From positions 119,724,001 to 119,788,000 of the forward strand of contig NC_086097.1 in the NCBI RefSeq assembly GCF_963921235.1: 64,000 bases of DNA. The letters are read 5' to 3'. The translations under genes were made by a program, and so were the position numbers. Within the stretch, counting starts at the first letter, position 1. Every line of letters starts with the position of its first letter. The notes beneath the pieces were generated by a model. The model was given only the letters and a program-made list of their open reading frames with translations, was not told the origin of the DNA and made no database searches. Positions 1-64,000 of this stretch are shown one piece after another. The DNA comes from Mobula hypostoma (taxonomy: Eukaryota).

Positions 1-254
1 GTACACTCCCTGAACCCCCGTTTTCTACAATCACTTATTACCTCACCACTTACCATGCATTCCATCCTAATGGCTTGCTTGCTTTCCCTGAGGTATAATG
101 CTATAAACTGAATTCTCTTAATATAGTCCAGTCCATCAATTCAAAGCAGTCCTTTGCCTCCCTTTCAGCAACCAGTCTTGTCATCTGCGAAACTCTTAAT
201 TATGTTCTAAGCCCATGGCATACAACCTTTCTTCATTAAAAAAATCCCCAATTC

Positions 255-345
255 TCACCGAAGGGCCTCTGCCCGGATTGTCAACTGTACTCTTTTCCAT
301 TGATGCTGCCTGGCCTGCTGAGCTCCCACAGCATTTTGCGTGTAT
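255..345 (+). mobile_element. Penelope-like element terminus (degenerate, hammerhead-like motif)
   Basis: gaagggcctctgcccg..tcaactgt..gatgctgcctggcctgctgagctcc..gcattttg matches the terminus attached to the GIY-YIG ORF end at 15465-16062. Confidence 0.6.
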
Positions 346-1139
346 TCGTTTTTCACACTGATTCTTTTAATGTTATTTGGCATTGCCCTTCAAAGCTTGT
401 CAGAAACTAAGAATAATTTCAGAAATATTTTTGCTATCTTAATTGAAGTGACAAATAAGAAATATAATATAATGGAGTATGCTTACAATGTTTTAGCCCA
501 AATGGCACTGTGTTCTCTCTTCAAACATCAGAATGATACCCATCTCTGATGTAAACTTGTAACCATTTTTCTTCTTACACTAAATGAGCTTGTTCCATTG
601 GCATTGATTACGTTGTGGGATTGTGCCTGTTGAAAATGGGAGGATGAACTATTTCAGTGTTCTATATGCACGAAAAATCACTAATCTATTCTTATGAAAA
701 ATTTTACAATTGTGTTATGCAAAAGAAAAACTTAAAGCAAGTTTTTTCTAGATTGACAATACATACATCATACACCTACATACAATTGTACCTAGAGTCA
801 ATTTATGCACATACAATCAATGTATACAAGTTAATCTTATGTAATTATATTTATTATTTTTTATTGTGCTCTTTATGCATATTGCATATTTTTATGCTAC
901 ATCACATCTGGAGTAATAAACATTTTGTTCTCCTTTACACTTTTGTACTGAAGAATGCCAATAAACAATGTTGAATCATTGCATAATAGCTTCTAACAAG
1001 TCAACTAAGAAAAAAAAACCTTGTATCCCACTAAATTGGCCTGATTATGAAGCAATTGTCCAAGATAAAACACTAGACTAGAGCATCAAGCTCCGTCTTC
1101 ACACTGAGGAATTCTTCACATTGATGTGTAATAACCAAC

Positions 1140-2500
1140 TCATCAAGTTCATTGTCATCTTACTACACATTTACACAACTAAACGAAACAATGTTTCTCC
1201 AGAAAATAATGCAACCATTGTACATGTATCACACACAACACATTAAACAAGTATTACCAAATAAGCTAATAAAATACGACTCAAAATGTATGTGAAGGGT
1301 GCAGCACAGGTAAACAGCTCGTTGTCCTAGTGATGAGAACTTGGTGGTGGTAAGGTACTCATTAATCTCACAGCCTAGGGGGAGAAGCTATTACCTACTC
1401 TAGCAGTTCTAGTCGAATGCTCTTGTAGCCCTTTCCTGATGGTAGTGGGTCAAAGTGCAGCGGGTGGTAGGTATCCTCAAAGCTTCCGGCCCTTTGTATA
1501 CATCCCGGTAAATGTCACAACTAGGGGCAGGAAGACTGGTGATCCTCTCATCAATTTTCACTGTCCTCTGTAGCGTCTTGCTGTTGTTGTTGTTGTTCGT
1601 CCTTCGTAGTCGAAGATGACCATGGCTTCAAAGTCAAATGGGACATTGGTGTCTGTGGGTCCGGAGGTGACTGATGAGGCCAATCTGGGCCCTGAAGGCT
1701 CGCCCACATGTGGGACATGAGTGGGTGGGTGCTGTCGTGGCAGTGGATGCTGCTCGGGCCTTGCGCACAGCACGCTTTTGTTGCGCCTCGATGATGCGCC
1801 TGACTTCAGCTGCACGGGCTCCTGTGGTGATCTTGCTGCGCCAAGCTGGACGGTCGAGGTCAAGCGTCTCCCACGTGTTGATGTCGACACCCAGGCCTTT
1901 GAGGGACACTTTCAGGCAGTCTTTGTAACGTTTCTTCTGCCCCCCCGACTGAGCACTTGCCCTGACACAGTTCTCCGTACAGCAGCTGCTTAGGCAATCG
2001 GCTGTCTGGCATTCTGACCACATGTCCAGCCCACCTGGCTTGGGCTTTCAGCAGGAGGGTGTAGACGCTGCAGAGCCCAGCTCGTTCCAGGATTTCCGTG
2101 TCGGGGACTTTGTCCTGCCACCTGATGTGGAGGAGTCTGCGGAGACAGTTCAGGTGAAAATGGTTGAGCTGTTTGGCGTGTCTGCTGTAGACAGTCCAGG
2201 TCTCGCTGGCATAAAGGAGGCTGGTAAGGACCACTGCACAGTAGACCTTCAGCTTGGTGGTAAAGCTCAGTCCTCTCCGCTCCCAGACGTTCTCACGGAG
2301 TCTCCCAAAGGCGGCGCTGGCTTTGGCAATCCTGTTGTTGACCTCAGCGTCTATAGCATCTTGCAGCTTTTGTACCATACAATGATGCAGCCAGTCAAGG
2401 TAGAAAGATGTTAGGATGGGGAGGGGACTTACATATCTCAGTCTCCTCAGATAGTGTAGATGCTACTGAGCTTTCTTGATTAATGAGAACTCATTTTCTC
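1140..2500 (-). mobile_element. Degenerate Rex1/Babar-like LINE 3' fragment, split by the RTE insertion
   Basis: Sequence either side of the RTE (e.g. taccatacaatgatgcagccagtcaag) resembles the antisense of the Rex1 RT C-terminus at 24.8-25.1 kb. Confidence 0.45.
1582..2350 (-). mobile_element. RTE-clade LINE, 5'-truncated
   Basis: ORFs give IDAEVNNRIAKASAAFGRL, LLYASETWT, RWAGHVVRMPDSRLPKQLLYGEL and a C-terminal CPTCGRAFRAQIGLISH zinc finger; (CAA)n tail; approximate TSD ctgtagcgtcttgc (1568-1581) / ctatagcatcttgc (2351-2364). Confidence 0.9.
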
Positions 2501-5500
2501 AGCATTATGTATTTTGATATAGGTAGATTTTTTCCAGTATATTTATTGCTTCCTACTGTAGAATTGCACAGTTAGAAAAGTAGGGATGCCAGGGAGAATA
2601 GTTGAATACTCCTCATGCAGGATGGAGAAGGCAGGGAGACCTCCAGTGTCACTAACAACTTCATCTGCAAGAAGTGCGTCCAGCTGCAGCTTCTAACATT
2701 CCACATTAAGGAGTTAGGGCTGGAAATGGATGAACTCCAGATCATTCGGAGGCTGAAGAGGTGATAAATAGGACATATAAAGGAGGCAGTTACACCCAAG
2801 GTGCAGGACACAGGAAGCTGAGTGACAGTTAGGAGGGTGAAAGGGGTTAAGCAGTCAATGCAGAGGACCACTGTGGCCATTCTCCTCAACAACTGGTATA
2901 CCACTTTGGATGCTGTTGGTGGTGTCGGGGTAGGGTGACCCAGAAGGGAAAAGCCACAGTAGTCAGGTCTCTAGCACTGACTCCGGCTTTGTGGCTCAGA
3001 AGGAAAGAGGAGAGAAGGGTCGAGCTCTGGTGGTAGCAGATATTTTAGTCAGGGAACAGAAAGGAGGCTTTGTGGACAAAAATGAGACTCCTAGGTGGTA
3101 TGTTGAGTCCCGGGTGCCAGAGTGCAGGACATCTCAGATCACTTCCTCAGTATTCTTAAGTGGGAGGGTGAGCAGCCGGAAGTCATGATCCATGTCGGTA
3201 CCAAGTAGGAAGAGGGACAAGGTTCAGCAAAATGGGTTCAGGGAGTTAGATGATAAGCTAAAAGACAGGATCTCCAGGGTTATCATCTCAGGATTGCTAT
3301 CCATGCTGTGTGTTAGTAAGCCCAAAAATAGGGAGATCATACAGCTTAACATGTGGCTAAGGAGTTAGTGTAGGAAGGAGAGTTTCAGATTTTTGGATCA
3401 TTGGCTCTCTTACAGGGACCTGTACAGAAGAGGACTAAACTGGCGGGTGTCTAATTATCCTGCTGAGAACATTTGCTAGTACTGCATGGGGGGAGGGAGA
3501 AGAGTTGAAACTACAGTTGCAGGGGGGTGGAAACCAGAGTACTAGAAAAGATAGTGGAGAGGTTGTGGAGACAGATGTTGTTAAGACCTCGGACAAAGTC
3601 AGGAAGTAAATGGCTGAGCTTGGTGGAACCATTGTCCTGAGTTCCACATATTTCAGTGCCAGAAGTATTGTGCAGAAGGCAGATAAGCTCAAGGCAGATG
3701 AGCTCAAGGCATGGATCATCACATGGAATTATAATATTCTAGCCATTAGTGGAACTTGGTTGCAGGAGGGTCAGGAATGGCAGCTCAATGTCTTGGGGTT
3801 CCGTTGTTTTGGTCCTGATATATCAGGAGGGATTAAAGGGGGAGTGGTGATATTACTAGTTAAGGAAAATATAAGGACAGACTGGAAAACTTGTCTAGTG
3901 AGGCTTTATGGGTGGAATTGAGGAATAAGCAAGGCATGGGGCTATATTATAAACCATCCAAAAGTCCATGGGACTTAGAGGACCAAATTTGTAGAGAGAT
4001 CGCAGACTGTTGCAACTTTCCGCATATTGACTGGGACTCCAATACAGTAAAAGATCTAGGTAGGATAGAGTTTATCAATTGTCTTCAGGAAAAATTCCTT
4101 AATAAGTATATAGAAGTCATAACAAGAGTGTGTGTTACTTGAGCTCCTATTAAGGAATGAGACATGGCAAGTGACAGAAGTTTGTGTAGGAAAACACTTT
4201 GCATTTAGTGATCGTAATATCATAAGTTTCCATAAAGGAAAATGATAAGTCTGGTCCTTGGGTTGAGATTCTAAATTGGAGAAAGGCCAAGTTTGATGGT
4301 ATCTGAAAGGATCTAGTGAGTGTGGATTGGGGCAGGCTGTTTTCTGTCAAAGGTACACTTGGCAAGAGGGAAGCCTTCAAAAGTGAAATTTTGAGAGTAA
4401 AATACTTGTATGTGCCTGTCAGAATAAAAGGCAATGATAAAGATGTCTCTTGAAAACCAACAGGTTGGTTTTCAAGAGACATTGAGGTCCTGGTTTAAAA
4501 AATAGGAAATGCATAGCAATTATCGGCAGGTAGGAACAAATGAGGTATTTGAGTATAACAAATGCAAGAGAACACAGAAATGCAGAGGAAGAATCAGGAA
4601 GGCTAAAAGAAGGCATGAGGGTGCTCTAGCAGACAAGGTGGAGGAGATTCCCAAGGGCTTCTGTAGATATGTTAAGAGCAAAAGGATTGCAAGGGACAAA
4701 ATTAGTTCTCTGGAAGATCAGAATGATAATCTATGCATGGAGCCAAAAAAGATGCAGGAGATTGCAAATGGATTTTTTGAATCTGTACTTAATCGGAAGA
4801 TGAACACAGAGTCTATAGAACCAAGGCAAAACAGCAAGGTCATGGATCCTATATAGATTACAGAGGATGAAATGTTTGCTTTCTTGAGACAAATCAGGGT
4901 GGACAAATACCCGAGGCCTGACAAGGTGTTCCCTTGGGCCCTATGGGAGGCAAATGCAGAAACTGCAGGGGTTCTAGCAGATATATTTAAATCAGCCTTA
5001 GTGACAGGTGAGGCACCAGAGGATTGAAGGATAGCTAATATTGTTCCACTGTTTAAGAAATGCTCAAAGAATAAACCAGGAATTTATAGGCCGGTGAGCC
5101 TGAACTCAGTAGTGGGAAATTTATTGGAAGGTAATAAGACTGGATATATCAATATTTGGCAAGACAAGGATTGATTAGGGATAGTCAGCATGGCTTTCAG
5201 CATGGTATGTCATGTCTAACCAATCTTAAAATGTATTTTGAGGACGTTACCAGGAAAATTGATGAACGTAAGGCAGTGGATGTTGTCTACATGGACCTTT
5301 CAGCAAAGCATTTGAAAAAGTCCCGCATGGGAGGTTGGTCAAAAATGTTCAATTGCTTGGTATACAAGATGAGGTAATAAATTAATTAGACATTGTCTTT
5401 GTGGAAGAAACCAGAGAGTGGTAGTAGAAGGGTTATCTCTCTGACTGAAGGGCTCTGACCAGTGGAGTGCCACAGGGAGCAGTGCTGGGCCCATTGTTAC

Positions 5501-6394
5501 CTGTCATCCGTATCAATGATCTGGATGATAATGTGATTAACTGGATCAGAAAATTTCCAGATGATACCAAGGCTAAAGGTGTAGTGGATAACAAGAAAGA
5601 CTGTCAGAGATTACATTGGGATCTGGACCAGCTGAAAAAAATGCCTGAAAAGAAAAGGCAGATGGAATTTAATGCAGACAAGTGTGAGTGTTGTACTTTG
5701 TGAGGACCAACTAGTGTAGGTCTCACACAGTGAGCAGTACGGCACTGAGGAATGCAGTAGGACAAAGGGATTTGGAAATACAGATCCAAAATTCAGTGAA
5801 AGTCATGTCAACAGGTAAATAAGTTTGTAAAGAAAGCTTTTGACACGTTGGCCTTCATAGATTGGAGTATTAAGTACAGGAGTTCGGATGTTATGCTGAA
5901 GTTATTTAAGATGTTGCTGAGGCCTAATTTGGAATATTGCATGTAGTTTTGGTGACCTACCTACAGGAAAGATGTAAATAAGATTGAAAGAGTACAGAGA
6001 AAATTTACAAGCATGTTGCCTGGAATTGAATGACCAGGATTCAATAGGTTAGAACTTTATTCCCTAGAACAGGCAACCCCAATAGGCAGACCACGAGCCA
6101 GGTCCGGACCGCAAGAACCAACTGTCTGGACCGCGCTGACCCATTGGCACTTAGGTGAACACACCTGTCATAACATGTAAATAAAGCGCGTGCTGCTCTA
6201 ATTTAGTTTAACCTCATCCCACACCGTACACTTGACCTTCGCCCCCATAGAACGCGCGACCTACTGCGCACTCTCTACGGTCCTCGACTAGACAGCGGCA
6301 TGAACCAGCTACCCGCCTGTCATCTAAGAAGCGAATCTGTCATCTAAGCGAATTGCTACCAGCAGTAAGTCACAGACCCTAAACCAAGAATTAA

Positions 6395-9300
6395 ATGGCC
6401 TGTGTGAAAAAGCACAAAGTCAACCAGGAAAACTGTCAGTTCAAATCTGACTGGACTGATCAGTTTTGTTTTATTTTACCGAACCATGCCAATGTTAAAC
6501 CAACATGCTTAATATGCATGCAGTTCGTAGCTGTCTGCAAATTAGAAAATCTAAAGCGGCATTTCAACATTATGCATGCTGCCAGTTTTAATGCCAACTA
6601 CCCTGCAAAATCAGATCAACGCAAACAAAAAAATTGCAAATATGATAATATCATACAAGCACTCCAATTCTACTATCTGTAAGTCAACATCTGCACAAGA
6701 GAGCACAACAGCTGCATCATTGCATGTGTCATGGAATCTTGCCAAAGCTAAGAAGCCATTCGCTGATGCAGAGTTGATTAAAACGTGTGCAGTTGATAAT
6801 GATTGGCCAAGTTTTAAGTCATGATGAGAAAACCAAGAAAACGGTTGTGGAGCTATTAAAGACGGTGCTATTGTCGGCTAACACGGCAACAAGAGGAGTA
6901 GAAGTTTTAGCAGAGGAGTGTTTTTCCAATCTGCTCACTGATTTGGAGAAAGCAGAAGTCATATCACTACCTATGGACTCGTCCTGTGACCGAACCGATA
7001 TGGAAGAGCTGTCTGTGTTCCCAAGATTTTTTGATGGAAAGATCTTTTGGGAAGAGCTACTTTGATTGCTTCCTCTGCCTGGGCGCACAACTGGGGAAAT
7101 AATTTTTAACAAATTGACACAGTTCTTTGAGAAGAATGGCTTGGATGTGAGCAAAATTGTGTCCGTTGTCACCGATGGGGCTCTGTCGATGATGGGACAA
7201 CACAAGGGCTTGGTAAGCAGGTTTGCTGCTGTTAACCCAGCACTCTTGGTATTTCATTGCATTATTCACAAATCAGTGTTGTGTGCTACTCTGCGTGGAG
7301 AAATGAAAGAGGCGATGGATACTGTGACGAAACTGGTAAATTTCATTCGTGAGAGTTCTAGTCTGCAACATCGCCTTTTCAGAGCATTGCTGGAGGAAAC
7401 GTCAGCAGAATACAAAGATCATTTGCTGCATAATGATCTTCACTGGCTGAGCAAAGGCTGTGTGTTGGAGAGGGTGTGTGACCTGAGCGATAAGCTGGTG
7501 TCATTTTTATCCAGCCTGCAGAGCCAGAAAGCCCAAGGATTTAAGAGGTTTTAATGAAGTGATGGCACATTTTTTTTTGTGTGACATCATGTCTTATCGA
7601 AATCAACTTAATCTGCAATGACAAGGCAACAACCACACTGTTGCGGACATGTATGAAACGATTGAAGCTTTCCGGTCGAAGCTGAACTTTTGGAGAGAGA
7701 CATTCACGGAAGAAAGTTGCACTTTCCACCTCTGCAGGAGCATTGCGAGAAGAACGAAATGCAGGAGGATCCAGTGATGAAGGATTTCGTGATGAGCCTG
7801 GCAGAAAACTTCAGGGAATATAGAAACATAGAAACATAGAAAATAGGTGCAGGAGTAGGCCATTCGGCCCTTCGAGCCTGCACCGCCATTTATTATGATC
7901 ATGGCTGATCATCCAACTCAGAACCCTGCCCCAGCCTTCCCTCCATACCCCCTGACCCCCGTAGCCACAAGGGCCATATCTAACTCCCTCTTAAATATAG
8001 CCAATGAACTGGCCTCAACTGTTTCCTGTGGCAGAGAATTCCACAGATTCACCACTCTCTGTGTGAAGAAGTTTTTCCTAATCTCGGTCCTAAAAGGCTT
8101 CCCCTCTATCCTCAAACTGTGGCCCCTCATTCTGGACTTCCCCAACATCGGGAACAATCTTCCTGCATCTAGCCTGTCCAATCCCTTTAGGATCTTATAT
8201 GTTTCAATCAGATCCCCCCTCAATCTTCTAAATTCCAACGAGTACAAGCCCAATTCATCCAGTCTTTCTTCATATGAAAGTCCTGCCATCCCAGGAATCA
8301 ATCTGGTGAACCTTCTTTGTACTCCCTCTAAGGCAAGGATGTCTTTCCTCAGATTAGGGGACCAAAACTGCACACAATACTCCAGGTGTGGTCTCACCAA
8401 GGCCTTGTACAACTGCAGTAGTACCTCCCTGTTCCTGTACTCGAATCCTCTCGCTATAAATGCCAGCATACCATTCGCCTTTTTCACCGCCTGCTGTACC
8501 TGCATGCCCACTTTCAATGACTGGTGTATAATGACACCCAGGTCTCGTTGCACCTCCCCTTTTCCTAATTGGCCACCATTCAGATAATAATCTGTTTTCC
8601 TATTTTTGCCACCAAAGTGGATAACTTCACATTTATCCACATTAAATTGCATCTGCCATGAATTTGCCCACTCACCCAACCTATCCAAGTCACCCTGCAT
8701 CCTCTTAGCATCCTCCTCACAGCTAACACTGCCACCCAGCTTCGTGTCATCCGCAAACTTGGAGATGCTGCATTTAATTCCCTCATCCAAGTCATTAATA
8801 TATATTGTAAACAAATGGGGTCCCAGCACTGAGCCCTGCGGTACCCCACTAGTCACCGCCTGCCATTCTGAAAAGGTCCCGTTTATTCCCACTCTTTGCT
8901 TCCTGTCTGCTAACCAATTCTCCACCCACACCAATACCTTACCCCCAATACCGTGTGCTTTAAGTTTGCACACTAATCCCCTGTGTGGGACCTTGTCAAA
9001 AGCCTTTTGAAAATCCAAATATACCACATCCACTGGTTCTCCCCTATCCACTCTACTAGTTACATCCTCAAAAAATTCTATGAGATTCGTCAGACATGAT
9101 TTTCCTTTCACAAATCCATGCTGACTTTGTCCGATGATTTCACCGCTTTCCAAATGTGCTGTTATCACATCCTTGATAAATGACTCCCCTAAACTCTCAG
9201 GTGACATCCTCCTCTTGCTGAGACAGCCGTTCTCCGTTTCGGCTGACAGCCAGTGGACAGCCGAGGCCAAAAGGCTGGTGCCTTCCATAGATGAGGCAAC

Positions 9301-9616
9301 TCTTCAGGTGGAAGTCTTGGAAATGGGAACATGTGATTTGCTCAAAGCACAACACAAGGACATTGGGGGAGTGACTTTTGGATCAAGGTTGTTCCCCAAG
9401 CTCAGTTCAAAAACACAAGAGCGAATGCAATGCTCCTACTCACACTGTTCCTCTTCACGTTTTCTTCAATGAGCTCTATCAAGAATCAGGACAGAAACAG
9501 ACTCTCCAATGCACATCTTGGCCAGTGCCTCAGGATTGCCACAACAGAATACAGGCCCGACATCAGAAATATTGCCTCAACCCATCACTGTTATTTCTCT
9601 CACTGATTGGTGAGTG
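6395..9616 (+). pseudogene. hAT transposase pseudogene (GTF2IRD2/SPIN-like), split by CR1 at about 7818-9180
   Basis: BED-type finger CLIC..LKRHFNIMH; DDE-region motifs SLPMDSSCD, VSVVTDGA, FHCIIH, HWLSKG; frameshifted. Confidence 0.88.
7818..9180 (-). mobile_element. Young 5'-truncated CR1 LINE with open RT frame
   Basis: Uninterrupted frame with QHGFVKGKSCLTNL, VYLDFQKAFDKV, GVPQGSVLGP, KFADDTK, RPHLEYCVQFWSP; 8-nt microsatellite tail (atagaaac)n at about 7818-7842. Confidence 0.95.
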
Positions 9617-10761
9617 ATTCAATTTATTTTTGTCCATTTGGCAATCTTATTGTGGTATAATAATATTACAACAACAATAATACTGAATATTTCATTTATA
9701 GCTACACTTCATGCTTCAAATGCTACATAGCTTAATTAAAAAGAACAAATAGATTAAATGAGAGAACAGAAACACTGGAAAAGGCAGCACTACTAAAACT
9801 CTTTGTATAGAAGAGAATTGTTCTTTGTGGAAGAGAAGAGGCGGAGGGGGAGAGGGAGAGATATTGAGAATGAGAATCCCAGGCATAAATTACTACTACT
9901 ACTAATAATAACTGCAACAACAACATATACCCATAAAACATCTTACTGGCGCAATAAAAAAAAAACCCTGGGCGTTTTGGCCCTTGGCTTGGCATGTTTG
10001 ACATAATTTAGCCTTTGTGGAAAACTAATTGGGGAACCCTGCCCTAGAATGTTGAAGATTGAGGGGAGATATATGCAATATTAAGGAAGGTATAGAGATG
10101 GCAAATGTAAGTAGACATTTTCCACTGGGATTAGGTAAGACAAAAACTACAGGTCATGGGTTAAGGGTGAAAGGTGAAATTTTAAGGTGAACATGAGGGG
10201 AAACTTCACTCAGAGAGTGGTGCGAGTGTAGAACAGGATGCCAGTGCAAGTGGCAAATGCGATCTTGGTTTCAATGTTCAAGAGAAGTTTGGATAGATAC
10301 ATTGAGGGCAGGGGTATGGAGGGCTTTGGTCTGGGTGCAGGTCGATGGGAGTAGGCAATTTAAATGGTTCAGGCCAGATTGGATGGGCTGAAGGAACTGT
10401 TTCTATGCTGTAGTTTTCTATGGCCTTTTGATTCTGTTGTATTTGTTTGTTCTACTGTGAATGCCTGCAATAAAATGAATCTCAGGGTAGTAAATGGTGG
10501 CATCCATATATTTCAATAATAAATTTAGTGTGAACTTTAAATAATTTCACTGTCTGAAAAGATAGATGATGTAGATCTACCAGCAACATGGGGCATCTGT
10601 GAAATGCTGTGTGCTCTCAGCAGCAAAAAAAGTGATGTTTTCTTAGTTATATTTTCAATAGCCCCATATTTGATCTCGTAGCTTAATTGTTATTTTTTTT
10701 CTGCCTGTTGTGAGGTATCCAGACTAATAAAGCAAACACTCTCTACATCTCTGTGTGTGCT

Positions 10762-11000
10762 TGATGCACTATCAATTACTCCCAAAGACTGGAAGTAGAG
10801 TAAATACTGAAAGGCTTTTATTAACAGTAAATGGACCAACGTCCATGCTGTGTCTGTCCTGGACCGAGGGAGGAGCAGTGACACAATCGCCTTTGTTCAG
10901 GGGTCTGTGGGAGGAGCCACAGGAGCAGTCAGCAGAGGGGCGTGTCCAGACATGTCCAGACAGGTAACCCAGTTACAACATATATACAAGGTTTACCACA
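10762..11000 (-). repeat. 3' LTR (239 bp)
   Basis: Direct repeat of 14967-15207; about 6 substitutions plus one 2-bp indel by eye. Confidence 0.95.
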
Positions 11001-11069
11001 TTCACCCCTCCTTTTTTTAAAAAGAGTCCTGCGGGGTGAAGTGACTGACAATATTTACAAGAAGTATAT

Positions 11070-14000
11070 TTACAGGTTAAGTCTATCAGGCGGTCGAGTC
11101 CGTCGCTGTGATCTACGCAGCACCGGCGGTGATTGCACCGGCGATGGCAGTTGTGCTGGCTCCAGCCTGACTTCAGGTGCCAGCACGTTAGGCGTCAGTA
11201 ATCCTTCGTGCATGTGCGTCGCGCCCGGTATGGGAGTGTCGTGTGGTGTCTGTGTAGGGCTTGGAGTGCGCAGTGTGTCGTGGATATACATATCGGTGGG
11301 TACGGGGTTAATAGTCACCACGGAGTGTTCAGGGTAGGGGCCCGGAGCTCCTGCGGGCGCCAGGTCGCGGATGGAGACCGTGACCTCCCGCCCATCAGAT
11401 CAAACCACGCAGGCATACTGGGGGTTCGCATGAAGTAAGTGAACCCTCTCGACTATCGGGGAGTATTTATTGCTCCTCGCATGTTTCCGGAGCAGCACTG
11501 GCCCCGGGGACATCAGCCAAGATGGTAGGGTGGTTCCAGTGGTCGATTTTCTGGGAAAAGAAAAGAGCCGCTCATGAGGGGTGGCATTGGTGGACGTGCA
11601 TAACAGGGAGCGGATGGAGTGGAGTGCCTCGGGAAGGACCTCCTGCCAGCAGGAGACCGGCAGTCCCTTTGACCTGAGGGCTAAAAGTGTGGCTTTCCAC
11701 ACTGTGCCATTCTCCTCCTCTACCTGTCCATTCCCCCGGGGATTATAGCTCGTGGTCCTACTAGTTGGAATCCCCCTAGCCAGTAGATATTGGCGCAGCT
11801 CGTCACTCATAAACGAGGACCCTCTGTCACTGTGGATATAGCATGGGTATCCGAACAGAGTGAAGAGCTTGCACAGGGCTTTTATAACTGACGTGGTAGT
11901 GGTGTCGGGGCAGGGGATGGCGAAGGGGAACCGCGAGTACTCATCGATTACGTTAAGAAAGTACACATTGCAGTCGGTGGAGGGAAGGGGGCCCTTAAAG
12001 TCGATATTCAATCGCTCACAGGGGCGGGTGGCCTTGATTAGTTGTGCCTTTTCGGGTCGGTAGAAGTGCGGTTTGCACTCTGCGCAGACTTGGCAGTCCC
12101 TGGTCATTGTCCTGATCTCCTCAAGGGACTAAGGCAGGTTCCAGGCTTTCACAAAGTGGAAAAGCCGGGTGACTCCCGGGTGGCAAAGATCTACATGTAG
12201 GGCGTATAACTGGTCGATCTGCACGCTGACGCGTGTTCCCCGGGATAGGGCATCGGAAGGCTCGTTGAGCTTCCCAGGCCTGTACATGATGTCATAGTTG
12301 TAGGTGGAGAGTTCGATTCTCCACCTCAGAATTTTATCATTTTTGATTTTGCCCCGCTGTTGGTTACTAAACATGAACGCAACTGAGCACTGGTCAGTTA
12401 GCAGGGTGAACTTTTTGCCGGTAAGATAGTGCCTCCAGTGCCTAATAACTTCCACTATGACCTGGGCCTCTTTCTCCACCGCGGAGTGCCGAATTTCAGG
12501 GCCTTGAAGGGTACGGGAGAAGAACGCCACCGTTCTCCCGCCTGGTTGAGGGTAGCAGCCAGTACGAAGTCGGTGGTGTCACTCTCTACTTGGAAGAGAA
12601 TGGCCCCATCCACCGCATGCATTGCTGCTTTGGCAATGTCCCCTTTAATGTGGCTGAAGGCCGCGCAGGCCTTGGCTGAAGGGAATGTGGTGGACTTGCC
12701 CAGGGGTCAGACCTTGTCTGCATAGTTAGAGACCCATGGGGCATAATATGAAAAGAAGCCCCTGAGGGCTTTTGAGGGCTCTGAAGGTGTTGGGAAGAGG
12801 GAGTTCCAACAGGGAGCGCATACGTTCGGGGTCAGGGCCAATGATTCCATTCTCCACGACACATCCAAGGATAGCAAGTCGGGTGGTCCCAAATACACAC
12901 TTGTCCTTGTTACAGGTGAGATTGAAAGCTTTGGCCGGTTGGAGAAATTTTCGCAGGTTGTTGTCGGGATCCTGCCGATCGTGACCACAGATGGTGATGT
13001 TATCCAGATATGGGAACGTGGCCTTCAGTTGGCACTGGTCCACCATCCGGTCCATTGCCCTCTGGAAGACAGATACACCATTTGTGACACCGAAGGGGAC
13101 GCGCAGGAAGTGATAAAGCCTGCTGTCTGCCTCGAAGGCGGTGTAAGGGCGGTCCTCCCGGCGGATGGGGAGCTGATAGTAAGCGGATTTTAGGTCTATG
13201 GTCGAGTACACCTTGTACTGTGCTATCTGATTGACCATATCCGCGTTGCAGGGCAGAGGGTACACGTCGAGCTGCATGAACCTATTGATGGTTTGGCTAT
13301 AATCCACGACCATCCAATTTTTCTTCCCGTTCCAAACAACCACCACCTGCGCCCTCCAAGGACTTGTGCTTGCCTCAATGATCCCTTCCCTGAGGACCCC
13401 TGCACCTCTGACTTAATGAAAGCTCTGTCCCCCGCGCTGTACCTCCTGCTTTTAGTTGCCACAGGTTTACAGTCGGGGGTCAGGTTGGTGAACAGCGGTG
13501 GGAGAGGGATCTTGAGGTTGGAGTGGCCACAAGTGGTGTCCGTAGTGTGGCTGTTGGCATGATGTTGGGTGGGATGTGCGGGTCGGTGTGTGGGGGTGGT
13601 CAGTAATGGGGTATGTGATGTATTCCTACAAAACTGAGGATTTATGACAGTGATTGGTGGGAAGGGCGCATCATACTCCATTGTCACGCTTTTCAGGTGG
13701 CTCTGGAAGTCCAACCCCAACAGCACAGGGGCACACAGTTGAGGCAAGACCAGTAAGGTAAAGTCTCGCTATTCTGTGCCCTGCACCACTAGCGTCACTA
13801 CACAACCCCCCCGGATGTCTGTTGTATGCGACCCAGAAGCCATGGCGACCCTCTGGATTACCGGCCATGTCACGAGTCCGCGATGCTGCACCGTGTCCGG
13901 GTGGATAAAACTCTTTGTGCTGCCCATGTCAAAAAGGCAGCTTGTCCTGCGCCCTTCCACCAAGATGTCCATCATTGACCTTGCGAGCTGGCGGGGAGCG

Positions 14001-14941
14001 CTTTGGTCGAGGGTCATGGAGGCCAGAGTTGAGTCGCTGTCTTGGTCTGGCACGGTGGGGTGCCTAGTGAGCACCCATGGGTTGTAGGCGGTGAGAGGTG
14101 GCGCCGACCAAGATGCCTGCCCCCATGTCTCGCACATGATGGCGGTGTGCAGGCAAGATGGCGACCCCCATGTCTCGCACGCAGCGCTGCTGGATCCCGC
14201 TCGCGGTTTGGACTTACAGGCCTTGGCGAAGTGGCCCTTCTTTCCGCAGCTGGAGGAGGTAGCTTCTCGGGCCGGGCAGCATTTCTGGGGGTGCTTTTCG
14301 AGTCCACAGAAGTAGCACTTTACGGACCCGCGACTGGCAGCAGCCGTGGTCGATTCACCAGTGGGTTGCGGGGTCTGCGGCGTCCACGAGGCCGTCGGGA
14401 GATTACGTGCTGGGCGAGCGTCAGAGTTGTGCAGAGCAGCCTCCAGCGTGTCGGCCAGCTCAATCGTCGAACGTAAGGTAGGATCGGCGTGTTCCAGCAG
14501 CCGCTGGCACACATACACTGACCTGGTCCCCGTGACGAAGGCGTCTCTTACTAGGAGCTCCACATGCTCTTCGGCCGTCAGCCCCCCGCAATTGCAGGCC
14601 CGCACGAGTGTCTGTAGGGCCCAGACGAACTCAGCGCTCAACTCTCCGGGCCGCTGCTGCTGCGTCGCTAAGCTATGTCGCACATAGACGGTGTTTACCA
14701 GCCGCAGGTATTGTCTTTTGAGGTTGCTCATCACACCGTTGTAGCTCGGCTGGTCTCTAATCATTGAGTAGACCTGTGGACTGACCCTGGAGAGGAGAAC
14801 TCTGCGCTTCGCGGTGGGCTCGATCACTTCAATCTCCTCTCGGTATGATTCGAAGCAGGCCAGTCAGAGTTTGAAAGCGTTTCTGGCTTCAGGTGTTTGC
14901 GTGTCGAGTTTTAACTTGTCGGGTCTCAGAACGTTTTCCAT
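11070..14941 (-). pseudogene. gag-pol polyprotein pseudogene
   Basis: ATG at 14941; CCHC knuckles CYFCGLEKHPQKCC and SSSCGKKGHFAKAC; protease LFDMGS; RT IDLKSAYYQ, PFGVTNG, YLDN; RNase H EKEAQ, LLTDQ, DALSR; integrase CQVC, IDFKGP, IHSDRGSSF, GNGQVE; in-frame stops and frameshifts. Confidence 0.93.
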
Positions 14942-14966
14942 GCCTTAAAATTACTGTTAATAAAAT

Positions 14967-15207
14967 TGATGCACTATCAATTACTCCAAAAGACTGGAAG
15001 TAGAGTAAATACTGAAAGGCTTTTATTAACAGTAAATGGACCAACGTCCATGCTGCATGTCTGTCCTGGACCGAGGGAGGAGCAGTGACACAATCATCTT
15101 TATTCAGGGGTCTGTGGGAGGAGCCACAGGAGCAGTCAGCAGAGGGGCGTGTCCAGGCATGTCCAGACAGGTAACCCAGTTACAACATATATACATGGTT
15201 TACCACA
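14967..15207 (-). repeat. 5' LTR (241 bp)
   Basis: Direct repeat of 10762-11000; AATAAA on the minus strand. Confidence 0.95.
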
Positions 15208-15464
15208 GTGCTGGCAATGTCAGAAGCTAAATGCAGAGGGAAGACAGACTCCAGTTGAGAGACAGTGACTCCAGTTTATTCATGCAAATTCCAACAGAAT
15301 ATCTGTGGCTCAACTGAGCAACGCTGCAACACATAACATTCTCAACACCAGGTCCCCACAATTAGCACCAATCACGTGTCCTCTTAAATAACAGAAGTAA
15401 CACAGAATCCGCAAGCCTATCAAAATAAACCCAAGCCCCAGAAGACCGCATAACAAAGAGTGAA

Positions 15465-16062
15465 CACGAGGAAATCTGCTGATGCTGGAATTTCAAGCAA
15501 CAGACATAAAAGTTGCTGGTGAATGCAGCAGGCCAGGCAGCATCTCTAGGAAGAGGTACAGTCAACGTTTCAGGCCGAGACCCTTTGTCAGGACTAACTG
15601 AAGGAAGAGTTAGTAAGAGATTTGAAAGTGGGAGGGGGAGGGGGAGATTCAAAATGATAAGAGAAGACAGGAGGGGGAGGGATGGAGCCAAGAGCTGGAC
15701 AGGTGATTGGCAAAGGGGATACGAGAGGATCATGGGACAGGAGGCCTAGGGAGAAAGAAAGGGGGAGGGGTGAAGCCCAGAGGAGTATAGTGAGAGGGAC
15801 AGAGGGAGAAAAAGGAAAGAGAGAAAAAGAATATATATATATAATAATAAATAAATAACGGATGGGTACGAGGGGAAGGAGGGGCATTAACGGAAGTTAG
15901 ACAAGTCAATGTTCGTGCCATCAGATTGGAGGCTACCCAGACTGAATATAAGGTGTTGTTCCTCCAACCTGAGTGTGGCTTCATCTTGATAGTAGAGGAG
16001 GCCGTGGATAGACATATCAGAATGGGAATGGGACGTGGAATTAAAATGTGTGGCCACTGGGA
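15465..16062 (-). mobile_element. Penelope-like element 3' part: GIY-YIG C-terminus, pyrimidine-rich UTR and hammerhead terminus
   Basis: Minus strand reads PVATHFNSTSHSHSDMSIHGLLYYQDEATLRLEEQHLIFSLGSLQSDGTNIDLSNFR*. Confidence 0.85.
15559..15596 (-). ncRNA. Minimal type I hammerhead ribozyme motif (core has one mismatch)
   Basis: Minus strand TAGTC-CTGACAA-AGGGTCTCGGCCT-GAAAC-GTT-GACTG: stem I agtc/gact, CUGANGA-like box, short stem II, GAAAC, GUH. Confidence 0.6.
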
Positions 16063-17035
16063 GTGAGTAACAAAGAGTGAATTGCTTGAGAAAAACCCAA
16101 GGAACTCTAAATGATTAATGACTCTCATTAAACAACAATTAACCAATTCAGGTGCTCTTAAAAACCTCATAGCACTACTCTCTCCAGCTCTGCCCACAGG
16201 CCTGAAGAACTCATTATACATTATTACTCTTGTTTCGGCAATGAACTGTCAGCATTTCTATTTCTATTTCTATCCTAATGCATAAATAAACACACAATTA
16301 AAAATTTCCTCAGAGTTAGTCACTGCAGATGGATGTCTACGTTCCCAGTTCCGGTTGAATAAAAAAATATTTACATGAGGTGTTAATTTGAAGAAAGCCT
16401 TATTTTACTGCAGTAAGATACTGCTTCTAATACTTCACTTCTTAAGTCACCTTCATCACCCAGTAGAATTAGAGGCAGTTGAGATAACTTCTCCAGAAAT
16501 TGTGATGAAAATTATGGCATTCAGAAATATATAATAAATTATTTAAATTATGCAATGTGCATGCTTTCATTTATCAGAATCATGTTATTCACTGAAAATC
16601 GTAACATTATTTTCAGCAACATCTTCACAGAGATATACATCCATCAAATTGTTGTTTATTCCAGACTGGAGATTTAATCCTTCAGTAACAGTTGACTATA
16701 TCAGCTATGTTCAGTGGTATGGAGTCAAATAATGTTATTAAGCTAAGTAAGGTAATTCATATAAAGCATTTTTTACATTTTTTTCTTGTATAATATGTCA
16801 TATTTAGATTGATCCCACTTCTTGGTTCTTAGCTTAAAGTCCTGTATTTTGAGGCTCTTCAGGTGTGCGTCCAGGCATTTGACAAGCAAATTCTGGTCCC
16901 TGCTTTCACCACTATCTGCCATTCTCATTTCTGAGATTATTAATTAATTTGCATAGTTGGTCTTCTTTTGCACAATGGTTATTTATCAGTCTTTGCCTGT
17001 ATTTTTTCATTGATTCTGTTGTATTTCTATGTTTT

Positions 17036-20000
17036 CTTTTTCAATATTTTTATTAGTTTTCTACATAGGAGAATACAGAGTTCAAGAAAAGAGAAATATA
17101 TCCAATATATTATACTGAATCACACGTACAAACTCCTTACTCTATATTCATACAAATTGATTAATAATATTGAAATATAGTAAATTTATTATATAGGAAA
17201 AAATCTAACCCTCTACCAAGACCGAAACTGATTAGTAAAGAAGAAAAAGAAACAAAGTATATTATTAGCCATCATCTGTGCTTTAACGGCAAATCAAAGG
17301 TTTTGAAAATAGTTCAAAAAAGGTCCCCACAATGTTTGAACATCTTGATAGATTCAGAAATTGAACACCGAATCTTCTCTAAGTTTAAACATGACGTGAC
17401 ATCATGCAGCCATTGAACGTGAGTGGGCGGGATCGCATCTTTCCATTTGAGCAAGAGCGTCCTCCTAGCAATAAGAGAAATAAAAACTAAAATGTGCAAA
17501 TTAGATTTTTGCAAAATAATATCCTTTCCTCCAACAATACCAAATAAAGCGCTCAAAGGACTAGGCTTGAAATTTACTTTAAAAAGTACCGAGAAAGTTT
17601 GAAATACTTCTTTCCAATATTTTCCAAAAACTCAGGCATGTCCAAAACATATGAATGAGTGAAGCTTCTCCATTATTACATTTATCACAGTAAGGAGATA
17701 TATCCAAATAAAAGCGAGACAACTTATCCTTGGTCATGTGTGCCCTATGGGCCACTTTAAATTGTAAGAGAGAGTGGTGAGCACATAATGGTGAAGTTTT
17801 AACCAATTTAAAAATTTGATTCCAAGTTTCCTCAGAAATTGAAGTCTGTAAATCTTTTTCCTTGAAAGATTTTTAATTTTATCTAAAGGAACACTTCTCA
17901 TTCCCAGCAACATATTATAAATATTAGATATGGATCCATGAAAAAAAAGGTTTCAAATTAAAAATTATATCTAGTAGATTCTTATCAGAACTTTTAGGAA
18001 ATGTACATATTTGACACCGTAAAAGTCTCTTATTTCTAGCTATCAAAAAAAAAGAGTTTTGGGTAAGCTATATTTAGCTGATAGTTGCTCAAACAAAAGG
18101 AGACTTCACTCCACAAACAAGTCCTGGAAGCATTTAATACCTAATCTATCCCATTCTTTAAAAGCCACATCTATCATAGAAGATTTTTAAAAAATTAGAA
18201 AAAATGGGACTTGAAAGAGAAAATCTCAATAAGCCAAAGTATTTTCGGAATTGTACCCAAATTCTGATAGTATGTTTAACTACCAAATTGTCAGTTAACT
18301 TACTCAGGGATAAAGGAAGTGAAGATCCAAGAAGTGAAATAATAGAAAATTTATTAACAGAGTTAGCTTCTAAAGAAACCCATCTCGGACAATCCTCACG
18401 ATTAATGCAATATAACCAAAATGTAGGATTATGTATATTAACTGCTCAATGATAAAAACCTAAAGTTTGGTAAAGCTAGCCCTCCATTCTTTTTAGCTTT
18501 CTGAAGACGAATTTTGTTTAGTCTAGAATGCTTATTTTTTCCATATATAGGATGATATAATAGAATCAAGAGAATCAAGAATTGCCTGAAAAAGATATAT
18601 AAATTTAGGTAAAATATTCATTTTAATAGAATTAATTTGACCAATCAATGATAACGAAAGAGGCGACCAATTTGATAGTCTCCTTTTTACATAATTCAAT
18701 AGGGTAAGAAAATTTTCTTTAAATAAGCACTTATATTTTTTAGTAATTGTTATACCCAAGTAAGTAAGTTGGTTTCTTACAATTTTAAAAGGAAGGTTAG
18801 AATTAGTTGATATCCAAATATTCAAAGGAAAAAGTTCACTCTTATGTAAATTCAGATTATAGCCTGAGAACTGGCTAAAACAGGAGAGTAAAGAAAGCGC
18901 ATGGGATAACGAAGTTTCGACATTAGAAATAAAGAGTAGTAGATCATCTGCACAGAGCAAAACTTTGTGGATAGTGCCTCTCCTTAGAATACCGGTGACA
19001 TCATTAGATTCTTGAAAGGCTATGGCTAAGTGCTCTAAAGCCAGATCAAAAAGCAAAGGACTCAACGGACAGCCTTATCTGGTGCCACATTGAAGCTTAA
19101 ATGGTTTGGAGTTCTGAGAATTAGTAATAACCCTAGTGGAGGGAGCAAAATAAAGTAACTTATTCCATTGAATGAAATCAGGTCCGAAATTGAATTTTTC
19201 TAAAATTTTAAATAAATAATTCGATTCAATTCTGTCAAAAGCCTTCTCAGCATCTAGGGATACCACACATTCTGGTATCTCCTTAGAAGGAGAATAGATA
19301 ACATTTAATAAATGACAAATATTAAAATGAAAATATTAATTTTTGATAAATCCAGTCTGATTATCAGAAATGACAGATGGTAAAATATTTTTAATCCTAT
19401 GGGCCAGAACTTTAGATACAATCTTAGTATCAACATTAAGTAAAGAAATTGGTCTATAGGAAGAGCATTCAATTGGACCTTATTCTTTTTGAGGATAAGC
19501 GAAATGGAAGCCTCACAGAAAGATTGAGGCAGCCTGCCCAACTTAAATGAATCCGAGAAAACTGAACTTAAATGAGGTGTAAGCAGTGAGGAAAAGGTCT
19601 TATAAAACTCTCCAGAAAATCCATCTGGACCTGGAGCTTTCCTCAAATGCAATGAGCGCACAGCCTCGACAATTTCCTCAAAAGAAATAGATTGTTCCAA
19701 CTGCTTTCTGTTGTCAGAGATTGTGGGAATGTTTAATTGATCTAAAAAAATGTTCATTACAGTGTCATCCTTAGGAGAGTCAGAGCTATAGAATCTGGAA
19801 TAAAATTCTCTATAGGTATAATTTATTTGTAAATGATCAGTTGTCTTATCACCGTTAGCTTTACGTATTTTTTAATCTGCTGTTTAGCTATGAAGGTTTT
19901 AATCTGATTAGCCAATAAGTTACCTGTTTTGTCTCCATGAATATAAAATTGACTTTTATCTTTTAGGAGTTGAGTTTCAATTGGATAAGTTAAAAGGAGA

Positions 20001-22314
20001 TCATATTTAGTTTTAATTTCAACACACCTTTTATGTAAAGCAGGATCTGGAACCAGGGCATCCTGTTGGTCTAATTGTTTCAACTGGTTAGCTAAATCAC
20101 TTTTTCCTTTATTAGCTTTTCTCTTAATACTTGCTGTATAAGAAATAATTTGTCCTCTAGTATACGCCTTAAAGGCATCCCATTTGATAAGACTGGAAGT
20201 GTCCTCTAACGTATTCTCCTCAAAAAAAAGAGTAACTTGTCTCTCCATAAACTTTAAAAAGTCTTTATCAGATAACGAAGTTAGATTAAAATGCCAAAAC
20301 CTGTTTGTTTGAAGAAGGCCAGGGAGATTTAAAGATAAGAACACAGGAGCATGATCTGAGACAACAGTCTCTTTATATTCACAGGATCAAACTAATGGAA
20401 CCATTTGGCTATCGATAAAAAAGTAATCAATCCTGGAATAAGTATGATGGACATGAGAGGAAAACGAATATTCCCTGACTACTAGATAAAAAGAAATGCC
20501 AAACATCAACAATACCACATTTCATTAGAAACAATTTAGTAAACACAGCTGATTTATTTGGTATCACTAGTTGAGAAGATGAACGATCTAAAGCTGGATC
20601 TAAACAACAATTAAAGTCTTCTCCCATCACCAATGAGTACAGATCTGGCAAAAATGGAAAAAAAAAACGCTCAAAGAAGCCTGGGTCATCTCTATTTGGA
20701 GCATGCACATTGGCAAATAACATTAATTTGTTATCTAACTTCCCTGAAACGATAATAAAATGCCCATTAGTATCAGAAATTACTTTATTTTGAACAAAGG
20801 AAACTTTATTATCTATAAGGATCGAAACGCCTCTAGCTTTGGCCTAAAATGAAGAAGGGAAATGAGAATCTCTCCATTAATTAAAAAGGTGTGAAATGTC
20901 ACATTTACGTACATGAGTTTCTTGAAAAAAAAACAATTGGTACCTTAAGTTTTTTTAATATAGGCAAAAATCTTATTTCTTTTCACAGGGTGATTTAGCC
21001 CTTTCACCTTAAAACTAAGTAAATTAATACTTTGATCCATTTAAAAACTATTTATAAGAAAGATTAAAGTAACAATCAAAAGGATGTATATTAAACCCAA
21101 ACAACAAACCTTGAGATATGGTAACTAGGCAACAGAGTTGACTAAATTTCCAAATCAGCTTCAAGAAAAAAAGAACTCCCCATCCCCCTCCTTCCTCCCA
21201 AAGAAAGAAAATTGGCTAAAAGGCAGCTGACGCCTACCCCCACTAATATCATCCCCCCAGAAAAGCCTGCTGGAACTGCTCCCAAGAATTCAAGGTTGAT
21301 TGCTGTTCCAACCGAGACAAAGCAAAATGCAGGAAAAAAATAAGCTTATACAGTTTTATCAAACAAAAGAAGCAATTTTTCATACTGAAAAATATTAAGC
21401 AGTTATATTTCTAAGTCTAAAAATTTCTGAGTCTCTTCATTTGTAAGAAGCCATTTCTTTAAGCCATCTTGCATTGTAATTCTCAGCTGAGCTGGATAGC
21501 GAAGAGAATGCTTGAAGTTTTTGCTATAAAGTTCCGCCATAACTTTCTTTAAACTTAGCGCGTTCTTCCATAACTTCCGATAAGAAATCTTCAACAATAC
21601 GAATCTTCTGACCTTTGTAGTCAATCATACCTTTCCGACGGGATTCACAAATCGAAAGGTCCTTTGTTTGAAATTCATGAAAACATAAGATGACGAATCT
21701 TAGTCTTGATTCTGAAGTCGATCTATAAATAGGCGATCTGTGAACACGATCAATCAAAGGTAAAGACTGTATAAAATCATGGAATTATTCCATCAGAAGG
21801 TTTGCAAAGAATTCCTTTGGATTATCTCCTTCCATTAACTCTTTAAGTCCCAAGATTCGTAAGTTGTTTCTCCAACTTCGATTTTCCAAATCAATAATCT
21901 TCAGTCTCAGTTTTCCATTAGACTTGGATTGTTTTTCATACAGCTTTTGCAGATCATCAGTTTTCTTATCTAGTATTATAATCTCTTCATGCTCTTTTAT
22001 CCTCTTATCATGCTCGATTAAAGTTTCTTGAATAACATCCAGTTTTGTACTTATTTGTTTGACTTCAAAGCTGATTTGTTGTGAATCGACCAAAATTTCT
22101 TTTCTGAACTGATGAAACTCCTTGGTAAGATTTTGCGAGTCTGTAGAAAGCTTTTGAAGCAGGCCTGTAATAGATGCCAAAGCTGTTTTGGTAGCCATAG
22201 TAAGATAATAACACATTTAACAGTAATATTTCAAAAAGTTGGAAACAAAAAAGGAAGTAAGCTAGGAGCACCAGGAAAGACCTGTTACTCCATCAGCGAC
22301 CAGCAGTCAAGTCC
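17036..22314 (-). mobile_element. Full-length decayed L1-clade LINE
   Basis: ORF1 coiled coil with DLENRSWRNNLRILGL and IDRVHR; ORF2 NVHAPN, KAPGPDGF, SLDAEKAFDRI, SPLLFDL, CADDLL, CDKC..HMFWTC; A-rich tail; 10-bp TSD tctatgtttt (17026-17035, 22315-22324). Confidence 0.93.
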
Positions 22315-22334
22315 TCTATGTTTTACTATGAATG

Positions 22335-23165
22335 AGCTTAGGATGATTAATGGCGCCTACCAGCAACTCCTTTGCTTGCATCTTCAAAAAACAGCTCTCT
22401 TTCCATCTTTAATATTTCTATTTTTCCCTTTTAGGGTTCTTTTGAAGACCTTGACCTGGAGTTACATGCTAACTATGTTTTTTTGCAGGAAAGGGACACC
22501 CCTTCAGGGCTTCATGAGTGGCCGTTGTTCGGCACATCAAGGGCTTGGCCTAAGAGCTTCACTTGCTTTCAGAGGACCAAGATTTTGTGGCTCTGGAGAC
22601 GGGAATGGTGGGGGGGGGGGAAGGATTGGAGGTCAGCGCCTCTGCTGGAGATCGATGTGTTGTTGGAGACAGAAGATCTTTGGCTGTGTGGCCAGAAAAC
22701 CAAGATCTTTGGGCATACAGCTCAGAAAAAGTGATGCAATGGACCTTCAGCATTCTAAACCAATGAGTTGTTTGTTATGTTTCCTCTATCACTGTGCAAC
22801 AGAGACACCTCTTTCTCTCTTATTAGGGAGAGAGAGCCTGTGGTATGTCAAATACCAGGTGAACAAGTAGTCTTTGGAGTACAGTAAGTCTATGTCTTTG
22901 CTGCTGCTTTGCTCACACTTGAGTGGTCGGTGGTGGGTGCCAGTGCTTTTTTTTTGCCAGTGGGGGGGCGGCAGGGGGATTGTTGCTCGCTGCTGTTTAC
23001 ACGCTGGAGGGAGGGAAGCAGGAGGGGAGTTTTGGGGTTCTTACATTTAATTGTCATTCATTCTTTGGGGCACTCCTCTTTTCTCGTGAATGGCTACAAA
23101 GAAAAAGTATTTCAGGATGTATATTGTATACATTTCTCTGACATTAAATGTACCTTTGAAACCTT
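22335..23165 (+). mobile_element. Non-coding about 830-bp retroposon (SINE-like), copy 1
   Basis: TSD tgaatg (22329-22334, 23166-23171); tandem tail cctttgaaacctttgaa; colinear homolog at 56283-57725. Confidence 0.7.
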
Positions 23166-23274
23166 TGAATGCCCGCAAGTAAATGAACCTTGGAGTAGTA
23201 TATGGTAACATGCTCTGTAAATACTTTGATAATAAACTTTGAATTTTAAACTCTGAATTTTGAGATAGCTTGTG

Positions 23275-25293
23275 AGTTTAAGGCCCCCTCCACTAACAAG
23301 AGTACTTGAACTGTCTTCCGTGATGAGGATGTCTCCGAGTTCATGGATGGAGTCACATACTTTATCCAGAAGTGCATCCACGACGTTGTCCCCCAGAAGT
23401 GGTTCAGGGTCTTCCCAAATCAGAAACTCTGGAGCAATAGTTCTGTGCGAGCAGCGGTTACCACACGACATTGAGCTTACATTGCCGGCAGTCAGCTGGA
23501 GCTCAAGGAAAGCAGCTATATTCTGTGCAAAGCTATCAAGGATGCAAAACAACAATACAGGGATGATATTGAGTCAAGATTTACAACAAGTAGCACACGT
23601 GACTTGTGGTGAGGTTTGCTTACCATCGCAGACTTCAAAGCCAAACGTTGTGGTGTCACCAACTTTGCAACCTCTCTCCCAGATGAGCTCAATCGCTTTT
23701 ATGCTCGGTTTGATGTCGCTAACTCTGAGCCTCTGAGGAAAGCCACCGCTACAACCTGCAACCTGGTCATCGCTGAGGCTGAGGTATGCTGATGTTTCCA
23801 ATGAGTGGACAGTCGCAAGGCTGCGGGACCGAACGGCATCCCAGGGTGAATACTCAGATGTGCGCAGCACAAATGGTGGGTGTGTTTACTGTCATTTTTA
23901 ATCTCTTCCTCTACCAGTATAGTGTGCCCTCCTGCTTCAAATTATCCACCATTGTTCCCTGTACCAAAAAACACCAAGGTAATATGCCTGATCCACTGGT
24001 GGCCTGTCGCACTCAACTCAATAATAAGCAAATGCTTCGACAGTCTGGTCAAGGATTACATCTGCAGCTTGCTACCACCCAAACTGAACCCCCCACAATT
24101 CGCCTACTGACACAACCAATCGACAGATGATGCAATAGCCACTGCACAACATATGTCCTTACACATCTGGAGAAGAAGGACACTTATGTGAGAATACTGT
24201 TCTTGGACTACCGTTCAGCATTCAACACCATAATTCCATCCAGGCTTGACAGGAAGCTCAGAGACCTTGGCCTTGACCCTGTCTTGTGCAGCTGGATAAT
24301 GGACTTCCTGTCAGGTCACTGGCAGGTGGTCAGAGTGGGCTCCCTCACCTCCACCCCTCTGACTCTCAACACAGGAGCCCCTCAGGACTGTGTACTAGGT
24401 CCCCTCCTCTACTCCCTGTACACCCATGACTGTGTTGCTACCTACAGCTCTAATCTGCTAATCAAATTTGCCGACGACACCACATTGATTGGCCAAATCT
24501 CAAACAACGAGGCGGTCTACAGGGAATCATCTCTCTGACACAGTGGTGTCATGAAAACAACCTCTCCCTCAATGTCGCAAAAACAAAGGAGCTGGTTGTG
24601 GATTACAGGAGGAATGGAGACGGGCTAACCCCTATTGACATCAATGTATCTGGGGTTGAGAGGGTGAACAGCTTTAAGTTCCTCAGCATCCACATCACCG
24701 AGTACCTCACGTGATCTGTACACACCAGCTGTGTGGTGAAAAATGCACAACAGCGTCTCTTTCACCTCAGACGGTTGAGTAAGTTTGGTATGGGCCCTCA
24801 AATCCTAAGATCTTTCTACAGGGGCACAATTGAGAGCATCCTGACTGTCTGCAGCATTGCCTGGTATGGGAACTGTACCTCCCTTAATCGCAGGATTCTG
24901 CAGAGTGGTGCGAACAGCCCAGCGCATCTGTAGTTGTGAACTTCCCATGATTCAGCACGTTTGCAAAGACAGATGTGTAAAAGGGCCCGAAGGATCATTG
25001 GGGGCCAGAGTCACCCCAACCACACACTGTTCCAGCTGCTACCATCTGGAAAACGGTACCACAGCATAAAAACAGGACCAGCAGTCTCCGGGACAGCTTC
25101 TTCCATTAGGCCACCAGATTAATTAACTCACACTGATTTGAGTGTATTTCTATGTTATATTGACTGTTCTATTTATTATAAGTTATTATAAATAACTATG
25201 ATTGCACATTACACATTTAGACAGACATAACGTAAAGATTTTTACTCCTCATGCGTGTGAAGGGTGCAAGAAATAAAGCCAATTCAATTCAAT
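23275..25293 (+). mobile_element. Rex1/Babar LINE, 5'-truncated
   Basis: [67 protein letters not shown]; tail aataaagccaattcaattcaat. Confidence 0.88.
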
Positions 25294-25779
25294 CTAGATT
25301 GTGGGAGCATCTTTCAGAATGGACCTTAATGCTCTCAGGTAGATGTGATTCTAACTTCAGTGAAGAACATAGGTGTAATTGTAACTACATCATGTATTCA
25401 TACTGAGGACAGCTCCCCATCATACTAAGGAGCATTTTAAATATGTTGGTTAGAAGCAGATGTGTTAGCTCAAAACTGGACATCCATATGATTCCTGTAG
25501 GCCACCAGCAACTGTAGAATTACATTGCACCATACTTAATTTGTAATGACTTGGGTCGATGCAGGCTCTTGGAACAATCCCATCCATCCCATACTCCTAT
25601 TTCCCTGCAAGATATCTTCTCTCACAAGTCCATCTGCTGCCAATCTCAGCCTTGATTTTCCTGCCACCGACCAACACTGAGAATAATTTACAGCAGCTTA
25701 TTAATCTACCTTTCATTCCCACCGGACACTCGGCTCTCTCCGGAGGCTCCATGTAACTGTATACCTGCTTTAACAGGCA

Positions 25780-26130
25780 CACCCCGGTGCAGCAGTTTGA
25801 GAGGCAGGCTACACCAGGTGAGGGTAGCCAGCAGGCCTCATACCCTGGTGAGTTAGGGATGTGCCTGTCCCAGCAACGCAAGGTCAGCTCTGGTGGACCG
25901 GGAAGATGAGATCAACAGTGAGTACCAATGGCCAGAAGGGCAGCTCTGCAACACGTTTTGGAGTGTGAAGTGCACGGCAATGCACTAAACAAGCCATGGT
26001 CATCCATTGCAACCAAGGGAGACCGCAGTTACTACTAGGTACGAGCTTACACAGGCAAGAGAGTGGAACTGCTCCAGTACAATGGCTTTTCTAATTTTAA
26101 ATATCTCCTGCACAGGTTTCTTCATGCAGC
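25780..26130 (+). mobile_element. Diverged RTE-leader-like retroposon fragment
   Basis: ggctacaccaggtgagggtagc..accctggtgagttaggga..tcccagca resembles the minus strand of 38805-39374. Confidence 0.5.
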
Positions 26131-26399
26131 TCACATCATTTAGTGCAACAGAACTGCACAAATCTATCTGTCATCGTATGATACGATGGACAGACAACTG
26201 AGTAATCTACCAGCATGCCTATGGGATGTGGGAGAGATTGGCACCCAGGAAACCCATTCAGCCGGAGGGAAGCTATATAACTTCTGAAGCCAGAAACATT
26301 GGATTTTGCTGGAGCTGTGTGAGTGCTGTGGGCAGATTTTCTACCATATGAGACACTGAAGCCAGGATTACTTCCACTTTAACAGAACCATCAAACCAG

Positions 26400-26875
26400 G
26401 TAATGCACAAAAAGCTGGAAGAACCTAACAGATCAGGCAGCATCTATGGAGTAGAATAAATAGTTGACATTTCAGGCCAAGATATTCTGGTAATTTCTTC
26501 ATCCTCCTCGTCTCTCTTTTTCCATTCCCCATTCTACTACCCCTCTCACCCCCTCTCTTCTCCTCACAAGCCCAATCACCTCCTGCTGATGCCCCTCCTC
26601 TTGCCATTTCTCTCATGGTCCAATCTCCTCTCCTGTCAGATTCCTCCTTCATCAGCTCTTTACCTTACGCCTTCCAGTTTCTCACATCACCACCCTCTTC
26701 CACACCTTACCAGTCACCTGGTTTAGTCATAGTCATAGTCATATTCATACTTTATTGATCCCAGGGGGAAATTGGTTTATTGGTTCACCCATTATCTGCC
26801 AGCTTGTACTCTTTCCACTCTCCCACTATTTCTATTCTAACTTCTTCCCCTTTTCTTTCCAAATCTGATGAAAAA
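26400..26875. mobile_element. Penelope-like terminal and UTR fragments in opposite orientations
   Basis: gctggaagaacctaacagatcaggcagcatctatgg (antisense terminus) followed by pyrimidine-rich UTR-like sequence ending ctgatgaa. Confidence 0.5.
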
Positions 26876-27984
26876 AAGGCACTGATGAACCATGGTGATG
26901 TGTTGCCATCAGCTTACAAAACTTCTAAATATAATTCTGAACTACTTTCACTGTAATCTCCTGTAACTTCCCTTTAAGTAACATAATTTTGAACCGTCTT
27001 AACAATTTAGCAATTTCATGATGGACTGGACTGCTTATTTGTAGAAGCTGTGTTTTAGGATAAACCTTTTGTGGTGCTCAGTGTAACTATACTTGGAGTG
27101 AGACCAGAGGTTGTGGAATACAGTTCTGTGCAACACTAAACTGATTCCACAACCTATGGACTCACTTTTAAGTTCTGTATAACTCATGTACTCAATCTTT
27201 TCCATCCATCCATCCTTTTTATTTTTAATTTGCACTGTTGGTCTTCTGTTGCACATTAGTTTTTGTGTGTCATTTTTCACTGATTCTGCATTTCTCTATT
27301 TTGCTGCAAATGCCTGCAAAAAAACATGTCTCAGCATGGTATATGGCGACACAGATTCTTTGAAAGTAAAATTATTTTGATCTTTAAACTTTGAACTATA
27401 AACATGATGGTGGAGCAAACTCAATAACTGAGAAAGATAAGCCCGATATGGTTGTGACCATCTGCAACTGGAAGGGTCAAGTGGAAAAAACATCCTAGAA
27501 GGAGGCTGAGGAGTCCATCTTTGCTCCAGCTGGCCTTCATGGATTTGAACTACAGAAACCTTGACTAAGTAACCATTTGCCTATTTAATTTCATTGCCTG
27601 TTACAGTTCTGATAACATTTGATATTCACAGTGGGCTGCTTCTCAAAAGAACTAAGACACACTTGCTGTGTGTGATGAGAGAACAGAAATCCTTCAGTCC
27701 TGGAGAATGTGAGTCTCAGCAGAGAATACGGCAATCAATGATGACAACTAACAATAAAGGTACAAGTTGTGTAAGTTCTCTGTAAGCCAGTAGACACTCT
27801 AAGGAATTGTCAGTCATCCACATGACTCTAGCTGCTCAAGGATCTCTTGAAAGAAATGAATCAATTTAGCAAGACAGAGATAAGTGATAGGGAAGCAAGT
27901 ATAGTATTATGAGTCCCAATCCATACTCCGATCTAGATGAGATCTAGGAATAATATTAATGGCATCTATTCATGATATGTGGCT

Positions 27985-28215
27985 GGAAACAGAATGCAAT
28001 ACTGAGGCCTTATAAGGCATTGGTCAGACTGCATTTAGATTATTGTGAGCAATTCTGGGCCCTTATCTAATAAAGAATGTGCTGGCATTAGAGAGGGGTC
28101 TAGAGGAAATTCATGAGAACGATCCTGAGAATTAAAGTATTAATGTATGGGGAGTGTTTGATGGCTCAGGGTATGTACTCCCTGGAATTTAGAAGAATGA
28201 GGGGTACCTCATTGT
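27985..28215 (+). mobile_element. CR1 RT fragment
   Basis: tataaggcattggtcagactgcatttagattattgtgagcaattctgg (YKALVR.HLDYCEQFW). Confidence 0.65.
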
Positions 28216-29599
28216 CTTATGGTCTAACAAGAGGCCAGGAACATTCAAGATGAATTGAAAAAGGGAAGCTGGAAAAGAGGAGGAGCATAGCATCTGGTGA
28301 GACACGTGAAAACCAGAGAACGAGGCAGCCCTGAGACTGACACAGAAAGCCAAGACTGTCAAGAAAACCAAGCTAATGATATAGTGGTAGAGAAAGATCA
28401 CACAGAAAAAACAAAAAGTTTGCTTTTTCCACAGGTGATCCAAATTTTTATGTAGACTTGTGGATCATGCCCTGTAGATTATGTTTATTCCGTTAACAGT
28501 TTGAACATTACTACAATTCTGTTGAAATCAAAGCATATAAATTGAATTAGAGTTGGTCACTGTGTTTCTGTTAACTCGTACTGCAGTGTAAGTTTTTGAA
28601 TGTAAATATGTTACTTGTGTACAGCTTTATACTAATGTTATTATGCACCCACAGTATGTTATTAGAAATGTAATAAAACTTGTCAAGTTGATATCTTGAG
28701 TATGATTTGATTGGTTGTCCATTGTATCCAACAGTAACAGATTTTTGAAACCTCTTCAGCAGACTTTGAAAAGTAGAAAAGCCATTGCACGGGACACTTC
28801 CACTCTTTCAACCTTGGAAATCTTGGTCCGGTGGTAGAAGTGATCATAACAACTAGGGTCTGCTTTGGTTGCAGTTGATGACAATAACCACTTATGTGCC
28901 CTGTTATCTCCATGAAACATTGCAGAAATGCCTTCTAGGCTGTTGGATCTCATTGTTTTAACTAATCTGCCCAGTTCGCCTAAGTTTAATTCACATGCTA
29001 GAACAACGTTGTCACTACCTCGCCGAGCATGAGGCCCTCCGACTACCCTCACCTGGTTTAATTGGTCTGTCAAAGCTGTGCATTTACAAGTAATCTATGT
29101 TAAATTTTCAGATGCGTTGCTGAATTGCTGCAGTCTTTGCAATGTAGGCAGATGTCCTAGCCTTTCTCCTATGTCTTATGATCATATTTCCCTTGGACTT
29201 TGGGAGTGGAACTGCGATTGATAATGTCAGTGGGAATACGACCATTTGGAAGTTGCCTTCCAAGCTGCACACCATCTTGTCTCCGAAATATATTGCTCTT
29301 CCTTCACCATCACCCTGTCAAAACTTCTCAACTCCCTCACTAACAAAACTGTAGGCAAATCCACAGCTCAAGAGTTACAGTGGTTCAAGGCAGCAATTTA
29401 GGGATGGACAATTAAATGCTGGCTCAGCATGTGAAGGGCGATTTTGGCAAAATGCATGTAAGCACACATTTCTTTTCTTATGGTGTTTCAGGGCAACGTC
29501 CAATCAAGGCAGTTAACAAAACACCCAGCTGAGAGAACTGCTAAGATGTTGCTGAAACTTTGCCAATGTCTTCCTGAAAGTCTCAAGACATGTCTCATG

Positions 29600-30300
29600 G
29601 TTCCTGAACCAACATGGATAACTTCACTCGGCTCAAACCTGAACTGATTCCACATCCAATGGACTTGCTTTCAAGGACTCTACAACATATGCTCTGTTTT
29701 TCTTTTTGATTCACTTGTCTTCTATTGCACATTGGTTGATTGCCACCCTTTCTTTATGTAGACCTTTCATAAATTTTATTGTATATCTTTATTTTCCTGC
29801 AAATGGCTGCAAGAAAATAAATCTTAAGGTGATACATGGTGACATAACAGTATATGTAATCATTGAGCACATCTACATGAAACGTTGTCATAGAAAAGCA
29901 GCATCCATCAAAGATCCTCACCACCCAGGCCATGCTCTTTTCTCACTGCTGCCATCAGGTAGAAGGTACAGGAACTTCAGGACCTGCTCCACCAGGTTCA
30001 AGAAGTTACTACCCATCAACTATCAGGCTCTTCAACAAAAGATGATAACTACACTCATTCTATTTCTGGTGTTCCCACAACTGATGGTCTCACATTAAGG
30101 ACTCATCATCTTCTTGCTTATTGCTATTTATTTATATTTGCATTTGCACAGTTTGTTGTTCATGGATCCTGTTTACAATTGCTGCTCTAGAGATCTGCAG
30201 TGTATGCCCACAGAAAAAAAAAGGATCTCAGGGTTGAATGCAGTGGCATGTACGTAATCTGATATCAACTATTACTCTGAACGTACTTTGTTAATAGATT
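29600..30300 (+). mobile_element. Rex1/Babar 3' fragments
   Basis: KAASIKDPHHPGHALFSLLPSGRRYR plus repeated 3' UTR motif aaaatgaatctcaggg-like. Confidence 0.7.
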
Positions 30301-30779
30301 TACGTTGATGTACTTTCACTTTGATATTAATAATAGTCCTTAAATATAACAAATGTACAGTAGATGAAATTAATTGTGGATTTACATTGTGTTCATAATC
30401 CTAAACAAGAGATTGTTTACTCCCTGTGCCCCAGCAATTACTAGAAAGACTTTGTAATTCAATCTTTACAAACCAAAATGCACGTGGCTTCTTAACGTCA
30501 AGTTATTTGTCAATCACAATGTTCATTCCCAGCACTTCAATGTATTGAACAGAACCTAATCGCCATTGCACTTTAAAACACTAATGTTACTACTTCCAGC
30601 GCTCTTCAGCTTCTAAGTTATTTGAAGACTTTGGTGTCACTTACTGTTAGATGCTGATACTGAATGCACAATGATGGGATTTTTAAAACATAATTTTTCA
30701 TGAATGTAACCGGGTGATAATCTGGAGGAAGCCATTTGTAATTTCATTTACAAGTGGTAATTCTTGTACAGAATATCAG

Positions 30780-30965
30780 GGCAGTAGAGTAGAATAGCAG
30801 TTAGCACAATGCTATCACACTGATATGTGCAAGATCGAGGTTCGATTCCCACCGCTCCCTGTGACCATGTGGCTCTGGTTTCCTCTTGTATTTCAAAGAC
30901 TTACGGTTAGGATTAAGTGGCGGGCATGCTATGTTGGTGCTGGAAGGATTTCAATACTTGTGGGC
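30780..30965 (+). mobile_element. tRNA-derived SINE
   Basis: A-box-like tagcagttagc and B-box-like gggttcgattccc; related copies near 34830 and 42100. Confidence 0.55.
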
Positions 30966-31039
30966 TGTCTGGCACTATTCTTTCTGATTTCATTCAATTT
31001 GATAAAACACAAATAAAACCATATTCCAATACATTATCC

Positions 31040-31765
31040 TCCACAAATTCCACCATCTCCGAAGAGCTTTCTACTGGGATCACTCCCTCCAGGCACTTAT
31101 CCCTGCAAGTGGCCCAACTGGTACTGCTGCCCGTACACCTCTTCCCTCACCTCTGTTCAGGGTCCCAAGCCGTCCTTCTAGGTGATGCAGTCCTGCAAAT
31201 CTGCTGTGGTCATCTATTGTGTCCAATGCTCCTGATGTGTCCTCTTCTACATTGGCGAGATGCATTGTAAATTGGGAGACTGCTTCATCAAGCACCACCG
31301 CTCCATTTGCCACAAGCAGGACTTCCCTGTGGCCAAACATTTAAATTCCAAATCCCATTCAAATGTGTCGGTCCATGTCCTGCTCATGTCAGGGTAAAGG
31401 AGCAGTACTCTATATCCTGTTTGAGCAATTGTCAACCTGATAGCATGAGTATCGATATTCCTTCTGGTAATCAAATTCCCTCTGACCTTTTACCTCTTCT
31501 TACCCTGCCTATTACTTTTCCCAGGGTCGTCTCCTCCTTCCGTTTTTCCCCCCGTGTGGTCCACGCTCCTCTCCAGCCCTTGACATTTCCCACCCACCTG
31601 AATTCACCAATCACCTTCCATTTATCCTCCTTCCCCTCCCCACCACCTTTTTATTCTGGCATCTTCCCCCTTCCTACACAGTCTTGAGTAAAAGTTTGAG
31701 TCCAAAATGTCAACTATCTATCAATTTCCTTAGATGCTGCCTGACCTAGCAAGTTCCTCCAGCAT
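31040..31765 (+). mobile_element. Penelope-like element, decayed GIY-YIG region plus terminus
   Basis: VIYCVQCS*CVLFYIGE (GIY-YIG motif), PVAKHLNS, followed by the terminal repeat. Confidence 0.75.
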
Positions 31766-32590
31766 TTGGCAGATGGAGTTTAATGCTGAAAAATGTGAGG
31801 TGCTATATTTTGGTAGGACTAATCAAAATAGGACATACATGATAAATGGTAGGGCATTGAAGAATGCTATAGGACAGAGGGATCTAGGAATAATGGTGCG
31901 TAGTTCCCTGAAGGTGGAATCTCATGTGGATAGGGTGGTGAAGAAAGCTTTTGGTATGCTGGCCTTTATTAATCAGAGCATTGAGTACAGGAGTTGGGAT
32001 GTAATGTTGAAATTGTATAAGGCATTGGTAAGGCCAAATTTGGAGTACTGTGTACAGTTCTGGTCACCGAATTATAGGAAAGATGTCAATAAAATTGAGA
32101 GAGTACAGAGGAAATTTACTAAAATGTTGCCTGGGTTTCATCTCCTAAGTTACGGAGAAAGGTTGAACAAGTTAGGTCTTTATTCTTTGGAGCATAGAAG
32201 GTTGAGGGGGGACTTGATAGAGGTGTTTAAAATTATGAGAGGGGTTGATAGTTTGATGTGGATAGGCTTTTTCCATTGAGATTGGGGGAGATTCAAACAA
32301 GAGGACATGAGTTGAGAGCTAAAGGGCAAAAGTTTAGGGGTAACATGAGGGGGAACATTTTTACTCAGAGAGTGGCAGCTGAGTGGAACGAGATTCCAGC
32401 AGAAGTGGTTGAGGCAGGTTCGATGTTGTCGTTTAAAGTTAAATTGGACAGCTATATGCACAGGAAAGGAATGGAGGGTTATGTGCCGAGTGCAGGTCAG
32501 TGGGACTAGGTGAAAATAAGAGTTCGGCATGGACTAGAAGGGCCGAGATGGCCTGTTTCCGTGCTGTAATTGTTATATGGTTATATATAT
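31766..32590 (+). mobile_element. CR1 LINE 3' end
   Basis: WQMEFNAEKCEV, RPNLEYCVQFWSP, RGDLIEVFKI; same subfamily and tail as 61535-63925. Confidence 0.92.
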
Positions 32591-34170
32591 TTTATGTGGT
32601 GTTGCTTTGAATTCCCAGCATTTGCAAATGTTGTGTTTATAATTTCACTGTTTGTTTCAATGCACATGTGTCAAATAAAGCTAATCAGTTTTTGTTTTAC
32701 ATTTTTAAGTTTTTCCCATCTTAGGAGCAAATATTCACATAAAAGCATGTTCTCTCCCAAGACTTGAACAAGAAACTTCATTTTTTTTTCTCTTTCGCAA
32801 ACGCATTTCACAAAAAGAAATGGAAAAGTGCAGGAAAAAATCAGAAGGAAATTACTGGGTAAATTATGAGTATAATCATCAACAACCCTAAGCAACAGCG
32901 AATGTAGAAACAATTTACCCACTGAGATTGTCAAATATGGCTAACCCGCGTTTCAATAACAGCAACATATTGCCAGAGAAATGCTTATTATTCTGCAAAG
33001 CTGCCATGATGTCTTCCAGTGGGGTGTTGCAGCCATTCCAATAAACCATGTTCAAATATATTATTGTTTAAATCAAATAAGACTCCTAGGAACTCCAAAA
33101 GAAATTGTTTTGCAGCCCGCAGAGTGGAAGTGTGGCTCTGAACAGAATTATTAATTCCATTTGAAGGAAGTTTCATGATGGCAACATCTTCAATCTACTT
33201 AAATTTTATAGAGTTTTTAAAAATTATGATGAGTTGGAAGGAAATAGATAGAGACAGATTATTTGCAGTGACTGTGTTGCTTCGATTTAAGAGGATGCCA
33301 AAATCAAGAATAAATGCAAAATGTTAGGACTGGAGAACAAAAGAAAATCATTTTTTTTTTTAAACACAGTAGACTGTGAGACTGAATGATGGATGTTTGT
33401 GCATAGGAAAGAAATTGTACATACTGAAGTTAAGAGATTTTGGAACATAGAGACTCATGAAGTGCGCAAAATTTTGAATACTGGTTGGATTGAGACAATC
33501 AACACTGATCACTAAATGGCCTCTTCCCATGTGTTAATCTTAATAAAATGACAAAGTTATAAACTCTGCCTTTGCGTGAGCTCAGTTTTCATTTTGTTTA
33601 AAACATTCTAGAATAAAGGTCTGTGTTTGAGTAAAATATCGGCCACCATACTTCCGGCATTTAGTGTTGCTAGGACATATTCTGGTCTCAGTTGCTGAAG
33701 TTGATATTTTGCTATACACCTTAACTTCAGTAACCAATTTTTTTGACCTGAACATGGACTGTAGATTAAATTTAAAATGCGTCCCTGGATATTAGATTCC
33801 TGGAGCTGTGTTAAAAGCAGTTAATTGAAAAACCAGACAATGCTGATTGATATTCATTTTGGATGTCTGGAGAGTGGGTGCAAAGGAGGCAGTATAAATG
33901 TTGAATGTAATTCAAAAGAGGCATTGCAGAAACATTGTAAACATTGAATTGTCTGTTGATCTTTAGCATACACAATGTTATGCAATATTGGTTTCAAGAG
34001 ACCACTTCCATCAGAGACCGTCTTATTTGTCGAATAATTGACTACTTTATATCTACCAGCTGCTCCTCTCCGGTGATTTTGTTCACATTTCAACAAGTAA
34101 GTTTGTACAGCTAAGCTTAAATAGATTTTGATAATATTTTATTTGGAATATAGTATATTTTCAACAATTA

Positions 34171-34302
34171 CAGCATTGTGCAAAAGTCTTAAATTATCTC
34201 TATACATATATATTATATACATTTTCATTTTACATATATATATACACACACACTTACATATATAAATTGTGCTAGGATATGCAAGCCTTTAGCACTGTAC
34301 TG
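34171..34302. mobile_element. Tc1/mariner-like MITE
   Basis: TA-flanked imperfect TIRs cagcattgtgcaaaagtctta / aagcctttagcactgtactg; shorter copy at about 34698-34761. Confidence 0.5.
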
Positions 34303-35134
34303 TATTTGACAATGTGGATTGGAAAGGGATTTTGTAAATTTGGCGAGAGCAAAGGATGTTTGGAATGGTGAGGGCGGAGTGCAGCGGAAGGGGTGTGGGA
34401 CGTTGGCAGAGAAGGAGTGTCGGGGTGGGGAGGGGTGGCATGGGTGCAGACACACCCAGCCCTGAGATACTGGACAAGGTTATTTGATTCCAAACAATTT
34501 ATTGATCATTACAGAATGTTTTCCTGGTGCTTCCTGCTCCCTACCTCTTTTCTTAACCATGATTCCCTTCTCTCTGCCCCCTTCCCACTCTCAATCCACA
34601 ATAGAGACCCGTATCTGAATCAGGTTTATCATCACTCACATATGTCATGAAGTTTGGTTTCTGCAGCAGAAGTACAGTGTAATACATAAAATTACTACAG
34701 TACTATGTAAAACTTCTTAGGCACTCTAGCTATATGTGCCTAACATTGTTGTACAGTCCTATAAATCATAATATTTTGCAAGCTTTATTTTGTATATACT
34801 TTTGTATTATTAATGATACAAGTTGGATAACATGATAGCATAGCAGTTAGTGCAATGCTTTACAGTGCCAGCTGCACATTTGGGGTTTTATTTCCACATC
34901 TATCTGCAAGGAGTTGTACATTCTCATGGCGACTGCATGAGTTTCCTCTGACTGCTCCCTTTCATCCCAAATTATAAAGGCGGTAGGATCTCCAGCTTTG
35001 AAATCTGAATTACCTCAGTCATTGGATAGGTCATATTATTCACATGCCTATCAACAGATTCCCAAAGCAGGCATTCTATTCGAATCTGCTATGAGATGAT
35101 ATTACAAAGCCGACTGAGGAAAAGATTCACAGAT

Positions 35135-35460
35135 ATGCTCAAGGTCTCCCTGGTAAAGTACAACATCCCCACAGACTCTTAGAAATTCCTGACCTATACT
35201 CACTCAAAATGAAGCAGCAACATTGGGATATCATGGAGGATTTTGTACATTAGAAACACACACAAGACTTATTTAAGTGCTATCAGGAGTGGACCACATC
35301 ATAATCTACTAATCCATTCCACCAGCATTGCAACACCATCTGCAGAGGAGTCTCTGGTACTCACATTGGCATCATCAGTACCTCTGAAGCCACAAACCTG
35401 CTGCAGAAGAGTCATCCTCATTTCCAACTCCAAGAGGTAGAAAGTCACTAACAGGACAGT
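35135..35460 (+). mobile_element. Old RTE-like 3' fragment
   Basis: ctcaaggtctccctg..tgcagaagagtcatcctcatttcc resembles the 3' region of the RTE at 1582-2350. Confidence 0.4.
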
Positions 35461-36049
35461 TTATGATCACTTTGTTGAGCTCCATTCTAGATAGAACACC
35501 CATACCGCTCTCAATTTGCCTTCCTTCTGGAGTTATCCAGCTACTAAGTTCTCTCCCGAATAAATATTCAAATCCAAATGACTTTTTTTTCCTTCTTTGC
35601 TCACAAAGAATAGTGAAACTTATTGTTTTGTGACAGAAATACAGTGTAATAAGATGTACAGTTGCTGCTTGACCTGCTAAATATTTCCAGAGTTTTCTGT
35701 TGATATTAAAACTCACAATTTACATTGTCAGGCTTATTCTGCATTCCCTACACACTAATTTCCTCCAGCCCTTGATCTTCCTAAAAGCATTATATTTCTT
35801 CAAATTCTGACCTCTTCATCATCCCATTTTAATTATAATTCATAAATGAAAATTAAGCAGAACAACATTTGAAGGTAATAAAAACTTGCTAGACAACTGA
35901 AGTAAGATACAAAAGCCGTAACCTTATAAGTAAAAGTATACAGAATAGAAGAATGAATGCATTAAGTATTACTAGATCAAACTCAACCATTGTAAAGTAT
36001 TCCATTTCCAGCATCACACTTGTCAGCTTATTGTAAGAAGTACCTAAAG

Positions 36050-37365
36050 ATTTTCTTTAGTGAGTGTTGTTGGGAGGAGAATTGAAGGGACCTGCATTTA
36101 CTTGGAAATGCAGCGATTGATTAGGAGGAGACAACATGGTTTTGTACAGACAAGATCATCTCTCACAAATCTGATTGAGATTTTTTTGGAGGCACCAAGA
36201 AGGTAGATGTGTCAACATGGACTTCAGTAAAGTTTTTGACATGGTCCTACGTGATAAGTTGGTCAAAAGGGCTAAGGCACAATGCAAAAGTGTATTATTG
36301 ATTGGAATTGTGCACCACAGGGATTGATGCTGTATCATTGCTGTTCATTGATGACTTGGATATGAATGTAGGGAGCATAATTAGCAACTTTGCAGACAAC
36401 ATGAAAATTGGTAGCGTTGTAGATAATGAAGTAGATGCTTAAAGATGGAACAGGACACAGAAAGCTGGAAAATAGTGCAGGGTACTGGGTGCTGGAATTT
36501 AATCAAGACAAGTGTGACAAATTTTGGGAGATCAACTTCTGTCAAGACATATAGAGTAAACGGCAGATGCCTTAACAGTGATAGAGTACAGAAGGAGTTT
36601 GGGGTGGAAGTGCAGATATGATAGCAAAGAAGGGCCTGTATTCTGCTGTACTATTCTATGTTCTATGTTTTATGTATGCTTGCATTCAGAGGCTGAAGCA
36701 GTGAGTACAACTGCTGGAACATCATGTTGCAGTTGTAAAAACCATTGATTAAACTGCATGTAGAGTAATGTTTAGAGTATTTCATACTGCACATGTCATG
36801 GAGAGGACAGAAGAGATTCACCAGGATGCTGCCTGGAATGGAGAGCTGCAGTATTAAAGAGAAATTGGAGAGATTAGATTTATTCTCATTGGAATGTAGG
36901 AGGCTGAGCAGTTACTTTAGTGGATGATAACATTTTGAAAGGTGTAAATTGGATAGATAGAAAGACTCCCTTTTCCTAGGGCAAGAAGTCTAGAACTAGA
37001 GGGTGCATGTTTAAGGGGGGGGTGAGGAGAGGTGGGGGAGGAGAGGGGGGGGAGATGGGGAAGGGGGGAAGGGGGGAAGGGGGGAGGGGGAAGGGGGAAG
37101 GGGAAGGGGGGAAGGGGGGAGAGATCTAAAGAAAATTTTAAGGTTAAGTTTTCACACCAAGGATGGTGAATATTTGGAGTGAGCTGCCAGAGGAATTTGT
37201 GGAGGCAGATGCTGTTGCACTACTTAAAGGACATTTGAACAGGTACTTGGAGAGAAAAGGAGTAGATGGATATGGTCATAATACAGCCAAATGGGATTAG
37301 CATCAAGTTTGGCATGGATGTGATAGGTTATAAGAGTTGGCTTCTGTATTTCTATTATTCTATTC
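36050..37365 (+). mobile_element. Old CR1 3' half
   Basis: QHGFV, MDFSKVFDMV, NFADNMKIG, RFTRMLPG remnants; tail ttctattattctatt. Confidence 0.75.
37014..37123 (+). repeat. Polypurine (G)nAA simple repeat
   Basis: ggggaaggggggaaggggggaagggggg... almost entirely G/A. Confidence 0.9.
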
Positions 37366-37744
37366 CAAGATTAAATAAATTCAGATGTATAGAGACGAGA
37401 GAAGCTATGGATCCTTCTTCCTTGGTTCCCCCACTTCAGTCCCATCGCACCATTACGTACTCCAGGCTGACAATACAGAAGAATTTATGGAATGTTGGAG
37501 CATACCATAATTCAGATGAATGCTTAAGATGTCTACCTTCTCGTGGAATGCAAGTGCTTCAACTTAATTATCCTGGTAGATATTTGTTCCTTAACTAATC
37601 TCATTCAACCAATTAGCTGCTTTTTATTACACTACTGATTGGGGCTTTTACTTGATGAGAACTTTTCAGCTTCTAACAAGGTAACAGTGACAACACTTTA
37701 TATGTGAATTTGTTGTGATTTATGTATAAATGTATGTAGAACTA

Positions 37745-38190
37745 CAAAATATCTGTAGAAGTTTATATACATGTACCAGGGAGAGATTTTTGACTGGTTT
37801 CATCACTGTCTGGTATGGAGGCACTAATGCACAGGATCGGAAAAAGCTGCACAGGGTTGTAAACTCTGTCAGCTCCATCATGAACACTAGGCTCCCCACC
37901 ATCAAGGACATCTGCAATAGGCAATGCCCCAAGAAGGAGGCATCCATCATTTAAGGACCCTCACCATCCAGCATAAACCATTTCCTCATTGATCCCACCA
38001 GGCAGAAGACGCAGGGACCCAAAGACACACAGCTTCACTGTCTGCACCATCAGACTTCTGAATGGATCATGAACACTACCTCATTTTTTGCAAGACTTGT
38101 TTTAAAAATAACTCCTGTTGTAACTTACAGAAATGTTTTATAAATTTCATGATACATTTCAGTGATAATAAATCCACTTCTGAGTTTGAT
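37745..38190 (+). mobile_element. Rex1/Babar 3' fragment
   Basis: LTGFITVWYGGTNAQDRKKLHRVVNS..KEASII. Confidence 0.7.
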
Positions 38191-38246
38191 CAGAAATTCT
38201 TCATGACAGAGGTTTTGTGACATCCTAAGGCCATGACAGGAATATA

Positions 38247-38785
38247 CATTGAATGACCACTTTATTAGGCACCACTGAGAATATGTCTGTGGCCTTTTGC
38301 TGCTGTGCCCATCCACTTCAAGATTCAATGTGTTGGGTATTAACAGATGCTCTCCTACACCCCACTGTTCCAATGGATGGTTAGTTGAATTACTGTCACC
38401 CGCCTGTCAGCTTGATCCAGTCAGTCTGGCCATTTTCTTCTGACCTCCGTCATTAACAATTCTCACCACAGAACTGCCGTTCACTGGATATTTTAAACTG
38501 CTTTCTCACACTATTCTCTGTAAACTCTGGAAACAATTGTGTGTGAAAATTCCAGGAGATCAGCAGTGTCTGAGATACTCAAACCACTCCGTCTGGCAAT
38601 AATTCAATGGTCAAAATCACCTAGATCACATATATCTTCCCCATTCTGATGTTTGGTCCGAACAGCAACTCAACCTCTTGACCATGTGCGTTTATGCATT
38701 GAGCTGCTGCCGCATGATTGGTTAACTAGATATTTGCATTAACCAGCAAGTATACAGGTGTACCTAACAAAGTAACCTCTGAGTG
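38247..38785. mobile_element. Non-autonomous Tc1-like element
   Basis: TA-flanked imperfect TIRs cattgaatgaccactttattaggcacc / ggtgtacctaacaaagtaacctctgagtg. Confidence 0.65.
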
Positions 38786-38804
38786 TAGAATTTCCATAGG
38801 CTTA

Positions 38805-39374
38805 CTCTGTTGTTGTTGTTCGTCCATCGTACGTCGAAGAGGACCTCGACACCATTATTGATGGTGTTGAGACGAGCGCGTGACTTGGATTTAAGTGAGG
38901 GAGAGTTGCGCAGCGTCAGCCTCACTCTCTCTTCCCAATTCCCATCTGGATCCAGTGGCAAGACAGAGTCGAGATGGCTGGAGATGGGACTAGGCGCAGT
39001 GGATGACCAGGACGTCTTCTGTGTCTTGTCCTGCTCTACACGTTCCACGACGCTTGCAGAGACTGCGTTCTTGACCGTTGGACCTTCCATTGGTCTCGTC
39101 CGCTCAATCCGCCAGAGTCTGTCTTCACATGCTGGGATAGACAACTCCCTATCTCACCGAGGGTTTGAGACCCGTCAGCTACCCTCACCTGGTTTAGCCG
39201 GCTGTCGAAGCCATTGCCCGGGGTGTGGCTGCTGTCGCATGCAAACAGCTACGGGGAGCCACAGGTGAGAGCTGAGTACCAGGTGGGGACCAAAGGTGGA
39301 CTAACTGCCTTGAAAAGGACGCGACATGTTACCCTGCCAGAGGTGCTACCCCTCCCTGACACCCCATACACCCC
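38805..39374 (-). mobile_element. Non-autonomous RTE-mobilised retroposon (bipartite)
   Basis: 3' tail ..tcttcgacgtacgatggacgaacaacaac matches the RTE tail at 1582-1625; 7-bp TSD aggctta (38798-38804, 39375-39381); no RT sequence. Confidence 0.75.
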
Positions 39375-39514
39375 AGGCTTAACCTAACCAGCTGATGATT
39401 TCAATACATTTTCATAACATCCTTGAAAAACAGAAGTTAACACCATTTCTCTTGAACTTTCAGAAATCCTTTTCATTAGTTATAGTGCACAATTGAAAGG
39501 AATGCTTAAATCTA

Positions 39515-39960
39515 AAGCAACACACACAAAATGCTGGAGGATCTCAGCAGGTTAGGCAGCATCTATGGGACTGAATAAACAGTTGATATTTTGAGCCGAG
39601 ACTATTCTTCAGGATTGAAAAGGACAGGGGAGGACACCAGAATAAAATGGTTGGGGGGAGGGGAAGGGAAAGGAGGATTGTTAGAAGATGATATGCAAAG
39701 CTAGGTGGGTTGGAAAGGTAAAGTGCTGGAGAAGAAGGAAACTGATAGGAGAGGAGAGTGGATCATTAGAAAAATAGAGGGAGAACAGGACATAGGGGGA
39801 GGTGTTAGAGAAGTGAGAGGCTAGAGTGGGGAATAAAAGAAGAGGGGGTGAGAGATATTTTTTTTTAACTGGAAGGAGAAATCGATATTCATGCCATCAG
39901 GTTGGAGGCGGAATCCAAAGTGTTGTTCCTCCACCCCGAGGGAGGACTCACCATGGCACA
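39515..39960 (-). mobile_element. Penelope-like 3' fragment
   Basis: Homologous to 15465-16062 (gccatcaggttggagg..tgttgttcctcca and terminus). Confidence 0.7.
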
Positions 39961-41924
39961 ATAAATTTAATGTCAGAAAGATAGTCAATGACAAGGGAAA
40001 AAAAAAATTATCTTATTCATTAGTTATGAGCAAGGAAAACATGCTTCACATCCCACAATGACAAGAAAACTTGGTGCAACATTTCCCCTGACAATGTTTA
40101 ATGCTTGTTTTGAACCTTCTGATTGGCAAACCAAAGCCCAATGAAAAGGAACAGAAGTAAAAGGTTAAAAAAGGGGTTACAGTTTTATTGAACCATAAGA
40201 ATTCATTGCAAAATTAAAGAGCATTCAATACATTGATTAGACCACTTCTGTTGCAAGCTGTACAATCTGAACTGAGATTTGGCTTCAGGACCTTGTAAAA
40301 CTGACCAGTTTATGTAAATGATTGATTGAACAGCATTGACCTAACACTAAGGCGATTGCACTGATATCCTGGATCTTATGCTATTGTAGTAACGATAGTT
40401 TGCATTTTGCAGATGACATTACTATGTGTGTACATGGAGTCTCATAATTCAACTTATTTGAAAATGTCCATTTTTAATGTTCTGTCAATAATTATGATTC
40501 TTTATTGAATTTGCTACCTTCTTTCTATAATTGCTTCAGAAAAACTTTTTTCAGTGGCATTCCAACTGTAGAGAACAGAGTACATTACAGGAGGTCACAG
40601 GACAATAATTAAGTGTAGAAAGCAGTCCCAGGCAACAAGTCATTGAAAATGTGACTTTGTGATTCCATTATTATATATGCAGATACAATACTCTTATTCA
40701 AATTATTAGTCAGATGGCAAGCAGTCCATTGTTTCAATAGCAAGCTGGATTGCCACAATGAAGATATCAGTGCTTACATCAATTATATAACTACACAGTT
40801 CCACTAAACTGAAATCAGATCAATGCAACATGGCACATTTCTCTGCTTTACCAACTATTTGAAAACTAGATGGCAGAAAGAAGCACAACTTGGAGAGGCC
40901 AGAAGTTAAGTCATAGAAATATCAGTCATAGACTTTCCCCATGAAAAGCCAAGAAGATTTCACTCAGGCTAATCGCCAAATTCAACAGAGCCTTAGCATC
41001 TAATCCTTATTTATGAAATGTGAGCCTAGATCAAACACCGGTGAGTTATTGGATAGAAGTATTAGCACTTAAGCCATGTTATTGTGAAGTAATCTTTTCA
41101 TTTAGTTCTGTCAAGTGACAGCTGAGATATCCACAAGAGCCTGTAACAGTGCTACCTGCCCAAATAAAAGTTCATAATGATAATATAGTCTCCTATATAT
41201 TTCAAACAAAGATACACACAGGGTCAATCAAAAGAAGTCACCAAAATCTCCTTTTTACCCATTTTATCTTTACTCTGTGGGAAATACAAAGTGGTGAGTG
41301 TGTGGATCTCACTGCTGCGGTGGTCGCAGAGGCCAGTACATTAGGGGCATTTAACAAATTCAAGTAGACACATAAATGATAGGAAAATGGAGGGCTATGT
41401 AGGAGGGAAGGGTTAGATTTATCTTGGAATAGATTAAAAGGTCAATACAAGAGTGTGGGTCGAAAATACTGTACTGTGTCATGTGTTCCATGTTCCATGT
41501 TCTAAAATAGTCTTGTTGTTTTGTTTCCGGGAAATATTTCTCAGGGAAATCTATTGCACGTTCAGAGAAGATCTGGATTATCTGTCACTTCTCGCCATTA
41601 TTTGGCATTTTTACCTTTCCCAAATCAACCACTTTAATGATTCCTTTTCCAACACAAAGCAGAGCTTCATAATATGGCATCAGATCTGTCATTGTGGCTT
41701 GTTGCAACAGGGGAAGAACACATTATCAAATAACTGCAATGAATGGCTATTACATCCAGCAATGCAAAAAGCAATAAGATAAAGTTTGCTGTATTTGTCA
41801 TATGCACATTAAAACATCAGGACGTAAAGTGAATGTGCGTCCTTTGGCGTCAATGGTTAACAAGGTCCGAGGATTGAACTGGGGCAACTCGCAAGTATCT
41901 TTACGTCTTCAGCACTATGATAGC

Positions 41925-42125
41925 ATGCCTGAAACTCACTAACCCTAAGCCATACACCTTTGGAATGTGGGAGGATACCCGACCACTCGGAGGAAAGCCA
42001 GGTGGTCACCGGAAGAATGTAAAGACTCCTTACAAACAGCTACGGGAATTGTGGGAATTGTACCCTGATCGGAGGTCATTTGCACTGTAAAATGTTTGTG
42101 CTAACCACTACGGTACTGTGCTTCC
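41925..42125 (-). mobile_element. tRNA-derived SINE
   Basis: Minus strand gcacagtaccgtagtggttagcacaaac head; SINE body tttggaatgtgggaggatacccgacc. Confidence 0.55.
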
Positions 42126-44136
42126 CTGTATAATACAACATGAAGGCAGCAAATAAGGTATTTCTTTAAATCTGTATTGCTTTTAATTTTCAAGCATTAC
42201 AACCGGAATTAATACTTTGAGAGTTGTGGAGAATTTCTCAATAGAGCAGTAAAACATAATGTTGGTACAGCTCCTTCTGCTTCGCCACCTTCAAACTAGC
42301 TGCTGATAATCATTATCACACTCTGACATCAGTGTCTAATCAAAACCTGAGCTGTATTTGCAACAGAAACACTGGATCCCATACTAGATTGTCTAAATAT
42401 ACCAGATAAATTATAGTCATCACTATTATAAACAAATCCAAAGCAACATGCACAAAATGATGGAGGTTCTTAGAAGGTCAGGCAGCATCTGTAGAAAGGA
42501 ATAAAAGAGTCGACATTTTGGGCTGAGGCCCTTCTATTTCAGTGCACAAAGAAAAAGCAAAAATAACTATTGTCTCATTCACAAAAAAAACTTAATTGGC
42601 TCCTGTACACAGTCAAAAAATTGAAAAGTTTCAGCTGAACTCTATTTCAAATGTAAGATAAAACAAGATCAGAGAAAATTATAGTTACTCTCAGCTAATA
42701 TATTACTAATGGCTAAGCAATGGTATTACCTATTTGGCTATTTATTGGCCTCAGATGTATCCTCTCAACTTATTATAAAGAGTAGGTCAAAATTAATTGG
42801 GTAGTAACAAGCTTCTAAATTATTTTCAGTTTTTTTCTAAACTTTCAGTCCAATTATCCGATTGCTTTTTAAATCTACAAACAGTATTCAGTGTGACAAA
42901 AGACCAAGTTATCAGAAGATTAATGCCGATAAGAGAGACAATGGGGAAACATTCAAAATGCTAATATGAGAGACGAAAGAGATTAACAAAAAGAGACACA
43001 GTTCCGAGTATTGTCAGACCGGTTGCTTTGAACCTGAACTGTTTGAAGTTTGATAGACAGGCGATACCCCAGTAGGGGGATGAAAGGAACAGGTTCGCTA
43101 AGGCAAGTGACACACCACACACCACGACACCATGAGATAACAAGACCCTGGAAGTGCGTTGTGCACCCCCCCCCCCACCACAAGTTGGTGGAAGTTTTGG
43201 CGGTCTGTCCGTGGGACCGACCATAGACACACAGGGTGGAAAGGTACGATCGGCGGGAACCTGGTGTGCGTGTTGTTACGAGAATACACATAAAATTAAG
43301 ATGTTTGCTGGCCTGGGCTAGCATCAGTGGCATCAGCAGTTGGTCTGCCACCTGCCCTCAGGGGAAGGAGAGATAAGGAACAATGGAGCAGCGTCTGGAG
43401 ATGTGTAATGAAGGGATGTGGGAGAGAGAGCTGTCTGGAGCGGCTCCCCCCTTTGAACCCTGAACTGTTTGAAGTGATGGACAGGCGATACCCCAGCAGG
43501 GGGATAAAAAGGGACAGGTTCGCTAAGACAGACACACACGCCACCCGAGGTAACGAGACCCTGGAAGCGGTACGCTTCTCACGAGTGGGTGAGAAGTACC
43601 AGACAACGACCAGGGTGGAAAGGTACGATCAGCGGGAACCCGGTGTGTGTCCGCCCTTGCCTGGGTGCCGGGTTCACTGCAGAGGATCGACCGCATCTGG
43701 AGGAGGGGTCACAGTCGGTGACCTCAGGTGACATCACCAAGGACCCGCCCAAATGCTGTTGGTGAGCCATCCCGCTGGTCTGTGAGTGAAGCCGTTCTGA
43801 ATGATCAGTTGTTCCTATTCTATCTCTCTCTTCCCCCACCTTGTCCATCGCCATGGCAACGATTACTGCGAACTGAACTACAAACTGGACTGAACTTTGA
43901 GTCATTTTGAAATTGGTCATTTACCCCTAGACAACGATAGAGCTTGATTGATGCTGTTATCTTAATTCTGTGCACATGTGTGGTTATCATTGTTGAATTG
44001 TTGCATTTATTATCCTTTCGATTAATGTGTTGCTTGTTTCTTTAATAAAACTTTCTTAGTTCTAGTACTCCAGACTCCAACTGAGTGATCCATTTCTGCT
44101 GGTTTGGCAACCCAGTTACGGGGTACGTAACATAAG

Positions 44137-44157
44137 TGGGGTTCTCGTCCGCGATTT
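44137..44157 (+). promoter_or_regulatory. Primer-binding site, tRNA-Pro-like
   Basis: tggggttctcgtccgcgattt, 4 nt after the LTR, versus canonical Pro PBS TGGGGGCTCGTCCGGGAT. Confidence 0.8.
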
Positions 44158-44231
44158 TGAACGCTAAATTTGGGACGGAGTAAATTGATTGGGTTAAAAT
44201 TCCCGAAAGAAAGAAAAGACAAACAGCAGAA

Positions 44232-47159
44232 ATGGAGGTTGAGGAATTTATAAAGGCGCCGACCTAGGAGGCATTAGAGGATGCCAGGAAATCGGAATTG
44301 ATAGCTGTGGCCAAACGGGTGAATTTTGCTAAGGTGAAGTCGACAATGAGGAGAGAGGAGATACACAGAGCTATTGTAGAGCACTATGTATCTAAAGGTG
44401 TGTTTCCCCAAGGTGAGCTGGGGGAGGTGTCTATTGAAAAACCTGCTGGAGACGCGGTACAGGTACAGCTTGAAAAACTGAGACTCGAGCACGAGTTCCG
44501 GGTACGGCAGTTAGAACACGAAGAGAAGCAGTTAGAAAGGCAAGAGAGAGAGTTAGAAAGGCAGGAGAAAGAGAGAGAGTTAGAAAGGCGGGAGAAAGAG
44601 AGAGAGTTAGAAAGGCGGGAGAGAGAGAAAGAGGTAGAAAGGCAAGAGAGAGAAAGACAGTTGGAGAGAGAAGAGAGAGAGAGGGACAGACAGTTGGAGA
44701 GAGAGGAGAAACAGAGGGAAAGGGAATTTGAGCTGGAGAAGTTAAAGATAAGGGCCGAGCAGGGGCTCGTGCCGAACCAAGGTGGAGGGTTCCGGGCGAC
44801 CCAGGAGGTTAGGCTGGTTCCCCCATTTGACGATACCGATGTGGATCGGTACTTCCTCCACTTCGAAAAGGTGGCTATAAGTCAGGAATGGCCGAGGGAT
44901 AAGTGGGTTGTTTTACTTCAGAGTGTACTGAAAGGGAAAGCCCAACAAGCTTACTCCGCTTTATCCGCCGAAGATGCCCAGAAGTATGAGGTGGTGAAGG
45001 AGGCCATCCTCAGGATTTATGAGTTGGTCCCGGAGGCATACCGGCAGAGGTTCCGGAATGCGAGGAAGCGGTGGGACCGCACGTATTTGGAGTTTGCTCG
45101 TGAGATGCAAACATATTGTGAGCGTTGGTGCGCCTCGAAGGGGGTAGAGGGGGATTATGACAGACTGCTGCAACTGATTCTGATTGAGCAGTTTAAAGGT
45201 TGTGTCCCTGAGGGTATGAGACCCTACCTCGATGAGAAAGAGGCAGCCACGTTAGCCGCAACTGCTAAGTTAGCGGATGAGTATGCGTTGACGCATAAAA
45301 TGAAGGTTGCCCCGAGTAAAGGCTACCAGAAGGGTAGTCAGGACGGCGGGGAGAGTCCGCCGGAAAAGTCAGAAAGTAAGCCGGGGACTAGTGAAAAGGA
45401 TAAGGTAGACCGGGAGCAGTCTGGTAGGAAGTCTCCTGGGGTCGTCTGTTATAATTGTGGGAAAGTCGGACACTTTACGTCCAGGTGCTTTGCCCCAAGG
45501 AAGGAGACGGGGAAAGGAAAAGCGGAAATTTTGAATGGCTGTATTGAGCTGTTAAGCGAACCGCTAGGGAAGGACAGGTCTGAAAAAGTCCAGGAAGGGC
45601 GCGAGAGGTTTATCTCGGCCGGACTGGTGTCAGTGAAGGAGAGGTTAAAACCAGTTCCAGTGCGGATCTGGAGAGACACGGGAGCGTGTCAGTCACTAAT
45701 ACTGAAGAGTGTATTAGAGTTTAGCTCAGAGACCCAGACTGGGGAGGTAGAGGTCAAAGGTGTTGGGGAAGGGACAGAGTCGGTCCCTTTGCACCAGATA
45801 CATTTACAGAGCAACCTGGTCTCTGGACTAGTCACGATCGGGGTGAGGTCCGAATTACCGATGAAAGACGTGGAAGTCTTGCTCGGTAATGACATCGCCG
45901 GAGGAATCGTGTTCCCAGTCGTGAGATTGACGGGTCAGCCTGCCAGCATGGAGGCCCCGCCCGCGATGGTGAATTTGGCTGAAACATTTCTGCCAACCTT
46001 GTATGAGACAGGGTGTAGTGAGATAAGTGGTAGTGAGGGAGCTGGGACGGACGTAGCAGTAGCCGGGAAAGAATTTGTGCAGACGCAGGAGCGAGACGAG
46101 GGGCTGATGGGTTTTGCAGAGACAGCTCTCTCTGACACAGCCTTGACAAGGGAACTAGTAGGCTATTGTGCGGATGAGGAAGTGCTAAGGAAGAAAGGGA
46201 AATCAAGTACAGTATCCGCAGATGAGGAGTGGGGGGTGGTGCAAAAGAGTTATGGGGATGAGGTTTTTAACATGGCCCACGAGGTACCCCCCGGTGGACA
46301 TTTTGCGGTGCTGGAGGAAACAGTTGGTGGAATCATGAAAGAGATTTACCGGCTGCCCAGGGGGAAGAATGTTATTGATCATGACCGACGCGAACTGAGA
46401 CGGTCACCGGCTTTTGATATGCTAACAAACCTGGTCGGTGTTAGCGTGGAAATCAATGAAGCTAGGGGCCCCCTGCTAAGAGAAAAAAACCATTTTGAAA
46501 AGATTAGGATGGGATCGGTCAGATGGGAGAAGGCTATTGTGTTGGCCAGATCTACTGATAAGGTCTCTCCCTTAATCCCCGAAGGAGTAATTAAACGACT
46601 CGCACCCATGTGTTTGATTGTCCCGAGGAAATGCAAAGAACTGGGACGTTGGGTGATTGTGGTTACAATAGGGCAGCCAAGTAAACAACACCCATATTTT
46701 TTGAGTAATTCAGTGACTAAAGGGCTGATGAACACAGAGGTGTGTATTGGCAATTTAACACGGCTGTCTGAAGCCAGCGTGATAGTGAGCCTTGGAAAAA
46801 ATGAATTCGGCCACACGAAGGTCACTTACCTGGGAATTGTGGTGACACAGGGGCAGCTGGCAGTGATGCAAGCTACAGTGCAGGCTATCGCTGACCTCCC
46901 AACCCCGACAGACAAGAGGGCCCTCAGAAGGCTCTTGGAGATGGTGGGGTACTGCAGGAAGTTTTGCAATAACTCTGCGGTCAATACCCGTCCCCCTCCT
47001 ACTAAGCCCTTGCGAGAGAAAATTGAGTCGGAATGGGACGACCCTTGTTGTTGTGGTCCGGGACAAAACCAAATGAGAGGTTACATTGGTCGCAATTCAT
47101 CAGTGTTTTTGGCCACTATGAAGTTTGCTAAGTTGGAGCCTGGTCTAAGGGATTATTAA
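44232..47159 (+). CDS. Gag (coiled coil, SCAN-like capsid, CCHC knuckle) - protease - vestigial INT/RT/RH polyprotein
   Basis: 953 open codons from 44298; upstream ATG 44232 is followed by TAG at 44265 (TTG in the outer copy); motifs YELVPEAYRQRFR, LILIEQF, CYNCGKVGHFTSRC, WRDTGA, LLGND, AHE..GGHF, QPSKQHPY, VTYLG, MVGYCRKF. Confidence 0.85.
44515..44735 (+). repeat. Coding tandem repeat (LERQ/REKERE)n, E/R-rich coiled coil
   Basis: Repeated gagttagaaaggc..gagagagaga units; shorter array at 49060-49200. Confidence 0.85.
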
Positions 47160-48352
47160 TAACACGTGTAAAAGGAACAGAAAATGTGATGACTGTCTGT
47201 CAAGGTGTTGACAGCTTCAAATTCTCTGTATTAGCCAAATAGCTGTTAAAGATGTATATTGTGTATGTATCAGATAATGTAGTCATGTTTGTAATTTTTA
47301 CCTCCCGGTAAAAATCCTTAAAGGGGGGAAGTGTTACGAGAATACACATAAAATTAAGATGTTTGCTGGCCTGGGCTAGCATCAGTGGCATCAGCAGTTG
47401 GTCTGCCACCTGCCCTCAGGGGAAGGAGAGATAAGGAACAATGGAGCAGCGTCTGGAGATGTGTAATGAAGGGATGTGGGAGAGAGAGCTGTCTGGAGCG
47501 GCTCCCCCCTTTGAACCCTGAACTGTTTGAAGTGATGGACAGGCGATACCCCAGCAGGGGGATAAAAAGGGACAGGTTCGCTAAGACAGACACACACGCC
47601 ACCCGAGGTAACGAGACCCTGGAAGCGGTACGCTTCTCACGAGTGGGTGAGAAGTACCAGACAACGACCAGGGTGGAAAGGTACGATCAGCGGGAACCCG
47701 GTGTGTGTCCGCCCTTGCCTGGGTGCCGGGTTCACTGCAGAGGATCGACCGCATCTGGAGGAGGGGTCACAGTCGGTGACCTCAGGTGACACCACCAAGG
47801 ACCCGCCCAAATGCTGTTGGTGAGCCATCTCGCTGGTCTGTGAGTGAAGCCGTTCTGAATGATCAGTTGTTCCTATTCTGTCTCTCTTCCCCCACCTTGT
47901 CCATCGCCATGGCAACGATTACTGCGAACTGAACTACAAACTGGACTGAACTTTGAGTCATTTTGAAATTGGTCATTTACCCCTAGACAACGATAGAGCT
48001 TGATTGATGCTGTTATCTTAATTCTGTGCACATGTGTGGTTATCATTGTTGAATTGTTGCATTTATTATCCTTTCGATTACTGTGTTGCTTGTTTCTTTA
48101 ATAAAACTTTCTTAGTTCTAGTACTCCAGACTCCAACTGAGTGATCCATTTCTGCTGGTTTGGCAACCCAGTTACGGGGTACGTAACAGTGTCTGCCCTT
48201 GCCTGGGTGCCGGCTTCACCGCAGAAGAACGATCGTATCCGGAATGGAGGGGTCATAGTCGGTGACCTCAGAAGACATTACAAAGGGCTCGCCCGAAAGC
48301 TAACTGCGAGGAATATCAAAGTTCTGTTTGAATCCGATTTGAATATCATCAT

Positions 48353-48392
<40 letters not shown>

Positions 48393-48776
48393 CAACGGCA
48401 CAACACCGATTACTGCGAACTAAACTGAACTGAACTCTGTGTCACTTGAGACTGATCATTTTACCCCTAGACTACGATAGAGCTTGATTGATCCTATTAT
48501 CCTGGTTCTGTGTACATGTGTGTTTTATCATTGCTAACCTGCTGCATTTATATCCTTATGATTGGAGTACTGTGTTACTTATTTCTTTAATAAAACTTTC
48601 TTAGTTCCAGTAATCCAGACTCCAACTAAGTGGTCCATTTCTGCTGGTTTGGCAACCCAGTTACAGGGTACGTAACATAAGTGGAGTTCTCGTCCGGGAT
48701 TTTGAATGCTAAATTTGGGACGGGGTAAATTGATTAGGTTAAAATTCCCAAAAGAAAGGAAAGGCAAACAGCAGAA

Positions 48777-51700
48777 ATGGAGATTGAGGAATTTCTAAAG
48801 GCGCCGACCTTGGAGGCATTAGAGGATGCCAGGAAAGCAGAATTGGCAGCTGTGGCCAAACGGTTGAATCTTTTTAAGGGGAAGTTGACAATGAGGAGAG
48901 AGGCGATGCACAGAGCTATCATAGAGCATTATGTGTCTAAAGGTGTGTTTCCCCAAGGGGAGCTGGAGGTGATATCTATTGGAAAACCTGGTGGAGGCGC
49001 AGTACAGGTGCAGATTGAAAAATTGAGACTCGAGCATGAGTTATGGGTAAAGCAGCTAGAACACGAAGAGAAACAGTTAGAACGGCAAGAGAGAAGAGAA
49101 GCAGTTGGAGCGAGAAGAGAGAGGGAGGCAGTTGGAGCGAGAAGAGAGAGAGAGGCAGTTGGAGCGAGAAGAGAGGCAGTTGGAGAAACAGAGGGAAAGG
49201 GAATTTGAGCTGGAGAAGTTAAAGATAACGGCAGCGCAGGGGCCCATGCCGAACCAAGGTGGAGGGTTCAGGGCGACCCAGGAGGTTAGGCTGGTTCCCC
49301 CATTTGACGAGACCGATGTTGATCGGTACTTTCTCCATTTTGAAAAAAGTTGCTGCAAGTCAGGACTGGCCGAGGGATAAGTGGGCTGTTTTGCTTCAGA
49401 GTGTACTAAAAGGAAAAGCCCAACAAGCTTACTCGGCTTTGTCTGCAGAAGATGCCCAGAGGTATGAGGTGGTGTAAAGGGCCATACTCAGGATTTATGA
49501 GTTGGTCCTGGAGGCATACCGGGAGAGGTTCCGGAATGCGAGGAAGCAGTGGGGCCGCACGTATTTAGAGTTTGCCTGTGAGCTGCAGACATATTGTGAG
49601 CGTTGGTGCACCTCGAAAGGGGTCAATGGGGAATATGACAGACTGCTACAGCTAATCCTGATTGAGCAGTTTAAAGGTTGTGTCCCTGAAGGTATGAGAC
49701 CCTACCTAGATGAGAAAGAGGTAGACACTTTAGCCACAACTGCTAAGTTAGCGGATGAGTACGCGTTGACACATAAAACGCAGTTTACCCCGAGTAAAGG
49801 CTACCAGAAGGGTAGTCAGGACGGCGGAGAGAGTCCGCCAGAAAAGTCAGAAAGTAAGTCGGGGACTAGTGAGAAGGATAAGGTAGACCGGGAGCAGTTT
49901 GGTAGGAAGTCTCCTGGGATCGTATGCTATAATTGTGGGAAAACCGGACACTTTGCATCCAGGTGCCTTTCCCCAAAGAAGGAGATGGGGGAAGGAAAAA
50001 CGGTGGTTCCAACTGGCTGTATTGAGCTGGTAAACAAACCGCTGGGGGAGAAGAGGTCTGATAAAGTTCAGGAAGGGCGCGAGAGGTTTATCTCGGCCGG
50101 ATTGGTGTCGGTGAAGGAGGGGTTAAACCCAGTTCCAGTGTGGATCTGGAGAGACACTGGAGCTTGTCAGTCACTGATATTAAAGAGTGTGTTAGACTTT
50201 AGTTCAGAGACCCAGACTGGGGAGGTCAGGGTCATAAAAGGCATTGGGAAAGGGACTGAAGCAGTACCTTTGCACCAAATACACCTAAAAAGTGACTTGG
50301 TCTCTGGACCGGTCACGATCGGGGTGAGGCCTGAACTACCGATGAAAGACGTGAAGGTCTTACTCGGTAATGACCTCGCCGGCGGAGAGGTGTACCCAGC
50401 AGTAAGATTGACAAGCCAGCCTGCCGGCATTGAGGCCCTGCCTATGGACTCACAGGTTTATCCCGTTTGCGCAGTGACTCAGCGTATGTCCAGAAAGGCT
50501 GCCGAATCTAATATAGATTTAGCTGAGATGTTTTTACCAGCCTTGTATCAGAAGGGGTTAGAAAGTGAGGAGCAGCGTAGTGACACGGAAATTAAGGTAG
50601 ATTTATCATTAGCAAGGAAGGATTTTATGCAGGCACAGGAGTGAGATGAGGAGCTGATGGTTTTGGTGGAGACAGCTCTCTCTGAAGCAGAATTAAAAAG
50701 GGAGCCAGTGGGCTATTGTGTGGAGGAGGGAGTACTAAGGAAGAAATGGAGACCAAGTACCATGCCCGCAGATGAGGAATGGGGGGTGGTGCCAAAAATT
50801 TATGGGGATGAGATTCTTAACCTGGCCCACAAGATACCCCTCGGTGGACATTTTGGGGGGGATGAAAACAGTCGGCGGAATCATGAAAGAGTTTTACTGG
50901 CCACACAGGAGGAAGGATGTTATTGACTATTGTAGATGTGAGCTAACACAGTTACAGGCTTTTGATATGCTAACAGCTTGCCACGATAGGCGAACAGACC
51001 TAGTTGGTGATATCATGAAAATTAGTGAGGCTAGTGTGTCACCTGATAAGGGGAAAACCCATTTTGAAAAGATAAGTATGGTGCCAACCAGATGGGAGAA
51101 GTCTATTGTTTTGGCCAGCTTTGCTGATAAGGTCTCTCCCTTAATCCCCGAACAAAGCGACCCGCTAAGAGAGCCAATTAAACGGCACGCACACGTATGT
51201 CCGGATGTCCCGAGGCGATGCAAAGAGCCGGGACATGGTGTTGTCGTCACATCAGGTCAGCCTAGTGAGCAACACCCCTATAGGATGATTAATTCAGTGA
51301 CAAAAAGGCTAAAGAACGCAGAAGCGTATATTGGCGATGTAGTGGTCTGGAGTGACACGTGGGAGGAGCACAGTGTGGCACTGGTTAAACGGCTGTTTGA
51401 AGCCAGCCTGACAGTGAACCTCGCAAAAAGTGAATTCGGCCACGCGAAGGTCACTTATATGGGATTTGTGGTAGGACAGGGGCAGCTGGCTCCGATGCAA
51501 GCTAAGGTGCAGGTTATCTCTGAAGTCCCCACCCCGACAGACAAGAGAGCCCTGAAAAGGTTCTTGGAGATGGTGGGGTACTATCGGAAGTTTTGCAAAA
51601 AAAAACTTTGTGGATATTATCCACCCTCTTACTAAGCCCTTGCCAAAGAATGCTAAGTTGGTGTGGGACGACCCTTGTTATCTGTGTCCGGGACGAAAAC

Positions 51701-51850
51701 CACTGAGAAGTTACACTGATCACAACTCATTAGTGTTTTTGGTCACCATGAAGTTTGCTAAATTGGAGCCTGGTTTTAGAGGATTATTAAAATAACACAT
51801 TTAAAAGGAACAGAAAATGTGATTGCTGACTGTCTGTCAAGGTGTTGCCA
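48777..51850 (+). pseudogene. Frameshifted gag-PR-vestigial pol of the outer element
   Basis: Colinear with the inner ORF; retains FYWPHRRKDVIDYCR, AYIGDVVVWSDTWEEH, YTDHNSL, HLKGTENVIADCLSR. Confidence 0.88.
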
Positions 51851-52788
51851 ACTTAAAGTTCTTTGTATTAGCCAAATAGCTGATGAACATGTATATTTGT
51901 ATGTATCTAATAGTGTACTCATGCCTATAATCTTTACCCAGGTAAAAATCCTTTGAAGGGTAGGGGTGTGACAAAAGACCAAGTTATCAGAAGATTGATG
52001 CCGATAAGAGAGACATTCAAAATGCTAATATGAGAGACGAGAGAGACTAACGAAAGGAGACACAGTTCCGAGTATTGTCAGACCGGTTGCTTTGAACCTG
52101 AACTGTTTGAAGTTTGATGGACAGGCAATACCTAGCAGGGGGATAAAAGGAACAGGTTCGCTAAGGCAAGCGACACACCACACACCACGACACCACGAGA
52201 TAATGAGACCCTGGAAGTGTGTTGTGCACCCCCCCCCCCCAAGTTGGTGGGAGTTTTGAGGTCTGGTTGCGGGAGCGACCATAGACGCACAGGGTGGAAA
52301 GGTACGATCGGCGGGAACCTGGTGTGTGTGTCCGCCCTTGCCTGGGTGCCGGGTTCACTGCAGAAGAACGATCGTATCCGGAATGGAGGGATCACAGTCG
52401 GTGACCTCAGAAGACATTACAAAGGGCTCGCCCGAAAGCTAACTGCGAGGAATATCAAAGTTCTGTTTGAATCCGATTTGAATATCATCATTCGCTCTCT
52501 CTCTCTCTCCCCCCAACGGCACAACAGCGATTACTGCGAACTGAACTCTGCGTCACTTGAGACTGATCATTTTACCCCTAGACTGCGATAGAGCTTGATT
52601 GATCCTATTATCCTAGTTCTGTGTACGTGTGTGTTTTATCATTGCTTACCTGCTGCATTTATATCCTTATGATTAGAGTACTGTGTTACTTATTTCTTTA
52701 ATAAAACTTCCTTAGTTCCAGTAATCCAGACTCCAGCTAAGTGGTCCATTTCTGCTGGTTTGGCAACCCAGTTACGGGGTACGTAACA

Positions 52789-52990
52789 CCACACATTTTA
52801 ATTCCACATCCCATTCCCATTCTGACATGTCTATCCACGGCCTCCTCTACTGTAAAGATGAAGCCACACTCAGGTTGGAGGAACAGCACCTTATATTCCG
52901 TCTGGGTAGCCTCCAACCTGATGGCATGAACATCGACTTCTCTAACTTCCGCTAAGGCCCCACCTCTCCCTCGTACCCCATCTGTTATTT
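52789..52990 (+). mobile_element. Penelope-like GIY-YIG C-terminal fragment abutting the LTR
   Basis: THFNSTSHSHSDMSIHGLLYCKDEATLRLEEQHLIFRLGSLQPDGMNIDFSNFR*. Confidence 0.85.
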
Positions 52991-53460
52991 ACTTCAGTGT
53001 CATTTCACATTACTACAGAAATTCAAAGTAAGGTGAATTCAAAGTAAATTTATTATCAAAGTACATATACATACCATATATTACCATGAGATTCATTTTC
53101 TTACAGGCATTCACAATATATTACAGAAATATAATAAAAATCAATGAAAAACTACACATGAAGACTGGTATACAACCAATGTGCAAAAGGCAAACTGAGC
53201 AAATAGAAATAAAGTCAAATATTAATGATAAACAAGTAAGCAAATGAACAATATTGAGGACACGATTTGTAGAGTGCTTGAAAGTGGGTCCCTAGGTTAT
53301 GGAATCAGTTCATTATAGAGATGAGTGAAGATGTCCCATGCTGGTTCTGGAACCTAATGGTTGACTATTTAATAACTGTTTCTGAACCTGGATATATAGG
53401 ACTCAGGGCTCCTGTATCTCATTCCCAATGGCAGCAGCGAGAAGATGGCATGACCTAGAT

Positions 53461-53540
53461 CAGAGGTTCCCAACCGTTTTTATGCCATGGACCAATACCA
53501 TTAAGCAAGTCATCCATAGGCCCCAGGTTGGGAAACCCTG
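53461..53540. mobile_element. 80-bp hAT MITE
   Basis: TIRs cagaggttcccaacc / ggttgggaaaccctg; 8-bp TSD acctagat / gcctagat. Confidence 0.8.
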
Positions 53541-54314
53541 GCCTAGATGGTGGGTGCCCTTGTTTGTGAATGCTGCATTCTTACACCAGCGGTCAATGGA
53601 GGGGAGGGCTTTTCAATGATGGACTAGCCCTGTGACAAAATTCAATAAAGAAAATTGATTACACTGACAAAGAGTTTGCTCCCTGAATATTTTTAGGTGT
53701 ATCTTATGGATTTTGGGATGATCATGAAAATGATCATGAATGGAGTCCCATTGGCACGGGACTCCATTTCCTCCCCTCACCATATTCCAGCCACAACAAA
53801 GACTCAACTGCCAATGACCTTCTGAACAATTCATTCTTCCTGAAAACTAACTGACACAATTCTACAGTCAAAAGCATGCAACTAAAATCTGCAAAGAGAT
53901 GAAAATTACTGAACCGTGTAACTAACACATCCATTGAGAGGCAATGGAATTTCTGGGCAATTGCTTCTCTACTTTGATGTCATCTTATTGGTAGATGGAA
54001 TTGTCATCACATAATTCCTGAGGCATGTGAAAATACCTTTTTGTTGTGCTGGTTCTCTGTTAATTATTAAAATGATGTGCACTATATTCTTTGCTAATTT
54101 TACATCATTTCAAATCTAGCAGTTCTCAGATACAGTATTTCACAAATGGATTAGAATTATGAGCATTAACACGTCAAAGAGATTCCAACTTTCCTTTGAT
54201 ATTTGCCATTAGTTGTGGCCTCTTCTTCCCAGAGTCAATCACCAAGATCTACTGGTACATTGAATTGACCTGTCTTTTTATTTTGTCCCTTAGAATTGAC
54301 GACAATTTGCTTAC

Positions 54315-54770
54315 AGAATCAGAATCTGGTTTATTATCACTAATACATGTCATGAAATTTATTGTTTTGCAGAGGCAATGCAGTGCAATACTTTAAAAAA
54401 ATACATAATTAATGAACATTTAACAAGTAGTGCAAAACAAAAGAGCAAAATAGTGAAGTAGTGTTCATGAACCATACAGAAATCTGATAGTAGAGGGGAA
54501 GAAACTGCTCTTAAAACATTGAATGAGGATCTTCAGGCTCCCATGTCTCCTGTGATAGTTGTAATGAGAATAGGATATGTCCTGGATGGCGAGTCTCCTG
54601 AACGATGGATGCCTCCCTTTTTGAGACATTGCCTTTTGAAGATGTCCAGGATGGTAGGGAGGCTATTTCCCATGATGGAACTGACCAAGTTTACAAGATT
54701 CCCCATCTTTTTTCCAATCCTGTGCATTGGCACCACTATAGCAAATTTTGAAGCAAACAGTCAGAAATCT
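54315..54770 (-). mobile_element. Rex1/Babar 3' fragment (another at about 53030-53640)
   Basis: VNLVSSIMGNSLPTILDIFKRQCLKKG; tail agaatcagaatctggtttatt. Confidence 0.6.
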
Positions 54771-56282
54771 CTTAGAAGACCATAGGACATAAGAGCATTA
54801 GGCCATTCAACCCATTAAGCCTGCTCCACCGTTTGATCATGGTTGATCCATTTCCCTCTTAACTTCATTCTCCTGTCTTTACCCCATAACCTTTCACATA
54901 TTGATAAATTCTTAATAAATTAAGCTCCACTTTAAACACCTGGCCTCTACTACTATATGTGGCAACAAATTCCATAGATTCACCACACTCTGACTAAAGA
55001 AATCCTTTCTCATCTGTTTTAAATGTACATCCATTTATTCTGAGCTTATGCTTTCTTCTCCTAAACTCCACCACCATAGGAAACATCCTGTCCACATCCA
55101 CACTATCTAGGCCCTTCAACATTCGATAGGAATTTAGAAGAATGAGGGGGATCTCACTGAATCCTATGAGTACAGACCCAGAGCAATCAAATACTCCTGA
55201 CATGATATGCCCAGCATCTTTTTCGTGAACCTCCTTTGAACCCCCTCCAGTGTCACCACATCCTTTCATAAATAAGGGGCTCAAGCTCATAACACTCAAG
55301 TGAGGTCTTACCAGTGCCTTAACACTTCAGTATTACATCCTGGTTTTCATATTCTAGTTATCTTGAAATGATTCCTAAAATTGCATTTGTCTTCCTCATC
55401 ACTGACTCAACTTGCAAGTTAATCTTTAGGGAATCCAGCACAAGGACTCCTAGGTCAATTTGACCTTGGATTTTTGAATTTTCTCCATTTAGAAAATAGT
55501 CTAAGCTTTTATTCCTACTACCAAAGTGCATGACGATACACAACTTAGCACCGTATTCTAATCACCACTTCTTTGACCATTCACCTAATCTGTCTGAATC
55601 CTTCTGCAGTTTCCCGGCTTCCTCAACATAACCTATTTTCACATCATCTGTAAACATGGCTGCAAAGTCATCAATTCTGTCACGCAAATCATTGACATAC
55701 AACATGAAAAGAAGTAGTCCTAAAACTGGTGCCTTCAGGGAATCACTAGTCACCAACAGCCAAACAGAAAAGGCTCCCTTTATTCCCACTCTTTGCCTCC
55801 TGTCAATCAATCAAAGCTCTATCCATGTGATGTTTCCTATCAAAGACCTTCTGAAAATCCGAGTACACATGCCAGAATCTAATGATTCTTGAAAGATCAT
55901 TATTAATGTCTTCACAATCTCTTCTGCTATCTTTCAGAACCCTGGAGAATAGTTCATCTGGTCCAAATGACTTACCTAAATTCAGTCCTTCAGTGTCCCA
56001 AGCATTCTCCCTAGTAATAGCAACTGCACTTCCACCCCCTGATATTGTCAAACTTCTGGTATACTGCTAGTGTATTCCAATGAACACTGATACAAGATAC
56101 TTATTCAGATCGTCCCCCTTTACTACCTCTCCGGCATCATTTTCCAGTGTCTGATATCTATTCTTGCCTCTCTTTGATACTATTGGCTAGCTTACCTTCA
56201 TATTTCAACTTTTTCCTCTTTATGGTTTTTTTTAAGTTGCCTTTTGTTGGTTTTTAAAAACTTCCAAACCTTCCCTCCTAAA

Positions 56283-57725
56283 TGGAGTTTAGGAGATGAT
56301 GGTGCCTAACGGCAACTCCTTTGCTTACATCTTCAGAAACAGCTCTATTTCTATCTTTAATATCTCTATTTTTCCCTTTCAGGGTTCTCTTGAAGACTCT
56401 GCCCTGCAGTTAAATGCTGCCTTCAGTTCTTTGTGGAAATGGGACCCGTTCTCGGGGTCTCACAACTGGCTGCTATTCAATATACCAAGGACCCGGCCTA
56501 GAAGACTAGCACGCCTTCAGGGTTCTTATATTTCATGGCTCTGGAGGTGGGCAGACTCGAGGTCAGTGCCTCAGCAGGAAATCCGTGTCGTGGGAGATGG
56601 AAGATTGAAAGCAGCGAGCTGGCTGCCGGCTGTGTGCCCAGAGACCCAAGTTCTTTGGGCACAGAGCTTGGAAAAAGCGACAGAACGGACTTTTAACATC
56701 GTAAATCAGCGAGTTGTTTGTTATGTTCTGTAGCCTAGGGAAAAATACACAAGCAGGACAACAAATACTTTTTCTGGTCTTAAATTCCTTTATCTGTTTT
56801 AAATGCTTTATTGTAGAAGGAGTGTATCAAAATAAAAACCACAAAATAATTTTTTAAAAATGATTCCCGCTATTACAAACTCTGCTTTACTTCGGACCAC
56901 AACCTTGTACATATGCACTATGAAAATAACTAAACCAAAATATACAGTAACAATACAGTACTGGCAATTATTTGGCACCCATGTACTTAGCTTCCAAATA
57001 CATATAGGCTAGACCTTGAAATGAGTTCTCCTCACTCACGTTGGTAGCTTGATGAGGGAACATCACAATTACGCTATCCAGCACTAATCAATTTACTCAC
57101 AAAAATCTTTCCTCACCAAACCTAGGAAGAGCATTCGAACATTGTTTTCTCTAGAACACGGCAACTCTTCGTTCTACTCCACCCATGCAAGATGACATCA
57201 ACGTTTTCTCTTAAAGGCACAGGCAGCTATTTTGGCATTACCAAGCTGAATACAAGTGCACTCTAACAATAAAAAAATGACATTCAACGGTCATCTGGTT
57301 ACATACGTCTCCCCTCTCACTGTGAAATGGAGACACTTCTTTCTCCCTTATTAGGGGGAGAGTGAGAGAGAGAGAGAGAGAGGCGGAGAGAGAGCCTGTG
57401 GTATATTGAATTACCGGGTAAATGAGTAGTCTTTAGGGTACTGCAAGTCTGTGTCTTTATTGATGCTTTGTTCAATGCTTGAGTGCTCGGTGATTGGCGC
57501 CGATACTTTTTTTGCTTGTGGGGGAGGGGGGATCGTTGCTTTGCTGCTGCTTACATGTGGGAGCGGGGAGCTGGGGTGGTGCTTTGGGTTTCTAACATTT
57601 AACTGTCATTCATTCCTTGGGGCACTCCTCTGTTTTCGTGGATGGTTGCGATAAAAAGAATCCCAGGATGAATATTGTATACACTTCTGACATTAAATGC
57701 ACCTCTAAAACCTTAGAAACCCTTT
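56283..57725 (+). mobile_element. Non-coding retroposon copy 2 (homolog of 22335-23165), with a 575-bp insert
   Basis: Shared 5' ggcaactcctttgcttacatcttcagaaacagctct and 3' ggatgaatattgtatacacttctgacattaaatg. Confidence 0.7.
56729..57303 (-). mobile_element. Candidate solo LTR
   Basis: Absent from copy 1; ends tgtagcc...ggttaca; AATAAA on the minus strand near 56810; flanks tatgt/tacgt. Confidence 0.5.
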
Positions 57726-59129
57726 AGCTTCCCACTAATTTTTTTTTCTATTATATGCCCTCTCTTTTGCTTTTTTGTTGGCTTTAACTTCCCTTGTCAG
57801 CCACAGTTCCATCATGCTGCCTTTAGAGTTCTACTACTTCTTTGGGATGTATCTATCTTGCGCCTTCCGAATTCCTCCCGGAAACTCCAACCATTGCTGC
57901 TCTGCTGTCATTCCTGCTAGTATCCCCATCCAATCAACTTCGGTCAGCTCCCCCCTCATGCCTCTGTGTTTCCCTTTACTCCACTTTAATACTGATACAT
58001 CTGACTTTAGCTTCTCCTTCACAAATTTCAGGGTAAATTTGTTCATATTATTATCATTTATCCCCAAGGGTTCTTTTACCTAAAGCTTCCAAATCAAATC
58101 TGGTTCATTACATAACACCCAATGTAGAACAGCTGCATCCCTAAGGGGCTCTACCACAAGCTGCTCTAAAAACCCATCTCATTGGCTTTCTACAAATTCT
58201 CTCTCTTGGGATCCAAAAATCAGCACCAACCTAGTTGCATATTGAAATCCAGCATGACAATTGTAACATTGCCCTTTTGCCATGCATTTCTCTCTCCATT
58301 GTAATTTGTAACCCACAGCCTGGCTACTATTCAGAAGCCTGTATATAACTCCCATCAGGATCTTTTTTACCTTTGCGGTTCCTTAACTCTACCTTAAATG
58401 ATTGCACATCTTCCAATCCTATGCACCTCTTTGTAATGATTTTATTTTATTTTATTTTTTACCAAGAAAGCCACATCACCCCTTCTGCCTGCCTGCCCGC
58501 CCTTTCAATACAATGTGTATCCTTGCATATTAAGCTCCCAACTATAACCCTTTCAGCCATGACTCAGTGATGCCCACAATGTTATACTTACCAATCTCTA
58601 TCTGTGTTATAAAATAATCTACCTTATTCCCTATACTGGATGCATTCAAATATCACATCTCTATTTAAATATCTTGTACTTGTCACCCTTTTTGATTTGC
58701 CCCCTGTTAAAATCTAAGTATTTATTGGGACATTTGCAAGGTAGCATTTTTTTAATCAAACCCCAATAAAATGAAAGACACCAGAAATATCAGCAGTCTC
58801 TGTTTGTTATGAATAGCATGGCTGATGGCATTGATTACTCTATTGAGGCAGCTCCTAAAGATGCAATCCTAATGTGAACAATCTATCAGTTTAATTGAAG
58901 TTTGATGACCTCATCTTCGTTCTGCATAACTGCATATGCCAAAAGTATCAATGACTTAATTCTCAGGACAATATAAATTCAAGTGGCTAATTAAGTCTTC
59001 ATATTAGAAATGTGAATAATTTTAAGTATAATCCAAGCAACTATTTACATATCTCATGGACTGTGAACTTAGAAAATAATGCCACAATCAATGAGTTAAA
59101 TAGGTTGTAAAACTCTTGGCTGCTATCTA

Positions 59130-59345
59130 AACACAAGAGATTCTGCAGATGCTGGAAATCCATAGTAACACAGACAAAATGCCAGAGAAACTCAGCAGTG
59201 AGGCAATATCTATGGAGGAAAATAAACCATCAGCAATTGGGCCAAAACACTTCATCCGGTCTTGATGAAGGGTCTTGGGCTGAAACATCCCTTCAATAGA
59301 TGCTACCTGACCTGATGACTTCTTCCAGCATGTGGTATGTTTTGT
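59130..59345. mobile_element. Inverted pair of Penelope-like termini
   Basis: Antisense terminus then sense terminus, centred on cttcatccggtcttgatgaag. Confidence 0.6.
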
Positions 59346-60054
59346 CTACCATCTTTGTGAAGAAATCAGATTCAATCCAGAATTATTTTCTCGAGGTTGT
59401 AGATGTCTATTGCAATGTTCGCCATTAGTAAACGCATAATTGTTAAAATGTAGAAGACAAAAAGCCCATATATTAAAAAATATGTAAACTATGTCTTCAG
59501 CTGACAACATGCTGGATCAAGACAAACCTCTGAAGCATCCTGCAGCCATAATCCTTTCGTCCTCTAAAGGTAGGTTCCACCCCAAAGACCTGGAGCTGAA
59601 ACATTACTCCTTCAGTAGTTCTCAGGATGACGATTATGTTCTGAACAATACCAGGTCAAAATATCTTTTGATACCTTCAGCTCATTGCTCAGAGCAAGAC
59701 AATTTTATGTCTCTGTAATGCATTCTAATTGTGTAACCGAACATGGAGACTAATTTTAATTCTACTCACCGGCAGAAACCAGGTAGAAGGCTAAATAATT
59801 TCAGTCAGTTATCGTTAAGACTCAGTGGTTTGTAATTTTAAATTTTTATTATTGAATATGCTTAAGGAAATCTATCCAGTGTGGTTCCACTGATGTTATT
59901 AGAAACCCAAGTGAAATTTTCCACACCAGCAGCAAAAGTAAGAAGCTTGTGTAAAACTGTTGGGTCAATCCAATAAGGAAGAGGAGTGGAGCCTGAAGGG
60001 TTTTAGAAAGAAAGATTTTAAATGCAATAGATTCTTCGGATGTTGGACATCCAG

Positions 60055-60360
60055 AGCAACACAAGCAAAACACTGGAGGAACTCAACAGGGCAGGCATCA
60101 TCTATAGAGAGAAATAAACAGTTGGTGTTTTGGGCTGACACCTTTCATCAGAGCTGGAAAGAAGGAGGAGAGGAGAATGAGTACAAGCTGGCAAGTGACA
60201 GGTCAAACCAGGTGAGGGGAAAGGTAGTAGGGTTGGAGTGGAGGGATGAAGTGGGAAGCTGGAAAGTGATAGGTTGGAAGAGGTAAAGGGCTGAAGGAGG
60301 AATCTGATGGAAGAAAACAGTGCACTATGGAAGAAAGGGAAGGAGAAAGGACACCGAAGG
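60055..60360 (-). mobile_element. Penelope-like terminus and UTR
   Basis: ctggaggaactcaacagggcaggcatcatctatag..cctttcatcag. Confidence 0.6.
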
Positions 60361-60379
60361 AAGGCATATTGGACAGTAA

Positions 60380-60543
60380 CCTTGCCATTTCTTTAGCATT
60401 TTTGTCTGATTTTTTACGAGGCAGATTTGTTAGCTCAACATTCAACCCAGCATGGATGTAAAGTGTATAAGGAGCCAGCTGGATTCAAACCCAGGACTAC
60501 TTGCCTCAGAGTCCAGTGCAGAAGCACTACACCAATGGCCGGC
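60380..60543 (-). mobile_element. tRNA-headed SINE
   Basis: Minus strand gccggccattggtgtagtg..cctgggtttgaatccagctgg (A and B boxes). Confidence 0.55.
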
Positions 60544-61094
60544 AATAAGCCACCATTAATACTATACTTCAATTGCTATAACTTGATCAAAGTCAGTCAC
60601 ACAGGGAAGGCGTATGAAAGATTCAAGTGACATCAATGCCCTAGGAGATGATTCTGAGGAACACAATGCTTAACAGAGTATGTGAAGGGAGAAAGGTTGA
60701 ACTGCATCTGGACTGAGGTAAACCGCACCTGGATTGGTGCATCGCAGGGTTCGAGAAATGAAAACATCTCAATATTAAGTGCTAATATGCTTTGTCACAA
60801 CTTGAGTTATTGCAACCAGCCTGAGAGAGTGATCTGCAACACTGACACCGAAAACACAATTGTGATGTGCCTCTCATAAATTTCTAGTTTCTTTTACCAC
60901 AAAGTCAATGACCAGTCTCTGAATGACAACCAGGTTTGATTTGAATTTAGCCACTTTGCAAACAAATACAGCACATTTCTGTTGCCATAGTATCTTGAAC
61001 ATATGGGAAGTTCTCAGGAAGCAAAGACAATCTGAGGCTTGAAGCAGCAGAGGATCTTGGAAAAAAATCATTACTATTATTCAGTCAGAGCATT

Positions 61095-61200
61095 ATGACC
61101 TGAAGAAAGGTCTCAGTCTGAAACATTGACTGTTTACTCTTTTCCATAGGTGCTGCCTGACCTGCTGAGTTCCTCCTGCATTTTGTGCATGTTGTTTGGT
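61095..61200 (+). mobile_element. Penelope-like terminus with hammerhead-like motif
   Basis: cctgaagaaaggtctcagtctgaaacattgactg..gctgcctgacctgctgagttcctcc. Confidence 0.65.
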
Positions 61201-61534
61201 ATGTAAATTTAACTGGAGAAGGGAGAGAAATTTGCTTCTTGCTTCCTCGAGTTTCATGGAAGCCCTCTAATAATTATTGATTTACTTACCGATTGTGAGT
61301 TATTGAAGTTATCAAGATCTGAAATGTATTTTCTCAACATTAAGCCACATATCAATTCCTGGATTTGTCTAAGCAGTCATATAAGAGAGGCTTCAGAAAG
61401 GGAATTGTTGATTACAATATGATTTTAAACCTCATCCATTGTAGACTGCACAACAAATATTGTTGCCTGTTAATTTGTATCAGACATGTAAACCGTATTA
61501 GCTGGAGTATTGATCTCCAGGGCAGCCCATGTCA

Positions 61535-63925
61535 TATAACCATAAAACCATATAACAATTACAGCACGGAAACAGGACATTTCAGCCCTTCTAGTCCATG
61601 CGGAATGCTTACTCTCACCTAGTCCCACTGACCTGCACTCTGCCCATAACCCTCCATTCCTTTCCTGTGCATATACCTATCCAATTTTTCTTTAAATGAC
61701 AATATCGAACCTGCCTCTACCACTTCTGCTGGAAGCTCGTCCCACACAGCCACAACTCTCTGAGTAAAGAAGTTCCCCCTCGTATTACCCCTAAACTTTT
61801 GCCCCCTAACTCTCAACTCATGTCCTCTTGTTTGAATCTCCCCCACTCTCAATGGAAAAAGCCTATCTACTTCAACTCTATCACCCACATAATTTTAAAT
61901 ACCTCTATCAAGTCCCCCCTCAACCTTCTACGTTCCAAAAAATGAAGACCTAACTTGTTCAACCTTTCTCTGTAACTCAGGTGATGAAACCCAGGTAACA
62001 TTCTAGTAAATCTTCTCTGTACTCTCTCTATTTTGTTGACATCTTTCCTAAAATTTGGTGACCAGAACTGTACACAATACTCCAAATTTGGCCTTTCCAA
62101 TGCCTTGTACAATTTTAACATAACATCCCAACTCCTGTACTCAAAGCTCTGATTTATAAAGGCCAGCACACCAAAAGTTTTCTTCGCCGTCCTATCCATA
62201 TGAGATTCCACCTTCAGAGAATTATGCACCATTATTCCTAGATCCCTCTGTTCTACAGCATTCTTCAATGCCCTACCATTTACCATGTATGTTCTATTTT
62301 GATTAGTCCTACCAAAATGTAGCACCTTACACTTATCAGCATTAAACTCTGTCTGCCATCTTTCAGCCCACTCTTCTAACTGGCCTAAATCTCTCTGCAA
62401 GCTTTGAAAACCTGCTTCATTATCCACAATGTCACCTATCTTAGTATCATCTGCATACTTACTGATCCAATTTACCACCCCATCATCTGGATCATTAATG
62501 TATATGACAAGCAACATTAGACCCAGTACAGATCCCTGAGGCACACCACAAGTCTCTGGCCTCCAACCTGACGAACAGTTGTCCACCACTACTCTCTGGC
62601 ATCTCCCATCGAGACACTGCTGAATCCATTTTACTACTTCAATATTAATACCTGATGATTGAACCTTCCATGTGGAACCTTGTCAAAGGCCTTACTGAAG
62701 TCCATATAGACAACATCCACTGCCTTACCCTCGTCAACTGTCCTAGTAACATCTTCAAAAAAATTCAATAAGATTTGTCAAACATAACCTTTCACACACA
62801 AATCCATGTTGACTGTTCCTAATCAGACCCTGTCTATCTAGATAATTATATATACCATCTCTAAGAATACTTTCCATTAATTTACCCACCACTGACATCA
62901 AACTTACAGGCCGATAATTGCTAGGTTTACTCTTTGAACCCTTTTTAAACAATGGAACAACTTGAGCAATACACTAATGCTCGGGCACCATTCCCGTTTC
63001 TAATGACATTTGAAATATTTCTGTCAGAGCCCCTGCTATTTCTACACTAACTTCCCACAAGGTCTTAGGGAATAAATATCCTGTCAGGACCCAGAGACTT
63101 ATCCACTTTTATATTCCTTAAAAGCACCAGTACTTCCTCTTCACTAATCATCATAGTTTCCATAACTTCCCTAATTGTTTCCCTTACCTTACATAATTCA
63201 ATATCCTTCTCCTTAGTGAATACCGAAGAAAAGAAATTGTTCAAAATCTCCCGCATCTCTTTAGGCTCCACACATAGCTGTCCACTCTGCTCTAAGGGAC
63301 CAATTTTATCCCTTACTATCCTTTTGCTATTAATATAACTGTAGAAACCCTTTGGATTTATTTTCACCTTACTTGCCAAAGCAACCTCGTATCTTCTTTT
63401 AGCTTTAATTTATTTCTTAAGATTCTTTTTACCTTCTTTATATTCCTCGAGCTCCTCATTTACTCCATGCTGCCTATATTTATTGTAGATATTTCTCTTT
63501 TTCTGAACCAAGTTTCCAATATCCCTTGAAAACTATGGCTCTCTCAAACTTTTAACCTTTCCTTTCAACCTAACAGGAACATAAAGATTTTGTACCCTCA
63601 AAATTTCACCTTTAAATGACCTCCATTTCTCTATTACATCCTTCCCATAAAACAATTTGTCCCAATCCACTCCTTCTAAATCCTTTCGCATCCCCTCAAA
63701 GTTAGCCTTTCTCCAATCAAAAATCTGGGTCCAGATCTATCCTTCTCCATAATTATATTGAAGCTAATGACATTGTGATCACTGGACTCGAGGTGCTCCC
63801 CAACACATACCTCCATCACCTGACCAATCTCATCCCCTAACAGGAGATCCAACACTGACCCTTCTCTAGTTGGTACCTCTATGTATTGCTGCACACATTT
63901 TACAAACTCCAAACCATCCAGCCTT
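61535..63925 (-). mobile_element. CR1 LINE, 5'-truncated (endonuclease end to 3' tail)
   Basis: LESSDHNVI, NYRPVSL, QHGFV, GVPQGSVLG, KYADDTK, RPNLEYCVQFWSP; tail atataaccataaaaccatataac. Confidence 0.93.
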
Positions 63926-63930
63926 TTTAC

Positions 63931-64000
63931 AGGATGAAGGCTCTCGGCCAGAAACGTCGACTGTACCTCTTCCTAGAGATGCTGCCTGGCCTGCTGCGTT
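63931..64000 (+). mobile_element. Penelope-like terminus, runs off the window
   Basis: gatgaaggctctcggccagaaacgtcgactgtacctcttcctagagatgctgcc; near-identical to the reverse complement of 15520-15590. Confidence 0.75.

Follow-up and report, generated by a model that had tools for sequence, protein, structure and literature searches.

Two nested LTR elements

The window, i.e., the whole stretch of 64,000 nucleotides from Mobula hypostoma that was analysed here (positions are counted from its first letter), is repeat-rich animal DNA. It contains a young LTR element that lies inside an older relative, with the following features:

42892..52788, + strand: outer, older element, likewise of the hollowed family; no target site duplication (TSD)
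42892-43273 and 48193-48677, + strand: outer 5' LTR, split by the inner element
43270..43273, + strand: TSD GTGT, left copy; right copy at 48189-48192
43274-48188, + strand: inner LTR element, nested in the 5' LTR of its outer relative
43274..44132, + strand: 5' LTR of the inner element, TGTTAC...GTAACA
44137..44155, + strand: primer-binding-site-like stretch
44232..47159, + strand: single gag-protease-pol-remnant ORF, 975 codons (ATG 44232, TAA 47157-47159)
44502..44745, + strand: Glu/Arg-rich repeat in gag; unit number differs in frame between copies
44790..45302, + strand: capsid with SCAN domain (Pfam stretch 45030-45299; dN/dS 0.20-0.26)
45444..45488, + strand: CCHC zinc knuckle, intact (profile match, E 3e-4)
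45600..45923, + strand: aspartic protease, motifs DTGA and LLGND (dN/dS 0.17-0.23)
45924..46388, + strand: linker plus N-terminal piece of integrase with the HH half of its zinc finger, up to junction 1
46389..46700, + strand: integrase end and spacer up to QHPY, ending at junction 2
46701..47048, + strand: RT palm/thumb remnant with decayed YxDD site, ending at junction 3
47049..47123, + strand: RNase H scrap, 25 codons in frame, ending at junction 4
47159..47218, + strand: RNase H C-terminus, out of frame, 3' of the stop (blastx frame 1 to frame 3)
47319..47331, + strand: polypurine tract (PPT) of the inner element
47332..48188, + strand: 3' LTR of the inner element; the sole AATAAA 3' of the stop is at 48100
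48678-51966, + strand: outer internal part, stops at 49475 and 50641, several frameshifts
51967-52788, + strand: outer 3' LTR

Over 857 aligned bases, the two LTRs of the inner element show 4 mismatches, plus one 2-bp indel, and the element is flanked by a 4-bp GTGT TSD. The outer 3' LTR represents the empty site; it is uninterrupted and carries a single GTGT copy at the matching place, confirming the TSD. This bears out an earlier note on this DNA, which had described near-identical LTRs and a TSD, and as both enclose a gutted copy, the gutted form transposed after the loss of its enzymes. The primer-binding-site-like stretch was assigned by its letters; it may bear an imperfect resemblance to the proline-tRNA site.

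In the outer element, the tail (the part of the ORF behind the protease) carries one stop and two homopolymer length changes, and gag one stop and two shifts. Since the tail lesions are matched by those in gag and a related protein, P0161, reads through the sites concerned, we take them as probable decay after insertion. A third stop, at 50558, was rejected as an alignment artefact across a gap, being absent in another alignment, and LTR dating of the outer element was dropped given the missing TSD and the unequal LTR halves (24/363 versus 16/457).

The inner ORF is interrupted by a TAG at codon 12 (44265-44267), followed by 963 open codons and the TAA. The earlier note had rightly seen the TAG and the open frame, which is ten codons longer than the 953 it had counted. 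As codon 12 is open in all 14 other proteins that span it, the TAG is a private lesion of the inner copy. In the upstream part, which is 93-99% identical to annotated M. hypostoma proteins, gag and protease are as intact as had been thought, with the SCAN domain (PF02023, E 1.5e-12), the zinc knuckle, DTGA and LLGND all found. A profile search of the ORF for the integrase core, RT and RNase H families gave no match reaching E 1. The 410-codon tail contains no stop in the ORF frame and 32 in each of the other two frames.

Deletions relative to complete relatives

The nearest matches to the ORF are SCAN-INT-RT polyproteins. A complete reference from Pristis (P0145) was used together with pieces of the parent type that Mobula and Hypanus provided (P0011, P0167 and P0009). 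The remnants map on P0145 in the order PR-INT-RT-RH, with 426 aa following the protease motif in the inner copy versus 1024 in complete elements. Five founding deletions are common to all hollowed copies that cover the sites, and the family thus evidently descends, as read from these alignments, from a complete gag-PR-INT-RT-RH element. One deletion removed 5 aa ahead of the zinc finger. Junction 1 marks the loss of about 289 aa, a stretch that starts midway through the zinc finger, reaches the integrase end and includes the DDE core. Junction 2 removed 128 aa of RT flanked by QHPY-RM and RM-INSV, which share an Arg-Met dipeptide, and junction 3 about 87 aa that extend from the thumb to within RNase H. 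These three are in frame, and three of the four in-frame founding junctions sit at repeated dipeptides (VV, RR, RM). Junction 4 (~47124) is a short deletion that shifts the frame 11 codons ahead of the stop. The earlier proposal of a frame kept open over several deletions therefore applies to the early junctions and not to this last one; similarly, of the RNase H scraps it had placed at the end, the 25 codons are in frame and the C-terminus, with which the coordinates of the note finish, is not.

It had further been stated that only the HH half of the integrase zinc finger is left and the DDE core is missing, which is right; in addition, the integrase end and spacer are kept. This piece aligns with E 1.6e-11 (P0161 151-268 on P0145 1059-1176). 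Its first 30 residues are weak alone, their score being matched by 0-9 of 300 shuffles on five of seven targets and by 15 and 30 of 300 on the remaining two. A MAFFT placement of the piece in the integrase core was rejected, as pairwise tests put it at the integrase end. The supposed jump over YxDD did not hold: the site was not skipped and decayed stepwise, being whole in the parent-type P0167, lacking one Asp in the outer element and P0161 and both in the inner element, and the helix after it is deleted. The inner element has indeed, as had been noted, undergone further in-frame deletions, of 27+36 nt and 45 nt that are present in the outer.

A dispersed family

The family was sampled with 26 RefSeq proteins of two Mobula species. 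Eleven share their last residues, 13 have individual ends, and two from separate loci (P0003 and P0005) have a shifted end in common, about 270 nt upstream. The copies are dispersed over contigs of many different sizes in both species, so that this is a non-autonomous LTR family whose defect is common to many dispersed copies. The earlier note had considered that the junctions might be private to the two copies in the window and that a consensus tail might carry fixed stops; the junctions recur in the dispersed RefSeq copies of both species, and no stop in the tail is shared among the 26 proteins. A tree of the tails is a ladder, with P0161 first, then P0162, P0163, P0165 and P0164, then P0005 and P0003, and then a young group that includes the inner copy, whose tail identity rises along the ladder from 58% to 97%. 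This shows that the hollowed family kept transposing through a ladder of subfamilies. Moreover, contigs of four sequencing runs (three organism codes) cover all 30 bins, and X9 record 31 spans the RT junction; their depth was read neither as copy number nor as expression level. Jumps over pol domains in 44 of 147 distant proteins, and in P0026, P0092 and P0152, were not counted as evidence, these being single gene models that may have introns placed over stops.

RefSeq annotates many copies as genes, some of them as host-gene isoforms, as would be the case for a domesticated gag-pol gene under host-level selection. This is highly improbable, as the family is multi-copy and dispersed, has fresh LTR pairs with a TSD and a ladder-like tree, and carries private lesions in the majority of its copies. 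The family also cautions against taking a long open frame within a repeat as proof of a working protein, several copies being annotated as host genes.

Selection on the amino acid sequence

The dN/dS values compare the DNA of the inner with that of the outer copy, i.e., two copies only. They are low for capsid (0.20-0.26) and protease (0.17-0.23) and 0.7-0.9 for the gag N-terminus and the nucleocapsid linker. For the tail, dN/dS is 0.70 at kappa 1 (CI 0.52-0.98, an interval that just excludes 1) and 0.93 at kappa 3 (CI 0.70-1.28); the 161 transitions and 94 transversions in the tail favour a kappa of about 3. Within it, the RT remnant has 0.97-1.25 and the integrase-end/spacer part 0.50-0.67. 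Differences are spread flat over the three codon positions in the tail (80/87/85), compared to 56/36/83 in gag-protease.

Columns that are at least 90% conserved across 24 complete elements give the same picture. In the capsid, 0 of 44 conserved versus 41 of 111 variable columns changed, and in the protease 1 of 24 versus 28 of 76 (p 0.002); for the RT remnant the numbers are 9 of 25 versus 12 of 44 (p 0.59) and for the N-terminal integrase remnant 9 of 19 versus 40 of 88 (p 1.0). Conserved columns are retained at 0.91 in the capsid, 0.89 in the protease, 0.50 in the integrase remnant and 0.64 in the RT remnant. Furthermore, 31 of the 40 listed variants from the four runs (298 variants in total; six single-contig rows and three behind the stop were left out) divide into 11 silent and 2 missense in gag-protease and 5 silent and 13 missense in the tail, with no stop (p 0.003). 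No nucleotide-conserved element stands out in the tail, in which the longest identical run is 30 nt and 150-nt windows are 71-85% identical.

These comparisons show capsid and protease to be conserved as proteins, to judge from their substitution pattern, and the claim that the element makes both itself fits the purifying selection on them (dN/dS 0.17-0.26). The pol remnant of 400 codons, by the same measures, evidently drifts neutrally in sequence and erodes; since dN/dS, conserved columns and variants agree, the tail protein appears unconstrained. It might nevertheless work itself, in particle assembly or by interference with helper enzymes, considering that the frame is kept, that the polyprotein would be packaged and that the integrase-end/spacer part has the lower dN/dS. 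This is unlikely, as dN/dS is near 1 over the whole tail and 0.97-1.25 in the RT remnant, conserved columns are lost at the rate of variable ones, the tail was repeatedly eroded in frame and a sister lineage in stingrays has a different tail.

Selection on the reading frame

A neutral simulation with half of the changes on the inner lineage gave 4.2 expected stops, of which none is seen (P0 0.011); over both lineages, 7.6 were expected and one is seen, in the outer copy, a count of at most one having occurred in 1 of 1500 runs. Relative-rate branches to the inner copy of 0.34-0.50 per site raise the expectation to about 6-8 stops. The stop counts are partly selected, as the window was chosen for its open frame and RefSeq proteins are ORFs by definition.

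Indels common to at least two loci or runs are in frame in 14 of 14 cases in codons 565-874 (three founding, ten later and one 54-nt event in runs X1 and X9), so that their lengths are not random modulo 3, a possibility that had been raised against selection on the frame. In codons 875-975, by comparison, two are in frame and four shift it, at about codons 875, 945, 953 and 964; this clustering of shifts near the ORF end has p 0.003 with a boundary at codon 875 that was picked post hoc. Eight further rows may include a change that compensates for the +1 at 47064. As controls, a length divisible by 3 was seen for 1 of 12 indels in the LTR and for none of the 5 located behind the stop. Single-run low-depth joints were left out of the count; three of three with known net length (174, 1248 and 78) are in frame, and four of seven with unknown inserted letters.

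The in-frame state could also have arisen without selection, by microhomology deletions that happened to be in frame during template switching in a lucky or young lineage. The founding junctions at repeated dipeptides would agree with this, as would the ascertainment on open frames and the short direct repeats of the ORF, 39-60% of whose pairs are in frame (5-7-mers: 40-50%). However, with a microhomology null of 0.4-0.5 (the in-frame null overall being 0.33-0.5), P(14/14 in frame) comes to 1e-5 to 6e-5, the indels include several insertions of a single codon, 4-8 stops are expected with none on the inner lineage, and frameshifts are free near and behind the stop. An origin without selection is thus already strongly disfavoured and very unlikely.

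The pol-remnant frame has, on these counts, evidently been kept open except near its end. Since the tail is neutral, yet stops are absent and indels in frame, this suggests that selection acts on the frame and not on the tail sequence, and that translation itself rather than its product is favoured.

A proposed reason for the open tail

We consider it the best explanation, with a probability of roughly 0.65, that this is a non-autonomous Gmr1-like family that requires translation nearly to the end of its RNA. Complete relatives encode gag and pol in one ORF, so that a stop inside the remnant would be premature. Counted to the sole AATAAA, the 3' UTR is now about 0.95 kb and would reach about 2.2 kb were translation to cease behind the protease; an early stop or frameshift in the remnant would hence add about 1.2 kb. 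The molecule affected would be the unspliced RNA, which serves as both mRNA and genome. RNAs with a long 3' UTR might be lost via nonsense-mediated decay (NMD) or a similar translation-coupled effect in cis, and only in-frame variants would found new subfamilies, with shifts near the stop being tolerated. Full-length unspliced retroviral RNA with a long 3' UTR is described as an NMD target (PMC2925335), and a selection on the frame alone that relaxes towards the stop is what such target status predicts. A coupling of translation to packaging in cis might be an alternative reason at the level of translation.

A reason at the RNA or translation level thus remains for the tail, and the interpretation of the earlier note is supported in this narrowed form: of the reasons it had offered, NMD avoidance agrees with the data, whereas assembly and interference are disfavoured, because they need a particular protein and the tail amino acids evolve neutrally. 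Several points weigh against the best explanation: NMD alone leaves unexplained why the tail was not simply deleted, the in-frame state of founding junctions at repeated dipeptides may be mechanical, and the shift in P0003/P0005 ends the ORF about 270 nt early and is still found at two loci.

Capsid and protease would be self-made, whereas RT and integrase might be taken from a helper within mixed particles; that they are borrowed in trans is our inference. Among annotated Mobula proteins, in a genome with poorly annotated repeats, no complete partner was found. P0167 of M. hypostoma has a parent-type RT and RNase H, 77% identical to the remnant of the outer element, with an altered first catalytic motif, and P0011 breaks off in the integrase. 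The nearest complete proteins have about 49% identity in gag-protease.

If RNA surveillance is the cause, NMD would influence which of the defective retrotransposons are able to spread. As many natural copies exist, some having early stops and others not, RNA data alone could test the cause.

Relation to known systems

Gmr1-like Ty3/Gypsy elements are described as having a SCAN capsid and the order PR-INT-RT-RH (10.1101/2025.03.03.638093). The ray element shares both as well as the single ORF (complete examples are P0145 and P0137 of Pristis) and has LTRs, a PPT and a short TSD, an assignment that is based on these features and on nearest matches. It differs in that its ORF is without the catalytic core of integrase, RT and RNase H, and so is not an autonomous element. 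Plant families of the TR-GAG type keep gag/protease without the enzymes, and 15 sugar-beet families keep decayed pieces of pol (PMC13570524); frame retention is not mentioned there, and plant lineages are usually not Gmr1-like. TR-GAG elements have, besides gag, at most the protease of the pol domains; the ray family is unlike them as it keeps 400 codons of INT/RT/RH remnants. The stability element of RSV likewise concerns an unspliced genomic RNA with a long 3' UTR that is an NMD target (PMC2925335); RSV shields its natural gag stop with an RNA element, whereas the solution proposed for the ray element is to have no early stop.

The mouse IAP 1-delta-1 element is similarly non-autonomous, with an internal deletion that led to one fused ORF; it is reported to be highly active and to be helped in cis by its translation (PMC6466679, PMC7411935). 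It is a betaretrovirus-like ERV with a single 1.9-kb gag-pol deletion and needs Gag in trans. In the ray element, by comparison, gag and protease are whole and selected, the neutrality of the tail was measured, and five founding and at least 11 later indels are present. Its tail shares with IAP 1-delta-1 and with defective interfering RNAs the kept ORF and free sequence, as far as evolutionary evidence goes. Coronavirus and arterivirus defective interfering RNAs reportedly need translation and not sequence (work attributed to van der Most 1995, Kim 1993 and Molenkamp 2000). These are short-lived laboratory RNAs of cytoplasmic viruses, whereas the ray element persisted in the germ line over the span of two species. 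In a literature search that covered sources outside subscription journals, Repbase, Dfam and supplements, no earlier account was found of the hollowed ray family, nor of an LTR element in which selection for the frame alone had been measured. As a natural example in which translatability by itself is selected, the family is a clean one: within one element, a long ORF at dN/dS near 1 stands beside domains under selection and controls that are not translated.

A sister lineage in stingrays

In relatives from stingrays (Hypanus, Hemitrygon), the part behind gag-protease is a second, decayed copy, in frame, of the stretch from the capsid end to the protease. All eight duplicate tails tested have 22-30% identity to P0009 117-400 (E 3e-4 to 6e-11), and one C-terminus is common to four of six aligned copies. 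From LLGND to the stop there are 422-437 aa in seven full-length devil-ray copies and 414-437 aa in four stingray copies, so that this sister lineage, going by its protein sequences, appears to keep an equally long open tail of unrelated content.

The similar lengths would agree with the main rival of our reading, a length-dependent tether, in which the tail, irrespective of its sequence, holds nascent Gag on its own RNA for about 400 codons more and favours its capture in cis; the IAP 1-delta-1 fusion protein is reported to act in cis (PMC6466679, PMC7411935). The tail would then be a sequence-free device, tuned in length to about 420-440 codons, that couples translation to packaging and had two origins among rays, one in devil rays out of pol remnants and one in stingrays out of the gag-protease duplication. 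Both the tether and the twice-arisen device are rather unlikely. The devil-ray tail is about 50 codons shorter since the outer stage, two copies have tails of 356-359 aa, one X9 contig (depth 14) is without 1248 nt net, in frame, which is nearly the whole tail, and with two lineages only the equal lengths may be chance. In the stingrays, for which proteins only were compared, conservation is modestly lower in the tail (0.54-0.81) than in the capsid (0.70-0.90).

Tail and loss of the tail

The tail, the pol remnant of about 400 codons behind the protease, differs in branch length between the copies. For window positions 45924-47123, the branch of the inner copy (the young LTR element at 43274-48188) is approximately two to four times as long as the branch to the outer copy, the older relative at 42892-52788, or to P0161, a hollowed copy at the base of the devil-ray tail tree. 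This longer tail branch suggests that the inner lineage has passed through many more replication cycles. In sequencing run X9, one low-depth contig joins positions 45840 and 47090, with a net 1248 nt missing in frame; this loss spans the end of the protease to RNase H and removes almost the entire tail.

A second lineage without enzymes was observed in stingrays (P0010, P0012, P0013, P0015, P0017, P0018, P0023 and P0134). Here, gag-protease is followed by an in-frame, decayed duplicate spanning the capsid end to the protease, the C-terminus is identical in four copies from two genera, and the tails of 414-437 aa are near the devil-ray tail in length.

LTRs, element ends and probable exchange between subfamilies

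The inner LTR begins with 177 nt (43274-43450) that show no alignment to the 123 nt with which the outer LTR begins (51967-52090); the LTR end on the promoter side was thus exchanged between the subfamilies. No target site duplication was found at the ends of the outer element (42892 and 52788). Its right end adjoins the middle of a repeat, which has an inverted partner at 15864-16053. Since this repeat does not resume on the left side, the outer element probably arose by recombination between two copies or has lost one flank. P0003, P0004, P0124 and P0132 carry mosaic combinations of small indels across copies, pointing to recombination of the subfamilies with one another.

Several copies (P0002, P0128, P0132, the parent-type piece P0167, and P0044) carry the annotation of a host-gene isoform, the genes being MACC1, UBE2G2, PPM1Lb, HSPB1-associated protein and mucin-6-like; this reflects either chimeric transcripts or annotation errors.

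Other repeats in the window

10851-15207, minus strand: further LTR element with 150-nt repeats, 97% alike, and broken ORFs, which by motif presumably resemble gag, protease, RT and then integrase
7918-9303, 18532-20386, 31734-32586, 61542-62682 and 7066-7554: fragments that we take to be LINE-like RT fragments and one transposase-like fragment

Two of the LINE-like RT fragments form an inverted pair with 90% identity.
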